Shown: in pieces, positions 1 to 64,000 of the stretch
Layout: each line of letters starts with the position of its first letter
How positions within the stretch are numbered: the stretch's first letter is position 1
Virus record (IMG/VR): IMGVR_UViG_3300029985_000017
Span: 1-64,000 of that record
Strand: one strand, 5' to 3'
DNA: 64,000 bases
DNA from: a virus
Notes under the pieces: generated by a model
What the model was told of the DNA's origin: nothing
Databases searched by the model: none
Seen by the model: only the letters and a program-made list of their open reading frames with translations
Made by a program: the position numbers and the translations under genes

Positions 1-127
1 GAATTTAAAAAGATAGGGAAAAATGAAAACTATACACCAAAAGAAATCGAAGCATATGGGAGAGGTATTAAGTTTATTGAAAGCGAATTGAAGAAACAAA
101 AGTGAATTTTAACAAAGGAGAAAATAT
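1..127 (+). repeat. 127-bp exact direct repeat, copy 1 (3' end of a second pentapeptide-repeat gene plus next RBS)
   Basis: Bases 1-127 are identical to 3301-3427 and diverge at the next base. Confidence 0.95.
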
Positions 128-535
128 ATGAAAACTAAATCTAATAAAATGTTTGTATCGGCTTTTCAATCTGGGTTCACTGGCGATGCTAATTGGATTA
201 ACCATAACAAAGCCCGCGAGATGCTCAAGCGTGAGGGTGTAGTGTTCGGAGAAGTCAAGGGCTGTTACAAGGGTAAACTTGAATACGCTTTTATATTGGT
301 ATCAGACAGTCAACAAGGGCATAAGGACAACTTTCAATTGGCCTATAGCTTGGGTCAATTGTTTAATCAAGAATCGATTCTAGAGGTTCACAACGACGAT
401 ACGGCAGTATTGCATTACTTGGGTGGCGATAGTGTGAAGCTTGGGCAATTGGTTGAGGTTCCTTCTGCGGAAGCATTGGCTAGCGATTCGTATACCTTTG
501 AGCCTGTAACTGGCCGTTATTTTGTGGTGAAGTGA
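128..535 (+). CDS. S-adenosylmethionine lyase (T3 SAMase-like), anti-restriction
   Basis: VSAFQS, GCYKG..E, QESIL, G.L.EVP and YTF...GRYFVV parallel T3 SAMase motifs; AAGGAG RBS. Confidence 0.75.
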   Translation: MKTKSNKMFVSAFQSGFTGDANWINHNKAREMLKREGVVFGEVKGCYKGKLEYAFILVSDSQQGHKDNFQLAYSLGQLFNQESILEVHNDDTAVLHYLGGDSVKLGQLVEVPSAEALASDSYTFEPVTGRYFVVK

Positions 536-541
536 GGGGAT

Positions 542-766
542 ATGAATAAACCAAAAATAAAGCATATTGAATCATTAGTCCTTAATGCAAAATATGGTAA
601 ATTTGAAATACATCGTCAAGATAATGGCGCATATTGTTTTTCACTAGAAGATACCTCGTGTGGTCTTGATGAAGAAGGTGACTTTCCATCAGTTGCTATA
701 GGAGGGTTATCGGACGAACATTTAGAAGCTTTGGTAGTTATGATCAAAGCGGCATTAAAGGAATAA
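542..766 (+). CDS. hypothetical early protein
   Basis: ORF with GAGGG RBS in a tightly packed cluster. Confidence 0.7.
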   Translation: MNKPKIKHIESLVLNAKYGKFEIHRQDNGAYCFSLEDTSCGLDEEGDFPSVAIGGLSDEHLEALVVMIKAALKE

Positions 767-768
767 AT

Positions 769-990
769 ATGATCACAACCTATCTAATTGAATCGCCTGA
801 TAAGCATGTAGTGCAATACTTTCGTAAGTTGTATGAAGCCAAGAATGTACTACTTGCAATTAACAATCCTGAATATAGAATCTTATGTATGAAAGGACAA
901 TACTTCGGAGAAGGCTTTCATAGGTATCAAATAGTATGCCATAAGGGAAGCTATCCGGGGGCTGTTTTTTTGAAGACTAAGTTAAGATAA
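769..990 (+). CDS. hypothetical early protein
   Basis: ORF with AAGGA RBS. Confidence 0.7.
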   Translation: MITTYLIESPDKHVVQYFRKLYEAKNVLLAINNPEYRILCMKGQYFGEGFHRYQIVCHKGSYPGAVFLKTKLR

Positions 991-1005
991 CCAAGAGGGA
1001 ATTTT

Positions 1006-1287
1006 ATGAGTAAACCAAAAACTTATGTTGTGTCGATCTTTGTGCCTGTAACAATTAATGCGTTAGTTTACGCCGAGGTTACGGCAGAAAACAAAGCTAA
1101 AGCAATTCAAGACGTAAAGAAAAACTTTAAGGATTTCAATCTAGAAAATTCAATTTTGGACGATGCTAAGCTTTTACTAGATGAAAAATAAATAGAATTA
1201 GGCAAAATATCCTACACAGTAGATAGGGCAAATCAATATCACGGTGCATCTGAGTGTAAAATGTGTGAAGCTAACGGAGAAGAGTGA
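1006..1287 (+). pseudogene. hypothetical gene with in-frame TAA at 1189-1191
   Basis: Frame stays open for 31 more codons (including CxxC) to a TGA inside the junction motif before the next RBS. Confidence 0.5.
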
Positions 1288-1302
1288 ATTTTAGGAGAGA
1301 AT

Positions 1303-1659
1303 ATGTTTAAAATAGGAGACAAAGTAGAATGCCTTGATACTAGTAGTAGTGGTAGTTTTATTACTGGCCATTTTTACACTGTTAAATCTTATGATTCACG
1401 TACGAGATTAGTTTATGTAGAAAAAGACGAAAAAGGAAATTCTAATGGATGGATGGAACGTCATTTCAAATTAGTTACCAGAAATTCTGGCAACGCGTTT
1501 TTATCGGTTTTAAACGTTGCCATAGCCGCTTTAGAAGGATCAACAAAGGAAGCTCATGCCGTACCAAAAGTGAATTCTTGGTGTGAATGCGGCAATCCTA
1601 AGAATCCAAAAGGCCAAGGTCATAGTCATTGGTGTCAAATGTTTAAACAGGAGTTTTAA
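1303..1659 (+). CDS. hypothetical protein, SH3-like N-terminus and C-terminal Cys/His motif
   Basis: FKIGDKVECL start; CECG...HSHWC end; AGGAG RBS. Confidence 0.75.
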   Translation: MFKIGDKVECLDTSSSGSFITGHFYTVKSYDSRTRLVYVEKDEKGNSNGWMERHFKLVTRNSGNAFLSVLNVAIAALEGSTKEAHAVPKVNSWCECGNPKNPKGQGHSHWCQMFKQEF

Positions 1660-1660
1660 T

Positions 1661-1879
1661 ATGAAAAAAAGATATGAAGACGCAGTTAATAGCTGGCAAA
1701 TAGATAGCATTGCTTATTATCTCATTCAGGTATCTAAGTATCCCAGTGACTCCTATATGGTTAGGATCGTGCCAGAAGACGGGGAGACTAGCTGGCTTAA
1801 CGATGGTCAAAGTTGGGAAACAGAGTCGGGAGCGGCATGGTCAATTTTGGCCTATCTAGACAAAATAAGCCAAAAGTGA
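1661..1879 (+). CDS. hypothetical protein
   Basis: Start moved to ATG 1661 after AGGAG. Confidence 0.7.
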   Translation: MKKRYEDAVNSWQIDSIAYYLIQVSKYPSDSYMVRIVPEDGETSWLNDGQSWETESGAAWSILAYLDKISQK

Positions 1880-1898
1880 ATTTTAGGAGAACAACTAT

Positions 1899-2270
1899 AT
1901 GAGTTTAGACGTATCATTGCGTACAGGTCCAACAGAACACCATTGCCATGAATGTAATGGCACTGGAGTTATAAAAGAATACGAGTATTTATTTGAGGCC
2001 AACATTACCCATAATCTAATTATAATGGCCTCAGAAGCCGGTATCTATAAACACCTATGGCGACCTGAAGAGTTGGGCATAACGAAAGCTAAAGAGCTAA
2101 TAGAGCCGCTACGCCATGGTTTAGAGCTTATGCGTTCAGATAGGGCTAGGTTTGAAGCCTTTGATTCACCCAATGGATGGGGCCTTTATGTGAATTTCTT
2201 GCCTTGGATTGAGAAGTACTTGAAAGCGTGTGAAGAATATCCCGATGCTACTATTAGGGTAAGTAGGTAG
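1899..2270 (+). CDS. phage hypothetical protein with CxxCxGxG motif
   Basis: CHECNGTG, ANITHNL..MA and PNGWG motifs; AGGAG RBS. Confidence 0.75.
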   Translation: MSLDVSLRTGPTEHHCHECNGTGVIKEYEYLFEANITHNLIIMASEAGIYKHLWRPEELGITKAKELIEPLRHGLELMRSDRARFEAFDSPNGWGLYVNFLPWIEKYLKACEEYPDATIRVSR

Positions 2271-2273
2271 ACC

Positions 2274-2495
2274 ATGAATATGGTAAGCATAGAGATTCCA
2301 ATGGTTAGAGAAATCGTTAAGACTATTGGCAGAATTGCGGACAATGCTAAAGTTAATCAATTAGCTTCACATTTTAAACTAGAGCAATTGATGAGGATTA
2401 AATCTAAGCTAGAATCGACCAAGGATTTTACAGAGTCTAAAAGTTCGACAGATTTAGTTTGGAATATCTTAAATAAATCCTTTAATTACAACTAA
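2274..2495 (+). CDS. hypothetical protein
   Basis: ORF in packed cluster. Confidence 0.65.
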   Translation: MNMVSIEIPMVREIVKTIGRIADNAKVNQLASHFKLEQLMRIKSKLESTKDFTESKSSTDLVWNILNKSFNYN

Positions 2496-2501
2496 CCAAC
2501 A

Positions 2502-2522
2502 TTGGCATGGTCTAAGCAATAG
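2502..2522 (+). promoter_or_regulatory. sigma54-type (-24/-12) promoter candidate
   Basis: Intergenic TTGGCATGGTCTAAGCAATAG, GG-N10-GC. Confidence 0.6.
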
Positions 2523-2531
2523 TATATACTT

Positions 2532-2669
2532 ATGAAGACACAATATAAAAATGTAGATACCAGTACTTTAGCGGGATTAAAGCAAGCCGAAAAATTAAAG
2601 GCTAGTGGATGGATTATTTATAGTATTGGACTATTTATTATTCGTTTTTATAAAAAGGAGATTCTATGA
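2532..2669 (+). CDS. small protein (45 aa), not in ORF track
   Basis: MKTQYKNVDTSTLAGLKQAEKLKASGW...; ATGA overlap with next gene. Confidence 0.65.
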   Translation: MKTQYKNVDTSTLAGLKQAEKLKASGWIIYSIGLFIIRFYKKEIL

Positions 2670-2857
2670 CTAAACTAGAACAACTAATGCTAAAGGATTT
2701 TGAAAGGCATCTAATCAAAGTTGAAAAGAACTTGGTTAGACATTGTGAAGGATGCGGGTATCTATTGGACACTACTGAAGAACACGTTAAGCTTTGTATT
2801 TATTGTTGGAACGGTGGCAATAAAAAGGAAACATTTTATGCAAGTCAAAGTGTATGA
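2666..2857 (+). CDS. small zinc-ribbon protein
   Basis: CEGC...CIYC; AAGGAG RBS. Confidence 0.7.
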   Translation: MTKLEQLMLKDFERHLIKVEKNLVRHCEGCGYLLDTTEEHVKLCIYCWNGGNKKETFYASQSV

Positions 2858-2996
2858 AAGTATTCTAGATATGAGTGGCATCGGAGAAGAATGGCTTCTT
2901 GATCTCCATGGCAATGTATTGGCTAAGTTTTTCGATGGTAATTTGAGTGTGTCGATTGTGGTTAACAATAGCAGAGAAGTAACGAAAGGGATTTGA
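2838..2996 (+). CDS. hypothetical protein
   Basis: ATG 2838 after AAGGA. Confidence 0.6.
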   Translation: MQVKVYESILDMSGIGEEWLLDLHGNVLAKFFDGNLSVSIVVNNSREVTKGI

Positions 2997-2997
2997 A

Positions 2998-3405
2998 ATG
3001 AAGTTTCAAATTAAAAATCGTTTTGATTCATCGGTTATCTTTGAATGTGAAGCAGAATCTTTTGGCATTGCTGTTGAACTAGCTATTAAAGCTGGGGCGA
3101 ATCTCTCTAGGGCGAATCTCTCTAGGGCGGATCTCTCTGGGGCGGATCTCTCTAGGGCGGATCTCTCTGGGGCGGATCTCTCTTTTACTTGTATCTTTGG
3201 ATTATACTTAGGGAAACATTTTGTATTCGGATGGAAAAAGACCAAAGAAATCGTCATCAAAATTGGCTGTATAGAACACACGGCCAAAGAGTGGAAAAAG
3301 GAATTTAAAAAGATAGGGAAAAATGAAAACTATACACCAAAAGAAATCGAAGCATATGGGAGAGGTATTAAGTTTATTGAAAGCGAATTGAAGAAACAAA
3401 AGTGA
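2998..3405 (+). CDS. pentapeptide-repeat protein
   Basis: A(N/D)LS(R/G) x6; IKNRF N-terminus; IKIGC..HT..EW C-domain. Confidence 0.9.
   Translation: MKFQIKNRFDSSVIFECEAESFGIAVELAIKAGANLSRANLSRADLSGADLSRADLSGADLSFTCIFGLYLGKHFVFGWKKTKEIVIKIGCIEHTAKEWKKEFKKIGKNENYTPKEIEAYGRGIKFIESELKKQK
3094..3183 (+). repeat. six tandem 15-bp units RGGGCGRATCTCTCT
   Basis: Read directly; encodes the pentapeptide repeats. Confidence 0.95.
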
Positions 3406-3427
3406 ATTTTAACAAAGGAGAAAATAT
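3301..3427 (+). repeat. 127-bp exact direct repeat, copy 2
   Basis: Identical to 1-127. Confidence 0.95.
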
Positions 3428-3665
3428 GAAGAAGTTGATTTTGATTGTAAGTTTGATTCTAACGGGTTGTGGTGCAGCTACTACTTCAGGTGGTACTACT
3501 ACTTCAGCTAGTGGAAGTAGTGGAGCTTATTGTGGAACTGGCCAATGTTATTCGTATCTATTGGCTTATTGCTGTCCAAATTACGCTCCATATGCGTGCG
3601 GCGGAAGCTGCTATACCTATTCAGGTGGTGGGGGCTGTACAAGTTATAAAACTCAGTGTTATTAA
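3426..3665 (+). CDS. small Cys-rich lipoprotein
   Basis: MKKLILIVSLILTGC lipobox, Ser/Thr/Gly linker, 8-Cys domain. Confidence 0.8.
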   Translation: MKKLILIVSLILTGCGAATTSGGTTTSASGSSGAYCGTGQCYSYLLAYCCPNYAPYACGGSCYTYSGGGGCTSYKTQCY

Positions 3666-3695
3666 TCCAAAAGTGTTTTTTACGAAAGGAAATAT

Positions 3696-4814
3696 ATGAA
3701 TAAGAATGTATTGATTATTGTGAGTATTTTGTTTCTTAATGGTTGTGCTACTAAAACTTATCAGGCTACTGCAACTGGAGCTACAGGCCAAGCAGGTCAG
3801 AATGGTGCTAACGGTTCTAGCTGTTCTGCTATCCAAGTAGCTGGAGGTCTTAGTATTACTTGCGGATCAGCCGCACCCATTTTATTGTCGAATGGTACTA
3901 ACGGAACCAATGGGAGTAATGGCGCGAACGGAACCAACGGAACTAATGGCACAAATGGTGCTAGCTGTAGTGGTTCTATTGTTTCGGGAGGTGTTGATAT
4001 TAAATGTGGTTCTAATCCTACTGTATTCTTGGCTAATGGAACCAATGGAACTAATGGTGCAACTGGAGCAACAGGTGCCACGGGCTCTACTGGAGCCGCT
4101 GGTAAAAATGGTTCTAATGGCACGAACGGAACCAACGGAACTAATGGCACAAATGGTGCTAGCTGTGCGGCTGTTAACGTAACCAATGGGGTCAATATCG
4201 TTTGTGGTTCTAATCCACCTATCTTTTTGGCTAGCGGAACGAATGGAACCAATGGTGCAAACGGCGCAACTGGAGCTACAGGGGCTCAAGGTGCGGCAGG
4301 TGCGGGCTTCACTTCAGGACTATTGTGTAATGCTTATACAGTTCTAGCCAAGGATGAAGCTACACCCATTAATTGGTTTGGAATGCTTACGGATGGTACG
4401 GTTGAATTCTCTACTGTTCTGGCTAACTTCAGCGTAGCTAATCAAAGCAATACCAACATCTTCCCAGGATTTACTGCGGCAGAACAAGCGTTGATTGGTT
4501 ATACTAATTACGCTCTTGATTGTAGTGGTTACTTGGATATTCCAGCCGATGGTGATTATACCTTCACTCTATCGAGTGATGATGGTTCAGAGATGGCTAT
4601 TGATGAAACGGTTCTAATCAATATGCCTGATTTGCAACCAATGACTTCGGCTAGTGCAACCAATGTTCCATTGTTTTCGGGTCGGCATAGCTTCAATCTA
4701 ACCTATTTGCAAGGTCCTCCAACTAACATTGGTTTGACGCTTCAATGGCAAGGTCCTGCTAACGTTGGATTGGGAACTTTGAGCACCGTCCCCACATCTG
4801 TATTTTCACACTAA
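3696..4814 (+). CDS. collagen-like lipoprotein with C-terminal PA14 domain
   Basis: LNGC lipobox; G-x-N/G-A-T triplets separated by three Cys-pair spacers; GYLDIPADGDYTFTLSSDDGS (PA14). Confidence 0.85.
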   Translation: MNKNVLIIVSILFLNGCATKTYQATATGATGQAGQNGANGSSCSAIQVAGGLSITCGSAAPILLSNGTNGTNGSNGANGTNGTNGTNGASCSGSIVSGGVDIKCGSNPTVFLANGTNGTNGATGATGATGSTGAAGKNGSNGTNGTNGTNGTNGASCAAVNVTNGVNIVCGSNPPIFLASGTNGTNGANGATGATGAQGAAGAGFTSGLLCNAYTVLAKDEATPINWFGMLTDGTVEFSTVLANFSVANQSNTNIFPGFTAAEQALIGYTNYALDCSGYLDIPADGDYTFTLSSDDGSEMAIDETVLINMPDLQPMTSASATNVPLFSGRHSFNLTYLQGPPTNIGLTLQWQGPANVGLGTLSTVPTSVFSH

Positions 4815-4824
4815 AGGAGTATTT

Positions 4825-5298
4825 ATGAAGAGTGTTTTTTTGATCGGATTGTTGTTGGTGGCTTCAGTATCACGAGCAGATGAAACGCATAGTTGCAAGC
4901 TTCATCCAAAGAAAGGTAGTGAATGCGATGTAGTTAAAGTCTGGACTCGTTGCGATGTAGAAAAGCAAAAACTTAGGAATAGGATTGTTCAATTAGAACG
5001 ACGGGTTAAGGAACTTGAATCACAAAAGACTACTAATACTGTAATTGAAAAGACAGTTGTAACCAAGAAAGTGGTAGTTGAAAAGGAAGTTATCAAGCAT
5101 CATATTCTTGGGTTGTACGCTGCTAGGGATGTTAGTAGTGCAGGAGTTAATCAAAGCAATGGCACAGCTACCGGCACTGTACAAACGGCATATGAACCAG
5201 GATTGAAGTATCAATATCAGTTCAACTTTGGATTGGTTCCTGAAGTAGGTATTAATATCAAAGGTAATCCAATGGTTGGATTGGGTTTTGAATTCTAA
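4825..5298 (+). CDS. secreted coiled-coil protein with outer-membrane beta-signal
   Basis: Signal peptide, heptad coil, amphipathic strands ending VGLGFEF. Confidence 0.7.
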   Translation: MKSVFLIGLLLVASVSRADETHSCKLHPKKGSECDVVKVWTRCDVEKQKLRNRIVQLERRVKELESQKTTNTVIEKTVVTKKVVVEKEVIKHHILGLYAARDVSSAGVNQSNGTATGTVQTAYEPGLKYQYQFNFGLVPEVGINIKGNPMVGLGFEF

Positions 5299-5308
5299 TA
5301 ATTTAATT

Positions 5309-5385
5309 GCACGGTGGTCGGGGCTGGTTGCTCCAATGGGTCTTATAAGCCTATGACTCAGGTTCAATTCCTGAGCCGTGTACCA
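5309..5385 (+). tRNA. tRNA-Ile(UAU) with encoded CCA and atypical D-arm
   Basis: Acceptor GCACGGT/GCCGTGT-A-CCA; anticodon loop CTTATAA; T-arm TCAGG-TTCAATT-CCTGA. Confidence 0.8.
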
Positions 5386-5397
5386 AAAAAGGTATAT

Positions 5398-5664
5398 ATG
5401 ATTGAACTAATGAACGCCCTCGATTGTAGTATTAAAACTTCTAAAGCTATGCAAACCATTGATGGCAAATTACTCGCGGACTTTCTTTCTAAGGTAGCTA
5501 ATTCTATAGAATCGGCAGCTGAGGATGGAAGGCATGAAATCATTATTAAAGCTCCTAAAAATATCGATGTACAAAAGATTGAGATGATGCTAAATTTTAA
5601 AGGGTATCGAGTTAGTTGGGTTAGACCAAAGTATGACCTTTGGTTTGAAATTAGCTGGAGATAA
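5398..5664 (+). CDS. hypothetical protein
   Basis: Start moved downstream of the tRNA; AAGG RBS. Confidence 0.7.
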   Translation: MIELMNALDCSIKTSKAMQTIDGKLLADFLSKVANSIESAAEDGRHEIIIKAPKNIDVQKIEMMLNFKGYRVSWVRPKYDLWFEISWR

Positions 5665-5665
5665 T

Positions 5666-5848
5666 ATGACAAAACAAGAAGTGTTGGCCGTGCTAGATTA
5701 TAGAATCAATATGCTTAGGAAAGGTATTGATTGTCTGTTGGATAATAGTGATCCGAATAGCAAAGAGCTTGATTATGCATGCTGTGACCATGAATCCAGG
5801 ATTGATGAACTTGAGAGCTTTAGGAATTATTTGAGAGGTCAAAAATAA
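5666..5848 (+). CDS. hypothetical protein
   Basis: ATG after GGAG. Confidence 0.7.
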   Translation: MTKQEVLAVLDYRINMLRKGIDCLLDNSDPNSKELDYACCDHESRIDELESFRNYLRGQK

Positions 5849-6045
5849 TGAGTAAAGTTACATATTCAGAAGATGTGGCTAAATTAAAGGCTAGCAATTC
5901 AGAACTGGCTTCTCTATCCGATAGAGTTGTAGAATTGCTTTATGGAAGATTTAGCGAAGATTACTATTGTGCAAGTTGGCTTATTCTAGATGAGCAAGCT
6001 ATTAGACAATTCAATCAATGGCTAGATAGCGAATCAGGAGATTAA
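5848..6045 (+). CDS. hypothetical protein
   Basis: Translationally coupled; FSEDYYCASW motif. Confidence 0.7.
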   Translation: MSKVTYSEDVAKLKASNSELASLSDRVVELLYGRFSEDYYCASWLILDEQAIRQFNQWLDSESGD

Positions 6046-6046
6046 T

Positions 6047-6301
6047 ATGACTAAAGAACAAATGGAGTCTCTAAGCAGAGTTAAAGCTACATGGGCTCAC
6101 GCCAATGATCTCGATATAGACTCAATCGTATATAGAAGCGAAGATATTTTTAATGTATTAAACTTGCTAAAAGATAAACAAGATTTACTAAATCAAACTA
6201 AAAATGATCTTGAGAATGTTCAAAGTTCATTACTTTCTAAACAACTTGATGAAGCTGTTACGCTATTAAATTGGACTTTATTGATTTTGAAGGAGAGTTA
6301 A
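6047..6301 (+). CDS. hypothetical coiled-coil protein
   Basis: AGGAG RBS. Confidence 0.7.
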   Translation: MTKEQMESLSRVKATWAHANDLDIDSIVYRSEDIFNVLNLLKDKQDLLNQTKNDLENVQSSLLSKQLDEAVTLLNWTLLILKES

Positions 6302-6302
6302 T

Positions 6303-6398
6303 ATGAAATATCTTATTTGGGGACTGCTAGCAAGTTTTATGTTATGTACGATGTATCAGGCTTTTGTTGTGATTATGGAACTACTTGGCTATCGTTAA
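6303..6398 (+). CDS. 31-aa membrane peptide, not in ORF track
   Basis: MKYLIWGLLASFMLCTMYQAFVVIMELLGYR after AAGGAG. Confidence 0.6.
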   Translation: MKYLIWGLLASFMLCTMYQAFVVIMELLGYR

Positions 6399-6460
6399 TT
6401 CGATTGATTAAAAGTTAGTCTATATATAATAATTACCTATATGAAATCATTAAGAAATAA

Positions 6461-6481
6461 TTGGCATGATTAAAGCAATAG
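6461..6481 (+). promoter_or_regulatory. sigma54-type promoter candidate
   Basis: TTGGCATGATTAAAGCAATAG, GG-N10-GC, ahead of AAGGAG RBS. Confidence 0.6.
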
Positions 6482-6501
6482 ATATAAACAAGGAGAATGA
6501 G

Positions 6502-6738
6502 ATGGATAAGGAAAAAGCTAAAGCATTAAATGAATCGGCCAAGAAACTAATTCAAGATGAAGATTTTACTTGTTTTCAAAAGGATTCATGGGCTAAGATA
6601 TATGTAGAAGCTGAGAAGTCAATTCCAATAAAGTTTAGGAATGATTTTATTGATGAATTGACTAGCTCCAATGAAGAATACAGGAAAGCTTTAGAAGAAT
6701 CAGTACGCTATTTTGGTGTACGTTGGACAAAGGAATAA
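6502..6738 (+). CDS. hypothetical protein
   Basis: Start moved to ATG 6502 after AAGGAG. Confidence 0.7.
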   Translation: MDKEKAKALNESAKKLIQDEDFTCFQKDSWAKIYVEAEKSIPIKFRNDFIDELTSSNEEYRKALEESVRYFGVRWTKE

Positions 6739-6741
6739 TTT

Positions 6742-6993
6742 ATGAAAAAGAAAGTAACTAAGACCACTCTATCGAGTTTAAGTGCTAATCAAATTGCCGC
6801 CAATCTAAAAAAGAGTTTTCCTTATAATCCAGTTGAGAAGAGGTATAAGGCACTTGAAATCGCTAGGCAAATGTCTACTGCACTAAACAAAACTAGTCTA
6901 GCAGATGTAAATGGAGAATTTTATACCATTCAAGAAGTTAAAAAGAATGCCAGAACTTGGGAACAAGTAGTCAACATTTTGGAAAAGAAATAA
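6742..6993 (+). CDS. hypothetical basic protein
   Basis: AAGGA RBS. Confidence 0.7.
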   Translation: MKKKVTKTTLSSLSANQIAANLKKSFPYNPVEKRYKALEIARQMSTALNKTSLADVNGEFYTIQEVKKNARTWEQVVNILEKK

Positions 6994-7002
6994 GGAGCAT
7001 AT

Positions 7003-7479
7003 ATGTCTAAAGTAAATCAATCACTAGTGAGTTCTGTTAATAAGCTTCTAAGGGCTGTAGAAATTAAAGTACTGGCTTATTCTGAAATTAAAGACCAACT
7101 AAAGGAAATCTCTCCAATCATTGCTGAGTCAATGGATAGTCAACGCGCTTTTCATGATAATACTCTAGATATTATTTGTGTGGATGATGACTATCTGCAA
7201 GATTCAACTGAATTAGTTTTACATGAACTAGTTCATATGGCACTATCATCTTCAAGGCTTAATGTCAGGTTCAATAATACTAGGGAAGATAGGGATACGG
7301 AAGACGCTGCGGCTCAAATGGGCATTCTAAGCGTTCTAGCTGCTCTTAATATCAATCCTGCCAGCTACGAGAATATATTGGTTGATTATGTAAAGACATT
7401 ACACTATGCCAACTTAGATCGTGCTGATCGATTGGCTCAAGTGGCCACTAATTATTTAATTGGTTTTCTTGTAAAATAA
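7003..7479 (+). CDS. zincin-like metallopeptidase domain protein (ArdC/MPTase-like)
   Basis: LHELVH followed by E..AAQMG and a terminal A..A.NYL helix. Confidence 0.55.
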   Translation: MSKVNQSLVSSVNKLLRAVEIKVLAYSEIKDQLKEISPIIAESMDSQRAFHDNTLDIICVDDDYLQDSTELVLHELVHMALSSSRLNVRFNNTREDRDTEDAAAQMGILSVLAALNINPASYENILVDYVKTLHYANLDRADRLAQVATNYLIGFLVK

Positions 7480-7531
7480 ATATACAGATGTAATGACAAT
7501 TTACAATTTGTAAACTGTGGAGTTACAATAA

Positions 7532-7568
7532 AATCAACAGGTTATGAGTGGCATTATTAAAGCAATAG
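7532..7568 (+). promoter_or_regulatory. IHF-consensus site plus sigma54-type promoter candidate
   Basis: AATCAACAGGTTA (WATCAANNNNTTR) at 7532-7544; GTGGCATTATTAAAGCAATAG at 7548-7568. Confidence 0.6.
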
Positions 7569-7587
7569 ATGGTGTAAGAGGTAATTT

Positions 7588-8133
7588 ATGAGTGTAGGAA
7601 GCAGACCACTTACAGATCAAGAAATCGAAGTAGTTTTAAACAATTTAAATACTCTTAGAGATAAGACCATGTTCTTTATTGGTTTAAAGTGTGGATTTAG
7701 AATAAGTGAAATTCTTAGCCTAACAGTTAAAAACGTAACACAATATGGAGAAGTTGCCAATCAAATTACGGTTGATCGTTGTAATATGAAAGGTAAACGT
7801 TCATCTAGAACCGTTCCACTTCATGATCAAGCTAAACAATTTTTGAAAGAGTATCTGCCTACTATTGATATAGCAAATCCAGAAACTAAGCTATTCCCTA
7901 TTACTAGATATGGTGCCCATTACGTTCTTAAGACGGCTTTTAATAAAGCTAAACTTGAAGGTAAGACAAGTACACACAGTTTAAGGAAGACATTCGCCAA
8001 TAAAGTCCATAAAGCTCTTGGAGAGAATATCTTTAAGACACAAAAAGCTATGGGCCATGCCAATTTAAGTTCAACAGCGCATTATATTTCTTTTATGCAA
8101 GAAGAAATTGACAATGCTATATTGGGAGTGTAA
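7588..8133 (+). CDS. tyrosine recombinase (catalytic domain only)
   Basis: GFRISE, K, HSLRK, MGH and Y catalytic motifs in 181 aa. Confidence 0.92.
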   Translation: MSVGSRPLTDQEIEVVLNNLNTLRDKTMFFIGLKCGFRISEILSLTVKNVTQYGEVANQITVDRCNMKGKRSSRTVPLHDQAKQFLKEYLPTIDIANPETKLFPITRYGAHYVLKTAFNKAKLEGKTSTHSLRKTFANKVHKALGENIFKTQKAMGHANLSSTAHYISFMQEEIDNAILGV

Positions 8134-8134
8134 T

Positions 8135-8386
8135 ATGAGAATTTATGTTGTTCAAGGTTCAACAGGTCAGTACGATGATCATTGCGAGTGGTTAGTAAAA
8201 GCTTTTAAGAGCAAGGATAAAGCTAAAGAATTTGTAGCTCAGGCGAATGAACATGCTGAAAATCTTAAATCTAATAGAGAAAGTGAATACTCTTTTTCAG
8301 ATGAAGCTCATCCTATGGATCCTAATTATATTACAGACTATACAGGCAGTAGTTATACATTCCACCCTGTAGAATTGGAGGATTAA
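8135..8386 (+). CDS. hypothetical protein
   Basis: IYVV.G.TG.Y.D..EW.VKAF motif; GGAG RBS. Confidence 0.75.
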   Translation: MRIYVVQGSTGQYDDHCEWLVKAFKSKDKAKEFVAQANEHAENLKSNRESEYSFSDEAHPMDPNYITDYTGSSYTFHPVELED

Positions 8387-8387
8387 A

Positions 8388-8705
8388 ATGGATACTAATT
8401 TCTTACTTTCAAGAGTGAAATTTATCACTAACCATCAAAGTGAATCTTTTCTTTCAAAGAAAGAAAAACAATATTATTTGGCCTATGCTTCCAAGATCAT
8501 TGTTGAGCTGGAGTTTAGAAGCAGACAAAATAATCAAGTAGATCTTGTGAGGGTAGTGGAGGGATTTAATCGTAAAGAATCTTATTCTGTTACCAAAAGT
8601 CTTTTTTTTAGTCCTAAGAAAGCACTGGACCAAGCTTGTAGAGATGCCTGTGATGTGATAGATAGTCTTTATAAATGTGATGGTTATTATGGAGGAGTAT
8701 TTTAA
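8388..8705 (+). CDS. hypothetical protein
   Basis: GGAGG RBS. Confidence 0.7.
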   Translation: MDTNFLLSRVKFITNHQSESFLSKKEKQYYLAYASKIIVELEFRSRQNNQVDLVRVVEGFNRKESYSVTKSLFFSPKKALDQACRDACDVIDSLYKCDGYYGGVF

Positions 8706-8706
8706 A

Positions 8707-8892
8707 GTGTCTGAAGAGTTAACTATTTTGAGAGAATATTTTGAAGATCTTCGTTTGGATATATATAATCTTACTAAAGAAGATATGACTAAGCTAGAAA
8801 CAGCATTAAGAGCTGGTGGCGAAAAAGCATTAGCTAATTGGCTATCAAATTTAAATGATCCAGAAGATCTACTAGATTATCTAGGAGAATAA
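8707..8892 (+). CDS. hypothetical protein
   Basis: GTG start after GGAGGAG. Confidence 0.65.
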   Translation: MSEELTILREYFEDLRLDIYNLTKEDMTKLETALRAGGEKALANWLSNLNDPEDLLDYLGE

Positions 8893-8894
8893 AA

Positions 8895-9110
8895 ATGAAT
8901 TTTACTAAAGGACAGCTTTATACTCATAGGAATATGCTAGATGTAGCTTTTAATGTTATTATCGTTTTATGGGAATCTGATAAAGGAGTTACATTAAAAG
9001 TTCGTTGGTATAATAAAGCTGGTTGGGATATGAATATAGTAGAAGTGATTTTTATAAAAGCAGACCAATATAAACATTGGTATAAATGGGATCAAAATCT
9101 ATGTGGATAG
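8895..9110 (+). CDS. hypothetical protein
   Basis: AGGAG RBS. Confidence 0.7.
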   Translation: MNFTKGQLYTHRNMLDVAFNVIIVLWESDKGVTLKVRWYNKAGWDMNIVEVIFIKADQYKHWYKWDQNLCG

Positions 9111-9244
9111 CGTGGTTCAAATGAACTATAGTCTTTTTCAGAACAATAAAAGGTTGATCCATCCAAATTAGTGCAAATCTTTTTATTTATTGTCGTTGTA
9201 GAGCAACCCATAATGAATACCGATAGAATAAATAAATACTTCAT
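9092..9244 (-). CDS. 50-aa lipoprotein, not in ORF track
   Basis: MKYLFILSVFIMGCSTTTINKKICTNLDGSTFYC...; AGGAG RBS. Confidence 0.7.
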   Translation of the reverse strand: MKYLFILSVFIMGCSTTTINKKICTNLDGSTFYCSEKDYSSFEPRYPHRF

Positions 9245-9260
9245 ATTAAAATTCTCCTGA

Positions 9261-9734
9261 TTATTTCTCATCGTTCTGTAATTGTCTAATAAGATTCATA
9301 TTTATACCACCAGATTTTGGAAGCTCTTTAGCTGGTGCTGATGGTTGATCCTTCGTGATAACTCTTTTATCTTTTTCAAGACTCTTATGAATAGCTTTAC
9401 CTTCTGCAATACGCTGACGTTCTTCTTCTTCCATCTTTTTATCAGCTTCTCTAAGGGCACGTTCACGTTTCGCATCAAATTCCGGATCACGTAATCCGCC
9501 AATGATATCAAGTAGATCGTCCATACGTTCTTCGATATCCCAATCCGCCAATTGATCAGACATAACTTGTGTAATTACAAATTCCGGATTGAGTTCCATT
9601 ACTTGTAAAAGTGGGGTATGGAACATTTTACTGTAATTCCGGCAGTACCGAAGCCATATCGCCGTTTCATCAGGATAGAGTTTGCTGGCTAATGCTACGG
9701 CGGTAGAGGCTTCTACCAGATCGGAGAAGCTCAT
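9261..9734 (-). CDS. hypothetical protein (possible tail assembly chaperone partner)
   Basis: ATGA-coupled to upstream gene; YSKMFHTPL motif. Confidence 0.55.
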   Translation of the reverse strand: MSFSDLVEASTAVALASKLYPDETAIWLRYCRNYSKMFHTPLLQVMELNPEFVITQVMSDQLADWDIEERMDDLLDIIGGLRDPEFDAKRERALREADKKMEEEERQRIAEGKAIHKSLEKDKRVITKDQPSAPAKELPKSGGINMNLIRQLQNDEK

Positions 9735-10240
9735 AGCTCATCTTTATCCTTAGCCTTTAAACGATCCTGCATGGCTTTGGTTGCGGTTTCGGCCCTAGCT
9801 AGGGCTTCTTCCTTCTTTTTAGCTAAGTCTTCTTTATAGAGCTGCTCAGACGTTATAGCACGATCCAGAGCCATTAGTAGGATATTAATATCAGGAATAT
9901 CCCCATTCACCAATGACTGAGTGCTCCAGAAGGGTGGTGCTTTAACAATTCGTTTGGAAAGTTGGCTAATGGCAAAAGCTAAATAACGTTCTTGATCGGA
10001 ACTATCGCGTTCTACAATAAGTTCGCCGTCTTTGATATTTAGATGACCGTAATCGTGGCCAATCAAATCTCTGTACAATCTGCCAATACTGAGTATATCA
10101 GTTGGGGTAAGGTAACACTTGAAGATAAACTTACCTGAATAAGTTTGCCCAAGAGTATCTCCCTCTTCTCTAAGGGTCCATACTGCCGTGCCATCAATAG
10201 GATTGAGAATTAAATCTTCTGGTTTCTTTTTATCTTCCAT
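9731..10240 (-). CDS. hypothetical protein (possible tail assembly chaperone)
   Basis: YSGKFIFK...L.KRIVKAP.FW pattern; function is a guess. Confidence 0.55.
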   Translation of the reverse strand: MEDKKKPEDLILNPIDGTAVWTLREEGDTLGQTYSGKFIFKCYLTPTDILSIGRLYRDLIGHDYGHLNIKDGELIVERDSSDQERYLAFAISQLSKRIVKAPPFWSTQSLVNGDIPDINILLMALDRAITSEQLYKEDLAKKKEEALARAETATKAMQDRLKAKDKDEL

Positions 10241-10304
10241 GTTTATTATATATCATAAACGATTATTAAAATAACTATAGTTTATATATATAATTGCTAT
10301 TTGT

Positions 10305-10346
10305 CTTCTTCTTCTTCTTCTTCTTCTTCTTCTTCTTCTTCGGAAG
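10305..10346 (+). repeat. (CTT)12 microsatellite ending in a C-TTCG-G hairpin
   Basis: 12 perfect CTT units 10305-10340; TCTTC-TTCG-GAAGA. Confidence 0.9.
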
Positions 10347-10400
10347 AGATTTTTCTTCTTATGGTTTTTTATATATAGTTAGGAAGGGGTTCTTATTAGG

Positions 10401-10451
10401 GCGCAGCTCCTGCACCCGTGCAGGTGGTGCACCGGTGCAAAATAGCACTTG
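10401..10451. repeat. three 17-bp-period palindromic iteron-like repeats GTGCA-N5-TGCAC
   Basis: GCGCAGCTCCTGCACCC / GTGCAGGTGGTGCACCG / GTGCAAAATAGCACTTG. Confidence 0.75.
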
Positions 10452-10495
10452 ACTTTCCAAAAATTATGATATAGAGTTGTTAAAGAGAGACGATT

Positions 10496-10903
10496 ATGAA
10501 TTCTATTCACGTTAATTTTTTTAAGATTCCTAACAAAATCTATGATATTGGTTTATCTTCTGGAGAAATTTTGGTCTTAGGCTATCTTCTTTCCCTTTCT
10601 AATAACAAAGTTGTCCATCCTTCAAAAAGAGTTATTGCCAATAAAATCAAGCTTAGCAAACGTTCTGTAGATGCTGCTATTACTTCATTAGTAAAAAGAG
10701 GTATTTTAGAATATAATCGAGGATATAGCAAAGGCAATGAAAGGATTTGTAATCAATATCATGTTATTATAGAAAATATAGATCCTATTTGTATGCTTAA
10801 AAGTGAAAAACACCATAAAAAAGAAGTTGAAAATTCCATTATTTTTGATAAAATAGTTAAAGAATCGGTAGAAAATATTTGGTCTAAAACAAAGGAGAAC
10901 TAA
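10496..10903 (+). CDS. winged-HTH protein of phage replication-initiator type (HTH_36-like)
   Basis: LSSGEILVLGYLLS...HPSKRVIA...LSKRSV..AI..L...G.L...N.Y. Confidence 0.8.
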   Translation: MNSIHVNFFKIPNKIYDIGLSSGEILVLGYLLSLSNNKVVHPSKRVIANKIKLSKRSVDAAITSLVKRGILEYNRGYSKGNERICNQYHVIIENIDPICMLKSEKHHKKEVENSIIFDKIVKESVENIWSKTKEN

Positions 10904-10906
10904 GAT

Positions 10907-11176
10907 ATGTTTGAAAAAATGGATGCTAAAGGATATGATTTGTACGAAGCTTTTACAGATCAATGGGTTATTGATCTTAAGAATGGACAAGCTTTTCACG
11001 GGACCTTCAAAGAAGTAGCAAAAGCTATGGTAGGTCAGCTTGGATTTGAAGCCAATGAAATTGAGGATGCTGTTACTTATATGACTAAGCTAGGTCATAA
11101 CGCCGCCCATTTTGGAACTTTTCAAAGATTTATTTTTAGTTTTAATAAAGAAGTTGATAATGAAAAAGCCTCTTGA
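10907..11176 (+). CDS. hypothetical protein
   Basis: AAGGAG RBS. Confidence 0.7.
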   Translation: MFEKMDAKGYDLYEAFTDQWVIDLKNGQAFHGTFKEVAKAMVGQLGFEANEIEDAVTYMTKLGHNAAHFGTFQRFIFSFNKEVDNEKAS

Positions 11177-11342
11177 TAAGAATAGTCCAGTAGTCACTCT
11201 TATCAAAACAAACTCTGGACCTAAATGTTCTAGATGTGAAAGGCACGACTTTATTAAATATGGATTAGGATGGGCATGCTTTTATTGTGGGCTTTATATT
11301 TACCCACAATTGACTCGTGATATAAACAGACTAAAGGGGTAA
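11160..11342 (+). CDS. zinc-ribbon protein
   Basis: CSRC...CFYCG. Confidence 0.65.
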   Translation: MKKPLDKNSPVVTLIKTNSGPKCSRCERHDFIKYGLGWACFYCGLYIYPQLTRDINRLKG

Positions 11343-11347
11343 TTATT

Positions 11348-11605
11348 ATGAATCCTAATACGAGAATTTTAATCCTTCAGCATTATGGCGAAACACCCGA
11401 GCAAAATATGGAAATTACTCTTTGTCCTGTTTTGGTTAAACTTATGGCAGCTACACCCGCTATAGTTCAAGATCGTCCTGTTAAGAAAACTATGATTTTC
11501 TTTTCAGGTGAAGAAGATCCGGTCGAATTTAATTTGAATGAGATTGATTACATACAGATTCAATCTATTGTAGGCGCTTACACTTTAGTAGATTCTTACG
11601 AGTAA
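11348..11605 (+). CDS. hypothetical protein
   Basis: AAGGGG RBS. Confidence 0.65.
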   Translation: MNPNTRILILQHYGETPEQNMEITLCPVLVKLMAATPAIVQDRPVKKTMIFFSGEEDPVEFNLNEIDYIQIQSIVGAYTLVDSYE

Positions 11606-11983
11606 TTAACTATTTTTGTCGATCATCTTGACTAAGATAGACATGAGTTGGGAATGCTGATCATTTAATTGATCTCTAATGGCTCCAATTTTTTCACTTA
11701 GATTTTTAAGCTCTAAAGCATGATTATCTTTGATATTAGATATATCTTTTTGAATGCTTTCTTTTAGATTGTGGACATCTACTTCTAAAAGATCTATTCT
11801 AGCTTTTAATTCTCTTTTGATTTCGGCATCATATTCTTTAGCTTTTTCTAGAACTTCGTTAGAAACACTATTACGCCTTCTACGATACTCTTTAAGCACT
11901 TCTTGCACAGAATACCAAGCCGTAGCTACAGCCGTTATTCCACCCAAAGTGGGTCCAATCCAGTTATATCCACTTAGGTCCAT
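11606..11983 (-). CDS. membrane-anchored coiled-coil protein (lysis-related candidate)
   Basis: N-terminal hydrophobic helix plus heptads; late motif upstream. Confidence 0.6.
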   Translation of the reverse strand: MDLSGYNWIGPTLGGITAVATAWYSVQEVLKEYRRRRNSVSNEVLEKAKEYDAEIKRELKARIDLLEVDVHNLKESIQKDISNIKDNHALELKNLSEKIGAIRDQLNDQHSQLMSILVKMIDKNS

Positions 11984-12002
11984 ACGGCAATTCCCCTATG
12001 TA

Positions 12003-12010
12003 TAAAGATT
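12003..12010 (-). promoter_or_regulatory. late promoter motif AATCTTTA
   Basis: One of 11 copies upstream of late genes. Confidence 0.7.
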
Positions 12011-12050
12011 GGCGTTTTGACTTGTGATATAATAGGTATGAGAGGTAATT

Positions 12051-12323
12051 ATGGCCGAATATCTAGTTAATTTTCTTAATATTTTCACTGGTTTGCGCAA
12101 AACTATAGTAATGCTTTCTTTAATGTTTATTACGTGTATTTTTAGAATTAAAGGTTATATCGGACCAGACAATTTTGAAGGTATAATGAAATCTACAGTT
12201 TTGGGTTTTTTTGGCTCAAATAGCATAGAACATTATACAGCTATGGTAAAAACCCATCTGGAAAGTAAAAATGGTATTACCAAGGCTGTTACAGAAATTG
12301 ATTCTACCACGGGGACAGGCTAA
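12051..12323 (+). CDS. small membrane protein, holin candidate
   Basis: GLRKTIV followed by two hydrophobic segments. Confidence 0.5.
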   Translation: MAEYLVNFLNIFTGLRKTIVMLSLMFITCIFRIKGYIGPDNFEGIMKSTVLGFFGSNSIEHYTAMVKTHLESKNGITKAVTEIDSTTGTG

Positions 12324-12631
12324 TGTTGAATAAAATTAAATTTTTCTTATCAGCGTTATGGGCTCAAGTCGGGGATATATGGAATAGAAGCAAGATCTTT
12401 ATTTTAGCTTTAGCAACTACTTTAGTTTACTTAGAATGGAATAAAATTAAAGAAGCTTTTGCTACATTGGCAGCTCAACGTGAAATGAAGAAAGACAATA
12501 ATAAAGATCAGGGTCTATCCAATACAGAGAATACAGATAATAATCAAGCAAATGCTCTTGTAAATCAATCAAATGATCTGCCTAATCAAGACAAACCAGC
12601 CACTGATGATTGGTATAAGAACCAAAAATAG
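12323..12631 (+). CDS. membrane protein, spanin-like candidate
   Basis: TM segment followed by helical polar tail. Confidence 0.45.
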   Translation: MLNKIKFFLSALWAQVGDIWNRSKIFILALATTLVYLEWNKIKEAFATLAAQREMKKDNNKDQGLSNTENTDNNQANALVNQSNDLPNQDKPATDDWYKNQK

Positions 12632-12639
12632 GAGAATTT

Positions 12640-13032
12640 ATGAAAGATGCTTTTATTAGTTTTATAATCTTGTTCTTGGTTTCTGACATGGCTTGGGCAG
12701 ATTGCGACTGGAATACAGGCATCACTCCCGGACCAAACCATACGTATGTTTATTCAGAAGATTGTCATCTAGCTGTAGGGAATTTAGTACAATCTAATAA
12801 AACTCAAACTAAACAAATTACAGATTTAACTAAAGCTATACAACTAAAAGATTTGGCTCTTACAGCTGCTGATAGCCGTACTATTTTATGGCAAAATGCG
12901 AGCGACAAAGAACTGAACAGTTTGAATACTATTCAATCAGATCAGAAGCGATCGGATTGGCTATATTTTGGATTGGGCGCTATCACAGTTCTCGGCGCAG
13001 GCTATATGGCAGCCAAGTTGATTGGACATTGA
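12640..13032 (+). CDS. secreted coiled-coil protein with C-terminal TM (spanin-like candidate)
   Basis: Signal peptide AWA, Cys pair, coil, WLYFGLGAITVLGAG. Confidence 0.5.
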   Translation: MKDAFISFIILFLVSDMAWADCDWNTGITPGPNHTYVYSEDCHLAVGNLVQSNKTQTKQITDLTKAIQLKDLALTAADSRTILWQNASDKELNSLNTIQSDQKRSDWLYFGLGAITVLGAGYMAAKLIGH

Positions 13033-13034
13033 GA

Positions 13035-13796
13035 TCACTTACGAAGTGTCATAAACTCACTGCCATATTGACTAATATAACAGTATTCTACAGTGAAATA
13101 GCCATTCATGCCCCAGGTAGTTCCCCATGAATTTCTAATTTTAAATCTACTGGTTGAATCATCGTATCCCACAATGACCACACAATGACCACCTTGTAAT
13201 TTATCTTCTGCAGTTGGCATATTTAAAATACCAGTTTGAGCTACTTCATCTGATTCAATGTTATCAAATACTTCTATACCACAAATAACAGGATATCCAT
13301 CAGCTAAGCAATGTTTAATATCTAAAAAATCATTTAAAGCAAATGAATTTAATATTTTATGATTAGCAGCTTCTTCATAGGCTTCTGTAGAAGGTTTTGT
13401 TTCCCAGTTGTCTTGGGAATAAGGCCAAATAGCTTCATCACAACAGCCTATATTGGCCAATACCCATGCACCAGTAGATATTTGAGAACCGGCATCTTGG
13501 GCAATAGTTCCTTCGTGGTCGCGTTCACAATAATATATGAATTGTCGAGATGCAGGTACAAAACTAGTTGTAGAAAACTCCTCTGGAGCAGCACATTTTT
13601 GTTTTAAATCAAGTAGTTCAAAAAATGCCCAAACTCCGGCCCATCCATTGCCTGTACATGATCCTTCTTGACCTTGATCAAATACAGGTGGGAATGCAGA
13701 TTCGAGATCTATAGATGGAGGCAAAGATTGTACATTAGGAATAGAAAACGTTAGTTTAGATTTAAGCTGGACATTAAATCTATGAGACATTTCCAA
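13035..13796 (-). CDS. papain-family (C1A) cysteine protease
   Basis: DQGQEGSCTG, GGHCVVIVGY, IRNSWG. Confidence 0.93.
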   Translation of the reverse strand: MEMSHRFNVQLKSKLTFSIPNVQSLPPSIDLESAFPPVFDQGQEGSCTGNGWAGVWAFFELLDLKQKCAAPEEFSTTSFVPASRQFIYYCERDHEGTIAQDAGSQISTGAWVLANIGCCDEAIWPYSQDNWETKPSTEAYEEAANHKILNSFALNDFLDIKHCLADGYPVICGIEVFDNIESDEVAQTGILNMPTAEDKLQGGHCVVIVGYDDSTSRFKIRNSWGTTWGMNGYFTVEYCYISQYGSEFMTLRK

Positions 13797-14304
13797 CTCT
13801 ATTCGGTGTAAAACCTTTGTTAACTAGAAAATTATATATATCCTTAGGGGTCATAGAAGAAGGATCTAAATTACCTTCATTTAATTCTATTAGGACATCC
13901 CCTACTAATTCTGAACAAAAATATGATGAGGTACTATAAAATGGATTTTTAACATTTTTACCAAACAATCTCATGAAAAGAACCCAAGCAAATCCAAATA
14001 TTTGTGCTATTCCATAAGGGGTTCCGACCTTATCAATAGCTCCTTGAATTACGCCTTCTTTTGTAGACTCTGAAATGGGTAAACTAAATTCATCACATAT
14101 ATTTTCTTCAGAATCAAACATTGTTTGTCCAATAAAGTTCGTTTTCAAGCCACTGGCTTGAAAAATTATCCATCTATCTGAATATGAATCATAATATTTT
14201 ATATAAGCATGAGAATATGGGGACCAAGTTGCAAGCCTTATAATCCATGAGAAAGGTTCAAACCAACTATCAGGACGAGATAATCCTATGATTATAGTTT
14301 CCAT
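13780..14304 (-). CDS. permuted papain-like (YiiX/YebB, NlpC/P60-type) peptidase
   Basis: SHAYI...G.PYG...FCSELV (His before Cys). Confidence 0.8.
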   Translation of the reverse strand: METIIIGLSRPDSWFEPFSWIIRLATWSPYSHAYIKYYDSYSDRWIIFQASGLKTNFIGQTMFDSEENICDEFSLPISESTKEGVIQGAIDKVGTPYGIAQIFGFAWVLFMRLFGKNVKNPFYSTSSYFCSELVGDVLIELNEGNLDPSSMTPKDIYNFLVNKGFTPNRVGNVS

Positions 14305-14305
14305 A

Positions 14306-14965
14306 TTATAAAGACCCTTGATAAGAGATGATATTTATAACCACTTGGGAGTTAATAGTAGGAGAAGTATTAGTGTAAATAAATCTCATATATAATCCTA
14401 CAGGTATTTCATTACTAAGAGAAATATCTTCCACTTCGTTTAAAATAGAAGGTATTACATACCAATTATTAACATAGGTGGCCAGTATAGTAGGATTATC
14501 TGAAGTACCACCTTTTCCAATTATATTGTTTTTATCAATTATTTGAACCGTGATAAAATCACCAATATTTCCAGGTGAAGAGTACATTATTCCACCTTTA
14601 ATATAAAAGGAACTACTAATTAACATATCAAAAGTGGTTGATTGATTAGCAGCAGCTAAAAATGTGGTTCCAAATGGACATAGAATTACACTATCAACGC
14701 CCAGTTTCTGTATAACTTTAGGAATAATAGTCTGCACCACAGGTAGTGGTTGATCCGTATAGGATGACATTAAAGTATTCAATGTAGCTTGATCTTCAGT
14801 AGATAATACATCCTTAAATAATAGAGAGACTGACATAGAAGAACCAGTACCACTAGTTTCTATATTAACTAGAACAGTCACTATACTACTAGACTGTATT
14901 AATGAAACAAGATTGTCAGTGTAAAGAACTTGTTGTGTAAAAGTATATTGAGTTGGAGTAGCCAT
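14306..14965 (-). CDS. virion structural protein (fibre operon)
   Basis: Beta-rich, in fibre gene cluster. Confidence 0.6.
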   Translation of the reverse strand: MATPTQYTFTQQVLYTDNLVSLIQSSSIVTVLVNIETSGTGSSMSVSLLFKDVLSTEDQATLNTLMSSYTDQPLPVVQTIIPKVIQKLGVDSVILCPFGTTFLAAANQSTTFDMLISSSFYIKGGIMYSSPGNIGDFITVQIIDKNNIIGKGGTSDNPTILATYVNNWYVIPSILNEVEDISLSNEIPVGLYMRFIYTNTSPTINSQVVINIISYQGSL

Positions 14966-14966
14966 A

Positions 14967-15443
14967 TTATGATAACCTCACTACGTCGAAATTTAATCCA
15001 GTTACAGTTACAGTACCGGCACTGGTGACTGCTTGCACTGCTATTGCTTGTGAACCATTTACGGTTACTATTTTATTAGTACTTAAACTCATATTTTGAA
15101 AAGCGTTAAAAGAACCTGTTCCAGTTGGCATTGTTTGTCTCTTAGTATCAGCTTGTGCAGTTCCGGCGAGATATATCTGAATTGATATAACATTACCAGC
15201 ACCACTGGAAGCTGTAACATTACAACTAAACATAACCAAATAAGTTCCTGCTACAGGTGTAACCGTAGAACTGCCTATAGTACCATTAGTAGTGGTAACC
15301 GTAATAGCAGCAGAACTATTTACTTCGTTATTGTAGAGACCAAAAGCAAGGTTGCCACCATTGTCAACCAATGGGGCACCGGAGTTAACTCCGGGAGCAT
15401 TAATATATTGTCCTTGAAAAAGGATTGAACCGTTAACAGGCAT
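14967..15443 (-). CDS. fibre-tip / BclA-C1q-like beta-sandwich protein
   Basis: AGTYLVMFS, beta-rich, ends VVRLS. Confidence 0.55.
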   Translation of the reverse strand: MPVNGSILFQGQYINAPGVNSGAPLVDNGGNLAFGLYNNEVNSSAAITVTTTNGTIGSSTVTPVAGTYLVMFSCNVTASSGAGNVISIQIYLAGTAQADTKRQTMPTGTGSFNAFQNMSLSTNKIVTVNGSQAIAVQAVTSAGTVTVTGLNFDVVRLS

Positions 15444-18400
15444 TAGGTTATCTCCTGAATACCAATGTATGTGGTAGAACCAGAAGTAATAGCGTATATA
15501 GCTCCAGTACTAAATGAATACTCATCCATCCAAAACTTTTCTCCAGGAAATAATGTAAGTCCATATTGATAGGCAGCTGCATTCCCATTAAATCCAAAAG
15601 ATATCTGTTGAGTAGCTGTAGTATTACTTAAGTAGAGACCTTTTCTGTTTGCATTTGCAGCAAGAATCAAGGTTGAAGTAGTATTAACCAAAGCAGTCGT
15701 AGGTGCAGAGTAAGTTCTTGGAACTTTTGTGGAAACCAACTGCGCACCGTTTGCGTCTGATTGATTATCCGCTCTTTGTCCGTTTGTAAAAGTCGGTAAA
15801 GTAGAGTTGTAAACCGCCGATGTTTTTACCCCATTACCAGAATCTGCCGTTCCAGAAACAACGTTACCAACGATTTGTTGATTTCCGTTTGCATCGACAG
15901 CCAATGTTTGAGCGCTTCCAGAAGAAGCGTCCATAGTCACATTGACTGTTCCAGAAGTATATGCAGATGCCCTAACTCTAACTTGGGTAAATCCGCCCGA
16001 ACCTACAGTGTAAAGGTTGTTTGCAGTAAAAGAAGAAATATTTAATCCGCCGTTTGGGTTTCCAACGGCAAGAGCATACCAAATTCCGTCTCCAGATTGG
16101 CCTTCCATGACAAGAGTTCCAACCCATGTACCAGAAACGGAAGCGTTTACAGAACTAGTTCCATTTGCTGCAATGACGACGGTTCCATTCAAAGCCGTAA
16201 TCGTTCCAGTTACGTTTTTGTCTGAATCCGTCGCTATCACCTTAACATTGGTAAGAAGATTTGCCGCATTATCTAACTGGAGAGGAGAACTGTTGCCGGA
16301 TGAAATGGTGGTAGGGGTTGTATTAAACTGCCCAAGAACAGCAATAGCAGATGCTGGCGTTGTTACGTTTTGAGTAGTTAAGGCATCGATGATTCCAGTG
16401 ACGCCAGAAACACGTAAGCCACCAGAAGTATTTAAAGACAATGGCTGGTTAGTTGAAGTAGAGTATGTTGGTGCGGCAGTGGTAACCGACCCATTATTAA
16501 GAACGCTTAAGTTAGCGGCATTAAATTGAACAACTTCTACGTTTGCTGGAGCGGCAGAAGCGTTGATGACGACCGTTGCTGTTCCTGAAGTATAAGCCGT
16601 CATTACTGCTTGAATACTTGTAAAACCAGCTGGCAATGCAATACGCACGCCACCATTAGCAGTAAAGCCAGCGGTAGAATAAGCGTTTGTAGGACCGCCT
16701 TGAACGGCTTCAAGAGGAACAAAATTGGTTCCATTGACGCTGCCCTGGAATTGAATCGTACCAACCCAAGTTCCAGTGATAAGAGCGTATGCGGAAGAAA
16801 CGTCGTTTATTGGAAGGTTTAATGTAGCGTTTAACGCTCCAAGCGTTCCCGTAGTAGAATTGTCTGGTTTAATAGTGTAAAGAGAAGCGCCTGTTTGCGC
16901 ACTAGACCCAATAATGTTACCGTTGCCGTCAAGCGTATAAGCATTGGTTAAAACGTTTAATGGACTATTTGGATTATAAATTTGCAATTGATGTGGATAA
17001 GCAGCCGTATTCCAAGAAACAGTAGCCGTACCGGAAGTCCAAGCAGTCGCAATAGCTCTTACTTGATAATAACCAGCACAGTTTAGTTGAGCTGTCGAAT
17101 TCACAGTGGTTGAACTAGAGGTATAAGAACCAGTACTACTTAAATATACATAGATATTTTCCCAAACTCCATCACCATTATTTGCTTGAAAAGTTATAGT
17201 TCCAACCCAAGTACCAGTGATATTGAAGAATGAACTACCATAGCCAGCAGTAACGGCAATTACCGTTTGATTCAATGCTGTAATCGTTCCCGAACCATCT
17301 ATAAAATCTGATTGAGAAGTAGAAGATAAGGCTTCAGAAGCACTCAATATAGAACTTGCAGTCCCACTCGTATAGGCAGTCACGATAACACGGACATTAG
17401 TGGAACCGCTTACTGGTACTATTCCTAATATAGTTAAAGTATTTGATGTAGTAAAAGTAAAACTATTAGATATACCACCCGTCGCCGGATTTAAGAAAGA
17501 ACATGTAACCCAATTAGTTCCACCATCTATAGAACATTGAGGTGTAACAGTTCCAATAAAAGTTCCAGCAGCTAATTGAAATCCAACGGTTTGTAAACCA
17601 GCCATTGCGATAGACACAAAAGCATTTAAGGCATTTAAAGCTACTGGAGCTACAGTGGTGTTTGGAACTTGAACGTTTAATAATTGTTGTCCTGCGTTAC
17701 CATTACTAGCAGAAGTAATGGCATTTCCGAAACCGTCGTAAGTATTGGCTGCTACTCTTAAGGTCTGGGCTCCAGTAGTACCGGCACCAAAATTAGCAAG
17801 CCCCGACTGATTACCTATAATACTAGCTGTCCTTAAAGTTGTAGCACCAACGGTACCCCAGTTAGTATCATATCCTAGATTTGCAGGTGTGGAACTTACA
17901 ACCCAAGGAGAAGTAGATTGAACTACGGAGACAGAATCAGTACCAGAAGCCAAAGTCCAGGTTCTACCGGTAGTCCAGGTTCCAGATTGCGATACAGGTA
18001 AGGCAGATTGATTACTGGCTATAGTAACAGGAAAAGAGGCAGACATGGTAGTCTGACCCAGAGCAATTGCTGAGCCACCAACTTGAGTCAAATTTTGAGT
18101 CCAAGGTCCGCTAGCCTGAGTTACAGCGCCAATAGTGTTAGCGCCAGCGGGCAATGCGGTTTTTAAATTTACTAAGAGATTTCCAGAAGAATCACCTTGT
18201 AATGCAACTTGTTGGCCAGTAGTAAGAGTAGGAGCCGCAGTATTGAAAACTAAACCCGCTAGGCTTGAGAATGAAGCAGCAGTACCTGCAGCAACTGAGC
18301 CATCTGATTGATCTTTAGTAACCCAAGGAGAAGTTGATTGGGTTACAGCAACTGGATTAGTAATAGTAGCTACAGTACCAATATTCCAAGTACCAGACTG

Positions 18401-19300
18401 TGAAGCATTTACAGCAAATGCATCAGTACCCGTAGCAACAATTAAAGCACCACGAGCAGTTGATTGGGCTTCAACAGTTTGTCCAGTAGTAACAGTTGGC
18501 TGTGTAGTGTTAAATACACCACCGATTTGGACTGGATTACCAGCTTTAGATGCACCGGAAGCAGAATCACCTTGAATGATCCAAGGAGGAGTTCCTTGTT
18601 GTACAGTCCAACTACCAGATTGTACTGCTGAAACCACATCAGATGATGTAAGCGGTCTAATTATTATTCTACCACTAGAATCTAGCTGTATAGCCGATTG
18701 TTGAGTAGTTGTTAAGGTTGGCAATGTACTATTATACTGACCGCCAACTAATTGCGAAAAAGAAGCGACAGTTCCAGGAGTAACTGGACCATCTGACTGA
18801 TCTTTAGTGATCCAAGGTGAAGTGCTTTGAGTAACCGCAACTGTCCATGCTCCTGATTGAGAAACTGCCAGGGCGCTTTGGTTAGATGCAATGGTCACAG
18901 GCAATGAAGCAGCCATCAATGCTTGACCAAGCGTAATAGCAGATCCGCTTACTTGTGTCAAGTTCATGGTCCAAGGACCACTTGCTTGAGTTACTGCACC
19001 AATTGTGTTTGCGCCAGCAGGAATAGAAGTTCCAAGAACAACTATTTGGCGACCAGAAGAATCTAATTGAATGGCGGCTTGTTGCCCGTTGGTAAGCGTA
19101 GGGAGTGCGGTATTAAATATGCCGCCCCCAAGAGAGGAAACTGTAGCCGCTGTGCCACCAGTAGCTGATCCGCTAGACCAATTGATGACTTGAAGGTTTC
19201 CATTTGCGTCCGCACCAACATAATTAACACGATCGCCGACAGAATCCTGTCCGACGATTTTTACTTCGCCATCCCTATCTATATAGTTTAGGTCTGCCAT
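15443..19300 (-). CDS. long modular fibre protein (about 1285 aa)
   Basis: Repeats TQSTSPW, FNT..PTLT.GQ..A.Q.DSSG, G.ITALN...GTWVGT; start moved to ATG 19300. Confidence 0.8.
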   Translation of the reverse strand: MADLNYIDRDGEVKIVGQDSVGDRVNYVGADANGNLQVINWSSGSATGGTAATVSSLGGGIFNTALPTLTNGQQAAIQLDSSGRQIVVLGTSIPAGANTIGAVTQASGPWTMNLTQVSGSAITLGQALMAASLPVTIASNQSALAVSQSGAWTVAVTQSTSPWITKDQSDGPVTPGTVASFSQLVGGQYNSTLPTLTTTQQSAIQLDSSGRIIIRPLTSSDVVSAVQSGSWTVQQGTPPWIIQGDSASGASKAGNPVQIGGVFNTTQPTVTTGQTVEAQSTARGALIVATGTDAFAVNASQSGTWNIGTVATITNPVAVTQSTSPWVTKDQSDGSVAAGTAASFSSLAGLVFNTAAPTLTTGQQVALQGDSSGNLLVNLKTALPAGANTIGAVTQASGPWTQNLTQVGGSAIALGQTTMSASFPVTIASNQSALPVSQSGTWTTGRTWTLASGTDSVSVVQSTSPWVVSSTPANLGYDTNWGTVGATTLRTASIIGNQSGLANFGAGTTGAQTLRVAANTYDGFGNAITSASNGNAGQQLLNVQVPNTTVAPVALNALNAFVSIAMAGLQTVGFQLAAGTFIGTVTPQCSIDGGTNWVTCSFLNPATGGISNSFTFTTSNTLTILGIVPVSGSTNVRVIVTAYTSGTASSILSASEALSSTSQSDFIDGSGTITALNQTVIAVTAGYGSSFFNITGTWVGTITFQANNGDGVWENIYVYLSSTGSYTSSSTTVNSTAQLNCAGYYQVRAIATAWTSGTATVSWNTAAYPHQLQIYNPNSPLNVLTNAYTLDGNGNIIGSSAQTGASLYTIKPDNSTTGTLGALNATLNLPINDVSSAYALITGTWVGTIQFQGSVNGTNFVPLEAVQGGPTNAYSTAGFTANGGVRIALPAGFTSIQAVMTAYTSGTATVVINASAAPANVEVVQFNAANLSVLNNGSVTTAAPTYSTSTNQPLSLNTSGGLRVSGVTGIIDALTTQNVTTPASAIAVLGQFNTTPTTISSGNSSPLQLDNAANLLTNVKVIATDSDKNVTGTITALNGTVVIAANGTSSVNASVSGTWVGTLVMEGQSGDGIWYALAVGNPNGGLNISSFTANNLYTVGSGGFTQVRVRASAYTSGTVNVTMDASSGSAQTLAVDANGNQQIVGNVVSGTADSGNGVKTSAVYNSTLPTFTNGQRADNQSDANGAQLVSTKVPRTYSAPTTALVNTTSTLILAANANRKGLYLSNTTATQQISFGFNGNAAAYQYGLTLFPGEKFWMDEYSFSTGAIYAITSGSTTYIGIQEIT

Positions 19301-19317
19301 ATAACCTTTTATATCAT

Positions 19318-19350
19318 AAAGGGGATATGCCTTTTTAAGACACATCCCCT
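19318..19350 (-). terminator. stem-loop, likely terminator/attenuator
   Basis: AGGGGATGTGTC...GGCATATCCCC-TTT on minus strand. Confidence 0.55.
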
Positions 19351-19381
19351 CTATTAACTATTTCTTAATAATAATTAAATA

Positions 19382-20629
19382 TTAAACTTCTGTGCCTGAG
19401 ATAGTCGAATAAACATCCATAGCTTTTTTATCAACGTTTGTACGAATAATTTGAACTGTTGCTCCAGATCCGCTTTCTAAGAAAACTAGTTCATCCAAAT
19501 CAATAGTAATATTTGGGGTTGCAGTGGAATTAAACCCAACCCATAGAGTACTATAAGTAGAACCATCTGGAGAAACTTGAACTTCGATTTTCAACGCACC
19601 AGAAGCACTGGCCCAGATTTTTTTACCTTGAAAAGTCTTGGCAGCAGTAATAGTATATACATGATTACTACTTGCACCGGCTGCCAATGCAGCAACAGTA
19701 TTATAATTATTAACAGAAGTACCTACAAGAGCACCTGTAATTGTTACCGGAACAGGATTCGTAGCAGATACATTTGCACCTGCAACAGCTAGATTAGCAG
19801 CTACACGAAGGGTTTGTGCTCCAGTTGCTCCATTATTAAAATCAGCAGCGCCAGTAGCATTACCAATTTGCGCAGCGGTTCTAATAGTAGAAGCACCAAC
19901 TGTACCATAATTAGTATCTACAGTTGCAGGAAAATTATTAACACTAGTAACCCATGGACTTGTACCCTGATTAACAGAACCAATATTATTTGAACCAGCA
20001 GGAAGAGGTTGAGTAATATCTACTTTAACTTCTCCAGATGCAGTGATAGAAGCAGTATTTGTGCCATCTGTAAGCTTTACAAACCAACCGTTAGCAGCCG
20101 TACCAGGAGCACCTTGATTAGCACTTACTCTAAGAGTTTGAGCACCGGTTGCACCAGCATTGAAATCTGCTGCACCAGTTGCATTACCAATTTGAGCAGC
20201 GGTTCTAAGAGTATCAGCACCTACAACCCCATAATTAGTATCATATCCAAGACTTGCAGGAGAAACGGCGACTAGCAAATAACCACTAGAGTTTAATTGT
20301 AAAGATGACTGTTGTCCATTTGTAAGAGTAGCTGGAGTAGCATTGTAAATCCCACCGGCTAAACTAGAAAAAGCAGCCGCAGTACCGGGAGCAGCAGGTC
20401 CAATACTAGGATCTACAACCTGTAGCCAATAACTAGCACTTAAATTTTGATCGCCAATTGCGTTTCCGGAAATATCTTTTAGAACTGAAAACTGGCTACC
20501 AAACGTGTCAACAGCAGCCTGTTGGGTAGTTGGGTTAGTAGCATCACCAAGCTTAATAATTACGTCTTGGTATACGCTTTGACCAACGAGTTCTGTTCTA
20601 ATGGGAAGGGCGCTATTAAAATCACTCAT
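19382..20629 (-). CDS. fibre/decoration-like structural protein
   Basis: Two DTNYG.VGA.T.RTAAQIGNATGAADFN repeats, also present in the long fibre. Confidence 0.75.
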   Translation of the reverse strand: MSDFNSALPIRTELVGQSVYQDVIIKLGDATNPTTQQAAVDTFGSQFSVLKDISGNAIGDQNLSASYWLQVVDPSIGPAAPGTAAAFSSLAGGIYNATPATLTNGQQSSLQLNSSGYLLVAVSPASLGYDTNYGVVGADTLRTAAQIGNATGAADFNAGATGAQTLRVSANQGAPGTAANGWFVKLTDGTNTASITASGEVKVDITQPLPAGSNNIGSVNQGTSPWVTSVNNFPATVDTNYGTVGASTIRTAAQIGNATGAADFNNGATGAQTLRVAANLAVAGANVSATNPVPVTITGALVGTSVNNYNTVAALAAGASSNHVYTITAAKTFQGKKIWASASGALKIEVQVSPDGSTYSTLWVGFNSTATPNITIDLDELVFLESGSGATVQIIRTNVDKKAMDVYSTISGTEV

Positions 20630-20650
20630 ATTTTTTCCTTATTTATAAGT

Positions 20651-20839
20651 TTAGTTACTGGATTGAGCTTCGCTTATTCTAGCTAAAAGCTCCTGTTCTT
20701 TGGCCAATGATACGTCCACACTTTTTTGTATTTTGTCAATTTGATCTTGCATTTCCAAGATTCTTAGTTCTTGCTCTTCTCTAGCCGCATTAACCCTTTT
20801 ATACTCTACTTGAATTTTTTTAAGTTCGTATGGACTCAT
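20651..20839 (-). CDS. small coiled-coil protein
   Basis: Heptad pattern; late motif at 20857-20864. Confidence 0.7.
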   Translation of the reverse strand: MSPYELKKIQVEYKRVNAAREEQELRILEMQDQIDKIQKSVDVSLAKEQELLARISEAQSSN

Positions 20840-20856
20840 AAATGACTACCTTCCTA

Positions 20857-20864
20857 TAAAGATT
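20857..20864 (-). promoter_or_regulatory. late promoter motif AATCTTTA
   Basis: Recurrent motif. Confidence 0.7.
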
Positions 20865-20879
20865 CTTTTCATTCAAAAA

Positions 20880-21770
20880 TTATGCTGGAAATACAAGTAC
20901 TTGTATGCGAGCTTCAAAACTAGCAGCCATAGGTCTTACGTTATAAACTTGAACTTGAATAGTATTTCCAGCCGTTAATATTAAACCCGTATCATTCCCA
21001 GTTTCAAAATTAAATTCACCAGTTAGATCTCCACCAAACATAGTTCTAGCAGTATCTTGTGGCACACCATTTATAAATAAGTCATATCTAGCAATATTCT
21101 CTCCAGAAAAAGCAGCTCTTTGAAAAATACCTTGTTTTCCTGCAGGTATTGTATAATTAACAATAAAAGCCGTGGCTCCAGATGCCAAGCTAATAAGCTC
21201 ATTGTAAGTATTTACTACTGTGGTATTAGGACTAGGTGTAGATTCGACTATAACGTTAATAGAGCCATCAGGATTAACTACAAGCTCATTATTAGAAGGG
21301 GATGGGCCAATGATGTGGACATCACTGATGGCTATAGAGCCCGCTATAGCTACAGGGATGGGGTTAGAATCGGTATAGATGTTACCATAGCCATCGACCG
21401 GTATAACCCTATCAGCCATGACTGGAGCAGGCATATAGACGGTATTATAGTGGTCATCCCCAGGGATAGGAAAATTGTTTTGTTCTGGTGCTGAAATTGT
21501 GGCACTTGAAGCAACCGTATATGCTGTAAGGTCGCTTATATTTTTAGGAGAAGCATTTAAACTATTATTGGTTGGACCAACAATAAGTTGGGTGTTACTT
21601 AGGATATTTTTGACTTGAAATTTAGCTTGTGGAAGGGTATTGGATTGCAGATTAACAGTCTGCTTTATGTAAAAACCAGTAGTATCGGCGATCGTAACGA
21701 CGCCTAAGGACGTACCATCGGCGATAAAAGTCTGCGGAGAAACCGCAGCTAGTTTCTGTTCAAAAGCCAT
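20880..21770 (-). CDS. virion structural protein
   Basis: Beta-rich; L.VNPDGSINV motif; start moved to ATG 21770 after AAGGA. Confidence 0.7.
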   Translation of the reverse strand: MAFEQKLAAVSPQTFIADGTSLGVVTIADTTGFYIKQTVNLQSNTLPQAKFQVKNILSNTQLIVGPTNNSLNASPKNISDLTAYTVASSATISAPEQNNFPIPGDDHYNTVYMPAPVMADRVIPVDGYGNIYTDSNPIPVAIAGSIAISDVHIIGPSPSNNELVVNPDGSINVIVESTPSPNTTVVNTYNELISLASGATAFIVNYTIPAGKQGIFQRAAFSGENIARYDLFINGVPQDTARTMFGGDLTGEFNFETGNDTGLILTAGNTIQVQVYNVRPMAASFEARIQVLVFPA

Positions 21771-21779
21771 TTTTTCCAA

Positions 21780-21860
21780 TCCTTACCAGAGGTTAGGAAC
21801 TATTGCCACCAATAGCAGTACTCTTGACCCACGTCAAAAGCGCTTACACATAGTGCAAGC
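21780..21860 (-). ncRNA. structured 5' leader of four tandem hairpins
   Basis: GCTTGCAC/GTGTAAGC; GCTTTTGAC-GTGG-GTCAAGAGT; CTATTG-GTGG-CAATAG; TCCTAACC/GGTAAGGA. Confidence 0.6.
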
Positions 21861-21867
21861 TATAAGG

Positions 21868-21875
21868 TAAAGATT
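21868..21875 (-). promoter_or_regulatory. late promoter motif AATCTTTA
   Basis: Recurrent motif, just before the hairpin leader. Confidence 0.7.
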
Positions 21876-23595
21876 AGTTTGGATTAAAACTCCTTCGTTT
21901 AGGATAAGGAATAGACTTTCCAAAGATAGATTCATAAATTAAATTTATAATTTTCTTATCTATTTTATTTTTACCTAAAATCAGCACATATTTTCCTTTA
22001 GGCGCTTCGGTAACTTGTTCACAATTTTGCATATGAACTTTTCCCTTTTTCGTTAAAATACTATATATTTCTGAAGGAATAGCTTCTTTATTCATATATT
22101 TATTGCTTTTTGTCCATTCTTTTTCCCAAACTATTCCCAATTTTTTGGCATAATGCCTAAAAGTAGAAGTTTTTCTAAAATGTCTGCTATTAACTAATTT
22201 TCCATTTTCTAATCTATATCGCACTTTAGCACCAAAATATCCCCCTAAATAATTAAAATTACAAGCTTGATAGATAGTTCCGATTTCTCCTGCGGCATGA
22301 TCTGAATAACCAAAAAATAGTCTTTTGGTAGTATTTTTAACCATCCATCTACAAGAATACATTAATAATTTAGAACCTAAATTTTTAGGTGTCCAAGAAG
22401 CCGTAGCCCCTCTTGCAATTTGAGCTTCTAATTTAGAGCCTTCTTTTGTATTAGTATATGCATTAGGTTCTGCAATAATAATAACACCACCTAAAAAGTT
22501 TTTAGTCCTAGCTGTAAAAATCCATTTGGGAGAATAACCTATGGTACCGAGCCATTCATATTTTTGTATAAAAATACGGTGTTCTTCGGTAAATTTTTCG
22601 ATTTCAAAATCAAACTCCTCAATAGCAGAGTCTATAGGCATTCCTAGATTAATATCTTCTAATCTTGTATCTAACTTTCTTTTATATTGATGACATTCCC
22701 CAACATTAATATTGCCGTCTACAAAAGTATTTCCTTTACTTTCATTTTGATATTCTGGCAAATATTGTAAATTCCATGGAACGTGGAGTCCACATACGTT
22801 TTCTCCACCGATAGGAATTATGTGATCTACGCAGTTCCCATTAGGTCTATCCCTATATATTTGTTTAATTTCTTCTATTTGTTTAATAGAAAGCCATTGA
22901 GGCATAGCTTGTTTTTTTCTAGCCCTATAATTAGCGGTTCTAGCAACTTTTTCTTTCTTTGTTTTTTGAGCGTACTTCTGTTCAATTTCTTTTCTTTTAG
23001 CAGGATTTTCGTTGGCCCATTTAATGGCTTTTTCTATATATTTATCTTTATTATTTTCATAATGTTTTTCATAGTTATACTGCGTTTTTTCTGGATTGTT
23101 TTCTCTATATTCAGTATTTCTTTCAATAATAACTTCTTTATTTTCTCCATAATAGATTTGGTAGCAGTCTTTGCAAGCCGATACGACCCCCGTAATTCTA
23201 TTGTTATTTTTATGAAAATCATCAATAGATTTAATAAGCTTACATTTTGAACATTCTTTTTTACCATCGACCACTGGTTTATGGTCTTTCCAACGTCTAG
23301 AAATAGCCTTTTTATTTTTTTCTTTGGAAAGTTTAATGCCATTTTCCTGAAAGATTTTTTGTAGGGAAGGTTTTTTAATACCAGTTTGTTCGACAATTTC
23401 CGAAATAATAAGGCCTTGAATTCTTAAAGCAATAGCTAATTCTACTTGTTCATTAGTATATTTCTTTTTTTGTGAAAGCCTTGTCTTTACACACTCATCA
23501 GAACAAATTTTAGTTCCATAGCGTTGTGTTTGAAAGTCTTTATTGCAAACTTCACAGTTTTTATCGTAGATATAAACATATTTTTTCTTGTTCAT
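21874..23595 (-). CDS. HNH endonuclease fused to Mom-family (GNAT-fold) DNA-modification domain
   Basis: Zn fingers, HTH, VDHIIP...CGLHVPWNLQ...N..K.N; C-terminal YSD..AGEIGTIYQACNF.YLG. Confidence 0.8.
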   Translation of the reverse strand: MNKKKYVYIYDKNCEVCNKDFQTQRYGTKICSDECVKTRLSQKKKYTNEQVELAIALRIQGLIISEIVEQTGIKKPSLQKIFQENGIKLSKEKNKKAISRRWKDHKPVVDGKKECSKCKLIKSIDDFHKNNNRITGVVSACKDCYQIYYGENKEVIIERNTEYRENNPEKTQYNYEKHYENNKDKYIEKAIKWANENPAKRKEIEQKYAQKTKKEKVARTANYRARKKQAMPQWLSIKQIEEIKQIYRDRPNGNCVDHIIPIGGENVCGLHVPWNLQYLPEYQNESKGNTFVDGNINVGECHQYKRKLDTRLEDINLGMPIDSAIEEFDFEIEKFTEEHRIFIQKYEWLGTIGYSPKWIFTARTKNFLGGVIIIAEPNAYTNTKEGSKLEAQIARGATASWTPKNLGSKLLMYSCRWMVKNTTKRLFFGYSDHAAGEIGTIYQACNFNYLGGYFGAKVRYRLENGKLVNSRHFRKTSTFRHYAKKLGIVWEKEWTKSNKYMNKEAIPSEIYSILTKKGKVHMQNCEQVTEAPKGKYVLILGKNKIDKKIINLIYESIFGKSIPYPKRRSFNPN

Positions 23596-23601
23596 GTATT
23601 T

Positions 23602-23629
23602 AATATATCATACATGATATAAAAGTCAA
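23602..23629 (-). promoter_or_regulatory. sigma70-like promoter (TTGACT...TG.TATATT), leaderless start
   Basis: TG lies 15 nt before the ATG at 23595. Confidence 0.65.
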
Positions 23630-23643
23630 GAAAAAAAGATAAT

Positions 23644-23680
23644 AAAAAACCCCCAATCCTACATAGTAAGATTGAGGGTT
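23644..23680 (-). terminator. rho-independent terminator after major capsid gene
   Basis: AACCCTCAATCTTAC/GTAGGATTGGGGGTT plus T-run. Confidence 0.85.
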
Positions 23681-23706
23681 AAGATTATTTTAATTTATTG
23701 ATTTAA

Positions 23707-25098
23707 TTAGCTTAATTGGCCAGTAATGTTAGAAATCAATACGTTTTTTCTTGGTTGATATGCAGCGAGTGATAAAAATCTAAAGTGGGCCTCTGGCAAA
23801 CTTAAATCTGAGACGGCCAATTTTAGTTTGCTATAAGGAGCAAGCTGAGCGAACCCAAGGGTGTTACCTTGGATCAAGAACCCAGTCACAGCGCCTGGCG
23901 AGAAGTTGCCAAGATCGGTGAACACTGGATTGCCACTTCCCTGCTTAATTTTACCAATGAACTTAGCATTGTGGTAGTTACCACCAAGCTCAGAACGGTA
24001 AACATTGTAATAAGCAGCTCCAGATGAAGCCGTAATCGTAACGGTAACTTTGTCCCCGTTAGCGGTTACAGTAGCAGTCTGAGGAGCGCTAGGAAGCGAT
24101 TCGCCCAAGATCGAGCAAGCCGTCGCATAGTACACATACGCACCAGCAAACAACATCGATCCAGCAGCGCCTGCATCAGCTACAGCGATAGCTGGAGCAG
24201 AAGGAGTTCCCATACGTGAACGAGCTGGCTGCGTCTTTCCAGACAAGAAACGTGAAGCTTCTAGAGAAACTACAGCGCTTGAAGTCCATTGAGTACGAAG
24301 ATGCGCACCGGTAGCTTCTTGAGCCGATCCAGCGAGCATGATACGTTCTTTAGCGAAAGCGATCTTGTTATAAGCTGACAAGCTGATAGGATCGAGGATA
24401 AGACGATCAGCAGCCCCCATGTTCATGGCAGAACGAACAGAAGAGTCTTCGATGATGGATTGCGTGAGCGTTCCATTAGCCGAAAGAACTACCGTCTGAT
24501 TCGAACCGAATTCAGCGAACATAAGATCTTGCGTATTCAACTGTCCATCAGACTGACGGATCTGTTGATCAACACCAATCATATTAGGCATTTGAGCTAC
24601 GCAGGTAGGGTTACCATCGAAAACACCAGCGTTTGAGAAATCTGATTGACCACGGAATGAGTCAAACTCGATATCCCCAGCAAGCTTCATAGCAGCATCA
24701 GCAGAAGAACGATCTTCAGCTTTAACGCCATCAAAAGCACCAATCATATTGGCAGCAACCGTAACACGACGAATCGTGCTGTAGTAAGCCATAGGAACCA
24801 CCGCACGGATGAAGTTCGAGACATCTTCTTCGCCGACGCCGCCTTCAAACTGGGCAGATCCACCAAAGATCCCGTAATCTAGTTGGCGATTGAATTGATG
24901 AAGTTGAGATTTAACTTCCTTGGAAGGAAGGATTTTCTGCAACTTAATATGACTATCATCAAAAGTGACATTCTGCATCACAGGCGAAAGATCTTCGACC
25001 ATGAGGGCTGCGCCCTGTTCCAAATTACCCGGAGAGGCCATGTAACTGCCTGCTTCAAGGGCTTTCATTAGTGACTGAAGTTGTTCAATCATTTTCAT
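23707..25098 (-). CDS. major capsid protein, SPO1/Twort (Herelleviridae)-like
   Basis: 463 aa; N-arm K-A...G....P.....GAAL..EDL; IE...F.G, FDG; Ig-like insert with YNVYR; strong terminator. Confidence 0.9.
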   Translation of the reverse strand: MKMIEQLQSLMKALEAGSYMASPGNLEQGAALMVEDLSPVMQNVTFDDSHIKLQKILPSKEVKSQLHQFNRQLDYGIFGGSAQFEGGVGEEDVSNFIRAVVPMAYYSTIRRVTVAANMIGAFDGVKAEDRSSADAAMKLAGDIEFDSFRGQSDFSNAGVFDGNPTCVAQMPNMIGVDQQIRQSDGQLNTQDLMFAEFGSNQTVVLSANGTLTQSIIEDSSVRSAMNMGAADRLILDPISLSAYNKIAFAKERIMLAGSAQEATGAHLRTQWTSSAVVSLEASRFLSGKTQPARSRMGTPSAPAIAVADAGAAGSMLFAGAYVYYATACSILGESLPSAPQTATVTANGDKVTVTITASSGAAYYNVYRSELGGNYHNAKFIGKIKQGSGNPVFTDLGNFSPGAVTGFLIQGNTLGFAQLAPYSKLKLAVSDLSLPEAHFRFLSLAAYQPRKNVLISNITGQLS

Positions 25099-25119
25099 TT
25101 CTCCTTTTAAAAAGACACC

Positions 25120-25974
25120 TTATTTAAGCAGGTGACTAATACTGTTAACGTTGACTTTGCTGCCCAGATAAAATGCGTTAATTGCATCTCTATCAGATTT
25201 TTTAAGACTAGGATCTGCTGTCTTAGCCTTAAGAATTTCATGGATTTCCTTATCAGAAAGCTTCTTTTCTTCAGTGTGCGCTTCCGATTTTTGGATAACG
25301 TCCAATGAATTGATTGCTTTACCTTGAGGCACTGTCTTTTTAGCAAGTGCCGTCAAGAACTCCTTAATTGCTGCTTTTTCAGCTTTTTCAGCTGCTAATT
25401 CAGACTTAAGAAGTTCCATTTCTGTGTTTTCTGATTTTTCCATTTGCATTCCTTCTGCCTTACTAGCTGGTGATTTAGCACCAGGACCGTCCTTAGGCGC
25501 ACAAGCAGACTCTTCGCCACCACTTTTGTGGCCTGCATCTCCCATGTCCTTAGGCTTTTCGGCCTTTTCCATCTCGGCTGGCTTTTCTTCAGATTTACCC
25601 ATACACTTTTGAATACAACCATGATGAGCAGCTAGTTCACCTTTTGACATTGAGCGATACATTTTTTCCATGTGCTCCATGTCTTCGGCATCGTAGTCAT
25701 GGCCTTGATGCTCTTCGCCTTCTTTGCCATGCTCTTCATGTGATTCTTTACCTTCTTCATGATGCTCTTCAGAACTGTGTTCCTTGGCTTCATGTTTAGG
25801 TTCTTCTTTATGTTCAGGCTTTTCTTCGTGCTCTTTATGCTCTTCTTTATGGTCTTTTTCACCATCTTCAGATTTAGCAAGAGAGCTAGATTCTGACTTA
25901 GCAAGCTGAGAGGTAAACGCTTCTTCTACCTGAGCGATAAGATTTGCGACATCTTTTTCGGTATAACGTTGCAT
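25120..25974 (-). CDS. scaffold/core protein
   Basis: Charged His/Glu-rich protein directly upstream of MCP with nine hydrophobic-x-K(S/A/G)(E/D) motifs. Confidence 0.7.
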   Translation of the reverse strand: MQRYTEKDVANLIAQVEEAFTSQLAKSESSSLAKSEDGEKDHKEEHKEHEEKPEHKEEPKHEAKEHSSEEHHEEGKESHEEHGKEGEEHQGHDYDAEDMEHMEKMYRSMSKGELAAHHGCIQKCMGKSEEKPAEMEKAEKPKDMGDAGHKSGGEESACAPKDGPGAKSPASKAEGMQMEKSENTEMELLKSELAAEKAEKAAIKEFLTALAKKTVPQGKAINSLDVIQKSEAHTEEKKLSDKEIHEILKAKTADPSLKKSDRDAINAFYLGSKVNVNSISHLLK

Positions 25975-26013
25975 AGTTTACTCCTCTTGTTCTTGTTCTC
26001 GTTTCGATTAACC

Positions 26014-26493
26014 TTAGTTTCCTTTTGTAGGCCAGTAAAGTTGATCGATGCTGAGAGCAGGAGCAGCCAAAGAAGCAGCTGCCGATGCTTGAGTAACAGC
26101 AGTTCCATTAGCGATTGGAGCAAGATTGTATTGAACACCAAATGGGAAAAGCTCCCATTTTACGGTATCAAGATCAACTTGAGTAGGAATTGGAGCGCCA
26201 GCGCCATTCAATTCATAAGAAATTGAAGAAGTAGAAGGCGTATAAGCAAGTTCAGGATTTCCGAAGATATCCGTGCTCACCATTGGGACCTGTTGCAAAT
26301 AAATAAGAATTACTGGGCTGCCTTCAGCAAGACTGCCTGCAGCTGACAAGAAAATCAACTGTCCACCGTTAGAATCTTGGGCGTAACTTACAGTGTTAAC
26401 ACCACCAGCTTCAGCATTGTTTTGAAAACGAATAGCAAGCCTATTACCAAGGTCGCGGGCAATACTGGCAATTTTTTGATTTGAGGTAATCAT
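26014..26493 (-). CDS. virion protein heading the capsid operon (decoration candidate)
   Basis: Start moved to ATG 26493 after AAGGAG; AAGCTTTA variant late motif upstream. Confidence 0.65.
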   Translation of the reverse strand: MITSNQKIASIARDLGNRLAIRFQNNAEAGGVNTVSYAQDSNGGQLIFLSAAGSLAEGSPVILIYLQQVPMVSTDIFGNPELAYTPSTSSISYELNGAGAPIPTQVDLDTVKWELFPFGVQYNLAPIANGTAVTQASAAASLAAPALSIDQLYWPTKGN

Positions 26494-26654
26494 GTTTTTT
26501 CTAGCTCCTTTTAAAAGTTCAGCCCTATAGAGGGCACGTAAGCATACGTATCTATTAGTAAAGCTTAATGCTCCCATAGCTAAAATGAATGATATCAAGT
26601 ATTTAGAAGAAAGAAAGCTGTTGACTTTTATTAAAGATATGATATATATAGAAT

Positions 26655-27317
26655 ATGAGACTGATAGCAATTTCTGATACTCATTGTAGAATTCGGAAAG
26701 TAAAAATACCTGATGGTGATCTTCTTGTACATAGTGGAGACCTTACTTTTAGAGGCGATATTCAAGAAATCTCTCAAGAATTAAGAGCATTAGGCGCTGT
26801 AGCCAAGAAATTTAAGCATGGCTGCATCTTTATAAGCGGTAATCACGATTGGCTTGGAGAACGTAATCCTAGTTTAATGAAACAAATGGCTATAGATGAG
26901 GGTTTAATTTATTTAGACCATTCTTCTATTCAAATAGAAGGCATCAACATATTCGGCTCTGCTTATACACCAGAATTCTGCAATTGGGCTTATAATGTTC
27001 CTAGAGGACCTGCATTAGCTCAAAAGTGGGCTCAAATCCCTGACGACACTAATATTCTTGTCACCCACGGACCTCCAATGGAAATTATGGATATAGTCAA
27101 TCGGTATGATCCCTTTAATGGCTGGAGTATAGAACATGTTGGATGTGAAGATTTATCCAATAGAATTAAAGAACTAAAAGATCTTAAACTCCATTTATTC
27201 GGCCACATACACGGCTCATACGGCCAAATTAAAATTGGGGATATTACTTATATCAATGCTTCTATATGTACTGAAGAATACAAGCCTTTTAATGCTCCAA
27301 TCTCTTTTGAGTTATAG
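26655..27317 (+). CDS. calcineurin-like metallophosphoesterase (MPPED-like)
   Basis: SDTH, GD, GNHD, THGPP, GHIH. Confidence 0.92.
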   Translation: MRLIAISDTHCRIRKVKIPDGDLLVHSGDLTFRGDIQEISQELRALGAVAKKFKHGCIFISGNHDWLGERNPSLMKQMAIDEGLIYLDHSSIQIEGINIFGSAYTPEFCNWAYNVPRGPALAQKWAQIPDDTNILVTHGPPMEIMDIVNRYDPFNGWSIEHVGCEDLSNRIKELKDLKLHLFGHIHGSYGQIKIGDITYINASICTEEYKPFNAPISFEL

Positions 27318-27325
27318 CTCGTACT

Positions 27326-27333
27326 AATCTTTA
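27326..27333 (+). promoter_or_regulatory. late promoter motif AATCTTTA
   Basis: Recurrent motif. Confidence 0.7.
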
Positions 27334-27384
27334 TCGTAGATATCTACTGGAATAATTACCCAGTCAAAAATTTAGGAGAACTCC

Positions 27385-29226
27385 ATGGCTTTATCCCAAA
27401 ACACCGTTCTATATCTTCAAGACGCTCTTACTGACGTAGCTGCTGGTAATGAATTGGCAAATGCAATCAACAATCGTTTGGTCCTTTCTACCAACACTTT
27501 CAATAGGTTAGTAGCAGCTCTTACAAACCCTGCTGCAGCAGCTGATTTTCAAGCTGCTATGTTGGGCCAATACATCCTTACCCCTACCGATATTCAATTT
27601 CTCATAAGTGGATTTGATTGCACAAGAAATCCTGATATGCTGGCAGATATTTTAGCTAACATGCCTGTATCACCTAATACTTTTCCATTGCCTCCACGAA
27701 ATGTGACGATGCCCGCTGGTTTTACCATCTCACCTTCTTATGTAGGACCTTCTCAGCAACTTCTCGCAGCTCTTACTCTTCCAGCTGGCAGCACCTTTCC
27801 AAATTTCGGTCCCGGCGCTTACTTTATTGTTTCTACTGCTGGAAATACTAATCAGTATGATGTTTGGTATAATGTGACTGGCGGTACTAACACTAATCCA
27901 GCTCCTATCGGATTTACCGGCATCGAAGTTACTATTGGTGCAAGCGATTCGGCAGCTACTGTTGCAACTAAAACCAATACAGCTTTGGCAGCTCTTGCAG
28001 CAGCCAGCACTTCTGTAACTGGCGCAGTAGTTACTATTGCTCCTACCACCGTTCCTTCTGCAGCAGTTGCCATTCCTACGTTTACTCCTTCTGCTGGAAC
28101 GTATGGGAGCACTCAAACGGTAGCCATTAGCTCTGTTACTCCTGGAACTAGCATCTATTACACCACCGATGGATCTACCCCTTCTACTTCAAGCACAGCC
28201 TATTCAACGCCAATTACTGTTAGCGCTAGCCAACAAGTTAAAGCTATTGCCGTTAAAACTGGTTTTGCTAACTCTACTATTGGAACCGCTGCTTTTATTA
28301 TCGGCGGCTCTACGGTTGCAACTCCTACTTTCTCCCCAGTTGCTGGAACTTACTCTGGAACCCAATCGGTTACGGTTAGTTCTTTGACTGCTGGCGCAGC
28401 TTTTTATTACACATTGAATGGATCAACTCCTACTACGGGAAGTACTCTTTATACTGGCCCAATCTCTGTAAATCAAAGTGAAACAGTTAAAGTTTTGGCA
28501 ACCCATGCAGGTCTTACCAATTCTACAGTAGCTTCTGCAGCTTATACTATTACGGCTATCGGCCCAGCTCTCCCAAGTTTGGGTGCAGCAGCTACGTACA
28601 GGATTCTGTCTGAAGCTGGTATTAGTACTACGGCTGGAACGGCTATTACAGGAAATATTGCTGTAAGCCCTATAGCTCATACGGCGATTACTGGATTTAC
28701 GTATACGCCAAATCTATCAGCAACTTTTGGTACAGCTACTCAAGTATCTGGAGGAGTATATACCCCAGACAATCTATCGCCTACTCCAGCAAATTTGACC
28801 ACTGCAGTTGCGAACATGGGAACGGCATATACTAATGCTCAGGGACTTACGTCTCCTACCCAGCTAAATCCTGGATCAGGAGCTTTGGGTGGCCTTACAC
28901 TTACTGGCGGTCTTTATAAGCTAACAGTACCGACCTCTATCGCTGGAACACTCACCTTAAGCGGTGGACCTAGCGATACTTGGGTATTCCAAATGTCATC
29001 CACGTTCACTATGGCGACATCTGCACAGATCGTTATGAGCGGTGGAGCTTTGGCATCAAATGTTTACTGGGTTGCTGCTGGAGCCATTACCTTGGGAGTT
29101 TCCTCTAGCTTCAGTGGTATCGCTCTTAGTGCCACTAGCATTGCGGTTCAAACGTCTGCAACGGTACACGGTCAACTTTTTGCTCAGACAGCTGTTACCC
29201 TTGACGATAACGCAATCGGTAACTAA
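27385..29226 (+). CDS. late protein with two Fn3-associated/CHB_HEX_C-like domains and a C-terminal DUF3494 ice-binding domain
   Basis: ATPTFSP.AGTY...YYT.DGSTP x2; LG.AA.Y.IL...GI...GNI.VSP, TWVFQ, NVYW, GQLFAQTAVTLD. Confidence 0.88.
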   Translation: MALSQNTVLYLQDALTDVAAGNELANAINNRLVLSTNTFNRLVAALTNPAAAADFQAAMLGQYILTPTDIQFLISGFDCTRNPDMLADILANMPVSPNTFPLPPRNVTMPAGFTISPSYVGPSQQLLAALTLPAGSTFPNFGPGAYFIVSTAGNTNQYDVWYNVTGGTNTNPAPIGFTGIEVTIGASDSAATVATKTNTALAALAAASTSVTGAVVTIAPTTVPSAAVAIPTFTPSAGTYGSTQTVAISSVTPGTSIYYTTDGSTPSTSSTAYSTPITVSASQQVKAIAVKTGFANSTIGTAAFIIGGSTVATPTFSPVAGTYSGTQSVTVSSLTAGAAFYYTLNGSTPTTGSTLYTGPISVNQSETVKVLATHAGLTNSTVASAAYTITAIGPALPSLGAAATYRILSEAGISTTAGTAITGNIAVSPIAHTAITGFTYTPNLSATFGTATQVSGGVYTPDNLSPTPANLTTAVANMGTAYTNAQGLTSPTQLNPGSGALGGLTLTGGLYKLTVPTSIAGTLTLSGGPSDTWVFQMSSTFTMATSAQIVMSGGALASNVYWVAAGAITLGVSSSFSGIALSATSIAVQTSATVHGQLFAQTAVTLDDNAIGN

Positions 29227-29245
29227 TTCTTATTTGTCCTAATTT

Positions 29246-29284
29246 AAGGGCCTCCAACTTTATAGTTGGGGGCCTTTTTCTTTT
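29246..29284 (+). terminator. rho-independent terminator
   Basis: GGCCTCCAACT/AGTTGGGGGCC plus T-run. Confidence 0.85.
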
Positions 29285-29291
29285 AGTTAGC

Positions 29292-29987
29292 TTATAGTTT
29301 AGATACGATTTCTTGTAGTTGACTATATAATTGTTCTTTTGTTCCCTTATTTTCCAAAGTATAGTCGAATCTATGATCGTTTAAGTCATTCTCGCTTGGA
29401 TCAGAAGAAGGAGATGAATCAAAACGATTAACTCTAATTGTAATTAAACTTTCTCCAAAAGCTTCTTTAAATTGAGATACTTCCGATTTATAACGTAGGT
29501 CTGTAACAACTATATTTTGACCATGCTTAAGCCTATGAGTTATTTCTTCAAAAGCTTTAGAAGTCCAGTAATTAGATTGAACAGACCTATTTACAGATCC
29601 CTTTAGGATAGCCAAGGCGCGAGGGGTCCAATAAACCAATCGATGCGATTCCACAACAGTATTAGCGCCTATGATTCCGAGGAAATTGCCTTCGCGATAC
29701 ACAAATCCATCTGGCTGTAGTCCACGGCTTGTTCTAAATTCTTTAACCATGAATTCGCACAAATTGCGCGAGAAACCATCTTGGGGCTTCACTGGCATCG
29801 TAAGTATTGGAGCTTCCTTACGATTAGGATCATCTAAAGATCCACGATCTATACCATATTCTTTAGCTACCGCATCTTTCAAAGGATCTGCGAGGGCCAC
29901 TCTAAAAAAACCATAGCTTTCAATTAGATATTCTGCACAGCTATCTTTACCAGAGCGCTTCCATCCAGAAAAAGCAATTACTTTCAT
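29292..29987 (-). CDS. deoxynucleoside monophosphate kinase
   Basis: SGWKRSGKD P-loop, ADPLK, VTDLRY..E, N.GT...L. Confidence 0.88.
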   Translation of the reverse strand: MKVIAFSGWKRSGKDSCAEYLIESYGFFRVALADPLKDAVAKEYGIDRGSLDDPNRKEAPILTMPVKPQDGFSRNLCEFMVKEFRTSRGLQPDGFVYREGNFLGIIGANTVVESHRLVYWTPRALAILKGSVNRSVQSNYWTSKAFEEITHRLKHGQNIVVTDLRYKSEVSQFKEAFGESLITIRVNRFDSSPSSDPSENDLNDHRFDYTLENKGTKEQLYSQLQEIVSKL

Positions 29988-30028
29988 ATAGTTACCTATG
30001 TAGTTGTTTTTAAAATCGATTTAAGACC

Positions 30029-30036
30029 AATCTTTA
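30029..30036 (+). promoter_or_regulatory. late promoter motif AATCTTTA
   Basis: Recurrent motif. Confidence 0.7.
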
Positions 30037-30090
30037 CCTTAAAGCATACCCTTATTTTGGGTGCTTGTCAAGTTAATTTAGGGGTAAACA

Positions 30091-30525
30091 ATGCCTAACA
30101 GACTATCAGCTAGACCAATAGTAAATTTCCAAAATATCAATAGCTTTAAGTATGCGAATCAATGGAGCATTTCTTCTGGAAATACAACAACCTTATATTT
30201 TCAGATGGTTGATCCAGATCAGTGTGAACTACGCTATATAATGGGGATTGGAAGTTCTAATCAACCGGATGCAGTACGTGTAACTTTTCCATCCATTGAT
30301 AACGCACAAGTATTAAGTTTATTTGCTACGCAAGATCCAAATGATGGATCTATTTGGTCTATAAATATTCCCTTTACTAATACGCCATGTGGTGGGAATG
30401 TACTGTTTCAAGTTTATGAAGGTAATAATATTAAGACTTTCACTGTATTACAAATGATTGTGGTTGGAACCCCTGAAAGCAATGGTGGAGATCAAGGTCT
30501 GCCAGATAATACATTTTTCTTTTAA
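30091..30525 (+). CDS. virion structural protein
   Basis: Beta-rich; first gene of a late operon. Confidence 0.65.
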   Translation: MPNRLSARPIVNFQNINSFKYANQWSISSGNTTTLYFQMVDPDQCELRYIMGIGSSNQPDAVRVTFPSIDNAQVLSLFATQDPNDGSIWSINIPFTNTPCGGNVLFQVYEGNNIKTFTVLQMIVVGTPESNGGDQGLPDNTFFF

Positions 30526-30541
30526 GAATTAGGAGTCAATC

Positions 30542-31393
30542 TTGGCTGATTATACCCAATCTCGAAGTTTTAAAACTGCCACTTATCCGGTCCATGCCAT
30601 CCAAACTTCTGGATTGCTTAGACGTGTGGAACCATTTCTTACTCCGGAATTATTTCATAGTAGATATCTAAAAGGTATTCCAATTATATTTCCTGAGCAA
30701 CGATTCACACCGGACGAACTCAAAGACCGTATCATGATGGCAATGAATGAAACTGAAGCTCAAATCGGAACTACAGTTACGAGAGAAGAATTTGTAGACA
30801 AACTTCCATTTGATTGGTCACTTTATAAAAGTTTTATTCATATTAAACCAAGGCATTCTCCTATTCTAAGTTTAGAAAGCTTGGCTATTGTTGCTTCAAA
30901 TGATGAGATTATTTTTCAAGTCCCAAGTGTTTGGTGTGATATGGCCAACGCATCTATTGGACAGATTAATGTTATACCACTTCTTGCAGCTTTTGGTGCA
31001 ACTAATGCAAGTGGAACTCCTATAACTGCACTTAACCAAGGTGCTGGCATTGCCTTTCTAGCGATTTGGGGTGCCTCTGGCGCTACTACACAAGTACCAA
31101 GTTATTGGCAAGTGACCTATTCAAGTGGACTTTCCAATACAGAAGGACAAGTTCCAGTTATAGTAAACCAACTTATTGGAACTAATGCCGCTATTAATAT
31201 TATTTCTCAAATTGCTCAAATGTTTTTGTATACCTCTCAAGCTCAAAGTCAAGATGGATTATCTCAGTCTTCTTCTCTTCTTGGCCCTCGTTCTTTTCAA
31301 CTTCGTTTAGAAGAACTAATTAAAAATCGTGATGAATTAATAGCTAAAATTAAAGGTATATTTGCCAAGAAATATGTAATTGGGGAGTACTAA
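30542..31393 (+). CDS. head-tail adaptor/neck protein
   Basis: TTG start after AGGAG; V.Y.SG..., SQS.DGLSQS motif typical of myovirus neck proteins. Confidence 0.65.
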   Translation: MADYTQSRSFKTATYPVHAIQTSGLLRRVEPFLTPELFHSRYLKGIPIIFPEQRFTPDELKDRIMMAMNETEAQIGTTVTREEFVDKLPFDWSLYKSFIHIKPRHSPILSLESLAIVASNDEIIFQVPSVWCDMANASIGQINVIPLLAAFGATNASGTPITALNQGAGIAFLAIWGASGATTQVPSYWQVTYSSGLSNTEGQVPVIVNQLIGTNAAINIISQIAQMFLYTSQAQSQDGLSQSSSLLGPRSFQLRLEELIKNRDELIAKIKGIFAKKYVIGEY

Positions 31394-33021
31394 TGTCTCT
31401 TCGTAAAAGTCTTTTAGCAGCTTTAAGATACGATTCTCTTCAGAAGGCCGAAAAAGCTAAATTAGGAGAAGGTGTACACGATATATACAAAGAGCGTGCA
31501 GCTAAAGGTGGAGATATTCTCTGGTATGCCACTGTAAAGGGACAAAAAGAGTTAACACCCGGAATACCCTTACATATGTCTTTAAAAGTATTTGAAGATA
31601 AAAAAGACATGGATTTAGATAAAATTAAAGAAAAAATAAAAAAATTCGATATAAAAACTCCTAAACCAGAAAAATTGAATTTTAAAACAACTATTTTTAC
31701 ATCTGAACGAGATGGCAAAAAATATTATATGTTGTTAATTAGTGGAACAGATAAAACTTATTCTGATTTTTACGAAGCATTTAAACATACTGGAACTGTT
31801 TATAAAAAGTTTATGCCTCATATCACTATTGACAAAGGATTATACGATAAAATTAATAAAGAAGGTTTAAAACCAGAAGAAATTACTTTTAGTGATCTCA
31901 GTATTGAAGCAGGAGCAGGAAACACCATTCATTCTTTTGAAAAATCTGAAGGTTTAAATAAATCTGAAAATGCTTCTATTCCTACAGCGCATATTCCAGT
32001 TCACCATAATGAATTTCACCAGCATTTAGGAAATGCCATCACAAATAACTCTAAAGTTAAAGAGTTTGTCCATCATTATCAACCCCATGAATATTCTAAA
32101 ATGAAAACTTTTTTACATCCTGATAAAAAAAGCGGATTTGCAGTTAAACCAGATGGAGATATAGTTAGTGTATTCAGTACCGAAAAGGGTCGGGGAGATC
32201 AAATTGTACAGCATGCAGTTAAAGCGGGTGGCAATAAATTAGATGCTTTTGATGGCTATTTACCTAAACTGTATGCTAAACATGGATTTAAAGAAACACA
32301 CAGAGAAAAGAATTGGACTCCTGGTGGTCCTGATGTAGTTTATATGAAATTGCACCACAATGATATTAAAAAATCTGAAGAAAGTTCTATTATTAAAAAT
32401 AAATATAATGAAAAATTGAATAAATCAGAAAAACAAATTAATCCCGGTGATTATGGTAATGTAAAACCTCATATTGGTCATAAAGAAATGAAAAATATGG
32501 GTAGAAACTATAAAACTCTAGATTTCCATCCAAAACAAAGCATCCTTCATAGAAAACATTCAGAAGCGGCTAAAACAAAAGGTGATCATAATTTATCAGA
32601 AAAACATGCCAAAATGGCTCAAATGCACGATCATTATGACACAGCCAATCATTTTGGACCACATTCAACAGAACATTATAATGATAGAAGAAATGCTTTA
32701 AAAGAACATACAGATAAAGCCAAAAAACTTCATATAGAATTGAGTAAATCTGAATTTTTTCAGAAATCTGAAGCTCTTTTTTCTATTATCGTCAAAGAAA
32801 CTATCTCTTTAAATCCAGATTTATTTGAGCACAAAAAAGCACTTAGACTTAATGGTGAAGATTTTACACATTATCTTCAAGACAATCCTGATCTTAAAGA
32901 AATAGCTTTAAAAAAGCATGAAGATCGCGCTAAACATCATTTTGGAGATGATCTTATTTTAATCAATGTAGCTTTGAAAAAAGGTATTCAAGAAGCATAT
33001 AAGGCAAAAAGAGGAAAATAA
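31393..33021 (+). CDS. modular internal head protein: 2H phosphoesterase, GNAT and His-rich module
   Basis: HMS (H61) and HIT (H143); IVSVFS..KGRG...LDAFDGYLPKLY..HGF; separated by K-SE motifs. Confidence 0.75.
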   Translation: MSLRKSLLAALRYDSLQKAEKAKLGEGVHDIYKERAAKGGDILWYATVKGQKELTPGIPLHMSLKVFEDKKDMDLDKIKEKIKKFDIKTPKPEKLNFKTTIFTSERDGKKYYMLLISGTDKTYSDFYEAFKHTGTVYKKFMPHITIDKGLYDKINKEGLKPEEITFSDLSIEAGAGNTIHSFEKSEGLNKSENASIPTAHIPVHHNEFHQHLGNAITNNSKVKEFVHHYQPHEYSKMKTFLHPDKKSGFAVKPDGDIVSVFSTEKGRGDQIVQHAVKAGGNKLDAFDGYLPKLYAKHGFKETHREKNWTPGGPDVVYMKLHHNDIKKSEESSIIKNKYNEKLNKSEKQINPGDYGNVKPHIGHKEMKNMGRNYKTLDFHPKQSILHRKHSEAAKTKGDHNLSEKHAKMAQMHDHYDTANHFGPHSTEHYNDRRNALKEHTDKAKKLHIELSKSEFFQKSEALFSIIVKETISLNPDLFEHKKALRLNGEDFTHYLQDNPDLKEIALKKHEDRAKHHFGDDLILINVALKKGIQEAYKAKRGK

Positions 33022-33022
33022 T

Positions 33023-33505
33023 ATGAATTTACAGCCAGACGATATTGATCAAATCGAAGATGCCGGTATCCTTGATGGAAGACCAGTCAAACTCGCAAGA
33101 ACAAAAGGCGGATTCTGGATGGGCATCTGCAATGGTAAAGTTCTATCAGGTGGCTCTCATCCAGCTATTGTAAAACATACAATTTCTAAAATGCATCCAA
33201 ACTTTCAACCTGTAATGTGTAAATCTGAAGCGTTCTCAGATGCCATTGTAGAAAGACATTCTCATTTTCTTTCAGATGACTTGCGCAAATCTGGGCACGA
33301 TATTTATTCTATTCAAAATGCTCAAGATATTGAATTTCAGATCACTAAAAATAATCTAAAAATATCCTCTGTTTTTGGTGTTATTCAAGACGAGTCTTTA
33401 ATTATTAAAGAAATTAACTTTCCGAAACAATTCTCCAGAGCTATGGCTGGAGCAACCACTGAAAAAGCTTTAAGCTGTAACAGTAAGAGTATTAAGGTCA
33501 AATAA
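33023..33505 (+). CDS. probable internal head protein
   Basis: Late operon; MCKSE and LRKSG motifs. Confidence 0.6.
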   Translation: MNLQPDDIDQIEDAGILDGRPVKLARTKGGFWMGICNGKVLSGGSHPAIVKHTISKMHPNFQPVMCKSEAFSDAIVERHSHFLSDDLRKSGHDIYSIQNAQDIEFQITKNNLKISSVFGVIQDESLIIKEINFPKQFSRAMAGATTEKALSCNSKSIKVK

Positions 33506-33506
33506 T

Positions 33507-33698
33507 ATGAGTGCAGAATCAACAAATAAAAAAGTCATTGATGTTAAAATCTTCAAAAAAAACAAGAAGATAAAAAAAGATGAAGCGGTAGATGATATAA
33601 TAAATAAGTTGGTTCTATTGCATAAATCCGCTGATGATGGATTGAAAGAATTGGCTCAAATGTGTTGCTGCGAGGATAAAGACGAAGATGGCAGATAA
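33507..33698 (+). CDS. hypothetical protein
   Basis: Fills the operon gap. Confidence 0.55.
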   Translation: MSAESTNKKVIDVKIFKKNKKIKKDEAVDDIINKLVLLHKSADDGLKELAQMCCCEDKDEDGR

Positions 33699-34713
33699 AA
33701 AACCGGAAGGCTCACAGCTTCCTACTATCATACCTTTTGCACCTTACGTTCAAGAATCTTTTGATTTGAATCGTTCGGATGCCTTTGTTAAAAGCCTTGG
33801 CACGGAATTTGTACATTGGAAAGCCACTCCCAGCCCAATTGGACTAAATGATCGTGGGGACTACCGTAGAAATAATGAAGTTGATGTAATCACCTCAAAT
33901 GGCTATGTTTATAGCCTCGGCGGTAAACTCACAGGCACAATGACAAATAATCAAAAAGATCAGGTTAGGCCTTCTGAGGGCGCTTTAATTGACGCCTCGA
34001 CTGCCTACTTGGTTCTGCCTAGATTTTATGATGATGCTTCTGACGCCCCATTCAATGGAAATGGATCATCTGGAAGTGGTAATTGCAATGATTGCTCAAG
34101 TGAAACAAATAAGATGGGTGGCTGCGAAGACGACGCGGGAGCTTTATCCAAAAAAAGAATCTATTTGACTCCAGGCGACAGGCTCTATCATGGCGATAAG
34201 CAAGCTAATGATCTTGTTGTCAATAAAGAATTAATGACCTTTTCTTATGATAGCGCTAATGTTCCAATGTATCCGATAGTTCAAATGGACGCACCTTTGA
34301 TTGATTCCAGGGGCATTAGATATACTCAAGGAACTGATTACAATATAGATTGTAGTGGGAATATACTTTGGACTCTTGGAGCAGCTAACCCCGGCATAGA
34401 TCCCAATACTGGCGAGGGTAGAACTTATAGTATCAGGTATCTATATCGTGCTTTTTATTATGTAAGTCGCATACTTAGAGAAGTTAGAATCACCGATGTT
34501 ACGGTTGGCAATGTAAGAAAATCTGAAAGAATGCCATATTATGTGGAGGTAGTCCGAGAATATTTATTCCATAATATTAATAAAGGCGATTTGACCAATC
34601 CTCCAGCTTCTCCTGCAGTAGCTAATAGACAAACAGTACAACCCACAGAAACTATTGAAATAAATCAGGGTATAGTTCGCGTGGAAACTACGGATATTTT
34701 AAACGATAATTAA
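33688..34713 (+). CDS. neck/head-closure-like protein
   Basis: Late operon; Y..G.DY...G.I.W...YSIRY pattern. Confidence 0.55.
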   Translation: MADKKPEGSQLPTIIPFAPYVQESFDLNRSDAFVKSLGTEFVHWKATPSPIGLNDRGDYRRNNEVDVITSNGYVYSLGGKLTGTMTNNQKDQVRPSEGALIDASTAYLVLPRFYDDASDAPFNGNGSSGSGNCNDCSSETNKMGGCEDDAGALSKKRIYLTPGDRLYHGDKQANDLVVNKELMTFSYDSANVPMYPIVQMDAPLIDSRGIRYTQGTDYNIDCSGNILWTLGAANPGIDPNTGEGRTYSIRYLYRAFYYVSRILREVRITDVTVGNVRKSERMPYYVEVVREYLFHNINKGDLTNPPASPAVANRQTVQPTETIEINQGIVRVETTDILNDN

Positions 34714-34720
34714 GACGAGT

Positions 34721-34728
34721 AATCTTTA
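34721..34728 (+). promoter_or_regulatory. late promoter motif AATCTTTA
   Basis: Recurrent motif. Confidence 0.7.
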
Positions 34729-34755
34729 AGAAAAGATAAGGAAAAACGGTGACTT

Positions 34756-35247
34756 ATGGCTAATCCAAGCAATCCAATCATGAAACGTAACTTCCCTGGC
34801 AATAAAACCCAGGATCCAGGCGCGATTGATATGCTTCAATATAATAATGCTGCCGGAGCACGCAAATCCATGAACATGGGTCAGCATTTGTTGCCTCTCG
34901 CGGTTCCAGGAGTTGGAAACGGATATACCACCAATGCTTCTTCGGCTCCATACGCTCTTCCAGGTGCTGGTAAATCTGTTGCTGTATATAACAACTCCGG
35001 CTCTATGGGGGCTATCGTTCTTGGAACAAGCAGTTCAATTACCGCTTTGTCTGCAGGGGCTACAGATTCAAATGGAAATGTTGGCCTTCCATGCCCACCT
35101 AATTCTTGGACTACCTTTGCCTCTGGTTATGCTAATTGGATAATTACTAGTGCCTCTACCCTTCTTGTATTTTTAGTAAATGATGAAACTAGTATCACTC
35201 CAGTAGCTAATCCATTAGTTAGTAACCCTAATTTTCCTAATTTGTAA
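34756..35247 (+). CDS. virion structural protein
   Basis: Beta-rich, own late motif. Confidence 0.65.
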   Translation: MANPSNPIMKRNFPGNKTQDPGAIDMLQYNNAAGARKSMNMGQHLLPLAVPGVGNGYTTNASSAPYALPGAGKSVAVYNNSGSMGAIVLGTSSSITALSAGATDSNGNVGLPCPPNSWTTFASGYANWIITSASTLLVFLVNDETSITPVANPLVSNPNFPNL

Positions 35248-35250
35248 TAT

Positions 35251-36180
35251 ATGAAAAAGAATGCTAAGACCTTCCTAGATAAAACTTTAGGAAGTGACTT
35301 TTTAGAGTCGCTTGGCACTTCTTTGTCAAAATCTGAAGTATATAAACAAGGTACTAGAACTGTTACAGATACAGATGATCTATTCCAAGGTTTGCAAATT
35401 GTACCTAGGGCATTGTTGAGTTTATTGGTTCGTGAATTATCCCCCATGCAAATTGGGGAAACTAAAGAAATTAGAATTCCTGGAAAAGAAGACACTATAG
35501 TTTCAGCTACAAAACATGAACGTGATTCATATTCTGGACAAGTAATACAAAATAATGTTAAAATAAATGATTTTTTGCATCGCTCACTACCTGGTCTTGG
35601 ATTAGTCTTAATGACCATGCTAGAATTGTATGATTTTGAAGATCTTGAAAAAAAGCCTTCTATTCATCAAGATAAACAAGCACAAGTTCAAAAAATAATT
35701 GACGATCGAATGCAACTCCATTCCCTTGTTAATCAGGTTGTAGATGGTAAAATGCTACAACGTGACGCCATAAATCAGTTACTTATGAGTAAATTGACAC
35801 AATTATTGCATGAACATGAACAAATTAAAGAAGACCATAAAGAAATTATGGCTGAAGCACCTAAAGAAAAGTCTCCAGTAGTTATAGTTTTAAAACCACA
35901 AAAAAAGTCTCTACCTCTTGCCAGTTTCGTAGAAAATAGAAAAAAGAAATTAACAAAGAAAGAATTTTTGGTAGATATTTGTAAGGGAGAAACAAGAGAA
36001 TGCCCAGATTGTGGGCATACTGTTTTTGATGGTTCCGGCCTCTCAAGCTGCATATGTTTTGGCGACTCTAAAAAAGTTTTCTTAAAAAAGACTGAAACTG
36101 GCATTAAGTTATCTTTTAGCCGCCAATGGGATGCAGAGAATATCTCTATGCTATTAGAAGTCTTGAGGAGCAAGTCATGA
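35251..36180 (+). CDS. probable head-associated protein with C-terminal zinc ribbon
   Basis: LSKSE, ICKGE; CPDC...CIC. Confidence 0.6.
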   Translation: MKKNAKTFLDKTLGSDFLESLGTSLSKSEVYKQGTRTVTDTDDLFQGLQIVPRALLSLLVRELSPMQIGETKEIRIPGKEDTIVSATKHERDSYSGQVIQNNVKINDFLHRSLPGLGLVLMTMLELYDFEDLEKKPSIHQDKQAQVQKIIDDRMQLHSLVNQVVDGKMLQRDAINQLLMSKLTQLLHEHEQIKEDHKEIMAEAPKEKSPVVIVLKPQKKSLPLASFVENRKKKLTKKEFLVDICKGETRECPDCGHTVFDGSGLSSCICFGDSKKVFLKKTETGIKLSFSRQWDAENISMLLEVLRSKS

Positions 36181-36677
36181 AAACTTGCAAAACCTGTAAA
36201 TTAGAAAAAGAAGATAGTTCTTATAGAATTTCTAAAAAAACAAAGAAACTTTTAAATCCTTGTTTTGACTGTAGAAAAAACATAAAAGAAGAATATAACA
36301 AAACTCATTTAGAAATTAATAATGCGACAAAAGATGCTTGGAAATTAAGAAATATAGATAAAGTAAGAGCCGCGAAAAAAAAATGGAAAGAAGAAAATAT
36401 AGGGAAAGTAAAAGCCGATAGGGCACGTAGAAAATTTCGCATAGAACAGGCAACACCTAAATGGCTTAGTTCTCAACAAATAGAAGCCATGGAATTCTTT
36501 TATTTATGGGCTGATCTTAGAAGTAAAAGCGGTGTAAAATATCATGTAGATCATATTATACCCATAGCAGGAAAAGATGTTTGCGGTCTCAATGTACCGT
36601 GGAATTTAGAAACTCTTAAAGAAGAAGAAAATCTTAAAAAAAGAAATAAATTGCTTTGGTGGAGGACAAATGGATAA
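36177..36677 (+). CDS. HNH homing endonuclease
   Basis: CKTC..CFDC; HVDHIIP...CGLNVPWNL...N..K.N; start after GAGGAG. Confidence 0.9.
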   Translation: MKTCKTCKLEKEDSSYRISKKTKKLLNPCFDCRKNIKEEYNKTHLEINNATKDAWKLRNIDKVRAAKKKWKEENIGKVKADRARRKFRIEQATPKWLSSQQIEAMEFFYLWADLRSKSGVKYHVDHIIPIAGKDVCGLNVPWNLETLKEEENLKKRNKLLWWRTNG

Positions 36678-38376
36678 TTCTAATACGTTCTTCGTATCTT
36701 TCGATGCAGATGACGCTGGCAGAAGAATAGGGCAAGCTATTTTAAATGATGACCCAGATTCTCTTAGGGATGCTTCACAAAAAATAGATCACGGTAACGA
36801 AATCGTAGCACAATGGGCACAAAAATATAATGGCGTACAGTACTCCTCTGGAGGAGATCAGGGTGTATGGTTAGTTCCAGTTGAAGCATTGCAGGAACTA
36901 GAATCCCTACGTAAAGACTATGAATTTGCTACTGGAATGACCATTTCAATAGGTGTTGCTGATACTCTTAGTGGCTCAGGAAGAAGTTTATTAGTCGCTA
37001 AAGTTAAAGGTAAAAACCAAATAGTTTTTTATGGTCCAGAAATAGAAAAAGAAATTCAACAAATTACTGAGAATGTTAGATCTGGACACGGTTCTTCAGA
37101 GGAACAAAAATTAGCAGAATCATATATAGAACCTACTCAGCATTCAGAGGCTTCCGATGATGATGAAGGCGTTGGACATGACCAAGTTCTTCCTACCGGT
37201 GCCGATGCTGCTCAAAATGAGCCTACTTTGTGTGAACCACCAAAAGACGATAATAATCGCGGCTATGATTCTGGATATAAAAATTCCGATGTAGAAGAGC
37301 GTAGGGATTCATATCAAGCTCAAGATCTAACGCCTCCTATTATTAGGAAACCAAACCTTACTCCTAAGCCTCGAGTGGAAGAAAGTTTTTCAACCGATAT
37401 ACCTGAAAGCGATAGAGTTATGAATAATGACCTACCTGATCCAAAAGATATGCCAGCAAAAGACTTAAAACCAGCCCCAAAAGACTATCATGGACAAGCG
37501 GAAGGTGCTCCCCCAGCTCCAGAAGGTTTGGCACAACCTATGCAAGGTAAGCCTAGCGACCTTAAATATAATGGCAATGACGAAAAGGGAATTCAAGAAC
37601 CCGACATGCCTAGGGAAAATGCTACTACGGATGAAGCCGAACAAACCGAAGAAAGTGATATGCTGGGAGATGATAAACATTGCCCTAGCTGCACCTGTGG
37701 CGCTCATGGGGATTCTGCAGAAGACACTTTAGATCAACACGTAGACAATGCTCAAGATTTCGCAGACGCTATTGGCAATGAACAAGAAGAAGATAGTGCT
37801 GAAGACACACTAGATGCTCATGTTAGTAATGCTAGCGAAATGAATGATGACATGGATGAAAACGGTGTTAGTCGTCCTGCTGATTACGATCAAAGAAATG
37901 AAGATATGGGTCTATCAGAAGAAGATGCTGATGACTCTAATTTAAACGACGTATTTAAAGATGGTTTAGATGCTCATGCAGACAGTATTCAACGTGAAAA
38001 AGTTGTTAATATGGTTGGTGAAGCTCTAGAAGCTTTCAAAGGCCAGAAAGCCATATTGGACAAAGCTAAAGCACAAGCCCCAGAACTTTATGATGCTTGT
38101 ATAGCCATGCTAAGAAGTATGATCGAACTTTGCTCGTTAGCTGGTATTGATGAAGGTCAAGCTGAGCAAGAAGTAAACGAAATCGAAGGCCAAAGTAAAG
38201 CTCCCGAAGAAGCTTCTGGTGAAGAAGGCGAAGGGTTTATACCTGAATCTGAAGATAATGGAGCTGAATCTGAAGAAGCCCCTGAATCAGAAGAAGGCGA
38301 ATCATGCCCTACTTGCGGAACACCACATGAAAAAGAAGCAGCTCCAGGAGGGGCTGCTCCATTCCCAAAAAAGTAA
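36670..38376 (+). CDS. mCpol (Cas10 palm/GGDEF-like) domain protein with long acidic region
   Basis: FVSFDADDAGRRI...SGGDQ...TISIGV...L.AK..GKNQI in the first 125 aa. Confidence 0.75.
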   Translation: MDNSNTFFVSFDADDAGRRIGQAILNDDPDSLRDASQKIDHGNEIVAQWAQKYNGVQYSSGGDQGVWLVPVEALQELESLRKDYEFATGMTISIGVADTLSGSGRSLLVAKVKGKNQIVFYGPEIEKEIQQITENVRSGHGSSEEQKLAESYIEPTQHSEASDDDEGVGHDQVLPTGADAAQNEPTLCEPPKDDNNRGYDSGYKNSDVEERRDSYQAQDLTPPIIRKPNLTPKPRVEESFSTDIPESDRVMNNDLPDPKDMPAKDLKPAPKDYHGQAEGAPPAPEGLAQPMQGKPSDLKYNGNDEKGIQEPDMPRENATTDEAEQTEESDMLGDDKHCPSCTCGAHGDSAEDTLDQHVDNAQDFADAIGNEQEEDSAEDTLDAHVSNASEMNDDMDENGVSRPADYDQRNEDMGLSEEDADDSNLNDVFKDGLDAHADSIQREKVVNMVGEALEAFKGQKAILDKAKAQAPELYDACIAMLRSMIELCSLAGIDEGQAEQEVNEIEGQSKAPEEASGEEGEGFIPESEDNGAESEEAPESEEGESCPTCGTPHEKEAAPGGAAPFPKK

Positions 38377-38403
38377 CGCCAGGGTCTGAAGAGGCTGCTG
38401 GCG
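38346..38403 (+). promoter_or_regulatory. programmed -1 ribosomal frameshift signal
   Basis: AGGAGG 38346-51; in-frame A_AAA_AAG 38367-73; hairpin CGCCAG-GGTCT/AGGCT-G-CTGGCG 38377-403. Confidence 0.7.
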
Positions 38404-38597
38404 GCGGCGTGGGATCAATAAAAAAGTTACCTACTAAGAATAGTACCCCACATATTGCCAAAGAAACTACGCCAGTTGGTGGAATTAATGCTAAGGGCCA
38501 AAAACGTTATAAAGATCCTACAACTGGTAAGGACGCCTATATCAACATGAAAAATGGTATGGTAATGGGACCTAGGGGTATTCCTGTTAAGGGCTAA
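38370..38597 (+). CDS. -1 frame C-terminal extension of the mCpol protein (includes track ORF 38409-38597)
   Basis: Frame open from the slippery site to TAA 38595-97. Confidence 0.65.
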   Translation, partial: KVTPGSEEAAGGGVGSIKKLPTKNSTPHIAKETTPVGGINAKGQKRYKDPTTGKDAYINMKNGMVMGPRGIPVKG

Positions 38598-38598
38598 T

Positions 38599-39465
38599 AT
38601 GATTAATATCAAATTAGATCCTTCATCACTTTTAGAAGCATGTAAAGAATCTTACAATGAAGTTAAGAAAGCCTTAACCAAATCTGTGACTAAACTTGCT
38701 AGTGCTGCAGAGACCCATTTGATCGAATTAACAAAAGAAGAATTAAATTCTCATCAATATAAAATGTTTGTGGGTGGAGACGATATGAAAAATATCGAAT
38801 TAACATCGCCAGATCCAAATGTTCATATTCTAACCATTAAAAATAAAGCGGTTCTTATAGATAATGGCGAAAGAATGGACATGAAAACCGATGATTGGCT
38901 TTTTAGTAGCTCCAAAACTAAAACTGGTAAAAAGGGTAAATATTTAGTTATTCCTTTTCAGCATGCTGAAAAAAATTCTAAATCTGAATCTGCAACTAAT
39001 AGACTTAAAATAGAACTTACCAATAGAATAAAAGAAGAACTAGATTTTCAAAATAGAAAAAGAAAAGCTAAAAAGCAACGCTCTATAAGCGTTGGTGGAA
39101 TAGAACGTTACCAAGAAGACTCTATGGGTCACAAAAAAGGCGAAATCATAGAAGGTAAACTTCATGAGTTTAACATCTTTGGCAGCAAGAAAAAGTCTCA
39201 TTGGTCAGATATGCCTTTAACCAGAGTAGGTGTTTATCAAAAGATAAAAAGAGATGATCAAGGAAATCCTGTCACGGATAAAAATGGCAAAGTAAAAGCT
39301 ATTCGTTCTTGGATGACCTTTAGAACTGCTTCAGAAGGGTCCCCAGATAAATTTTGGTATCCAGCACCTAAAACCAAAGATTTTTTAGCTAGAACTGGTG
39401 ATTGGGTTGAAAAAGAATTTTATGAAAACATAGTCCCAAATATCTTAAAAGAGTGGAAGGACTAA
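38599..39465 (+). CDS. neck/tail-completion-like basic protein
   Basis: YLVIPF.H and MTFRT.S....W..P motifs. Confidence 0.55.
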   Translation: MINIKLDPSSLLEACKESYNEVKKALTKSVTKLASAAETHLIELTKEELNSHQYKMFVGGDDMKNIELTSPDPNVHILTIKNKAVLIDNGERMDMKTDDWLFSSSKTKTGKKGKYLVIPFQHAEKNSKSESATNRLKIELTNRIKEELDFQNRKRKAKKQRSISVGGIERYQEDSMGHKKGEIIEGKLHEFNIFGSKKKSHWSDMPLTRVGVYQKIKRDDQGNPVTDKNGKVKAIRSWMTFRTASEGSPDKFWYPAPKTKDFLARTGDWVEKEFYENIVPNILKEWKD

Positions 39466-39468
39466 TTT

Positions 39469-40497
39469 ATGGGCGGTATATTTCAAACAGATGTTTTATT
39501 AAAAACGATATTAGAAGAATGGTTAGAAGACATTAAAAATAATCTATGGCTTTTAGATCATATTTTAGAAGATTTTGTTGATAGTCCATTACTTAGAACT
39601 AAATATGGACAAAAACAAATTCAGGCTGCTAAAGAGTACTTTACCAACAATAATGTAAATATATTTAATCAATTTGTTAAAGATAAAGATAAATTTCCAT
39701 GCATAGTATTAACTCTAGGCTCTTCAAATGAAGTTCAAGAGATGCGTACACTTGGAGATATAGATACACCTACAATTAATTTTTTACCACCAAATCTGGT
39801 GGGACAGAAGATACCTTATGTAGTTCCTCCATTTATTCCTTCTAGCTACGAGGCATCTACCGGTATAGTAACAGCCCCCATTGGTGTGGATATAGAGCCA
39901 GTGACTGCAGGCATGATTTTACTCAACCCAACTACTGGAACGGGTACTCCAGTTTTAAGTATTAATGGCCAAGAAATTTATGTTCAACCAAATGTACAAT
40001 TGGATACTAGTCAACTTGGAGTTGTACCACAGTACAGATTTTTCCAATCTAGACTAGGAAGAAGTTTCTTCGAAGAAAACTGGAATATTACGATCGCCAC
40101 AAATGATCCCCAATCTCTTCTATGGCTGTGGTCAATCGTGACCTATGGACTTTTAAGATATAGGGAGTACATGGAGCACAATGGGTTATTAGAAACACAT
40201 TTTAATAGTACAGATATTTTTAATCCCGAATTCTCTAATGCTGGTGCGGAAGAAATTTATTGTCGTCAAATAACCATGGCTGGCAAAGTATACAATAACT
40301 TTATCAGAGGACTGCATAGAAAAATTGAATCGGTAATACTTAGAGATACTAATCCTGCAGCCATCACTTTATCGGATCCATCAGGTTATGTAGGCGGAAT
40401 TAAATTCGTTTCAAATCAAGAGACTCCACCTGCACAGCAGAATCAAACTAATTGGTTTACCGTAACTCAAGCTGAAGATGAGGCAAATGAAGATTAA
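39469..40497 (+). CDS. tail terminator/sheath-stabiliser-like protein
   Basis: FPCI.L.L, IYCR.I motifs; upstream of sheath. Confidence 0.5.
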   Translation: MGGIFQTDVLLKTILEEWLEDIKNNLWLLDHILEDFVDSPLLRTKYGQKQIQAAKEYFTNNNVNIFNQFVKDKDKFPCIVLTLGSSNEVQEMRTLGDIDTPTINFLPPNLVGQKIPYVVPPFIPSSYEASTGIVTAPIGVDIEPVTAGMILLNPTTGTGTPVLSINGQEIYVQPNVQLDTSQLGVVPQYRFFQSRLGRSFFEENWNITIATNDPQSLLWLWSIVTYGLLRYREYMEHNGLLETHFNSTDIFNPEFSNAGAEEIYCRQITMAGKVYNNFIRGLHRKIESVILRDTNPAAITLSDPSGYVGGIKFVSNQETPPAQQNQTNWFTVTQAEDEANED

Positions 40498-40500
40498 ATC

Positions 40501-40508
40501 AATCTTTA
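40501..40508 (+). promoter_or_regulatory. late promoter motif AATCTTTA
   Basis: Recurrent motif. Confidence 0.7.
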
Positions 40509-40517
40509 TCTATATCT

Positions 40518-40919
40518 ATGCCATATAAATCAGATTCACAGCGCAGATGGGCTCACACCGAAGCAGGTAAAAAAGCTTTAGGCGGTGAGGCCAATGTACA
40601 TGAATGGGATGAGGCCACTAAAGGCAAAAAACTCCCTGAAAAAGTCAAAAAATCTGAAAATCTTACAAAATCCGTGCCAACTCCCCCAAAACTAGGCTCT
40701 ACCCTTGGTTCTACTTTAAGTGCTCCCCAAAATCAACCAAAAGATATTTCTAAGGCCGGTAAGCAAAACGTAACCGCTAAAATATCTAAGCCCAAAAAGC
40801 CAGGTGACGCTTTTGCTCCTCCCAGTGTCTTTTTTGGTAAATCCGAAGATTTTAATGGTCCTAAACACCCAAGTACGCGAAGACTATGGGATTTTATAAC
40901 AAAAAAACATAAAAAGTAA
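40518..40919 (+). CDS. basic internal head protein candidate
   Basis: MPYKS.SQRRW...EWD..T.GKKLPEKV; VKKSE, FGKSE. Confidence 0.65.
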   Translation: MPYKSDSQRRWAHTEAGKKALGGEANVHEWDEATKGKKLPEKVKKSENLTKSVPTPPKLGSTLGSTLSAPQNQPKDISKAGKQNVTAKISKPKKPGDAFAPPSVFFGKSEDFNGPKHPSTRRLWDFITKKHKK

Positions 40920-40958
40920 TAAAATCAATAAGTTAAAGGGTATAAAAAAATCAGAACT

Positions 40959-40966
40959 AATCTTTA
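40959..40966 (+). promoter_or_regulatory. late promoter motif AATCTTTA
   Basis: Recurrent motif; IHF-like AATCAATAAGTTA at 40923-40935. Confidence 0.7.
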
Positions 40967-40987
40967 AGAAGACAGGGAGTTCCTTTT

Positions 40988-42607
40988 ATGGCAGATGACA
41001 ACAAAAAGCTATTTACACCTCGTGAAGCTGCGCAAGCTGTGTTAGCTAAGACCTATGAGCTATTGTCTAAATCTGAAACTTTAAATAAATACGAGACAGA
41101 AAATCGTAAAGCACCCGGCGTTAAATACGGTAAAATTGAAAAAGATCAAAAACCTATTGAACGTGATTATCCAGAGTATGAAGTAAAGTCTGCGAGTTTT
41201 AAAGACTCTTCAGGAAAACGTCTTGAAAGGCAAGTTTCTCCAAGTGGTAATCCAAAAGAGGAAGCTGAAGGAAATAATAACGTAGACGGCATGGAACCAC
41301 GTTATGAATTTAAAGATAAAGTTAAGGGCGATCTAGCCAAAGAAAATGCCCAGCATATGGTTAAGTCTCAGTCAGGCATGCATACGGTTACATATAAAAT
41401 GCACAAAGCCGAAGATAAAGCTATGCCAAAACCCGATTTGGGTAAAGCTGAAACTGGACATGAAAAAGATGCTGAATTAGTGAATAACAATTATAAAAAA
41501 GAAAGAGCCCCAAACTTAAAAATGCCTAAACATAGAGAGACTAAACCAAAACTATCCCATGAACAAATGATGAATGTTAGCTGGGAGAAGCATAATTTGG
41601 CGGGCAATGTGCATAAAGAACATGCAAAAAAGTATCCAGAAAGTATTCCAGAAGCTAAGGCTATCAATGACAAACATAAAAAAGCTGCAGAGATGCATCA
41701 TGCATATTCTACAGCCAAAGCTAGTTTTCCAGATTACGATTATGAAAAATCTAATAGAGTAAAAAAAGAAGCTACTGAAAAAGCAAAAAAGCTTCATGAG
41801 GATCTTTCATCGATGGAAACTAGTGGCCATAAGGTTGGCCATGCGATAGAACATAAAAAATCAGAATCCAATATTTGCGATCTACATAAATCTGGCGAAC
41901 ATCAAATGCCTAAGCCCCATGCTTCTCATGAAGATATGATGAAGATGCCAAAAAATGCGCATGAAGAAAAAAGAGATTTTCATAATTCCGCTGAATCTAA
42001 AGAAGACAAGCTTCCACAAAATCCAGATAAAGAAGCTGATGCCGAACTTGGTGAAAAAGTAGAGCACGACGTAGAAGATCATTTTAAAGAAAATCAGGAA
42101 GCCGAAGCTAAAGAAGGACATGAACTCATGGCTAAACCAGAGAATAAATCTGAAAGTGAAACTGAAAAGTCCGTTATTCCTCGTTTAGTTCTTTCTGCTA
42201 AACTAAGCAAGTTTATGGAGCATATGCATTCTAAACGTAAAAATGCCGAAGCTCAATCGCCACAAGCCGTTGGCCATGAAGCCACTGACGCTCCGGCTCC
42301 TAGATCTACTGAAGCTGGACAGCCAATTGAAAAACGTGAAGGAGAAAGAGGAATACATCTTCCTCATTCTGAAACGGATATCGCTCCAGGATCTAAATTA
42401 AAGGGCGATATGGGCCAAAGCGGTGTGGGCTCTGATGTTCGCGATATGAAAAGGGATATAAAGCATCTTTCAAATAAAAAAACTAAGGGCGCGGATCGCA
42501 GAGAAACCATAGAACATCATGATATTAATAGAAATAGGGCAATAAATGAGCACAAACAAGTTCTTAGTGATATGAAAGCCATGCCGAAACCAAAGCTTCC
42601 AGGATAA
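40988..42607 (+). CDS. modular His/Lys/Glu-rich internal head protein
   Basis: LSKSE, MHKAE, LGKAE; modules shared with the 31393 protein and the prohead protease. Confidence 0.65.
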   Translation: MADDNKKLFTPREAAQAVLAKTYELLSKSETLNKYETENRKAPGVKYGKIEKDQKPIERDYPEYEVKSASFKDSSGKRLERQVSPSGNPKEEAEGNNNVDGMEPRYEFKDKVKGDLAKENAQHMVKSQSGMHTVTYKMHKAEDKAMPKPDLGKAETGHEKDAELVNNNYKKERAPNLKMPKHRETKPKLSHEQMMNVSWEKHNLAGNVHKEHAKKYPESIPEAKAINDKHKKAAEMHHAYSTAKASFPDYDYEKSNRVKKEATEKAKKLHEDLSSMETSGHKVGHAIEHKKSESNICDLHKSGEHQMPKPHASHEDMMKMPKNAHEEKRDFHNSAESKEDKLPQNPDKEADAELGEKVEHDVEDHFKENQEAEAKEGHELMAKPENKSESETEKSVIPRLVLSAKLSKFMEHMHSKRKNAEAQSPQAVGHEATDAPAPRSTEAGQPIEKREGERGIHLPHSETDIAPGSKLKGDMGQSGVGSDVRDMKRDIKHLSNKKTKGADRRETIEHHDINRNRAINEHKQVLSDMKAMPKPKLPG

Positions 42608-42611
42608 TAGT

Positions 42612-42878
42612 ATGGCTAAACAAGAATTTGAAAATAAAGAAATGTCCCTAGAAGAATCAAAAGCTTATCGTGCTTCTCTGTATAAAGAAGTTAAAAAGAC
42701 TCTTACTCAAAAACAAAAACGCGATGCTTTTAAGATTTATTGGACAGAAAATAAAAAGAAATACGGAATGACTGGAAAATTAGAGCAAGTCCTTTGGTTG
42801 CATCTAGTTAGCACTGGGAATGATAGTCCTGAGAATTTTGCTAAGGGACTACAAAATTTTGGAATTAAGAAAGTTTAA
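42612..42878 (+). CDS. hypothetical protein upstream of sheath
   Basis: AGGA RBS, late operon. Confidence 0.7.
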   Translation: MAKQEFENKEMSLEESKAYRASLYKEVKKTLTQKQKRDAFKIYWTENKKKYGMTGKLEQVLWLHLVSTGNDSPENFAKGLQNFGIKKV

Positions 42879-42892
42879 TAGGGAGAAATCAC

Positions 42893-45052
42893 ATGTCGCA
42901 AAGACTATCCACGACGTTCGTTAATACTAATGTTCCAGGAACATATGTTAATTATTCAGTACTTACGCAGCCTGTTGGGGTTACTTCCTCAGGTATAGCG
43001 GTTATCATGGGCGAAGCCGATGGTGGACCTAGCTTTAGCCAAACTACTTTAGCTGCTAGCCTTTATACGCCATCTCAGCTTCAGCAAATGACCCAAGTTT
43101 ATACTAGTGGTCAACTTGTTGACGGCTTTACGGCATTGTGTTCTCCTTCGAATGATGCTAATATCACGGGAACTGCTACTCAGATCTACGTTGTTAAAAC
43201 CAATACCGGTACTACAGCTACCGCTACCCTGCCTTCTTATGGTGACCTTAGTTACCTTAATTATGGTATTTTAGGCAATCAAACTCAGTATCAAGTTCTA
43301 TCTACGGCTGCAGAAGTTGCTCCTACGGTTACCGGGACCACGATCCCTGCTTTTGGAGCCCCTTTGAATGGCGCTAGTTTTACTATTCGTCTAAACGGTG
43401 GTGTTAGCCATATTATTACTTTGAGCGCAACGCCTTCTCTTCATAATAGCATTTCTACCTTGGTCACAGAACTTAATACTCTTTTAGTTGCTGTAACCGC
43501 TGCTCCTACCGGAATCACGGCTTCTCCAGGTACTCCTTTGAATACCCTCACTCTAACTGTTGGTGCTGATTCAAATGCTTATAGCGAAGGATGGGGAAAA
43601 TCGTTTGAATTGATTGATTCTACTCCCGGTGACTTGGCTGCTTTAGGTCTATCCCCAGGACTTACGATTTCTTCACAAGAAGCTGAAATTGAACAACAGA
43701 ACAGTAATTCTACTACCGGTACTAGTGAAACTCTAGCCGTTAACTCACAAATTGCTTTGTTGGTAGGTTATCAAGGTACTTCAGCAACTATCACTATTAC
43801 CAACGTGGCTTTAACTACGGCAGTAGTAGGTGGCGCTGGTATTGGTCTTAGTTTGACCTTAAGTGAATATTCCACGATTGGTCTATTGGCTTCCTTCATC
43901 AATTCTCAACCAGGATATACGGCGGCAGCTCTTCCTGCGGCTAGCAGCCAACCAGCAACTTCATTGGATGCTGTATCTGCTCAAGGAATTTGTTCTACCG
44001 AATCAGAACTTACACCAGGTAGAATTAAAATTGCTTTAGCTAATTATGAACAAGCTATGACTACTTCTAGGTTGCTTGCTTTTTCACCTACGGCAAGCGC
44101 TGGACTTCCGGCTCCTACGTCTGCTCCAGCCTATCTTGCTGGTGGCAGCAGAGGACCAACTTTGGCTATAGATATTGTGGATGCGCTTACGCTTCTTCAA
44201 AGTGTTAATTGTAATATCATTGTTCCATTGTTTTCTCAAAATGCTTCAGCAGATATCGCTGCCGGTCAAACGGATCCAAATTCAACCTACACGATTGCTG
44301 CAATTGATGCTCTATTGAAGAGCCATTGTTTGGAAATGAGCAACCCAAGTTTGAACAGGAATCGTATTTGTATCTTGTCAAATCTTGGCACATTTGCTGC
44401 AGCTGCTGCAACAGCTCAGACTTTGGCAAGCGATCGTTGTTCATTGACTTTCCAACAGGTAACGCAGGTTAATTCAACTGGAGTGGTCACGACCTTCCAG
44501 CCGTGGTATGCTGCATGTGTCGCAATGGGAATGCAACTTGGTGGTTTCTATAAAGCGATTGTTGGAAAATACGCTAATGTTATTAGCATTATCGATCCAT
44601 CAGATTACAATAACGGGAATCCAGGGGACACAAGCGAAGCTCTAACTGCTGGTTTGTTGCCATTGTATGAAGACGTTGGCGGCCCTAAGTGGGTTAGCGA
44701 TCAAACGACCTATAGCGTTGATGACAATTTCGTATACAATTCAATTCAGGCTATGTATGATGCTGACTTGATTGCTATTGACTTGAAATCTAGCTTCACG
44801 GATGCTTTCGTTGGTCAATCTCTTGCAGATGTTTCTGCTGCTTCAGCTTCAGCTTTCTTGACGCAAAAGATGGCTAGCTACATGCAATTGAAACTGATTG
44901 CTCCAAGCAATGGGGCTCCATTGGGATTCAACAATGCGAAGGTTTCCATTAACGCACCTACTATGACTATAGCGGTTAATATCTATCTTGCAACTGCGAT
45001 TTACTTTATTCCGATCAGCTTCACCATTTCAGCGGTTCAGCAATCGGCTTAA
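42893..45052 (+). CDS. contractile tail sheath protein
   Basis: PGTYV...IMGEADGG N-terminus; L.GG, HC..MS, GL, D.TTY, IYFIPI C-terminus. Confidence 0.9.
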   Translation: MSQRLSTTFVNTNVPGTYVNYSVLTQPVGVTSSGIAVIMGEADGGPSFSQTTLAASLYTPSQLQQMTQVYTSGQLVDGFTALCSPSNDANITGTATQIYVVKTNTGTTATATLPSYGDLSYLNYGILGNQTQYQVLSTAAEVAPTVTGTTIPAFGAPLNGASFTIRLNGGVSHIITLSATPSLHNSISTLVTELNTLLVAVTAAPTGITASPGTPLNTLTLTVGADSNAYSEGWGKSFELIDSTPGDLAALGLSPGLTISSQEAEIEQQNSNSTTGTSETLAVNSQIALLVGYQGTSATITITNVALTTAVVGGAGIGLSLTLSEYSTIGLLASFINSQPGYTAAALPAASSQPATSLDAVSAQGICSTESELTPGRIKIALANYEQAMTTSRLLAFSPTASAGLPAPTSAPAYLAGGSRGPTLAIDIVDALTLLQSVNCNIIVPLFSQNASADIAAGQTDPNSTYTIAAIDALLKSHCLEMSNPSLNRNRICILSNLGTFAAAAATAQTLASDRCSLTFQQVTQVNSTGVVTTFQPWYAACVAMGMQLGGFYKAIVGKYANVISIIDPSDYNNGNPGDTSEALTAGLLPLYEDVGGPKWVSDQTTYSVDDNFVYNSIQAMYDADLIAIDLKSSFTDAFVGQSLADVSAASASAFLTQKMASYMQLKLIAPSNGAPLGFNNAKVSINAPTMTIAVNIYLATAIYFIPISFTISAVQQSA

Positions 45053-45075
45053 TTTTAGAATAAGGAGAAATAAAA

Positions 45076-45561
45076 ATGCCACAATCTCAAACACTTACTG
45101 GAGCAAGATGCCAGCTCTATGTCCCAAACAATGTGGGAACTCTGGTTTTAGCCGGTGTCTATGAAACGGTTTCTAAGAACGTTTCATTGGGAACTGAAGG
45201 GATCTGGACTTTAGGTCAGTATTCTGCTCATGAAGTTGCAATCACTAGTTATGAACTGGTTTCATTAAATTGCAGTGGATTCAGAGTTCTTGACTTCGGT
45301 GTGACACAAATGGGTAATTTTCCTACTCTAGCAGATCTTTTGAACTATAATAGCGTAGTTCTTAAAGTTGTCGATAGACAAAGTGGAAAAACTATTTTGG
45401 TCGTAACGGGTTGCGTTCCAAATGCGAACACGGAAAATACCAACGTAAAAGCAACCTCAAAGATTTCAATTTCTTATGTAGGCATTGCAGCATTTTCGGA
45501 AAATGAAGTCGATCCTTCTGGAAATCCAACGGATGGCGAAGGTACCCCGTCTTGGCCATAA
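45076..45561 (+). CDS. tail tube protein
   Basis: Follows sheath; TGAR, LG.Y...E, VVDRQSG....V.GC; terminator follows. Confidence 0.82.
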   Translation: MPQSQTLTGARCQLYVPNNVGTLVLAGVYETVSKNVSLGTEGIWTLGQYSAHEVAITSYELVSLNCSGFRVLDFGVTQMGNFPTLADLLNYNSVVLKVVDRQSGKTILVVTGCVPNANTENTNVKATSKISISYVGIAAFSENEVDPSGNPTDGEGTPSWP

Positions 45562-45587
45562 GTTTTTAATAATAATCAATAATATTG

Positions 45588-45620
45588 AGGGCTCCCAGTT
45601 TTCTGGGGGCCTTTTTTATT
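45588..45620 (+). terminator. rho-independent terminator
   Basis: GGCTCCCAG/CTGGGGGCC plus T-run. Confidence 0.85.
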
Positions 45621-45622
45621 TA

Positions 45623-45631
45623 TGATATATA
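45623..45631 (+). promoter_or_regulatory. extended -10 promoter, leaderless start of terminase
   Basis: TG.TATATA with TG 15 nt before ATG; no SD. Confidence 0.6.
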
Positions 45632-45637
45632 CTATAT

Positions 45638-47494
45638 ATGGACTTTGCCCTATTACCAGAAGATAAAAAAATTGAATTAGCAAAGTTAATGCTAACCCCC
45701 CTTAATTCTGCCTTGGAAATTAAGGATTGGGCGAAATTTTTTTTAGATCTTGAAATTCCAACCGAAAATACTGATCCAGAATCTACATCTAATCCATTAG
45801 ATGCTGCTTGGTATATTTATGAAACTTTTAAGCATAATTTAGGTAATCAAAGACCTGGCGCTATCATGATCTCTTGTCGTGAAGGCCTCAAGACTATTAT
45901 TGTTACTATATTAGAACTTTTATTGCTTATTCATTTTCAGCTAGAAATTGGACATGCTGCTGCCATTGAATCTCAGTCCTCAATTGCTCTTGGTTATATC
46001 GAAGGTTTTAAATTTAAAATCGAACCATTATTAGTAGCAATAGGTTGGATATCCCATTCTAATAATAAACGAGTTATCAAGTTCAAAACGCCTCAGGGAA
46101 AAACCCCTTTTATTAAAGTTGTAATATGTAATTCAAAAGGCATGAATGGTTTACATTCCAATGTTTTATTTTTGGATGAACTCGATCTTGCTGACAAAGC
46201 AGCTCTAAAAGAAGGTATGAATATTACTGGATTTTCTAGAGGCATTTATGGCATGATGGTTATGGTCTCCAGCTATAAATACTCATTTGGTAATGTTGCT
46301 GAAGCTATAGAAAAAGCAGATGAAATGAATTACAAGATCCTTAAATGGAATCTTATGGATTTAGCAGAGAGGTGCCCTTCTCAACGTCATAAACCAGATG
46401 GCCCAAAACAAGATATGTATGTAACTAAATCCTTACCTCTTAAGAATTTAACCGTACAAGAGTACGCGGGATTACCTGAAATTGAAAAAAGTAAATATGA
46501 TCTTATTGAACAAGCTTATGAGGGTTGTGTTAAATGTCCATTATTGCCTTTATGTAAAAAAAGACTAGCAGCTAAAGATGCATCAGCTACAGGTGGTTTT
46601 TATAAACCAATTTCCTCTGTTATTCAAAAATTTAGAGAGAATGATCCAGATATAGCTGAATCACAGCTTTTATGCCGTAGACCTGGCAGTGAAGGGTTAG
46701 TGTATCCTAGATTTAGTAAAACCGGCAATGTAATTTCTGTAAAAGAAGCCTATGAAACTTTGATAGGACCTACTAAATATAACAATGTTAGCGAAGCAAC
46801 TTTACTACATCAATTACAGGAATCTGGTGTAGAATTCTACGCCGGGGTTGATTTTGGTTTTACTCATGATTTTGTAATTTTAATTGCTGCCAAAATTCCT
46901 AATGGAGACTGGTGGCTAATGGAAACATATTCTTGCCCTGGCTTAGAATTTGATGATATGCTTGAAACTGCAAAAACTTTTAGAGATAAATATAATCCAG
47001 TTAAATGGTTTTGTGATACTGCTATGCCAGCCTATATTAAGTCATTTAATAAAAATGGCATGCGTTGTGCAGACTTCAAAAAAGATGTTTTGGGTGGGAT
47101 TGCAGCGGTTAGATCTAAGATTGTTAATTCTGCAGGTAAAAGGACTCTTAAGATTATCCAGAATGAAAGTAACAAAAGAACAATTGAGTCTATCGCCAAA
47201 CACCGGTTTTTATTGGATGGCCAAGGCAATGTTACTCCTCAACCTGCAGATGAACCAAGTATTGCCGATAAATGCGATGCCTTGAGATATTTGGGCCAAA
47301 ATCTTTGGCATGTTAAAGGAACCTATAAAGCTATGGTTGAATATACTGACGATCCCGCTAAAGTAGGTATGCCTAAAACAAATTCGAATAACATCAATGA
47401 ACAAATGCGTAACGAGATTGCTAAAAGAATCGCCGGTTCCTCCACCTATATCGGGACTTCTAAGAAGAAGGGCGGATTTCATTTCTCTCAATAA
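45638..47494 (+). CDS. terL: terminase large subunit
   Basis: Variant Walker A CREGLKT, Walker B LFLDE, nuclease GVDFGF...CD...D.CDALRY. Confidence 0.85.
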   Translation: MDFALLPEDKKIELAKLMLTPLNSALEIKDWAKFFLDLEIPTENTDPESTSNPLDAAWYIYETFKHNLGNQRPGAIMISCREGLKTIIVTILELLLLIHFQLEIGHAAAIESQSSIALGYIEGFKFKIEPLLVAIGWISHSNNKRVIKFKTPQGKTPFIKVVICNSKGMNGLHSNVLFLDELDLADKAALKEGMNITGFSRGIYGMMVMVSSYKYSFGNVAEAIEKADEMNYKILKWNLMDLAERCPSQRHKPDGPKQDMYVTKSLPLKNLTVQEYAGLPEIEKSKYDLIEQAYEGCVKCPLLPLCKKRLAAKDASATGGFYKPISSVIQKFRENDPDIAESQLLCRRPGSEGLVYPRFSKTGNVISVKEAYETLIGPTKYNNVSEATLLHQLQESGVEFYAGVDFGFTHDFVILIAAKIPNGDWWLMETYSCPGLEFDDMLETAKTFRDKYNPVKWFCDTAMPAYIKSFNKNGMRCADFKKDVLGGIAAVRSKIVNSAGKRTLKIIQNESNKRTIESIAKHRFLLDGQGNVTPQPADEPSIADKCDALRYLGQNLWHVKGTYKAMVEYTDDPAKVGMPKTNSNNINEQMRNEIAKRIAGSSTYIGTSKKKGGFHFSQ

Positions 47495-47529
47495 TAACAA
47501 TTACTTATCTTATAAATTTTTAAAAGATG

Positions 47530-47537
47530 AATCTTTA
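47530..47537 (+). promoter_or_regulatory. late promoter motif AATCTTTA
   Basis: Recurrent motif. Confidence 0.7.
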
Positions 47538-47557
47538 TGTAATCAGGAGCGGAATCA

Positions 47558-48502
47558 ATGGCTACCCTTAAAACCCTAGTTTTTCTACAAGCTTATCAAA
47601 ATTCTCTCTCATCTGCCAGTCCAAATAGAAACAGTTTTAAATGGGCAAGAGAGATGGAAGCTCCTATTAATAACGCTACCTCTGAGACGTTCCAGGTTGC
47701 TCCAGGAGCCACGCAAAGCCTATTTAGCGGTTCTATATCTTTAACTCAAGATGGTACAACCCAGTATAGCCTAGCGCCTGTGCCGTTTACCACAACCTTC
47801 TATCAGCTGACCAATGTGGGCGGTACCGCTTCTGGTTTTAGGACACTAAGAGCTATCGGAGCAAACGCTACTACCCAGGTTACGACTACTATTAATGGCC
47901 CATTGCTTACCTATACCTTTACTGGCGGAACTCTTCCCAACTTGTCTTCAGTAATTCCAGGCGACAATGTTCTAATTGGAAATGCTTTTGCTGCCCAAAA
48001 TCAAGGTATTCAGCAGATTGTCTCAGTTACTTCTAACAGTTTTTCCGTAGTTAATTCGACTGGTTATGCTCAAGGACCAATCACCTTAGGCTCTAGTTAT
48101 GCAACCCAACTTCGCATTTTTAGTGGCACGGGAACTCAAATTGGGGATACTTTACAGATTTCAGGTGGATTCAGTCCAATTTCGCAGAACTCATATTTGA
48201 TTACACAAGTTACCGATTTTTATGTACAATTTTCTTATTTAGGCGCCTTACCTACAGAAGGGCCTATTACTACTGAAGCTATAGCTGTTTATTCTTCAGC
48301 TAAATCAATGATTTACCTTGAATGCGATCAAAATACTACCCTATTAATTAATGGGGCTGATATTGGTCCTCAAGTTACCCCAGTGTTTACGATTGGGAAA
48401 ACCTTCCCAGGACTATTTTTACTTAATTCGGTAGTTTATAGTCTATCAGTGATAAATAATTCAATTTCAACAGCTAACATCACACTTTTATCGTCTGAAT
48501 GA
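47558..48502 (+). CDS. virion structural protein
   Basis: Thr/Ser/Gly beta-rich, own late motif and AGGAG. Confidence 0.65.
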   Translation: MATLKTLVFLQAYQNSLSSASPNRNSFKWAREMEAPINNATSETFQVAPGATQSLFSGSISLTQDGTTQYSLAPVPFTTTFYQLTNVGGTASGFRTLRAIGANATTQVTTTINGPLLTYTFTGGTLPNLSSVIPGDNVLIGNAFAAQNQGIQQIVSVTSNSFSVVNSTGYAQGPITLGSSYATQLRIFSGTGTQIGDTLQISGGFSPISQNSYLITQVTDFYVQFSYLGALPTEGPITTEAIAVYSSAKSMIYLECDQNTTLLINGADIGPQVTPVFTIGKTFPGLFLLNSVVYSLSVINNSISTANITLLSSE

Positions 48503-48516
48503 TATAAAGAGTATAT

Positions 48517-50364
48517 ATGAGTGATGAAAAGAAAAGCAAGATAAGCCTTAGCTTTGGTGACAGTGATGACGACACTCTTGAAAAATCCGGGCTTTCAGCT
48601 TTAGAGAGCGCCTTAAATAAGATTATTGATACTGGTGATACTTTAGCTAAAGGTGAAACTCCTCTTCAAAAGCTTATTAAGCAAACTACGGGTGAAGCTA
48701 AGAAAAAAGCGCCCGCTCTATCATTCTCTGAACTTCCAGCTCCCCAAGCCAATTTTTTAGGATTGTTTAAGCCTAGGATTAGGCTACTTCCTCCAGAACT
48801 CATCAAGACTATTCGTATTACTGACCATCTTGTAGCTGCGATCTTAAGAACTCGCGGCAACATCATGAAACTTTACGGTCATCTTAAAAAAGATCGTTTT
48901 GATGTTGGTCTTGAAATTGAGATCAAGCCTGAAATCTTAAAAGTTTTGACCCCCGAACAATATGGGAAGGTTACTGAAAGAATTAAGCGTCTTGAAAAAC
49001 TATTACTTAATTGTGGCCATGATGAAGGACTAGAACAGCAAGATCGTATGACTCTTGCCGATTTCATGAGTATTCAAACTATAAACGGACTATCATTTGC
49101 TTCTCATGGCACAGAAATTATTTATGACCGTTCCGGTGAACCTGATTCTCGTGGCAACTATCCATTTCATAGATTTAGGCCAGTAGATATTGCTACCATC
49201 TATCGCGCAGTTCGTAGGGGCGAACAAGTCGGTTCAAATCTAAGAGAATTAGCCTTGAAAGCTTTAGAGGCGATGGAAGGCCATCACTTTGATATTGATA
49301 TCTGTAAATTAAGGGAAGATAAGTACGCATGGTTGCAAGTTATTGAGATGCAGCCAAAACAAGCTTTTACACATGATGAAATGCTTGTTTATAATCTTTT
49401 TCCATCAACCGATATTGAGCACAATGGATATCCTGTTAGCCCTTTAGACACTTGTGTTAATTGTGTTACCACACATATATCTATTGAGGCCTATTGGAAG
49501 ACTTATTTTAGTAATGGTAAATCTGCTAAAGGCATGCTTGTTATCAAGAGCGATGAAGTTGATCAGCAGATGCTTGACGCTATTAAAATGCAATTCAATG
49601 CATCTATTAATTCAGTATCCAATGCGTTTAGAACCCCAATTTTTGGTATTGCAAAAGAAGATGATGTACAATGGACTTCTACTCAAGATAAACTTGAGAA
49701 TGGCGAGTTCAATTTTACTTATGACCAAGTAGCTAGAAATATTCTCTCGGCTTTTGGTGTTTCCCCAGACGAAATTCCCGGATATGGACACCTCAGCAAG
49801 GGGACAAATTCACAAACTTTATCTGAATCTAATAACGAATTTAAGATGACTGCCGCTAGGGATTCTGGACTTCGTCCTTTGATCCTAAGTTGGCAGACAT
49901 GGTTTAATCAGCGTTTATTGCCAATTATTGATAACGAACTTTCTCAAATGGTCGAAGTTAGGTTGTCTGGTTTGGATTCCCAATCTAAAGAACAGGAATC
50001 GGCTCGTTTACAACAAGACTCCGCACTTTTTCATACCTATGATTCTTTGCTAGCAGAAGTCGATGAAGATGGCCCAGGCAAAGCTTTTGGTGGTGAAGTT
50101 CCCTTTAATGAACGTTATCGTCAAGTTTTAGATTTCTACTCTAAAGTTGGAGAAGTTAGATCTAAATTCTTTGGAGATCCTGCTGGTTTAATCGATCCAC
50201 TTCTTCAATTTCAAAGAGATCCTTTTTCGCTTCAATATCTTCAACTTTTGATGCAAATTAATCCAACAGCTTTGAAAGCACAAGCAGCAGCAAAGGCACA
50301 CAATTTGAAATTCTTAAAAATGGCTATCCAAGATCTATTAGATGACGATGGTACCGAGGAGTAA
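48517..50364 (+). CDS. portal protein
   Basis: F.PVD.ATI, GYPVSPL, YFSNG....G.L, I..AFGVSPDEI, D.GLRPL. Confidence 0.9.
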   Translation: MSDEKKSKISLSFGDSDDDTLEKSGLSALESALNKIIDTGDTLAKGETPLQKLIKQTTGEAKKKAPALSFSELPAPQANFLGLFKPRIRLLPPELIKTIRITDHLVAAILRTRGNIMKLYGHLKKDRFDVGLEIEIKPEILKVLTPEQYGKVTERIKRLEKLLLNCGHDEGLEQQDRMTLADFMSIQTINGLSFASHGTEIIYDRSGEPDSRGNYPFHRFRPVDIATIYRAVRRGEQVGSNLRELALKALEAMEGHHFDIDICKLREDKYAWLQVIEMQPKQAFTHDEMLVYNLFPSTDIEHNGYPVSPLDTCVNCVTTHISIEAYWKTYFSNGKSAKGMLVIKSDEVDQQMLDAIKMQFNASINSVSNAFRTPIFGIAKEDDVQWTSTQDKLENGEFNFTYDQVARNILSAFGVSPDEIPGYGHLSKGTNSQTLSESNNEFKMTAARDSGLRPLILSWQTWFNQRLLPIIDNELSQMVEVRLSGLDSQSKEQESARLQQDSALFHTYDSLLAEVDEDGPGKAFGGEVPFNERYRQVLDFYSKVGEVRSKFFGDPAGLIDPLLQFQRDPFSLQYLQLLMQINPTALKAQAAAKAHNLKFLKMAIQDLLDDDGTEE

Positions 50365-50367
50365 TAT

Positions 50368-50988
50368 ATGGCCGGTCGTGTAGATTATAAACAAAAATAT
50401 GAAGAACTTAAAAGCATCTTTATGTCCAGTGTAGATAGCGCATGGCGTGATGGGTATCAACATGGAGCCCAAGATGCTCAAATGGAACAGGCACAACAAC
50501 AGCAACAACAAGCCGATGCCATGGCTCAAGCTCAGTCAGGACAACCTCAACCCAGCGAAGAAGCGGCTCCAGGTGAAGAAGCTTCTGGTCAAGAACAACC
50601 ACAAACTCCAAATTCTCAGAATCCCAATGGTGACGAACTTGATCAACATATTCAAAAATTAGAAGGTATGCTTGGTAAGTCGGAAATCTCTTCCTTGGAA
50701 CTACAAGATCTTAAAAAGACCCTTTCTGATATTCGCAGCCTTCAGGTCCAGATTAACCTAACCAAATCAATGGAGAGCATCAAGAAAACTAAATTGGGTG
50801 GTTTGAATAAGTCTTTAAACTTTAGTCCCAAAACTAAAGCTAATTTGCCAGAAATTGCCAAAAAAACTCTTACACTTCAAGAAAAAATAGTTAATGATGT
50901 TTTTAGTAAATGGGCATCAGATGAGGCCAAAGCCTCTAGTGATATACATAGTGCATTGAACATTGAAAATATTACTAAAAAGGACTAA
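50368..50988 (+). CDS. head-associated protein, Gln/Pro-rich
   Basis: Follows portal; LGKSE, LTKS, LNKS. Confidence 0.65.
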   Translation: MAGRVDYKQKYEELKSIFMSSVDSAWRDGYQHGAQDAQMEQAQQQQQQADAMAQAQSGQPQPSEEAAPGEEASGQEQPQTPNSQNPNGDELDQHIQKLEGMLGKSEISSLELQDLKKTLSDIRSLQVQINLTKSMESIKKTKLGGLNKSLNFSPKTKANLPEIAKKTLTLQEKIVNDVFSKWASDEAKASSDIHSALNIENITKKD

Positions 50989-50990
50989 TT

Positions 50991-51431
50991 ATGGAAAACA
51001 AAACCATTGAAGCACTTGAAAAATTAATTCAAATTAAAGACGAAACGATTAAAGAACTTGAAAAGCAAATTCAATTACTTAAAAATCAACCTATTCAACA
51101 GCCTATTACAGTTCCATATTATCCGCAACCATTCACCGCACCATGGTACCCTAATCCTATTATCGGTCCTACCACCAACCCTTTTACTAACCCACTTAGT
51201 CCCCCTTATATTATCACTAGTACTGGAACTACAGGCCCAGATACTCCCAATCTATCAATTACTTCAAACCAAGTTCTTCCTCCTGGATCGCAACAATTTA
51301 ATGTGCCCAATATCACTACTTCCGGATACATAGCACCAGCCACTGACATTAATTATGCTAATCAACAGTTTGCAGGACCTCAAGTCACCAATAGCACTAA
51401 TGTAGCTCATCTCTACAAAACTGGATGTTAA
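50991..51431 (+). CDS. coiled-coil plus Pro/Thr-rich hypothetical protein
   Basis: AAGGA RBS. Confidence 0.65.
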   Translation: MENKTIEALEKLIQIKDETIKELEKQIQLLKNQPIQQPITVPYYPQPFTAPWYPNPIIGPTTNPFTNPLSPPYIITSTGTTGPDTPNLSITSNQVLPPGSQQFNVPNITTSGYIAPATDINYANQQFAGPQVTNSTNVAHLYKTGC

Positions 51432-51434
51432 TTC

Positions 51435-52205
51435 ATGTATGGCATCCACACTTCTACCAAAGAACAAATTAATCGAGTAGTTAGCGACTTATTTGACAAG
51501 TCAGCCCTTCGTTTAGTTGGAAGTGTGCCCAAACTTCATAATAAAAGGCATACTCTAATAGGCTTTGAAACTGGTGTAACTTTAGCTAGCCTATTTGTTT
51601 TAGCAATGGGCAATAAGTATCTTAACAATACTGAACAAGATGTACTTAAAGGTATTTTAGAGGGAGCTTATTCTTACATAGATATTCTTAAAAACAAAAC
51701 ATCAAACGATATTACCCAACGCATAGAAGGATTAGCTAGAGAATCCCGTATAAGTGGGGAGAAGATTCCCGAAACTTCGATCAATAAGATCATTCAAGAA
51801 GAGTTGGGAAAAGCCAAATCTGGACTAGAAAGAATTGCAGCTTCAGAAGGCACTAAAACCCGTAATTTTGGCATGCTAATGGATATTACGAGGGCCTCTG
51901 CTACTATTGGCGAAAAAGATCCTATTGTAGGATTTGCTGTAATTAGAGACCATTCCACTTGTGAAAGCTGTATAAAAGTCTGTTTAATGCCAGACAAAGT
52001 TACGCCTAGGCTATTTAGGCTTAGTGAGCTTTCAGCCGGATATTATAAACGCGGAGATACAGTGCCGAGCATTTTAGGACAACATCCTCATTGCAGATGC
52101 ACTATTTTTTATGTTCCTAAGGATTGGGGCTTTGATAAAAAAGGGCATATTACGTTTATTGGTTCTGGACATAATGAGCTAGATAAGCAAAGAGAAGCCG
52201 CTTAA
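51435..52205 (+). CDS. MuF/SPP1 gp7-like head morphogenesis protein
   Basis: RIA.SE, D..TC..C, HPHCRC. Confidence 0.8.
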   Translation: MYGIHTSTKEQINRVVSDLFDKSALRLVGSVPKLHNKRHTLIGFETGVTLASLFVLAMGNKYLNNTEQDVLKGILEGAYSYIDILKNKTSNDITQRIEGLARESRISGEKIPETSINKIIQEELGKAKSGLERIAASEGTKTRNFGMLMDITRASATIGEKDPIVGFAVIRDHSTCESCIKVCLMPDKVTPRLFRLSELSAGYYKRGDTVPSILGQHPHCRCTIFYVPKDWGFDKKGHITFIGSGHNELDKQREAA

Positions 52206-52450
52206 GTCTTATCAATCCACCCAGGTAGCCTCCTGCATCTTTGGCATCTTATAAGGGTAACACCTTCCATACCTATTTGATCTTCCCAAGCCCATTTATG
52301 GGGCGGACAAGCCCTTTCTTCTGGAACCTTTTCTGTTTTTGGTTTATCGCCGTCTATCTTCTTATCTAAATGTCTACCTATAATAGTACCAAAAATAAAA
52401 AGCCATGTCACTACTATAAATCCAATGTAAAAATATAGTTGTTTATCCAT
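52202..52450 (-). CDS. membrane-anchored zinc-finger protein
   Basis: TM helix, CPPHKW...CQRC. Confidence 0.65.
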   Translation of the reverse strand: MDKQLYFYIGFIVVTWLFIFGTIIGRHLDKKIDGDKPKTEKVPEERACPPHKWAWEDQIGMEGVTLIRCQRCRRLPGWIDKT

Positions 52451-52704
52451 TACTTATTCTTTTGTTGTTCAAACCATTCTTTATCGAACATCCCATCTTT
52501 AGCTTCTACCAACCCATCAATAGGGTCAGGCCTGAATTCCATGCCCTTTTTTTGAGCTACTCTAATCGCACTATTAAATTCTTCAACGGCATATGTCATA
52601 CGTCCATGTGCATACCTACGAGCCATCCACCAAATTTCTTGGATAATGTGTTTATATACTGCACAGTCGGGACATTCTTTTTCTACATGCTTCTTTTTAG
52701 CCAT
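52450..52704 (-). CDS. hypothetical protein
   Basis: RRYAHGRMTYA; AAGGAG RBS. Confidence 0.7.
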   Translation of the reverse strand: MAKKKHVEKECPDCAVYKHIIQEIWWMARRYAHGRMTYAVEEFNSAIRVAQKKGMEFRPDPIDGLVEAKDGMFDKEWFEQQKNK

Positions 52705-52713
52705 ATTTTCTCC

Positions 52714-53085
52714 TTATACAAATTCGTGCCATGCTTTTTTACGTCTTTTACCAGCTTTTTTAGCCCTATCATAAAAAAGGCTATATTCTAAAACATTTAT
52801 TTTATTAATTGTTAAAATTTGAGAAGCAAAATAATTAGCTTCATCTTCATTTCTTGTTTTTTTAGACCATACCAACCTATTATTTTTATTTAAAGTAAAT
52901 AGGTGACCGGTTTCATGTACTAATGTAAAATACTTTTCTTTATAAGTCATTTTAGGTTTAATAATAATCATAGCCTTAACGCCGTTTGTTTGGGAACAAT
53001 AACCCCAATAATCATAATCACAAACTTCACATCTTCGATGTCCTAACATTTTGGCAAATTCAATATAAAGATATTTATAATTCAT
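52714..53085 (-). CDS. ImmA/IrrE-like metallopeptidase domain protein
   Basis: FTLVHETGH...E.EAN.FA..IL. Confidence 0.75.
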   Translation of the reverse strand: MNYKYLYIEFAKMLGHRRCEVCDYDYWGYCSQTNGVKAMIIIKPKMTYKEKYFTLVHETGHLFTLNKNNRLVWSKKTRNEDEANYFASQILTINKINVLEYSLFYDRAKKAGKRRKKAWHEFV

Positions 53086-53408
53086 ATTTTATCCCAAGGT
53101 TTCCATTTTTTACAAAAACGCATATGATCGAATTGAAAATTTCTAGAATGCTTTGCACCGCATTCACAATCTTGTTTTTGTACTATAAAAAGATCCTCAA
53201 AGGCTGGCATATAGACATGATAATTAGGATCGTAAGTTGGTATTTCTGCAAAAGTAATATCGTATTCATTGGGACTGATAGAATTATACATTACCCATTC
53301 CCATTTTTTCTTTTTATACATTATAAGTTTATGAAATTTCATGATATCTTCATACCAAGTTATCTGTACTTTGGGTTCTTTTGTACCAAAATTGAGAGTA
53401 AGTACCAT
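53082..53408 (-). CDS. hypothetical protein with C-terminal CECG...H...C motif
   Basis: Same type of motif as 1303-1659. Confidence 0.65.
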   Translation of the reverse strand: MVLTLNFGTKEPKVQITWYEDIMKFHKLIMYKKKKWEWVMYNSISPNEYDITFAEIPTYDPNYHVYMPAFEDLFIVQKQDCECGAKHSRNFQFDHMRFCKKWKPWDKI

Positions 53409-53422
53409 ATTATCTCTAAACC

Positions 53423-53430
53423 AATCTTTA
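53423..53430 (+). promoter_or_regulatory. late promoter motif AATCTTTA
   Basis: Recurrent motif. Confidence 0.7.
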
Positions 53431-53473
53431 TAGTAGATTAAACCTATTAATTTAATAAGTCAAGGAATATTTT

Positions 53474-54097
53474 ATGGCAGACTCTTTTTGGGCTAGTTTA
53501 GCTAAAACCTTATTGGAACTATTTATTAACAAAGAAACTGAGAAAAATGGTGAAGTTGCTCCAACTAGCATAGATATTGCAATACCATTTGATAAACCTA
53601 AGGAAGAAGTTCCTGCACCAGTAGAATCTGCTCCTTCAAATATTCTCGATTGGACAAATCCTCACAGTATGATCTCAAAACATTTTTCTGTTAAAGAAGC
53701 GCTTTGGTTACCTTCTTGGCAGGTACTACATATTCCTTCTGAAGATGAAAAAGCTAATATATTAAAACAAGCTGCTAAAATGGACTTAATCAGAGAGTTT
53801 TTGGGAGTTCCTATAAATATTCATTGTTGGATTCGTCCTGTATTAAATAATCCTGCCTCAGAGCATAACGGACAAGACTATAATGCCCTAGTTAAGGGCG
53901 CAAAGAATTCAGCCCATAAGATAGGATTAGCAACAGATTATGATGCTAAGGGATTGAATTGCGATGATGTTAGGGCTAAACTTGAACCCAAATTAGATGA
54001 ATGGGAACTTAGAATGGAAAAAATGCCGGGTGGGAATTGGGTTCACAATGACTGTGCTCCATTGGCTCCAGGTGGCCATAGGTATTTTATTCCCTAA
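53474..54097 (+). CDS. peptidase M15-family endolysin candidate
   Basis: SKHFS..E, IR..LG.PI.I....R, N..V.GA.NSAH..G.A.D, WVH.D. Confidence 0.85.
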   Translation: MADSFWASLAKTLLELFINKETEKNGEVAPTSIDIAIPFDKPKEEVPAPVESAPSNILDWTNPHSMISKHFSVKEALWLPSWQVLHIPSEDEKANILKQAAKMDLIREFLGVPINIHCWIRPVLNNPASEHNGQDYNALVKGAKNSAHKIGLATDYDAKGLNCDDVRAKLEPKLDEWELRMEKMPGGNWVHNDCAPLAPGGHRYFIP

Positions 54098-54306
54098 GGA
54101 TTTCCACATTCCGCATAGTAGTCCTGAAATCCTAGTTTATAAAACTTTTTAAGGCAAGGTGCGTCTTTATACTCATGGGGACACCTGTCCTGACAATAGT
54201 ACATTTCCATACGATCGTATGGTACCCAAGGCAACTTCGATCTATTGATCATTTTGGTAGGTGGACAAGCAACAGAAAGAATAAAAGCTGCTAAAATTGG
54301 ATCCAT
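54094..54306 (-). CDS. small secreted Cys-rich protein
   Basis: Hydrophobic N-terminus; TTGACT-N16-TAAACT places +1 at ATG 54306. Confidence 0.6.
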   Translation of the reverse strand: MDPILAAFILSVACPPTKMINRSKLPWVPYDRMEMYYCQDRCPHEYKDAPCLKKFYKLGFQDYYAECGNP

Positions 54307-54343
54307 GCACATAGTTTACATGGATCTAATATAAAGTCAACTA

Positions 54344-56089
54344 TTATTTTTCTTTTTTCTCAATCCAGGAATCTTGACCTTGATCGGTTACCATCTTTTT
54401 TAGAGCTTTTTCAGCTTTTAAAGATTTTCTTAAGCAGATGGTTTGACCAATAACTTGTATCTCAGATTTTGTAAGATTTGGCATAGCTTTTGCCATAAAA
54501 TTTTCAAATTCTTCGCGTTTAGACCATTGTGAGTACTCTTGCTCGGCGCGTTGAAGAAGTTCTGATTTGTCTAGTTTAGGTTTTGGAGCAGATTTAATAC
54601 TCTGCAATCTTTCCTTATGGGCGTCTTTAGCACCTTCCATTGCAATAGTATGGCCAAGTTTATCCCCTTGTTGCTTATACCCAGACGCTCTTTTAATACG
54701 ATTTCCTGCGATTGGATTTAAAGGATCTTCACCCTTACCTAGATCAGGTTTTGGAGCATCTTTAAGTCTTTTAAGATTTTTTTCTGCGATTTGTTTTGCT
54801 CTAACTTTAGACGTTTCTTTTGAACTATCACTAGATTTAGGATTACTTTGATTACGAACATGAGCACCCATATTAGATTGGCCAATTCCACTTTTAATTC
54901 CAGGATTCCAAGCCTTTAATTCTTTTCCAGGAACACCACTAAAGACCGGTTCATTAAGCCTATCAGCTTTTTTCATCTTCTTGTCTAATTCTTCTTTACC
55001 TAAAGCAGCGCCACCCGTAAGTGTTCCAGGGCCAGCCATTCCTGACCCAGCAGACATAGCCTTTGCAAGCTGCGGTCCACCAGGAGCTTTTTTAGGAGCC
55101 ATAGAGACTTTAGGGGCTATAGGACCAAATTTAGGCGGCCCAATAGTGAGGGCAGGAGCCTTCCCTTTTGCAGCTGCCGAAGAGGGATATTTGCTACCAG
55201 GAACTTCAGCTTTGCCCATACCAGCCATCTGTGGAGACGACCTATCGTGCATTTTATGAGACGATATTTGCCCATTACTTACTGCACCCATATAAGCCTT
55301 AGCATGGCTTCCAGCGTCTTGCGGATTTGAGAAAACACCTTTATTACCTTTTAGACCAGCGGGGGCACCATTATGCTTTACATGAAAGGAATCGTCTTCT
55401 TTAGTAACACTAACGGTACCGTGCTCAGGATGGGTAAAGTGCATAGCATTACCCTTTTGTTTACCAGCAGACCATGGAAGGGATTTTTTCATAGGTTCAG
55501 CCTTTTTCAACTCTTCGGATTTTCCGAATAGTTCGATTGTATGAGAAGGTTCAGATTTGAAGATAGAGTCTTCAGCGGATTCTTTGGATTCTGGTCCAGG
55601 AATTAATTCGGCGACACATGTTTTATTGGCCGGGCAATTTGTTATGGTTATTTTTCGTGCAATAGATTTATCAACAATCATACCATTTTTTGAAATTTTA
55701 CTTCCCTCGACGCTGAATCCAACCATAGGATGTTCATTTGGGTGTTCGGCATCGTCCAAAAACAAAGCAGCGCATTCTTTACTAGAATCTTTTTTGTCAT
55801 CAAATAGGCGCCCCATCACATATAAAAATGGAGTTTTACACTTATTCCAATAATATTTATGTCGATCGTTCTCACAATCTTTATCTGAGAATATTTTTTT
55901 ATATTCTAAGATCTTTCCAACTAGTTGATTTGGTTGATCATTTTTATGTTCCCATGTGAATGGGCCGCCTATCAATGAACTACAATCAAGACCGGAGATA
56001 TCGATAATCTCCGAGGAAGTATCTATTGCGGAACTGGAGCCGATTCCATCGATCCAAGAACAAGGTGTTTTTTCTTTTTCTTCAGCCAT
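54344..56089 (-). CDS. prohead protease with long processed C-terminal region
   Basis: IDGI.S...D...E, WEH, GFSVEG, T..P.N; start moved to ATG 56089. Confidence 0.85.
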   Translation of the reverse strand: MAEEKEKTPCSWIDGIGSSSAIDTSSEIIDISGLDCSSLIGGPFTWEHKNDQPNQLVGKILEYKKIFSDKDCENDRHKYYWNKCKTPFLYVMGRLFDDKKDSSKECAALFLDDAEHPNEHPMVGFSVEGSKISKNGMIVDKSIARKITITNCPANKTCVAELIPGPESKESAEDSIFKSEPSHTIELFGKSEELKKAEPMKKSLPWSAGKQKGNAMHFTHPEHGTVSVTKEDDSFHVKHNGAPAGLKGNKGVFSNPQDAGSHAKAYMGAVSNGQISSHKMHDRSSPQMAGMGKAEVPGSKYPSSAAAKGKAPALTIGPPKFGPIAPKVSMAPKKAPGGPQLAKAMSAGSGMAGPGTLTGGAALGKEELDKKMKKADRLNEPVFSGVPGKELKAWNPGIKSGIGQSNMGAHVRNQSNPKSSDSSKETSKVRAKQIAEKNLKRLKDAPKPDLGKGEDPLNPIAGNRIKRASGYKQQGDKLGHTIAMEGAKDAHKERLQSIKSAPKPKLDKSELLQRAEQEYSQWSKREEFENFMAKAMPNLTKSEIQVIGQTICLRKSLKAEKALKKMVTDQGQDSWIEKKEK

Positions 56090-56093
56090 AACA

Positions 56094-56101
56094 TAAAGAT
56101 T
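56094..56101 (-). promoter_or_regulatory. late promoter motif AATCTTTA
   Basis: Recurrent motif. Confidence 0.7.
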
Positions 56102-56120
56102 ATTCTTAGTTTGTTTTAGA

Positions 56121-57239
56121 TTATAAGATACCGATTTCTTTAAGTTTTTTCTTATCCCAAAGTTCTGAATTAGGATGCTCAGATTTAAACCAATCCCATT
56201 TTTCTTGGGCATCTTTTCGCATGTAACCTTTGATTTCTACCCAAATATCTTGATCGGCCAAATAAAGGTCAGGACGATAAGTAGTTAATCTGCCTTTTTC
56301 TGTAGTACAAATGCTGAATGGAACTTCAAAAACCTTAGGCTGCCAATCATAACTTATTTTATTGCTATTCAAATAATCTACAGTTTTGGCTTCGTAAGAA
56401 CCGATACAAACTATTTCCTTATTGGTTTTCCAATGGCATTTAATTTGACAACCATTAGTTGCTTTAGCGTTTTTTAATGCTATCACAGGATCATGCATGA
56501 TGCTAGCTACTCCGTATTTTTTTAAATTCGTATTGGCCTGTTTTTGTCTGACATCTTCGTTTTGTGAAGGATACTCTGTACCAAAGTTCTTAAGAGTAGT
56601 CTCTCTTTTTTTAGCTTTGATTTCTTCGTTACTTGAAATATTTTTAGTCCCATACTTTTTCAAAACTGTCGCATTAGCTTTATTTCTTAAAGCTTTGTTT
56701 TGCATGGGATGTTCTGTTCCATATCTTTCTAAATTTGTTTCTTTAATTTGTTTTTTGACCCTATCGGGATGATTTCTTCCATCCAAAACAGAGCCCACCC
56801 AAGTTTCCCATTCTCCATATTCCTTATCTATAAATTTTGCTTTTTTGCTAGCGCATACATAGGTATTTTCTACAATTTTAATAACATCACCATATAAGTT
56901 ACTAATACGCTTAACAATTTCATTTATAGGAATTTTTCTGTTTGGCACTATTTTTCTGGGTAAAATATCGTATAGTATCCCAAACCTAACAGCGGCTTTA
57001 TAAGCACCACTACTACTTTTTTGAAAATGACTTATTGTTTTGTATTTACGCATTTCTTCCAGAACAGTTTCCTTAGTCCATGGGAAATGAAGGTACCTCA
57101 TGTGGGTACAAATTTCACCCAACCAGCCATTGGCATGAGATATTTGATAAGCACTGCTACTACTTTTTTGAAAAGCCACACGCGTATTGTATTTAAGAGC
57201 TTCTTCTTTACATTTATCAAATGTCCAAATCTGTTTCAT
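56121..57239 (-). CDS. freestanding PD-(D/E)xK homing-type endonuclease
   Basis: WT...A.KY....FQK repeats; four T.L..YG repeats; YRPDLYL...VEIKG. Confidence 0.82.
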   Translation of the reverse strand: MKQIWTFDKCKEEALKYNTRVAFQKSSSSAYQISHANGWLGEICTHMRYLHFPWTKETVLEEMRKYKTISHFQKSSSGAYKAAVRFGILYDILPRKIVPNRKIPINEIVKRISNLYGDVIKIVENTYVCASKKAKFIDKEYGEWETWVGSVLDGRNHPDRVKKQIKETNLERYGTEHPMQNKALRNKANATVLKKYGTKNISSNEEIKAKKRETTLKNFGTEYPSQNEDVRQKQANTNLKKYGVASIMHDPVIALKNAKATNGCQIKCHWKTNKEIVCIGSYEAKTVDYLNSNKISYDWQPKVFEVPFSICTTEKGRLTTYRPDLYLADQDIWVEIKGYMRKDAQEKWDWFKSEHPNSELWDKKKLKEIGIL

Positions 57240-57303
57240 ACTATAAAAATTACCATACTATATATGTATATGTCAAGATAATTCTATAACTTATTAATAT
57301 TAT

Positions 57304-59070
57304 TCAGAATCTTTCATTGGCTTCATTCACATTAGACATAGGATCATTAGCGTTTTTCATAAATTCATTGTCTGCTCTAGCTTCTGACCTTTCAAATTGA
57401 TCATCCCTAGGAGCTACTACAATGCCTCCCAAAGTACCTAAAACACCAGCAATACTTACGGAATTAGTTAAACTCTCTTCTACTGCTTTTGTAGAGTCGA
57501 ATAGCCCAAGTTCCATGGCATCCCCATAGACTTCATTTTCTACATCGTAAACCAAATCTGGATTACCTATTAGAGTTGTAACCACCTCTTTGATTTCATC
57601 GACATTGTGACCAGAATTATCTAGCAGAATTCTAGGTAGACTCAACAAAGCTTCAGTTAGCACAATTCTTGCTGGATCATCCTCTGAGAGTTTTTCAGCA
57701 AGTTTAATCGCCATATCAATGGCAATCCTAGTTCCACCAGGTAAACAGCCATGCTTAATAGCCGAACGCATAGCCATAGTCGCGTCTTCAATTCTATCAT
57801 GCTTTTCTTTAAGATCTGCACCGGAACCTGCATAAACTGTAAGTTTAGCAATACCACATGTCAATAGAGCAACACGTTCTTGCAACCAGATAGTTTCAGC
57901 TTTAGATTCTGAATTTTTAATCATTTTTTTAAGATCATCAGCACGAACTTCAACATTTAGTGCGTCTGGTTCTCCAACAACAGTAGATCTATACCTATGA
58001 CTTTCAAAATAATCCATACCATGGCCTAGATCATTAATATTAGCACCAGAGAGTTGATCTTTTAATCCGAATACCTTAGCCCCTGTAAAAGCGGCCAAGT
58101 CATATAGGAAAGCTTGTTGTGAATTGGTGAATTGCCTCATAGGAGTTTTAAGAGGCATAATATTGATAGTTGAACTGTTAACAAAATTAAGAACTAGGGT
58201 AGTTAAAACCTGATCTGAAAATCCATGCGCCACAATAATTGTGTTCTTAAAATTTTCATCTCCGCTGGCATATCTTTCGCCAACCTCATTCAAAATAGGA
58301 GTGATTTGAATCAAATCAGTAATCATACCATCAAACAAAATGAACAGTGGTTTTTCAAGATAGGTTCTTTGGTTACCGATATCGTTAATAAAAACATTAC
58401 TGAATTTCCCAAGGTCTTCGTGCCCACTATAGATAGGAAGGCCGTCTACACGATCAATTTTATAACCTTCTTCTCCCGGAAGTTCTTTAATAGTAACGTG
58501 GCTAGAATCACCAAAACCTACAAGTTCAAAACACTCATAAACTTTATTAGCCATTTCTTCATCGCCATTGGCACTAATCTTGCCAACTTTTTTAAGAAGC
58601 TCTTGATTGTCGGCGGTGATTTGAATTGCTCTTTCACGAATATACGGCACTAGGATTTCACTAACTGCTTTTTTAATTTTACGAACAGCTTTTTGAGGAG
58701 AATATTTAGGATTTTCTTTACAATACTCGAAAAGATTTTTAATAAGTTGATGGGCTAGAATTGTGGTTGTAGTCGTTCCATCCCCAGCGCCTTCGCCTAC
58801 GCGCTGAGCGCAATCCCTAGCTGTCTCAATGATAACGTGGTCAATTGAATCAATTGCACCTAGATTGGAGAATACAGAGGTACCATCTTTAGAAACCCTA
58901 TTAGACACTCCAGGAAGATCACTTTCAATCAAAACCGTTTTTCCACCGGGACCGAGAGTGCCTCCAACGATGTCGGCTATCCTACTGGTAATATTAAGAA
59001 CTTTCCTTTTGATAAGTTCACGATCCGAGATAAAGATTTTAGGGGTTGTCTTAGCTTTTCTGTGGGACAT
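57304..59070 (-). CDS. groEL: phage chaperonin, GroEL-like
   Basis: TLGPGG, SKDG, GDGTTT, ISANGD, EK.DRIEDA, G.LPG. Confidence 0.95.
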   Translation of the reverse strand: MSHRKAKTTPKIFISDRELIKRKVLNITSRIADIVGGTLGPGGKTVLIESDLPGVSNRVSKDGTSVFSNLGAIDSIDHVIIETARDCAQRVGEGAGDGTTTTTILAHQLIKNLFEYCKENPKYSPQKAVRKIKKAVSEILVPYIRERAIQITADNQELLKKVGKISANGDEEMANKVYECFELVGFGDSSHVTIKELPGEEGYKIDRVDGLPIYSGHEDLGKFSNVFINDIGNQRTYLEKPLFILFDGMITDLIQITPILNEVGERYASGDENFKNTIIVAHGFSDQVLTTLVLNFVNSSTINIMPLKTPMRQFTNSQQAFLYDLAAFTGAKVFGLKDQLSGANINDLGHGMDYFESHRYRSTVVGEPDALNVEVRADDLKKMIKNSESKAETIWLQERVALLTCGIAKLTVYAGSGADLKEKHDRIEDATMAMRSAIKHGCLPGGTRIAIDMAIKLAEKLSEDDPARIVLTEALLSLPRILLDNSGHNVDEIKEVVTTLIGNPDLVYDVENEVYGDAMELGLFDSTKAVEESLTNSVSIAGVLGTLGGIVVAPRDDQFERSEARADNEFMKNANDPMSNVNEANERF

Positions 59071-59152
59071 TTGAGGATTCTCCTTATCCTTTATATATCA
59101 TAATCAAATAATCCTTGACTTTTAATAATATATTTTATATTATATACAAAAT

Positions 59153-60652
59153 ATGAAACTTACCCTCACTTCCCCCACAAAAGCCTATATCCAGGGAACT
59201 GATGAAGAACTAACTTCTCTTAAGGCACAGCTTTCTTACAAAGATCTTGCTGCTAAGCATGCCCTCAACCGTCTATCTAAAAACTTCTATTTTCGCAATG
59301 CCAGTCCCCTAAAATGGAAATTAGAATGCGATTTACTTTGTGAACAGATCGACCAATGTCTTTTATTTGAGGAAGGTCCACTTAGATATATGCGACCTGG
59401 CAGCATTTCTTATATTGAAGGGTTGACTTTAGAAGTAGATGATCAGATCAAATATGCTACCCCAAAGAAGATCCCATGGGCAAAACCACTTCCATTCTCT
59501 CTCTACAATTACCAACAGGAATCGGTAGATAAGCTTATTGAAGTAAAACACGGCAATGTAGACATTTGTACTGGAGGTGGAAAAACTGCAATAATTCTAA
59601 AGATTTGTAGGGAACTAGGTCTTCCTGCAGTTATTGTTACTCCCAGTTCTAGCATCTTTAATGAAATCCTAAAAAGTGCCGAACTTTATTTGGGTAAAGG
59701 TAAAGTAGGGGCCTATGGAGATGGTAAGAAACGTCTAGGTAAGCTTATTACAGTCGCTATATCTAAATCCTTGGCAATGATTAAGAAAGATAGTCCTGAA
59801 TACGAATTTTTCTCTAAAACCCAAGTCTTTCTTGGAGATGAGTGTCATACCCTACCAGCTGAGACCCTTGAGGCCGTCTGTCATGGTGTTCTTCAGGATG
59901 CCCCATACAGATTCTTTTTTTCTGGGAGCCCCACTAGGGCCGATGGAGCAGAAAAGCTACTACAGAGTATTATAGGCAAAACAGTTGTTAGACTTACTAC
60001 CAAAGAGGCCGTGGAGAAAGGTTTTGTTTCTCCCCATGATTTTAGGATAGTCCAAATAGAATCTAGCAATCCCAATTTCAATTCGCCAGATGTTTTGGAG
60101 CAGAAACGTGAGCATTTCCTACGTAATAAAAATATATGCGCCTTTGTAGCCAAACTATGCAATACCATGGCCTCAAGGGGAGAACAAGTATTGGTTTTAA
60201 CCGAAGAATTGAATCAGCTAGCTATGTTGATCCCTAAACTAATCGTTCCGGTTGCTATAGCCCATAGCGAGAAAAATGCAGCTAGGTTGGCAGAGTTAGG
60301 ACTTGAAAAAGTGGATCCAGCTGAAAGTGTAAAGAAGTTCAACAAAAGAGAGGCCATGGTTTTAGTCGGGACCTCTTGCGTGTCCACTGGCACAAATATT
60401 TACCCTATGACCCATACTGTGAACTGGCAAGGAGGGTCTAGCGAAGTAAAATCTAAGCAAGGAGCCGTAGGACGTAGCGTAAGGCTTCCACAAGCTAACC
60501 CATGGGCAAAGTTATGCGGTCCTAAGGATAGGTGTACTATTTGGGACTTCAATGTAATTGGTCAATACGTGCTAGAAAGGCACTTAGAGGAGCGCCTGAA
60601 AGTTTATCTTGATTCTGGAGAAAATTTGATTAAATTCTTAAAATTTACTTGA
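59153..60652 (+). CDS. superfamily 2 helicase (UvsW/Res-like)
   Basis: YQ.E, TGGGKT, DECH, SGSP, TGTN, Q...GR.VR. Confidence 0.92.
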   Translation: MKLTLTSPTKAYIQGTDEELTSLKAQLSYKDLAAKHALNRLSKNFYFRNASPLKWKLECDLLCEQIDQCLLFEEGPLRYMRPGSISYIEGLTLEVDDQIKYATPKKIPWAKPLPFSLYNYQQESVDKLIEVKHGNVDICTGGGKTAIILKICRELGLPAVIVTPSSSIFNEILKSAELYLGKGKVGAYGDGKKRLGKLITVAISKSLAMIKKDSPEYEFFSKTQVFLGDECHTLPAETLEAVCHGVLQDAPYRFFFSGSPTRADGAEKLLQSIIGKTVVRLTTKEAVEKGFVSPHDFRIVQIESSNPNFNSPDVLEQKREHFLRNKNICAFVAKLCNTMASRGEQVLVLTEELNQLAMLIPKLIVPVAIAHSEKNAARLAELGLEKVDPAESVKKFNKREAMVLVGTSCVSTGTNIYPMTHTVNWQGGSSEVKSKQGAVGRSVRLPQANPWAKLCGPKDRCTIWDFNVIGQYVLERHLEERLKVYLDSGENLIKFLKFT

Positions 60653-60679
60653 CATATAACCTTATGATATAATAGGTGC

Positions 60680-61735
60680 ATGAGTAAAGCACCTAAGAAA
60701 CAATACGAATCCTATGGAAATGAGCTATATTGGCTTGCTGACAATATTGCACTTATCCTAGCAGAAAATAAATTAGACAATACTTCCCAAAAAGAGCAAG
60801 TAAACGAACTTTTTTTGGCTGAAAAACTGTTTAAAAAAGAAATCCTAAGATACAAGTGGTCTAGTCAAGTATATAAGAAATTTATCCAAAAAATCAGATA
60901 TGTAGACCGTAATATTCTTTACTCAAAGATCTATTTTCGTGAATCAGCCGAAATCTTCTCTAGTGACATAACTCCTTGTTTAAAAACAGAAAATATAGAA
61001 GGCCTAAAGAAATTCAATATCAATTTTAACTTGATTCAGTTCATAAAAGAAAATTGGAGAGGTCCCCTAGGCAAAGATGCTGACTCCCTTTATCAAAGGG
61101 TAGAAAGAGCTAGACGAGTTCTGATGGAAAACAACCTTCCTTTGGCTATTAATGCTGCCAAGCTTTTCTATAGGAAAGTACCTAAAAATGGATCGGCTAC
61201 CCTAATGGATATGATTGCCGTTAGTGCCCAAGGATTGGCCAGTGCCGTAGATAAATATACGGGCGATAAGAACGGTAATTATAGCGAAGTATTTCGTAGC
61301 GTTATCCTAGGAAGAGCTACTGGTAACTTAATTAAATTGTACTCTGAAACTCCCTTGCATTTTTATCCTAGTGACCGTAGAGTTATGTATAAAGCCAACT
61401 CTATTCGTGGGCGCCAAGGAATTACCGATGTAACTGAGCTGGCTGCAGCTGTAAATGAAGCCTTTTCACAAGACAGTAAAAACGGTTTGAACGTACCCAA
61501 GAATCAAGTTACTCCTGCTGAATTACAAGAGCTTTTAAATGCCGCTAGTCTGGTTTCTGTAGAGCTAACAATGGATGAAGAATGCTATACCGCATATGAT
61601 TATACCCCGGACGATAAAGATACCCCGGAAGAAAGTATGATTCGGACAGAAATTAGTGAAAAGATTGGCGAATTGATTAGAGAATTGCCTCCTCTTTATA
61701 GGAAGATCATAAAATTAAAAGGCATTAACTTTTAA
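60680..61735 (+). CDS. sigma70-family sigma factor lacking region 4.2
   Basis: NNLPLAINAAK, D.I.....GL..AVDKY, VSVE; ends after LPPLYRKII.L. Confidence 0.8.
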   Translation: MSKAPKKQYESYGNELYWLADNIALILAENKLDNTSQKEQVNELFLAEKLFKKEILRYKWSSQVYKKFIQKIRYVDRNILYSKIYFRESAEIFSSDITPCLKTENIEGLKKFNINFNLIQFIKENWRGPLGKDADSLYQRVERARRVLMENNLPLAINAAKLFYRKVPKNGSATLMDMIAVSAQGLASAVDKYTGDKNGNYSEVFRSVILGRATGNLIKLYSETPLHFYPSDRRVMYKANSIRGRQGITDVTELAAAVNEAFSQDSKNGLNVPKNQVTPAELQELLNAASLVSVELTMDEECYTAYDYTPDDKDTPEESMIRTEISEKIGELIRELPPLYRKIIKLKGINF

Positions 61736-61784
61736 ACTTGACTTTTTTGTATAACTATAATACATTACTTAATGGAGAATAGAT

Positions 61785-62105
61785 ATGGATAGAGCCGCTT
61801 CTTTTAATGGTAAATTGATTTTGGAAGCCTATACTCAGACAGAGATTAAGGCTGAAATTCGTTCTGGATGGGCCACTACGAGTCAAAAAAATAATCTAAA
61901 AGGTTTAAAACTTTTAGTTGATTCCAAAGATTTAAATGGAAAAATCATTCCCGCTGGATCTACTGCTTTTATCAAGGAAGAACTTTTACATACTCAGCCC
62001 TGGGCGAAAGCTAAATTTAAATGTGATACTTTGACGGGCGAATTTATTGTATGTACTTTGAACGAAATAGAATTTATTAGCCCTCCCTCAGGAGAAGCTG
62101 CATGA
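61785..62105 (+). CDS. GroES-like co-chaperonin candidate
   Basis: Size and pattern NGKLILE, mobile-loop-like SGW, I.AG...FI, FIV....I..I. Confidence 0.5.
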   Translation: MDRAASFNGKLILEAYTQTEIKAEIRSGWATTSQKNNLKGLKLLVDSKDLNGKIIPAGSTAFIKEELLHTQPWAKAKFKCDTLTGEFIVCTLNEIEFISPPSGEAA

Positions 62106-62371
62106 GTACTAAAGGAACCATCGCTCATGGCGAAGATTACCATCTATATCAAGAATGCTTTGAAAGCGGATCTTTGTATTTAGAATTAAGAATGGACGAT
62201 ATATACTTTGAAGCTTACCCAAATAGTGTTACAGTTAGGATACCAAACGAAATTCTAAAGGCTATTTTGGACAATTCGGATAAAATTAAACAATCATTTG
62301 AATATGATTCAGAATTTGTAGAAACTACAGAGCCTTGGGTTAAAAGCGGCGGTAATGATGAGAATCGGTAG
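62102..62371 (+). CDS. hypothetical protein
   Basis: MSTK.TI.HG...HLY.E motif; AGGAG RBS. Confidence 0.7.
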   Translation: MSTKGTIAHGEDYHLYQECFESGSLYLELRMDDIYFEAYPNSVTVRIPNEILKAILDNSDKIKQSFEYDSEFVETTEPWVKSGGNDENR

Positions 62372-62552
62372 ACTTGAATTTGGCATTATTCAAGGAGGCT
62401 CAGATTGGAGCATAGATAAAGGTGCTTGTGGATGCCTAATTCTATCACTAGGGCGCTTATATTTTACATGGCTAAGCAAGGACTGCATATGTGGTGCTTG
62501 TAAACAATATAAGTGCATTTGTTTAGATGATGAAGAATCGGATTGCCTATGA
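62355..62552 (+). CDS. small Cys-rich protein
   Basis: Coupled overlaps on both sides. Confidence 0.6.
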   Translation: MMRIGRLEFGIIQGGSDWSIDKGACGCLILSLGRLYFTWLSKDCICGACKQYKCICLDDEESDCL

Positions 62553-63520
62553 AGACACTATTTTTAGGTGATCCGCACGTAACCGTGACCAATCTCAAAG
62601 AATCTGAAAGATTGATGGAATTTGTTATACAGCAAAGATTTCAAGCTGGAAATCTTATTATTTTGGGCGATTTATTTCATAATCATGCCAATGTCCGTGT
62701 AGAAGTTCTTGAGTTTTGGAGTCGTTGGTTTGTTAGATTAAGCGATGTATTTAATAACGTATTTGTACTAGTAGGCAACCATGATATGGTTGGAGATTTT
62801 AACTCAAAATCTCATTCCTTAAGTGTATTCACTGATCTATACGATAATTTTTATATTATTGACTCTCCAACAACCTTAAATGGCTTCGGTTATATGCCCT
62901 ATATACATGATAAAACCGATTTTGTTAGACAAGCCAATGAGCTATGCTCGAAAGGCGCTAAAGTTATCGTTTGTCACGGTGAGTTTGCAGGCGTTAAATA
63001 TGAAAGTGGATTACAGGTTTTAAATGGTACTCAGGCCAGTGGTATTAATGCATCATTGATTATTTCTGGGCACTATCACTCCAGGCAACGTTTTGACAAC
63101 GTTATTTATCCTGGTACTGCCCGTTGGCTTACTGCTGCTGATAAAAATGAGCCCAAGGGTCTTTGGCTTGCCGATTTCGACAATTCATGTAATCTTGTTT
63201 CAGAAGAATTTCTAGACACTTCTAAAGTCTGCACACCTATTTATGCCTATGAATTTAAAGAAGGAGACAACTGTCCGGAGATTCCGGAAGGTTCAAGAGC
63301 TTCAGTTGAACTTATTGGCCCCTCAGAATGGGTTTTAAAGCAAAAAGCTAAGTTTAAAGGAATTGCGTCTATTTCGGCCAAGATTACAGACCGTCAGAAG
63401 GCTTCGAATCGTAAATCTGGTAATAGCCTAGAACATTTTGTTAACAATGTGTTTGAAACCAATAAAAGCATTAAAAAAGAGCGCATGGTTGAATTTATGA
63501 AAGAATTGGGGGTTTTGTAA
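62549..63520 (+). CDS. Mre11/SbcD-like (T4 gp47-like) nuclease
   Basis: GDPH, LGDLF, GNHD, CH, SGHYH, Y.G. Confidence 0.9.
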   Translation: MKTLFLGDPHVTVTNLKESERLMEFVIQQRFQAGNLIILGDLFHNHANVRVEVLEFWSRWFVRLSDVFNNVFVLVGNHDMVGDFNSKSHSLSVFTDLYDNFYIIDSPTTLNGFGYMPYIHDKTDFVRQANELCSKGAKVIVCHGEFAGVKYESGLQVLNGTQASGINASLIISGHYHSRQRFDNVIYPGTARWLTAADKNEPKGLWLADFDNSCNLVSEEFLDTSKVCTPIYAYEFKEGDNCPEIPEGSRASVELIGPSEWVLKQKAKFKGIASISAKITDRQKASNRKSGNSLEHFVNNVFETNKSIKKERMVEFMKELGVL

Positions 63521-63873
63521 TGACCGCACCTACAAACGAAATTTTAAGGGATATGGCACGTTTAACAGCTTTGTCTGGTCGTATTTCTGAAGTTCAGATC
63601 AAGAATCTACAGATGTTTCCGCTAGTTTTCTTCAATTCCGTGGAACAGGTTAAGGTTGAGTACGATCTTATTCCTATTAAAGCCATGGATGATTCCCCCA
63701 CATTTAGCAACTCGTTGGTTTCTTATTACCTTACTTTGAGTGAATCCGATAATACCGATCTAGATAAACGATTCTCAGCCTTAGAAGCGTCCGTTAGGCA
63801 ACTTTTTTGGTCAGATGTGAAGGTTGAGGTATACTTTAACGATCAAATTAAATATAAGAGTAAAAAACAATGA
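63520..63873 (+). CDS. hypothetical protein
   Basis: Translationally coupled ORF. Confidence 0.7.
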   Translation: MTAPTNEILRDMARLTALSGRISEVQIKNLQMFPLVFFNSVEQVKVEYDLIPIKAMDDSPTFSNSLVSYYLTLSESDNTDLDKRFSALEASVRQLFWSDVKVEVYFNDQIKYKSKKQ

Positions 63874-64000
63874 GTACCCGAACACTTCTTACAGATGGAA
63901 CCGAATCTGATATTACCCCAAAAGAACTTCAATCTATTGAAAAGTTCAAAGAAGAAGGCATGCCTGGGCTTCATGCCGTAGTTACGAATCCTGTTACTAT
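63870..64000 (+). CDS. partial hypothetical protein (runs off window)
   Basis: ATGA overlap; open to window end. Confidence 0.6.
   Translation, partial: MSTRTLLTDGTESDITPKELQSIEKFKEEGMPGLHAVVTNPVT

What the first reader, a model, noticed from the sequence alone, without database searches (positions are those of the whole stretch)
21874..23595. HNH endonuclease fused to a Mom-like DNA-modification domain
Seen: one 573-aa ORF with Zn finger, HTH, Zn finger, an intact HNH motif and a C-terminal domain carrying YSD..AGEIGTIYQACNF.YLG. It sits right after the capsid terminator with its own promoter. Known: Mu Mom is a GNAT-fold enzyme that hypermodifies adenine and blocks restriction. Inference: either a single-chain cut-nonself/protect-self element against competing phages, or a homing nuclease carrying an anti-restriction gene.
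Basis: partly seen in the sequence, partly recalled or inferred. Interest (0 to 1): 0.7.

Follow-up and report, generated by a model that had tools for sequence, protein, structure and literature searches.

The report
Mobile HNH nuclease–Mom fusion gene
A 163-kb phage carries, right after its capsid gene, a swappable gene that joins a DNA-cutting HNH nuclease to a Mom-type enzyme that chemically marks adenines; this pairing has been predicted before with another nuclease type, but this version is undescribed and untested.

Summary
Window 21874-23595 (minus strand) is one 573-aa ORF: Zn finger, HTH, CxxC..CxxC Zn ribbon, helical repeats, HNH core (D257-H258..N275..N284), then a Mom module (aa ~300-573).

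The Mom call is solid. Pfam PF25680 scores above its cut-off. The best fold match is the Mu Mom crystal structure 8bv8. Mu residues R111, S124, D149 and Y159 are invariant here, but essential R151 is replaced.

The fusion is not an assembly error: about 40 full-length homologues (40-72% identity) come from independent metagenomes, with both halves conserved (dN/dS about 0.1).

New here:
- The gene is a discrete, AT-rich cassette with its own promoter.
- It lies directly 3' of the major capsid gene in all 6 phage contexts examined.
- It is sporadic among close relatives, where the same slot holds HNH-Mom, a REase-Mom fusion, HNH alone, or nothing.
- One distant phage has HNH and Mom as separate adjacent genes.

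Nuclease-Mom fusions (REase type, jumbo phages) were already predicted to act like restriction-modification systems (Iyer et al. 2021). This is therefore a new variant of a known kind. Whether the HNH cuts unmodified DNA in general or serves homing is not resolved. Earlier first-stage notes of this scan flagged similar fusions on other DNA.

The parts
21874..23595 (-). Whole ORF, 573 aa (P0001): Zn finger-HTH-Zn ribbon-HNH-Mom fusion
   Evidence: about 40 full-length homologues
23488..23562 (-). N-terminal Zn finger (aa 12-36; C14, C17, C31, C35)
   Evidence: absent in some homologues (P0013, P0014, P0032, P0033)
23320..23469 (-). Helix-turn-helix module (aa ~43-92)
   Evidence: three helices in the model; HTH_7 hits in homologues; 33-35% identical to the N-terminus of the REase-Mom proteins in the same slot of L011-L014
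23158..23268 (-). CxxC..CxxC Zn ribbon (aa 110-146; C115, C118, C141, C144 invariant)
   Evidence: resembles the Zn ribbon of the beta-beta-alpha-Me enzyme Hpy99I (VIA Z 6.0, 46 aa, rmsd 2.8; hmmsearch E 0.09)
22852..23157 (-). Helical repeat region (aa 147-248, seven helices of about 14 aa)
22723..22848 (-). HNH (beta-beta-alpha-Me) core, aa 250-291: D257, H258, N275 invariant, N284 at 90% or more
21877..22698 (-). Mom-family GNAT module, aa 300-573. R395, S408, D432 and Y442 correspond to Mu R111, S124, D149 and Y159; A434 stands in place of Mu R151; the PYPKR tail is shared with Mu
23648..23680 (-). Intrinsic terminator of the capsid gene
   Evidence: conserved with compensatory changes
23602..23629 (-). 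Promoter-like site of the cassette (TTGACT, 16 nt, extended -10). Only 6 nt lie between the -10 and the ATG, and there is no Shine-Dalgarno sequence
23707..25098 (-). Major head protein gene, the conserved 5' neighbour
20880..21779 (-). g299, the 3' neighbour; in relatives without a cassette (L016, L028) its homologue follows the capsid gene directly

Best explanation
Shown: the gene encodes a bifunctional protein in which a complete phage-type HNH nuclease (Zn finger/HTH targeting module, Zn ribbon, helical repeats, HNH core) is joined by a linker of about 10 residues to a complete Mom-family GNAT. It is a discrete, AT-rich cassette with its own promoter. It is inserted exactly between the capsid gene's stop codon and the next conserved gene, and it is exchanged among phages. 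Inferred: the cassette is transcribed late with the head genes. Its Mom module modifies adenine N6 in replicated phage dsDNA, by analogy with Mu Mom, which transfers glycine from Gly-tRNA(Gly); the donor may differ here because Mu's essential R151 is not kept. Its HNH module cuts DNA that lacks this mark: the host chromosome, or co-infecting relatives without the cassette. The result would be a single-chain 'protect self, cut unmodified' module that also shields the packaged genome from host restriction. Breaks made in naive relatives, repaired from the cassette-bearing genome, would explain its spread and turnover at the post-capsid slot.
For: Mom identity:
- PF25680 scores 40.1 bits against a cut-off of 27.1 and 43 bits in the genome scan.
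- phrog_1384 matches at E 1.8e-11.
- The AF2 model (pLDDT 87) has Mu Mom 8bv8 as best Foldseek hit: E 7e-8, target TM 0.65, 244 columns, ahead of generic GNATs.
- hhalign against Mu Mom gives 92% probability.
- R111, S124, D149 and Y159 equivalents are invariant in 31 homologues, and the PYPK tail is shared. Residue roles are taken from PMC13219725 and PMC7261163.

HNH identity:
- phrog_1035 matches at E 1.9e-14 and phrog_26577 at 1.8e-14.
- tblastn hits annotated HNH endonucleases down to E 1e-16.
- The DH..N..N motif is invariant, and the model shows beta-beta-alpha at aa 254-285.

Both halves are kept by selection:
- dN/dS is 0.06-0.12 in each module.

Coupling of nuclease and Mom:
- Two unrelated nuclease folds (HNH; Vsr/DUF559/MTES_1575-like REase) are each fused to Mom in the same slot of related phages.
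- A second HNH subtype is fused in the 81-kb phage.
- HNH and Mom are separate adjacent genes in L055.
- None of the 12 Mom-bearing cassettes found in the slot (window, L017 and the 10 REase-Mom loci) lacks a nuclease domain.

Cassette behaviour:
- Homology to relatives breaks at the capsid stop codon and resumes 9 nt before the fusion's stop codon.
- Only 1 of 40 capsid relatives has the fusion.
- GC is 30.2% against an ORF mean of 38.1% (sd 4.0), rank 3-4 of 152.
- Fusion identity is decoupled from capsid identity: L052 has a 29% capsid match but a 40-46% fusion match.

Late placement:
- The gene lies directly 3' of the major head gene in 6 of 6 contexts, across two capsid families. Mu mom is also late (PMC13219725).

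The same logic was proposed for REase-Mom fusions (PMC7824862).
Against: - No activity of either domain has been measured, and no modification data exist for this phage.
- Mu's essential R151 is A434 here and is not conserved in the whole 'SDxxAGEIGTIYQACNF' subfamily. The chemistry, the donor, or even the activity may differ.
- Pfam's HNH models do not reach threshold, and fold searches of the N-terminal half give only weak HNH-type hits.
- The same HNH module occurs alone in the same slot (L019), as two other free-standing copies in this genome, and in relatives. This fits an ordinary site-specific homing nuclease that needs no protective modification.
- The sporadic distribution fits the homing reading equally well.
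Confidence: 0.45

Rival explanations
1. Free-standing homing endonuclease with a hitch-hiking anti-restriction domain. The ZnF/HTH-HNH part is a site-specific homing (probably nicking) nuclease that copies the cassette into the post-capsid slot of naive relatives. The Mom part only benefits the phage by blocking host restriction, and so keeps the selfish gene from decaying. There is no functional cross-talk between the two activities.
For: - The gene shows the hallmarks of free-standing homing genes: sporadic presence among close relatives, clean insertion between conserved genes, its own promoter, and low GC.
- The HNH module occurs alone in the same slot (L019, 52% identity to aa 40-289).
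- Further free-standing copies sit near the head genes of relatives and elsewhere in this genome.
- PHROG families for the REase-Mom proteins are labelled 'homing endonuclease'.
- The Mom module alone is carried as cargo by other mobile elements (Bdellovibrionota integrative elements).
Against: - Independent fusion or adjacency of Mom with three different nuclease types is more than chance hitch-hiking predicts.
- No Mom-only cassette was seen in the slot.
- The target site and any homing are untested.
Confidence: 0.33
2. Homing nuclease whose self-immunity is supplied by hypermodification. The HNH recognises a site in or next to the conserved capsid gene that is also present in its own genome. 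The fused Mom domain modifies an adenine in that site, so only cassette-free genomes are cut and converted.
For: - This combines the two sets of evidence above.
- The constant position next to the capsid gene in phages of two capsid families would follow if the target lies in the capsid gene's 3' region.
- The fusion would ensure that no nuclease is made without its protector.
Against: - Purely inferential.
- HNH-only relatives in the same slot (L019) manage without Mom.
- The capsid genes of the two families are too different to share one target.
Confidence: 0.12
3. The HNH domain is not a weapon but a helper. Either it works with terminase in DNA packaging (as HNH proteins of HK97-like phages do), or it nicks or binds DNA to give the Mom domain access. 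Alternatively, one of the two domains is catalytically dead and serves only as a DNA-binding module.
For: - The gene lies in the head/packaging module.
- In L003 and L017 a terminase-like 619-aa gene follows the cassette.
- R151 is lost in the Mom module.
Against: - Most close relatives lack the gene altogether, so it cannot be an essential packaging factor.
- In the window, the terminase-like gene is elsewhere (45638-47494).
- Catalytic residues of both domains are invariant and dN/dS is about 0.1.
- Mu Mom works alone on dsDNA (PMC13219725).
Confidence: 0.1

Closest known systems
Bacteriophage Mu Mom (PDB 8bv8; Pfam PF25680)
   Same: - GNAT fold; it is the best structural match.
- R111, S124, D149 and Y159 equivalents and the C-terminal PYPK tail are kept.
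- There is an insertion at the place of Mu's essential HTH-like insertion.
- It is a late-gene setting in a phage.
   Different: - About 15-20% sequence identity.
- Essential R151 is replaced (A434), with an invariant E437 nearby.
- The insertion is longer.
- There is an extra conserved N-terminal motif (C301-x-Q303..D314).
- It is fused to a nuclease instead of standing alone.
- There is no Com-like translational regulator.
- The donor and product are unknown.
REase-fold nuclease-Mom fusions of jumbo phages (Iyer, Anantharaman, Krishnan, Burroughs, Aravind 2021, PMC7824862)
   Same: - One polypeptide joins an endoDNase to a Mom domain, and was predicted to act as restriction plus protection.
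- Such REase-Mom proteins (477-529 aa, phrog_3339/559) occupy the very same post-capsid slot in 10 relatives of this phage, and share the N-terminal Zn finger/HTH.
   Different: - The nuclease here is HNH (beta-beta-alpha-Me), not PD-(D/E)xK.
- The Mom module belongs to a different subfamily (no R151).
- The genome is 163 kb, below the jumbo range.
- I found no paper in the held library describing an HNH-Mom fusion.
Free-standing HNH homing endonuclease genes of phages (e.g. I-HmuI of SPO1, mobE of T4; from my own knowledge)
   Same: - An HNN-type HNH motif and an N-terminal DNA-binding module.
- AT-rich, with its own promoter.
- Inserted between conserved genes and sporadic among relatives.
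   Different: - It carries a second enzymatic domain of about 270 aa.
- Target and homing are untested.
Single-chain restriction-modification enzymes (Type IIG/IIL such as MmeI, BcgI; from my own knowledge) and T4's hmC plus EndoII/EndoIV strategy
   Same: The same logic: one element both marks its own DNA and cuts unmarked DNA. In T4 this is used to destroy host DNA.
   Different: The mark would be a bulky aminoacyl-derived adenine adduct made by a GNAT, not a SAM-dependent methyl group or a pre-replicative base replacement. The nuclease fold also differs.

Membership tests
Mom protein family (Pfam PF25680) | Score above Pfam gathering threshold | tested here: met
   40.1 bits against a cut-off of 27.1, E 4e-10, aa 399-483; 43 bits in the six-frame genome scan; 33 of 36 aligned homologues match
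Mom protein family (Pfam PF25680) | GNAT fold closest to the Mu Mom crystal structure | tested here: met
   Foldseek rank 1-2 is 8bv8 chains B/A: E 7e-8, target TM 0.62-0.65, 244 columns. Generic GNATs follow at E 2e-4 or worse. The model has pLDDT 87.
Mom protein family (Pfam PF25680) | Catalytic residues R111, S124, D149, Y159 (Mu numbering; PMC13219725, PMC7261163) | tested here: met
   R395, S408, D432 and Y442 are all invariant in 31 homologues
Mom protein family (Pfam PF25680) | Essential R151 (R151A is inactive in Mu, PMC13219725) | tested here: not met
   It aligns to A434, a variable position in the subfamily motif SDxxAGE. It is retained as D-N-R in the REase-Mom lineage.
Mom protein family (Pfam PF25680) | HTH-like insertion (Mu 175-209), essential for activity | tested here: inconclusive
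   A longer helical insertion lies at the equivalent place (helices 470-486 and 508-524). Equivalence was not tested residue by residue.
Mom protein family (Pfam PF25680) | Transfers glycine from Gly-tRNA(Gly) to adenine N6 of dsDNA | not testable with these tools
   Needs expression and nucleoside LC-MS
HNH / beta-beta-alpha-Me nucleases | D-H (general base) .. N .. N/H motif on a beta-beta-alpha element | tested here: met
   D257-H258 at the end of strand 254-256, N275 before strand 278-280, and N284 in helix 281-285. They are invariant or present in at least 90% of homologues.
HNH / beta-beta-alpha-Me nucleases | Significant match to a curated HNH profile or a solved HNH structure | tested here: inconclusive
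   PHROG endonuclease families are significant (phrog_1035 at 1.9e-14, phrog_26577 at 1.8e-14). Pfam HNH PF01844 is reached by only 1 of 36 homologues, at E 0.011. PDB hits are all HNH-type but weak: Hpy99I Z 6.0 / E 0.09, Cas8-HNH E 1.1.
Free-standing homing endonuclease genes | Sporadic presence among close relatives at a fixed site between conserved genes | tested here: met
   1 of 40 capsid relatives has the fusion. L016 and L028 have the neighbours directly adjacent. Homology breaks at the capsid stop codon and resumes 9 nt before the ORF's end.
Free-standing homing endonuclease genes | Cleaves the cassette-free allele and is copied into it | not testable with these tools
   Needs a cleavage assay on the empty site (L016-type junction) and co-infection crosses
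Nuclease-Mom restriction-modification-like fusions (PMC7824862) | EndoDNase domain and Mom domain in one polypeptide | tested here: met
Nuclease-Mom restriction-modification-like fusions (PMC7824862) | Nuclease of the REase (PD-(D/E)xK) fold | tested here: not met
   The nuclease is HNH-type. The REase version is found in relatives L011-L015, L020, L033, L035, L043 and L046.
Nuclease-Mom restriction-modification-like fusions (PMC7824862) | Nuclease blocked by the Mom mark | not testable with these tools
   Needs in vitro cleavage of modified versus unmodified DNA

The most novel reading that the evidence does not exclude
A homing-type nuclease whose immunity to its own cut is supplied by a fused DNA-hypermodifying enzyme rather than by target-site disruption. 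In addition, this Mom subfamily (no R151, invariant E437) may install an adenine adduct, or use a donor, different from Mu's Gly-tRNA-derived carbamoylmethyl group.
Probability: 0.15. Interest if true: 0.8.

Novelty: new variant of a known kind. Interest (0 to 1): 0.55.

Why it matters
Mom was shown only in 2026 to be a tRNA-dependent DNA-modifying GNAT, and nothing is known experimentally about its many multidomain relatives. This gene gives a compact, well-conserved test case: 573 aa, about 40 natural variants, and clear catalytic residues in both halves. It can be used to ask whether a bulky adenine adduct can serve as the 'self' mark of a phage-borne nuclease.

The post-capsid slot carries interchangeable HNH-Mom, REase-Mom, HNH-only and empty alleles. 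It is a natural experiment in how selfish nucleases and anti-restriction functions combine and move between phages. If the coupling holds, these enzymes could also become paired modification and cleavage tools.

Tried and rejected
Assembly chimera: rejected.
- About 40 full-length homologues come from JGI, ENA, Logan and NCBI assemblies, with a conserved junction and synteny.

Known phage genome:
- There is no megablast hit of 19000-27000 in INPHARED.
- No full-length protein hit was found there either; only the halves match separately.

Single-sequence PDB search:
- It found nothing relevant.
- The profile search found Mu Mom only weakly (E 0.011).
- Weak RecA C-terminal matches to the helical repeats were judged compositional.

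Fold search of the N-terminal half (model pLDDT 89.5):
- Foldseek gave no hit at E 0.001 or better.
- VIA wide gave only Hpy99I at Z 6.0, for the Zn ribbon.
- The HNH core is too small to be placed by fold.

Other checks that led nowhere:
- Pfam HNH models are below threshold.
- A repeated promoter motif was sought in the window; the count is no more than chance.
- A second Mom copy and a Dam-type methylase were sought in the genome; there is none.
- The genome carries a single tRNA (Ile-TAT) and no tRNA-Gly.
- The listing of cluster members gave no names or accessions.
- Supplements of PMC13219725 are not held, so I could not see whether its tested 'Homolog A/B' belong to this subfamily.
- Iyer et al. 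2009 (PMC2995806) is not held.
- Model coordinates are not exposed, so I could not look for an arginine that substitutes spatially for R151.
Full report
**1. What is there**

The window is the first 64 kb of a 163,229-bp IMG/VR virus record rated 99% complete. Its GC content is 38% and it carries a single tRNA.

Coordinates 21874-23595 hold one 573-aa ORF on the minus strand. Reading from the N-terminus, the sequence shows:
- a CxxC..CxxxC Zn finger at aa 12-36;
- a three-helix HTH at aa ~43-92;
- a CxxC..CxxC Zn ribbon at aa 110-146;
- seven helices of about 14 residues each, at aa 147-248;
- an HNH core at aa 250-291, with motif VDHIIP..GLHVPWNLQYLP..N..K;
- a linker of about 10 residues;
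- a domain of about 270 residues carrying YSD..AGEIGTIYQACNF.YLG and ending in PYPKR.

The gene upstream on the same strand (23707-25098) is a major head protein (phrog_752, E 6e-42). Between the two genes lie a strong terminator hairpin (23680-23648) and a TTGACT-16-TG-TATATT promoter-like site (23629-23602).

The hairpin is conserved in relatives with compensatory changes. The promoter keeps the same spacing in L017 and L003, and the 28-nt distance from the -35 element to the ATG is kept in L003. Only 6 nt separate the -10 element from the ATG, and there is no Shine-Dalgarno sequence. The mRNA may therefore be leaderless or nearly so.

**2. The fusion is real**

A search of 5.8 billion proteins returned about 40 proteins that cover 91-99% of the query at 40-72% identity. 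They come from JGI, ENA, Logan and NCBI assemblies, some on contigs of 138-159 kb.

In an alignment of 31 of them, both halves and the junction are conserved. The invariant positions include:
- the four Zn-ribbon cysteines;
- D257, H258 and N275;
- a long list in the C-terminal domain.

Against the two closest relatives, dN/dS is 0.06-0.12 in the N-terminal, HNH and Mom modules alike. Synonymous sites are saturated, so these are rough values.

An exhaustive profile search of 1.84 billion cluster representatives found about ten clusters (at 50% identity) with the full architecture. About a dozen more have HNH-Mom without the N-terminal module. Every sub-combination also occurs: HNH alone, HTH-HNH, Mom alone, and other N-termini joined to Mom.

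Read mapping could not be run, but it is no longer needed to exclude a chimera.

**3. The C-terminal half is a Mom-family enzyme**

- Pfam PF25680 scores 40.1 bits against a cut-off of 27.1. The six-frame genome scan gives 43 bits.
- PHROG 1384, 'Mom-like DNA modification protein', matches aa 358-569.
- An AlphaFold2 model built on the 31-sequence alignment has mean pLDDT 87.
- Its best Foldseek match in the PDB is the Mu Mom crystal structure 8bv8: E 7e-8, target TM 0.65, 244 columns. Ordinary GNAT acetyltransferases follow at E 2e-4 and worse.
- Profile-sequence alignment to Mu Mom gives 92% probability.

A multiple alignment maps the residues that mutagenesis has shown to matter in Mu (PMC13219725; PMC7261163, whose numbering is 10 lower):

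| Mu Mom residue | This protein | Status |
|---|---|---|
| R111 | R395 | invariant in the family |
| S124 | S408 | invariant in the family |
| D149 | D432 | invariant in the family |
| Y159 | Y442 | invariant in the family |
| H58 | H339 | nearly invariant; alignment of this stretch is uncertain |
| R151 (R151A is inactive in Mu) | A434 | not kept; a variable position |

The C-terminal PYPK tail is also shared with Mu.

The loss of R151 holds for the whole subfamily with the motif SDxxAGEIGTIYQACNF. That subfamily includes stand-alone members such as the Vibrio phage 501E54-1 protein. The other lineage found here, REase-Mom, keeps D-N-R.

So membership of the Mom family is met on four tests and fails on one defining residue. 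Activity is likely, given the strong conservation. The donor or the product could still differ from Mu's transfer of glycine from Gly-tRNA(Gly).

**4. The middle is an HNH nuclease module**

- PHROG families 1035 ('endonuclease VII', E 1.9e-14) and 26577 (E 1.8e-14) match.
- tblastn finds many stand-alone phage genes annotated as HNH endonuclease, down to E 1e-16.
- The D-H..N..N motif sits on a beta-beta-alpha element in the model.

Stand-alone genes of the same subfamily (152-194 aa) end just after this core. There are two more in this genome, at 36126-36677 and near 119918-120295. There are several near the head genes of relatives. The fused N-terminal part is therefore a complete nuclease of this kind.

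The curated evidence is weaker:
- Pfam's HNH models stay below threshold.
- A separate model of aa 100-300 (pLDDT 89.5) gives only weak matches, and all are to HNH-type proteins. These are the Zn ribbon of the restriction enzyme Hpy99I (Z 6.0, 46 residues, rmsd 2.8) and the Cas8-HNH and Cas9 HNH domains.

I count the motif test as met and the profile and fold tests as inconclusive.

**5. It is a cassette in a hot spot**

I fetched 40 IMG/VR loci whose capsid protein is 66-93% identical to the window's and asked what follows the capsid gene.

| Content of the slot after the capsid gene | Loci |
|---|---|
| Full HNH-Mom fusion | L017 only: 70% protein identity, while its capsid is 92% identical |
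| The HTH-HNH part alone (251 aa) | L019 |
| A different protein of 477-529 aa | L011-L015, L020, L033, L035, L043, L046 |
| None of these | the remaining loci (five are cut off soon after the capsid gene); in L016 and L028 the window's downstream gene (g299) follows the capsid gene directly |

The 477-529-aa protein has an N-terminal Zn finger/HTH that is 33-35% identical to aa 13-96 of the query. It has a Vsr/DUF559/MTES_1575-like PD-(D/E)xK nuclease motif. Its C-terminal Mom domain is of the R151-keeping kind. It belongs to phrog_3339 and phrog_559, which are labelled 'homing endonuclease' and 'HNH endonuclease'.

At the DNA level, homology to L016 and L013 stops at the capsid stop codon (window ~23701-23706). 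For L013 it resumes at window 21883, 9 nt before the fusion's stop codon. The replaced unit is thus exactly promoter plus ORF.

The ORF has 30.2% GC. The mean for the genome's 152 large ORFs is 38.1% (sd 4.0), which puts this ORF at rank 3-4. The free-standing HNH at 36126 is similarly AT-rich.

Fusion identity does not track capsid identity:
- Three phages with 91-93% identical capsids have fusions only 67-70% identical.
- A phage whose capsid is only 29% identical (L052) has a fusion 40-46% identical. That is as close as those of phages with 59-71% identical capsids.

**6. The position is constant even in unrelated phages**

In all six contexts with DNA that I examined, the gene lies about 100 nt downstream of the major head gene. 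These contexts are the window, L003, L009, L051, L052 and L008.

L008 is an 81-kb phage with a P22/SU10-like portal and a capsid of a different PHROG family, phrog_14242. A seventh context, without DNA, shows the same gene order.

In L055, a relative of that 81-kb phage, the slot holds two separate genes: an HNH of 224 aa and a Mom of 340 aa. Three other relatives have neither. The HNH of this second group is a different, more canonical subtype.

**7. Reading**

Nuclease and Mom are joined in five ways:
- fused with HNH subtype 1;
- fused with HNH subtype 2;
- fused with a REase-fold nuclease;
- fused with DUF7487/REase domains in proteins of 700-950 aa;
- encoded side by side in L055.

No Mom-only cassette occupies the post-capsid slot. 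[quoted passage not shown]

The late-operon position fits Mu, where mom is a late gene and acts post-replicatively on dsDNA (PMC13219725).

On the other hand, the cassette has every genomic hallmark of a free-standing homing endonuclease gene, and the HNH module alone can hold the same slot. The data do not separate three models:
- a general 'cut unmodified DNA' model;
- a site-specific homing model with Mom as cargo;
- a hybrid in which Mom supplies the nuclease's self-immunity.

I give them 0.45, 0.33 and 0.12, and about 0.10 to packaging-helper or dead-domain readings. The last is weakened by the gene's absence from most relatives and by the conservation of both catalytic sets.

**8. Comparison and novelty**

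The closest known items are:
- Mu Mom, for the enzyme;
- the predicted REase-Mom fusions, for the architecture and logic;
- phage free-standing HNH homing genes, for the genomic behaviour.

Full-text searches of the held library found no description of an HNH-Mom fusion. Two earlier first-stage notes of this scan flagged similar fusions on other genomes; both were unverified.

I rate this a new variant of a known kind. The concept is published and the components are known. The following appear to be new:
- the HNH version;
- its allelic exchange with REase-Mom at a fixed post-capsid slot;
- the split form;
- the R151-less Mom subfamily.

All of these can be tested directly.

**9. Limits**

- There are no activity, modification or expression data.
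- The host is unknown.
- Promoter and terminator are consensus-level calls, supported by conservation.
- dS is saturated.
- The census of the slot rests on HMMs that I built from a few sequences.

Noticed in passing
L013:7456-10686 (also L011-L015, L020, L033, L035, L043, L046 just 3' of the capsid gene): Relatives carry a different nuclease-Mom protein in the same slot. It combines a Zn finger/HTH, a Vsr/DUF559-like PD-(D/E)xK nuclease, and a Mom domain that keeps R151. In L013 and L014 it is followed by a phage GroEL-like chaperonin (588 aa, Cpn60_TCP1).
   Followed up: partly
L055:5368-6997: In an 82-kb phage, HNH (224 aa) and Mom (340 aa, P0096) are separate genes directly after the capsid gene. 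They overlap by about 60 nt in different frames. This is a split form of the fusion seen in L008.
   Followed up: partly
L066:1989-8238 and L080:2638-8312 (Bdellovibrionota chromosomes): The same Mom subfamily, here with a C-terminal HTH_17, is common in Bacteriovoracaceae and Bdellovibrio genomes. It sits inside what looks like an integrative element: FtsK/SpoIIIE, Replic_Relax, Mom-HTH, then two tyrosine integrases. There is no nuclease domain there.
   Followed up: partly
window 36126-36677 (+) and genome ~119918-120295 (-): There are two further free-standing HNH genes of the same subfamily in this genome (phrog_1035/26577). The first is wedged between genes and is also AT-rich (31% GC).
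   Followed up: partly
window 23595-23629 (-): Only 6 nt lie between the predicted extended -10 and the ATG, and there is no Shine-Dalgarno sequence. The same 28-nt distance from -35 to ATG is kept in L003. The transcript may be leaderless or nearly so.
   Followed up: partly
L003:9740-11599, L017:9571-11430 versus window 45638-47494: In two close relatives, a 619-aa protein with weak large-terminase similarity follows the cassette. In the window, g299 follows it, and an ORF of the same size (618 aa, similarity to the 619-aa protein not tested; no Pfam hit) lies 22 kb away. The 3' edge of the cassette may also be a rearrangement point.
   Followed up: no
L007:1666-2897 versus L008:4637-5851: The capsid gene next to an identical HNH-Mom protein (P0074) is called as two ORFs (66 + 315 aa) on one contig and as one ORF (404 aa) on another. 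This could be a frameshift, an assembly error or an insertion.
   Followed up: no
window 27385-29226 (+): A 613-aa protein has two CHB_HEX_C/Fn3-associated repeats and a C-terminal ice-binding-like domain (E 4e-58). L019 has a similar protein. It may be a fibre or an adhesin.
   Followed up: no
window 5309-5385 (+): The only tRNA in the 163-kb genome is tRNA-Ile with anticodon TAT. There is no tRNA-Gly that could feed a Mom-type reaction.
   Followed up: yes
window 21780-21873 (-): The 94-nt leader between the fusion's stop codon and g299 is rich in short hairpins. Another first-stage note (e1-5742369) covers it. I did not examine it.
   Followed up: no

Follow-up and report, generated by a model that had tools for sequence, protein, structure and literature searches.

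The T4 protein Alt is an injected ADP-ribosyltransferase. Alt and the other internal head proteins of T4 have been described elsewhere (PMC5512222; PMC9026906), and in phage SPN3US head and ejection proteins are cut at a protease motif, with the protease also cleaving itself (PMC10052503). In T4, phiKZ and SPN3US what such cleavage takes off is a propeptide, generally at the N-terminus, and the P1 residue is Glu (PMC10052503). A second class of candidate injected proteins, the polyvalent proteins (Iyer, Burroughs, Anand, de Souza and Aravind, 2017; PMC5512222), carry several effector domains per polypeptide and are encoded beside packaging and structural genes. The class includes both 2H and GNAT domains, the latter often beside ART, and its members were predicted to be packaged in the capsid and delivered together with the DNA, with the 2H domains suggested to degrade defence nucleotides (PMC5512222). 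Their processing is ascribed mainly to peptidase domains embedded in the polypeptide.

Here we analyze P0001, a 542-residue protein encoded in a viral window of 64,000 nucleotides (the whole stretch of DNA under study, positions 1 to 64,000 of IMG/VR record IMGVR_UViG_3300029985_000017). P0001 fits the published polyvalent class, a membership that the original prediction had overlooked. The class is recognized by two or more conflict-type effector domains, and P0001 has a 2H domain, a GNAT domain and an SLT-like remnant; it is also recognized by a context of portal, terminase and structural genes, and the P0001 operon lies between capsid and sheath genes, with portal and terminase genes in the same window. 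It differs from the described members in being small, in having neither a MuF nor a portal fusion, and in lacking an embedded peptidase; its modules are separated instead by a short motif, hydrophobic-x-K-[S/A]-E, that is common to the scaffold and the prohead protease, and they hop between neighboring genes. P0001 is therefore probably a known kind of protein in an unusually tidy form. With T4 internal proteins and Alt and with the phiKZ and SPN3US substrates it would share packaging in the head, a short recurring protease motif found also in scaffold or core proteins and in the protease, and an N-terminal leader ending in a site, but here the sites would part several folded enzymes, as in a viral polyprotein, and in the motif the position two residues ahead of the Glu is always Lys. 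We rate it somewhat more likely than not that P0001 is a polyvalent effector of an Mx1-like myovirus that is packaged in the head and cut by the protease.

Genomic Setting

The P0001 gene occupies 31393..33021 on the + strand in the ORF list, including the stop codon, and every element described for it in the original prediction (the recurring motifs, HMS, HIT, KGRG and LDAFDGYLPKLYAKHGF) is present. Its ATG overlaps the stop of the upstream gene (30542..31393, +) in the sequence TAATG, and the next gene begins 2 nt past its own stop, such that P0001 is translationally coupled within a + strand late operon with the capsid cluster on one side and the tail sheath on the other. The upstream virion-cluster gene is the orthologue of a 281-aa protein of phage Mx1, which there precedes Mx1's polyvalent protein, and the downstream gene (33023..33505, +) encodes 160 residues that include MCKSE at an internal position; some relatives have its orthologue joined to the 2H module, on the C-terminal side. 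The phage is an Mx1-like myovirus with a genome GC content of 37%, and its relative Mx1 is GC-rich. Neither megablast of the P0001 region nor tblastn of the 2H part gave a match among GenBank phages, and a PDB sequence search gave no relatives for the neighbors beginning at 30542 and 33688. The claim that the gene sits among neck genes stands as far as a late structural operon ahead of the sheath is concerned, with weak PHROG virion-protein matches for the neighbors; as for the neck itself, we find a faint tail-terminator match in the orthologue of one gene downstream.

Three genes with known or probable head roles lie on the opposite strand. The major capsid protein (23707..25098, −) has a conserved N-terminal LMKALEAG, matches phrog_752 (E 6e-42) and is 51.5% identical to the Mx1 capsid protein. 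Immediately upstream of it is a scaffold-like, acidic and His-rich protein (25120..25974, −) with seven copies of the motif. The ORF at 54344..56212 (−) is probably the prohead protease, an assignment that draws on a weak PHROG match (E 1.6e-4), language-model neighbors, and orthology of residues 38–204 to the N-terminus of the Mx1 “putative prohead protease”; Pfam and PDB sequence searches gave no supporting match.

The 2H Phosphoesterase Module

The first folded module of P0001 (residues 21–181, 31453..31935, +; fold core approximately 38–181) carries HMS at residues 61–63 (31573–31581) and HIT at residues 143–145 (31819–31827). Both H61 and H143 are invariant among 28 homologues, with S63 and T145 at least 90% conserved. 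The AlphaFold model of the module has a pLDDT of 89, and in a VIA search the top 20 matches are all 2H proteins (Z 5.8–8.7), followed by a match at 3.9 and then by values of at most 2.9. The top Foldseek matches are likewise all 2H enzymes (probability 1.00 for VP3), the ESM Atlas gives TM scores of 0.50–0.56 to LigT/2_5_RNA_ligase2 clusters, and among the best 2H matches in BFVD are large proteins of actinophages that bear the names “structural protein” and “capsid morphogenesis protein.” The Pfam 2H models do not match P0001; PF13563 is matched weakly by 4 of the 28 homologues (best E 0.019) and PF02834 by one. The predicted 2H fold with both HxS/T motifs is confirmed at the level of the model, the fold searches and the invariant histidines, and catalytic activity is predicted.

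The description of this module as Acb1-like did not hold up. PF23474 (Acb1) finds no match in P0001 (E ≤ 10), in the 28 homologues or in the six-frame translated genome (E ≤ 1), and a profile search of PDB sequences with the 2H alignment (E ≤ 10) returned no solved Acb1 structure. (Run against PDB sequences, the profiles built from the alignments of the 2H, GNAT and SLT-like parts gave either spurious repeat proteins, namely designer PPR and TAL effector, or no match.) The VIA match to the Acb1 structure 7t27 has a Z of 6.7, where the best 2H structure reaches 8.7, and an rmsd of 4.0 Å over 116 residues, and Acb1 models stand at rank 20 and below in the BFVD listing. The likeness is greatest to the 2′,5′-phosphodiesterases of the rotavirus VP3 C-terminus (Z 8.4–8.7) and coronavirus ns2 and to bacterial YjcG (8.7), CPDase (8.6) and LigT-type proteins (within 8.0–8.7), all at an identity of 9–17%. 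Since identity is this low and many further 2H proteins come to within about 2 Z units, these matches do not allow the substrate to be inferred. Acb1 (T4 gp57B family, PF23474; PDB 7t26/7t27) does resemble the module in being phage-encoded, of similar size and equipped with two HxT/S motifs, but P0001 falls outside the Acb1 sequence family and its matches to other 2H enzymes are at least as good, so that Acb1 is one of about 20 effectively tied 2H structures and the likeness is a generic 2H one. Acb1 is moreover a free-standing protein, and we know of no report of it as virion cargo.

These results make it doubtful that P0001 is an Acb1-type anti-CBASS nuclease whose released 2H domain would degrade cGAMP- or cA3-type signals on entry. 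The fold does keep an intact catalytic dyad, the structural matches take in Acb1, a cGAMP phosphodiesterase of poxviruses and a phosphodiesterase of a Burkholderia phage, and degradation of nucleotide signals is the role that Iyer et al. suggested for such 2H domains (PMC5512222). The genome also has no match to the RNA ligase family PF09414, which would have pointed to RNA repair, and we rejected a repair role on that ground. What counts against the anti-CBASS role is the lack of any family or profile match to Acb1 and the lower Z of Acb1 relative to the effectively tied YjcG, VP3, CPDase and LigT-type structures.

The GNAT and C-Terminal Modules

The second module (residues 193–324, 31969..32364, +; fold approximately 200–321) matches phrog_2563 with an E of 2e-33. 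The top 50 Foldseek matches are all GNATs (probability 1.00), and VIA gives Z values of up to 12.8 with an rmsd of 2.6 Å over 125 residues, RimI and Naa10/Ard1 being among the matches. The acetyl-CoA pyrophosphate loop (x-x-G-x-G/A) is represented by EKGRGD after strand 4 and motif B (Y..GF) by LYAKHGF, a motif-B-like Y..HGF; G279, Y294 and G298 are invariant among 33 GNAT homologues. P0001 is above threshold in none of the curated Pfam GNAT models, with Acetyltransf_7 matched by 4 of the 33 homologues (best E 0.002) and Acetyltransf_10 by two, and in Streptomyces phages the homologues carry the annotation “acetyltransferase.” The fold model, both structure searches and the conserved loop confirm the GNAT fold that had been proposed from KGRG and LDAFDGYLPKLYAKHGF, and acetyltransferase activity is predicted. 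We considered whether its function could be equated with that of Rac, an acetyltransferase of LUZ19 that sets off RNAP alpha cleavage, and rejected this because the phiKMV-like match is TbilisiM32 gp13, which adjoins the primase, and Rac is gene 28.

Between the GNAT and the C-terminus lies a His-rich, mostly helical spacer (residues 347–449, 32431..32739, +), the first ~30 residues of which are disordered in the model. It has no homologue among the P0001 orthologues; its weak resemblance to part of the ORF at 40988..42607 (pairwise BLAST E 0.059) is not significant genome-wide, and paralogy of the two is at most a weak lead.

The conserved C-terminal helical module (residues 461–542, 32773..33018, +; pLDDT 89–97) was overlooked in the original prediction. 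Its 82 residues correspond to the second half of the SLT-like transglycosylase domain of relatives, aligning only from residue 461 onward and without the catalytic ESSGG helix, and judged by this homology it is an SLT-like remnant. Orthologues carry QVESSGGK, PF01464 recognizes 12 of 20 of them (best E 6.7e-6), and many have the full SLT-like domain with ESSGG behind a hydrophobic segment; in P0001 the Glu-Ser segment is missing and the C-terminal ~80 residues alone are retained, and tblastn finds no other copy of the ESSGG segment in the genome. The module is common to most orthologues at the P0001 slot, with a minority (P0016, P0018, P0037) carrying the orthologue of ORF 33023 in its place. 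Among proteins that are ejected or belong to the virion, T7 gp16 is an example with an SLT domain.

It is conceivable, then, that P0001 has a structural or entry role in the neck, the tail lumen or the ejection channel, in which an SLT-like core would serve cell-wall passage or virion anchoring, the enzymes would be passengers, and the K-S-E segments would be linkers cut partly or never. The prevalence of the C-terminal module, the full SLT-like domains of many orthologues, and a position among virion-cluster genes upstream of the tail sheath, with one orthologue faintly matching a tail terminator, fit such a role. We nevertheless consider it rather improbable, since P0001 and more than 50 relatives are without the ESSGG segment, which rules out lytic activity as the conserved role in this case, and since a merely passive linker would hardly be expected to recur in the scaffold and the protease tail as this motif does.

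A Motif Shared With Scaffold and Protease

P0001 contains seven copies of the motif, LQKAE (16–20), FEKSE (182–186), LNKSE (188–192), IKKSE (325–329), LNKSE (342–346), LSKSE (450–454) and FQKSE (456–460), against 0.2 expected from within-protein shuffles, none of 5000 of which reached seven. The original prediction placed the motifs at domain boundaries, and all seven indeed fall outside the conserved folded modules (2H approximately 38–181, GNAT approximately 200–321, C-terminal 461–542). The first closes a short N-terminal leader (residues 1–20, 31393..31452, +; predicted helix 3–17) that looks like a capsid-targeting propeptide, and leaders of 20–30 residues ending in the motif occur in four proteins of the genome. 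The FEKSE/LNKSE doublet forms the linker behind the 2H module (residues 182–192, 31936..31968, +), at the start of and inside a segment (185–195) with pLDDT below 50. The IKKSE and LNKSE copies bound the linker behind the GNAT (32365..32430, +), and the LSKSE/FQKSE doublet (residues 450–460, 32740..32772, +) precedes the C-terminal module.

Over the whole genome the motif occurs 35 times against 10.3 ± 3.2 expected, and permuted control motifs remain at expectation (15, 12 and 6 against approximately 10). The copies are concentrated in the scaffold-like protein, the protease orthologue (six) and a few virion-cluster proteins, and are not above chance in the replication half. In the protease a cluster at residues 217–239 stands directly past the protease domain, with three more copies downstream. 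The motif is kept in the scaffold orthologues of L001, L002 and Mx1, and the GC-rich Mx1 retains it at the amino-acid level in its scaffold, its portal and a syntenic 1479-aa protein (WNM70333.1), a GNAT, ART-PolyVal (PF18760) and NUDIX protein in which the predicted sites (129–133, 606–610 and 1251–1255) stand just ahead of domains. Behind the 2H module the motif is conserved at the same alignment column in homologues. The motif is encoded preferentially by AAATCTGAA (13 of 30), so that some copies may share recent ancestry.

Relatives also bear out the expectation that modules would be exchanged at the K-S-E linkers, swaps being seen at the motifs. L001 has the GNAT joined to the mCpol protein, P0016, P0018 and P0037 have the 2H module joined to the gene 33023 orthologue, and the module of ORF 40518 is inserted in P0003; a minimal form consisting of 2H, K-S-E and the C-terminal module is found in more than 50 relatives. 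The GNAT occurs in addition as a solo non-structural gene in Streptomyces and phiKMV-like phages.

That P0001 is a late cytoplasmic multi-enzyme protein outside the virion, active for example in RNA-end healing and acetylation, with the motif a linker spread by cassette duplication, would agree with the codon bias, with the solo GNAT genes and with packaging being itself a deduction, but is very improbable given translational coupling inside a structural operon, protein-level conservation of the motif between 37% GC and GC-rich genomes, its concentration in head-assembly proteins, and the ART-PolyVal domain of the syntenic Mx1 protein.

Proposed Packaging and Cleavage in the Head

Because the motif is common to the scaffold-like protein and the protease orthologue, at a frequency beyond chance (35 against 10.3), processing by the protease in the head is its best reading, and together with the conservation in Mx1 and the shuffling of modules at motifs it gives good support to packaging, cutting and co-injection of P0001. 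In the mechanism we propose, the short leader would help to load P0001 into the prohead, where the prohead serine protease would cut it at the hydrophobic-x-K-[S/A]-E sites as it would the scaffold and its own tail. Either the Lys-Ser bond or the bond following Glu may be the scissile one. Cutting would leave in the head a free 2H piece (~19 kDa), a GNAT piece (~15 kDa), the His-rich helical piece and the ~80-residue transglycosylase-like remnant, which would exit with the DNA and act ahead of any phage gene expression. The 2H piece would hydrolyze a nucleotide or RNA phosphodiester, such as a defence second messenger or 2′-5′ or 2′,3′-cyclic ends, and the GNAT would acetylate a host target. 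Packaging, cleavage, ejection and both substrates are thus what we infer from the modules and the motif.

Several observations count against parts of this mechanism. Many orthologues lack the leader and begin exactly past the LQKAE site, which makes a loading signal less certain. Three of the four P0001 site clusters are helical and not in loops in the AlphaFold model, and the strict motif is absent from the adjoining mCpol protein. What lies ahead of the maturation site in T4, phiKZ and SPN3US is as a rule a propeptide that gets discarded, not an enzyme (PMC10052503). Our literature search found neither proteomic or biochemical evidence for this phage or Mx1 nor the Lys-Ser cleavage in phage A511 that had been cited as a precedent.

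Discussion

A broader proposal can be drawn from the presumed head packaging and cleavage of P0001, which we offer tentatively and hold to be possible but short of probable. Mx1-like myoviruses would run a plug-and-play head cargo in which motif-flanked modules (2H, GNAT, mCpol, ART, NUDIX, kinase, Zeta-like and others) are inserted into several internal head proteins, freed by a prohead protease acting as a polyprotein processor, and co-injected as a counter-defence that does not depend on transcription, with the 2H module erasing cyclic-nucleotide alarm signals. A cultivable relative exists in Mx1, which grows on Myxococcus xanthus, a host for which CBASS and type III CRISPR defences have been reported (PMC11506125).

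If this proposal is true, P0001 would be a specific candidate for a nuclease packaged in advance to counter nucleotide-signaling defences, an idea proposed in 2017 of which we know of no test. The head maturation protease of a DNA phage would then be the counterpart of the polyprotein proteases of RNA viruses, and effector modules could be swapped freely between virion genes because their position would be irrelevant if every module is cut free. The motif would in that case amount to a simple sequence rule that predicts the packaged effector set of a phage clade.

Genomic setting of the P0001 gene

The full virus record comprises 163,229 bp at 99% completeness (CheckV), with the window as its first 64 kb. 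P0001, a 542-residue protein, is encoded at 31393..33021 (plus strand), and the gene belongs to a late structural operon, since its ATG overlaps the upstream stop codon (TAATG), the following gene starts 2 nt past its own stop, and promoter-like sites are not in excess between a strong terminator 5' of the gene (29246-29277) and the tail sheath gene (45 vs. 44.3 in shuffled sequence). Weaker terminator-like hairpins in the same stretch number 17 vs. 8.3 expected, and GGGGAG lies 5' of the TAATG overlap.

Besides portal, large terminase, sheath and tube genes, the window holds a major capsid protein gene (23707..25098, minus strand) whose product is 51.5% identical to its counterpart in Myxococcus phage Mx1; identity to SPO1-group capsid proteins is about 27%. 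The gene directly downstream of the capsid gene (21874-23595, minus strand) encodes a 573-aa protein whose PHROG matches are of two kinds, endonuclease VII/HNH-type and Mom-like DNA modification, and the orthologue of this protein in related contig L002 matches Pfam Mom. Residues 38-204 of ORF 54344..56212 (minus strand) align with the N-terminus of an Mx1 protein annotated "putative prohead protease" (36% identity, E 2e-29); in addition, a PHROG for head maturation proteases matches the ORF weakly (E 1.6e-4), and the ORF's language-model neighbours have Peptidase_S78, S77 and S80. The start of this protease orthologue is overlapped by a homing-endonuclease-like gene (56121-57239, minus strand), which adjoins a GroEL-type phage chaperonin (57304-59070, minus strand; Cpn60_TCP1, phrog_5725 E 1e-76).

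Domain composition of P0001

The original prediction of a 2H phosphoesterase followed by a GNAT is borne out by both models. The first (residues 1-195, 27 homologues, pLDDT 89) has only 2H phosphoesterases among its leading Foldseek and VIA matches, with Z from 5.8 to 8.7 and a sharp fall beyond: rotavirus VP3, YjcG, CPDase, LigT, Usb1, AKAP18, penguinpox cGAMP phosphodiesterase, phage BCSR5 phosphodiesterase and Acb1. Among the 2H homologues H61 and H143 are invariant and S63 and T145 almost so, while pLDDT falls below 50 in the linker at 185-195, where motif two and the last residues of motif one lie (both motifs within 182-192). The 2H module had also been called Acb1-like, but the structural likeness is generic to 2H proteins and the Acb1 family PF23474 has no match in P0001, in 28 homologues or across the genome, so that Acb1-type specificity is not supported by either sequence or model.

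In the second model (residues 193-542, alignment A4, pLDDT 83), residues ~200-321 fold as a GNAT; all of the best 50 Foldseek matches are GNATs, and the best VIA match has Z 12.8 and an rmsd of 2.6 Å over 125 residues. The GxG loop and Y..GF motif are conserved, phrog_2563 matches at E 2e-33, and the module also resembles solo "acetyltransferase" genes of Streptomyces phages and phiKMV-like phages. Residues 347-449 are helical and His-rich, with no counterpart in P0001 orthologues. A weak resemblance (E 0.059) exists between this spacer and the 539-aa His/Lys-rich product of ORF 40988, whose leader ends in LSKSE and which carries two more motifs.

The helical module at 461-542 is confidently modelled (pLDDT 89-97). 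In many orthologues it is the rear portion of a larger domain starting with a QVESSGGK segment; Pfam SLT recognises this domain in 12 of 20 cases, with a best E of 6.7e-6. The catalytic QVESSGGK segment is absent from P0001 and from more than 50 relatives of ~246 aa, and the genome has no copy elsewhere. In most long orthologues (P0004-P0026, e.g., L002 10001-11131) a hydrophobic stretch of ~20 residues, rich in Ala and Gly and possibly membrane-spanning, lies between 2H and the SLT-like domain; P0001 has none.

A recurrent motif between modules

All seven predicted copies of the motif hydrophobic-x-K-[S/A]-E are present in P0001, against 0.2 expected, and none of 5000 within-protein shuffles reached at least seven. 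Genome-wide there are 35 copies vs. 10.3 ± 3.2 expected, with permuted control motifs at expectation. The excess falls on a few proteins: P0001, a scaffold-like protein whose gene immediately precedes that of the capsid protein (7 copies), the protease orthologue (6 copies, of which the first three come straight after the protease domain), ORF 40988 (40988-42607, plus strand; 3) and ORF 40518 (40518-40919, plus strand; 2). Four proteins have an N-terminal leader of 20-30 residues ending in the motif. The capsid N-terminus, with conserved LMKALEAG (LRKAMEAG in Mx1), is in register with hydrophobic-x-K|[A/S], the bar marking one candidate scissile bond; the other candidate lies after Glu, where related protease families usually cleave.

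Two related contigs also have the motif in their scaffolds, as does Mx1 in its scaffold and portal. Judging from these sequences the motif is conserved at the protein level, since it persists in Mx1 despite a GC-rich genome. Of 30 copies, 13 encode Lys-Ser-Glu as AAATCTGAA; from codon usage, about 4 would be expected among the 24 KSE copies. Cassette copying, or selection acting on the RNA or DNA, may account for this bias.

Module exchange among relatives

Whether orthologues swap domains between K-SE linkers had been proposed as a check, and fusions and rearrangements among relatives show that they do. The commonest form (~246 aa) is 2H, motif, C-terminal module; longer forms insert the hydrophobic segment and a full SLT-like domain. 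The order is reversed in homologues P0002, P0015 and P0017, where GNAT precedes 2H, while P0016, P0018 and P0037 have the orthologue of downstream gene 33023 fused directly behind 2H. That gene (33023-33505, plus strand) encodes 160 aa with a conserved internal M/L-x-KSE and no family match. Between its 2H and SLT-like modules P0003 carries ~55 residues that correspond to the N-terminus of the ORF 40518 product (133 aa). In close relatives, junctions between modules carry the motif.

A 156-kb relative (P0030; L001 10001-11950) has a P0001-type GNAT at the N-terminus of an mCpol protein, which in the window is a separate gene of the virion cluster (36670..38376, plus strand; 568 aa), with an N-terminal mCpol domain (minimal CRISPR polymerase, PF18182, E 2.7e-8) ahead of ~450 acidic residues. 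The Mx1 head module has a GGDEF-type "nucleotide cyclase" (L005 17173-17904) in place of mCpol. Among more distant homologues, GNAT is found joined to Zeta toxin or ADP-ribosyltransferase domains.

Interpretation

Iyer et al. (2017; PMC5512222) count 2H and GNAT among the domains of their "polyvalent proteins", which they predicted to be packaged in capsids, with 2H domains suggested to degrade defence nucleotides or to act as RNases. An RNA-repair role is slightly disfavoured because the genome lacks a PF09414 RNA ligase, although this absence proves little. Because P0001 agrees with the polyvalent pattern and follows the same logic as the prohead-protease substrates of T4, phiKZ and SPN3US (PMC10052503), but differs from both in that its sites delimit whole folded enzymes and its modules move between genes, we read it as a head-packaged, protease-processed polyvalent effector; taken over its whole chain of reasoning, this seems to us narrowly probable.

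In Mx1 the orthologue of ORF 30542 is followed, in the slot syntenic with P0001, by a gene whose 1479-aa product combines GNAT, ART-PolyVal and NUDIX domains. This product carries the motif at 129, 606 and 1251, with a copy just ahead of each of the first two domains. The next protein (619 aa) is PI3/PI4-kinase/HipA-like, with a motif at 220. This pair (L005 24404-30710) belongs to a phage that can be cultivated and would serve as a testable model.

Follow-up and report, generated by a model that had tools for sequence, protein, structure and literature searches.

An mCpol palm domain on a conserved acidic carrier with a frameshift-added tail in the particle-building module of an Mx1-like phage

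The window, a stretch of 64,000 nucleotides, covers positions 1 to 64,000 of the IMG/VR virus record IMGVR_UViG_3300029985_000017, a 163-kb genome with a completeness of 99 % from an uncultured relative of Myxococcus phage Mx1. Among its particle-building genes lies an open reading frame on the plus strand (36670..38376) which encodes a protein of 568 AA in the zero frame and has 12 close homologues of 508-593 AA with identical architecture. The protein starts with an mCpol palm domain and continues into a long acidic region, referred to here as the carrier. An HNH/endonuclease VII-like gene (36126..36677, plus strand; phrog_1035 and phrog_26577) overlaps the start of the mCpol gene by 8 nt. 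At this site it is found only in the loci L003 and L016, and at another site in the locus L008; it is a sporadic insertion and no part of the mCpol system. The conserved upstream neighbour (35251..36180, plus strand) encodes a head-cargo-type protein of 309 AA with the scaffold-type motif LSKSE at residue 25, for which the protein atlas provided no usable lead. The invariant downstream neighbour (38599..39465, plus strand) encodes a probable neck (head-tail joining) protein, whose model with a pLDDT of 78 matched the SaPI1 neck chain 9mu2_P in VIA (Z 9.8, rmsd 3.0, 103 of 109 residues; next row Z 7.4). Foldseek returned nothing for this protein, and the neck match comes from VIA only. The following gene (39469..40497, plus strand; phrog_1000) encodes a protein that is, as a lead only, tail-terminator-like or sheath-stabiliser-like, with atlas features at 0.94 (SP10_terminator in 46 % of the cluster members) and T4 gp15-like at 0.83.

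The mCpol gene is located between homologues of the head-cargo-type and probable neck genes, and upstream of the terminator and sheath genes, in 23 and another 9 IMG/VR loci as well as in Mx1. The neck homologue adjoins it even in phages with a sheath that is only 35 % identical. The mCpol-carrier gene is a fixed, syntenic core gene of the Mx1-like phages, a large clade, which a preliminary description of the window had missed. That description rightly stated that no cas genes, array or membrane effector are nearby; the neighbours are the HNH, head-cargo-type, probable neck and terminator-like genes, and the Cap15/S-2TMbeta (PF18153) and SAVED (PF18145) families had no match in the whole 163-kb genome. 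Two assembly roles were considered for the protein and rejected. The scaffold, a possible role for an acidic protein in the head module, is the motif-rich product of 25120..25974 on the other strand, and the mCpol gene adjoins probable neck genes. A tail-assembly chaperone, considered because of the frameshift described below, would be expected between tube and tape measure, where this gene does not lie, and the protein is far too long for this role.

The palm domain spans residues 8-121 (36691..37032, plus strand), based on Pfam, fold, the alignment to 9mnr and 9nwn, and conservation. The Pfam family mCpol (PF18182) covers these residues with its whole model (1-114 of 114), with bit scores of 34.6 (entire protein) and 38.8 (domain on its own) at a cut-off of 26.4; a six-frame search put the match at the same nucleotides (36691-37032). 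It is the sole enzymatic domain identified by Pfam in this protein. The GGDEF family (PF00990) had no match at E<=1, and Cas10-Cmr2_palm2 (PF22335) reached 20.4 bits, which is under its cut-off of 27 bits. In the AlphaFold2 model, the pLDDT exceeds 90 for residues 1-150. The top six PDB matches of the palm model in Foldseek are the OptS/mCpol structures 9pd0, 9mnr and 9nwn (TM (target) 0.84-0.88, rmsd 1.5-2.1 Å, 115-119 columns, E 2e-7). Profile, fold and synteny support the preliminary proposal of a phage-encoded mCpol/Cas10-palm cyclase domain in the virion gene cluster, and a palm fold is predicted with OptS structures as its best matches.

The sequence motifs on which this proposal was based (FVSFDADDAGRRI, SSGGDQG, TISIGV and AKVKGKN) read exactly as quoted in 36670..38376. 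The palm motifs are D12/D14 (DxD), G61-G62-D63-Q64 and K111. The alignment to 9mnr and 9nwn places D12 and D63 at the active-site positions Asp6 and Asp57 of KpOptS (PMC12657218), and S36 at its residue S30, which determines specificity (for ATP). Conservation was counted among 150 family representatives at 50 % identity. K111 and G95 are kept in all 150, D14 and D63 in 149 each, D12 in 141, and the serine at position 36 in 131, while 133 of the 150 contain DxD..GGD[EQ]. The fourth motif position is mostly E (GGDE) in the family and Q64 (GGDQ) is a subclade variant; the active KpOptS has AADG at this site, with Gly in the place of Q. It had been suggested that DADD and GGDQ may indicate an inactive enzyme. 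This is not supported, given the alignment of D12 and D63, the near-complete conservation of D14, D63 and K111, and the AADG of KpOptS; the catalytic aspartates are indeed conserved among the homologues. Since the position equivalent to N34 of KpOptS is variable in the family (D, N or E), the products probably differ. Judged by its residues, the N-terminal mCpol domain is apparently catalytically competent, and we infer an enzymatic activity and a product for it.

Residues 1-155 were also modelled as a homodimer, which reached a score of 0.65, compared to 0.00 for the best of three controls. Of 30 proteins whose solved structures are pairs of one chain, 20 attained this mark, compared with 1 of 23 solved as single chains. 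At least 94 % of the contacts are shared between the runs, and the partner pLDDT is at least 86. The predicted interface consists of residues 17-40, 58-68 and 99-105, with the GGD hairpin (58-64) among them. A homodimer formed via the catalytic hairpin is supported but not shown by the model; this pass may reflect the likeness to OptS, because OptS dimers have already been solved.

The remainder of the protein agrees with the preliminary account of about 440 mostly acidic residues fused to mCpol, since residues 131-568 contain 25 % D+E, with a net charge of -75 and a pI of 4.1, and are mostly predicted to be disordered. That account overlooked the conservation of this acidic carrier and the tail that a frameshift adds to it. 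The post-palm helices (residues 123-153; 37036..37128, plus strand) end in the conserved boundary motif E-x-K-L-x-E-x-Y-[LI]. In 32 of the 150 relatives, this motif continues into h-x-K-[SAG]-E exactly at the palm-domain boundary; the protein studied here reads YIEPT and is without any h-x-K-[SAG]-E. This motif is three-fold enriched across the mCpol family (129 observed, 43 expected), and in this phage it occurs 10 times in the scaffold and 7 times in the protein encoded at 31393..33021. With no such motif and only one enzymatic domain, the 568-AA protein is not visibly a polyprotein cut by a protease, which counts against the reading preferred below. The acidic, predicted-disordered linker (residues 156-424; 37135..37941, plus strand; 26 % D+E) varies in length and sequence, and contains one CPSC pair here and four to six CPYC repeats in relatives. 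It leads to a conserved helical hairpin (residues 425-509; 37942..38196, plus strand), in which L453, P471 and Y474 are kept in at least 90 % of the 150 representatives. For the hairpin, no Pfam, PHROG or PDB sequence match was found, and neither the carrier nor the tail has PDB sequence relatives. PHROGs contains no family for the mCpol-carrier protein or the mCpol domain.

A slippery heptamer, A_AAA_AAG (38367..38373, plus strand), is located directly 5' of the TAA stop codon (38374-38376). A shift to the -1 frame would add an extension of 74 residues with a pI of 10 (38373..38597, plus strand) and yield a long form of 642 AA. This tail is conserved, basic and glycine-rich (K-x-G-K...G-K...G-x-V...G-x-P); in Mx1 and in distant relatives, it forms the C-terminus without any change of frame. 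Among the relatives, the tail is in frame in 11 loci and in the -1 frame in 9, with no locus in the +1 frame. The features of a dnaX-type -1 frameshift are present, namely a zero-frame X_XXY_YYZ heptamer and a conserved open -1 frame up to 38597.

The family of this protein comprises 785 clusters (50 % identity) at E<=1e-3, and its members differ in what the carrier holds. Longer relatives add GNAT (9 of 42), NUDIX, DUF5661 or DUF3293 domains. In the locus L036, the same gene slot is occupied by a protein of 1770 AA with mCpol, GNAT repeats and the tail, and the middle part of the relative P0130 is 46 % identical to the giant 'NUDIX hydrolase' protein of Mx1. In Mx1, the only member in culture, the homologue is without the catalytic residues (D12->S, D63->A, K111->Q) and has kept the carrier and the tail, and the L027 orthologue is a carrier without any mCpol. 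Both cases had been missed by the preliminary description. They imply that the conserved core function may lie in the carrier and that catalysis may be dispensable.

Only phage contigs were found to carry the family. Among 185,579 bacterial and archaeal species genomes there were only two matches, both on short MAG contigs with the same phage synteny, and a search of genome contigs with a family alignment found no relative. A tblastn search with three family members gave Mx1 as the sole match, megablast against cultured phages gave nothing, and PADLOC had no match for the mCpol-carrier gene. A literature search found no paper on a phage mCpol and none on Mx1 virion proteomics.

An Acb1-like enzyme had been reported 4 kb from the mCpol domain (31393..33021). 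The two H-x-S/T motifs of this protein can be seen by eye, whereas the assignment itself was not confirmed by sequence: Pfam gave no family at E<=1, the PDB sequences gave no meaningful match, and the 2H families PF13563 and PF02834 had no match in the genome. A Tad2-like sponge (PF11195) was not found in the genome either. A 2H phosphodiesterase, if also delivered by the phage, could destroy the mCpol product.

To our knowledge, work on mCpol has so far been confined to the bacterial Panoptes anti-phage guard, which turns phage nucleotide depletion against the phage. For the phage protein, we tentatively prefer a reading that falls a little short of probable. It starts from the domain identity, fold, catalytic-residue conservation, synteny, carrier modularity and tail frame relation described above, and takes the product of 36670-38376 as a late protein composed of two parts, encoded by an Mx1-like myovirus. 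In this two-part protein, most likely a virion-module effector, a cyclase on a conserved carrier would make a cyclic nucleotide against host nucleotide immunity. Residues 1-150 would be the catalytically competent, homodimeric mCpol nucleotide cyclase, and the basic tail would be joined to only a fraction of the chains by -1 ribosomal frameshifting. The carrier would most likely tie the protein into the particle, in the head interior or the neck, as polyvalent-type cargo, which would provide the cyclase as soon as infection begins. It could then convert host NTPs into a cyclic di- or oligonucleotide interfering with host nucleotide-based immune signalling, either by jamming sensors or by holding off a Panoptes-type guard effector. 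We infer both that the protein is packaged and which pathway it targets, and an anti-Panoptes role may be only one option.

Another possibility, which we consider rather unlikely, is that the protein is a head-neck structural or assembly protein. Function would reside in the carrier, of which frameshifting would yield a short and a long version as in many phage structural proteins, and the palm would be a dimerisation or nucleotide-binding module for which catalysis is irrelevant. The Mx1 homologue without D12, D63 and K111, in which the helical module and tail are kept, and the L027 orthologue without the palm are consistent with this. The same holds for the constant adjacency to the probable neck gene, the conservation of the tail by frameshift or in frame, and the predicted dimer through the palm. 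However, the retention of D14, D63 and K111 in 149-150 of 150 divergent representatives, together with DxD..GGD[EQ] in 133, is the pattern to be expected of an enzyme and not of mere dimerisation, and relatives with GNAT or NUDIX on the same carrier fit cargo delivery better than architecture. The palm could also be inactive and only sequester host immune nucleotides, as the preliminary description had offered with its nucleotide sponge. The replacement of E by Q at the fourth motif position in a subclade would agree with this. This role is highly improbable, because conservation is highest at the metal-binding aspartates and K111; a 568-AA protein with a single binding site would be a poor sponge, and KpOptS, which is active, has no acid at the fourth position either.

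The preliminary description had also proposed that the phage mCpol could resupply the inhibitory or decoy nucleotide. In a specific version of this, the decoy of Panoptes (2',3'-c-di-AMP, cA3 or similar) would be replenished and the guard would stay off while a phosphodiesterase of the phage or sponges clear the host immune signals. A phage 'anti-anti-anti-defence' is anticipated by the Panoptes authors (PMC12657218), Panoptes synthases are the nearest relatives with solved structures, the ATP-specificity serine is widely kept, and a neighbouring gene has 2H-like H-x-S/T motifs. We nevertheless regard this as unlikely. Acb1-type enzymes degrade the Panoptes decoy (PMC12657230), and making and degrading it would be futile unless the specificities differ. 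Furthermore, profile searches of the genome gave no 2H or Tad2 family and no other sponge family, the products probably differ given the variable N34-equivalent, and the 2H-like gene accompanies mCpol by common descent, so that their co-occurrence adds no independent evidence. Cyclic dinucleotides are also known to control pili, motility and similar processes in bacteria. A cyclic dinucleotide made by the phage (such as a c-di-NMP) could serve host takeover or its own programme, acting on pili, motility, superinfection exclusion or late events with no counter-defence, and the activation of responses against rival elements has been raised as well (PMC5512222). This is distinctly improbable, as no receptor domain was found in the phage when SAVED and Cap15-type families were searched.

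The preferred reading of a delivered cyclase also has a more specific and doubtful form. A working mCpol, brought into the cell by a carrier anchored in the virion, would produce a counterfeit 'all is well' nucleotide that silences Panoptes-type guards or blocks CARF/SAVED sensors, and other cargo would destroy host immune signals. If this were true, it would be the predicted anti-anti-anti-defence, and the largest natural reservoir of mCpol would be viral. The phage mCpol clade with its intact active site suggests that phages write nucleotide messages and do not only erase them. With its 785 clusters and its fixed place in the particle module, it is a concrete candidate for the next step in the nucleotide-signalling arms race. 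The modular carrier of acidic linker, helical hairpin and frameshift tail, on which interchangeable enzymes are hung, was previously undescribed.

The frameshift resembles that of E. coli dnaX (tau/gamma) in its A_AAA_AAG heptamer and its two products with a common N-terminus, the latter also being known from phage structural genes made in two lengths. However, the dnaX shift truncates the product, whereas the shift in the mCpol-carrier gene lengthens it by 74 residues. With GGDEF diguanylate cyclases and Cas10 palms, the phage domain shares a homologous palm fold and the DxD + GGD[DE] catalytic hairpin; unlike these, the phage protein has no HD domain, no second palm and no Cas partners.

The closest known system is the OptS/mCpol of Panoptes (PF18182; KpOptS 9mnr and 9pd0, mCpol 9nwn; PMC12657218, PMC12657230, PMC13577387), with which a palm of about 115 residues is shared. 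Both have the same two active-site aspartates and the conserved serine, and a symmetric homodimer via the catalytic hairpin is predicted for the phage domain. The sequence identity is only about 24 %, and GGD[EQ] stands against AADG in KpOptS. OptS belongs to a bacterial defence locus, whereas the phage mCpol is encoded in the structural module of a lytic-type phage, without an S-2TMbeta, CARF-TM or SAVED partner and fused to an acidic carrier of about 450 residues with a frameshift tail. The gene therefore does not fall under Panoptes (OptS-OptE, types I and II), as it has no sensor partner in an operon and lies in a phage and not in a bacterial or archaeal anti-phage locus.

A further likeness is to the polyvalent proteins described by Iyer, Burroughs, Anand, de Souza and Aravind in 2017 (PMC5512222), who found rare GGDEF domains in such delivered proteins and proposed interference with host nucleotide responses; mCpol is absent from the domains listed there. 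Here, too, a phage protein of the virion module carries a conflict-type enzymatic domain, and while its position in the structural module is conserved, packaging and delivery are presumed. The carrier and tail of the 568-AA protein match none of the Pfam, PHROG and PDB entries searched. Polyvalent proteins have at least two unrelated effector domains, whereas the 568-AA protein has mCpol only. Its relatives, which combine mCpol with GNAT, NUDIX, DUF5661 or DUF3293, do fit this definition.

The window, which covers the first 64 kb of an IMG/VR virus record (163,229 bp, 99% complete by CheckV), encodes at 36670..38376 (+) a protein of 568 residues, whose actual reading agrees with the sequence quoted in the preliminary description. 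The mCpol domain claimed there was recovered by Pfam: residues 8-121 cover the full PF18182 (mCpol) model, and the whole protein scores 34.6 bits and the domain alone 38.8 bits, both above the cut-off of 26.4 bits. A Cas10 palm2 match in this protein stayed below threshold (20.4 vs a cut-off of 27), and no Pfam match to GGDEF was found in it. The expected palm fold was also predicted. In an AlphaFold2 model with 12 homologues as input, residues 1-150 have a pLDDT >90. Compared with the PDB, the model matched the Panoptes synthases 9pd0, 9mnr and 9nwn best (rmsd 1.5-2.1 A, TM by target 0.84-0.88), with GGDEF and Cas10 palms ranking after them. Both 9mnr and 9nwn were also matched directly by sequence with phmmer (E 2e-3).

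The concern that GGDQ may mark an inactive enzyme is not borne out by a comparison with the active Panoptes synthase KpOptS. The active site of KpOptS is formed by Asp6 and Asp57, and S30 is one of its two ATP-selectivity residues (PMC12657218). In the phmmer alignment, D12 and D63 of the window protein fall on these catalytic aspartates, S36 falls on S30, and G-G-D-Q stands opposite A-A-D-G. The Q therefore occupies a position held by glycine in an active enzyme. An exhaustive HMMER search over 1.84 billion cluster representatives yielded 785 clusters at E<=1e-3, of which 548 reached E<=1e-10; in most of the best 150, the domain lies at or near the N-terminus of a protein of 300-1100 residues. 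Among these best 150 of 785, the catalytic aspartates are conserved, with D14 and D63 each kept in 149 and K111 and G95 without exception, and the motifs read DxD..GGDE in 118, DxD..GGDQ in 15 (the subclade of the window) and NxD..SGDE in 7. The vast majority of these retain an intact active site. A homodimer of residues 1-155 was predicted with a score of 0.65 (best control 0.00); among proteins of solved structure, 20 of 30 pairs of one chain and 1 of 23 single chains attained this mark. At least 94% of contacts recur between runs, the pLDDT of the partner is at least 86, and the predicted interface includes the catalytic hairpin 58-64. The model supports rather than proves such a dimer; as OptS dimers have already been solved, the score may mirror no more than likeness to them. 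By inference from these features together, the domain looks like a functioning cyclase.

The reported fusion to a long acidic part was likewise recovered: residues 131-568 contain 25% D+E, carry a net charge of -75 and are for the most part predicted to be disordered, with a helical hairpin at 425-490 as the exception. In the family alignments A1, A2, A4 and A5, this conserved carrier behind the palm consists of four elements, namely a helix that closes with E-x-K-[LI]-x-E-x-Y-L, a variable acidic linker in which CPYC is often repeated four to six times, the helical hairpin, in which L453, P471 and Y474 are kept in at least 90% of the best 150 representatives, and a basic tail, rich in glycine and about 50-70 residues long. 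Neither hairpin nor tail has a sequence match in Pfam, PHROG or PDB. While relatives have multiple Cys repeats, the window protein has only CPSC (338) and CPTC (546). Four to six D-C-P-Y-C repeats are present in the linkers of the family proteins P0003-P0005 and P0008-P0012 (A1 columns 190-300); these may be zinc knuckles within an otherwise disordered acidic region. Directly ahead of the stop lies the slippery heptamer A_AAA_AAG (38367-38373, +), behind which the tail of the window protein continues in the -1 frame, open to 38597, for a putative long form of 642 residues. Of the related loci, 11 carry the tail in frame and 9 in the -1 frame, and none places it in +1, a pattern that fits a programmed frameshift.

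Tail fibre, sheath, large terminase and portal genes are found in the window, as are GroEL-like and Mom-like genes. The tail-fibre-like protein (27385-29226) has two CHB_HEX_C/Fn3-associated repeats and a C-terminal ice-binding-like domain (PF11999, E 4e-58), the GroEL-like chaperonin (Cpn60_TCP1, E 4e-35) is encoded at 57304-59070 (-), and a tRNA-Ile with anticodon TAT at 5309-5385. In all of 23 IMG/VR loci (A1), nine from A4 and two MAG contigs, and also in Myxococcus phage Mx1, the mCpol gene lies 3' of a homologue of 35251..36180, its conserved upstream neighbour, and is followed by 38599..39465, 39469..40497 and the sheath gene, an order retained even with the sheath at only 35% identity. 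The product of 38599..39465 (model pLDDT 78) is a probable neck protein, judging from its best structural match, a chain of the SaPI1 neck (VIA Z 9.8, rmsd 3.0, 103/109 residues; next row Z 7.4); Foldseek returned nothing for this model. An atlas lead likens the product of 39469..40497 to tail terminators. An HNH/endonuclease VII-like gene (36126..36677, +) shares 8 nt with the start of the mCpol gene. This sporadic insertion behaves like a mobile homing endonuclease, because the mCpol site is occupied only in the loci L003 and L016, and L008 and L027 have it at other positions. When 185,579 species genomes were scanned twice, the family turned up on two short MAG contigs only, both with this same phage gene order.

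Among 42 family members chosen as longest or N-terminally extended, extra domains comprise GNAT (9), DUF5661 (5) and, in single members, NUDIX or DUF3293. The orthologue L036:6165-11477 (1770 residues) combines mCpol (10-122), several GNAT repeats separated by a recurring ELAPDHDEE-LLLCPPGCHDQKIEKAI segment and the conserved tail; the locus L035 holds a 5'-truncated copy of this type. P0130 shares 46% identity in its middle part with the giant 'NUDIX hydrolase' protein of Mx1. In P0017, P0127 and P0154 (295-446 aa) the query palm matched in two stretches, with a second palm-like segment near residue 223 (LHGGDD) in P0154; P0154 and P0017 align without the C-terminal tail of the carrier. In the same gene slot, L027:2508-3953 (481 aa) has the Cys-repeat linker, hairpin and tail without a palm, and its Pfam search gave no match, mCpol included; it is a carrier-only variant. 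Mx1 is the sole cultured phage with an mCpol-carrier gene (L025:12010-13416; OR576727.2 33963-35369; 468 aa). Its product retains the hairpin, a QKSE motif and an in-frame tail, and its active site is changed from D12 to S, D63 to A and K111 to Q. The carrier therefore survives without catalysis in two lineages, and Mx1, which has kept the carrier but not these palm residues, is suited to testing carrier packaging and not cyclase activity.

The motif h-x-K-[SAG]-E fits a candidate head-protease site that would mark head-internal proteins. It occurs 10 times in 25120-25974 (-), 7 times in 31393-33021, 3 times in 40988-42607 and twice each in 40518-40919 and 35251-36180, and the genes starting at 35251, 40518 and 40988 flank the mCpol gene. 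None was found in the window mCpol protein, sheath, terminase or large minus-strand ORFs. The mCpol family shows a three-fold excess of this motif (129 observed vs 43 expected), and 32 of the best 150 of 785 have Y-L-x-K-[SAG]-E precisely where the palm domain ends, so that the cyclase could be cut free in many relatives. The window protein reads YIEPT at this site.

Our tentatively preferred reading is a polyvalent-type effector of the virion module: the carrier would anchor a working mCpol dimer in the particle, and a cyclic nucleotide synthesised by the cyclase at an early stage of infection would disturb host nucleotide immunity. The main rival, unlikely by our estimate, is a structural or assembly protein for which palm chemistry is secondary; Mx1 with its lost catalytic residues and L027 without a palm speak for it, but the almost universal retention of these residues speaks against it. 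Somewhat less probable, though attractive, is a phage mCpol directed against Panoptes. Such a counter-move is foreseen by the Panoptes authors (PMC12657218), but a phosphodiesterase delivered alongside would be counter-productive unless the specificities differ. A part in host takeover appears improbable, and the nucleotide sponge offered in the preliminary description can be given hardly any weight.

The 'Acb1-like' enzyme described near the mCpol gene (31393..33021) could not be confirmed: sequence-profile searches established no 2H domain in a protein with two H-x-S/T motifs (LHMSL, PHITI) and a phrog_2563 middle part. The products of 31393-33021 and 40988-42607 are K/E/H-rich proteins of ~540 residues with common helical C-terminal segments.

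Neither the mCpol domain nor delivered enzyme cargo as a concept is new. In a full-text literature search, the mCpol papers found concern the bacterial defence enzyme only, a polyvalent-protein paper lists rare GGDEF domains and not mCpol (PMC5512222), and a jumbo-phage survey does not mention mCpol. No report of a phage mCpol clade with a conserved carrier of its own was found in the literature searched. The gene is not a Panoptes system, because it has no effector partner, Cap15/S-2TMbeta and SAVED domains were not found in the whole genome, and the genome that carries it is not bacterial. Panoptes is a bacterial defence locus, whereas the mCpol described here stands without an effector partner and is borne by a phage.
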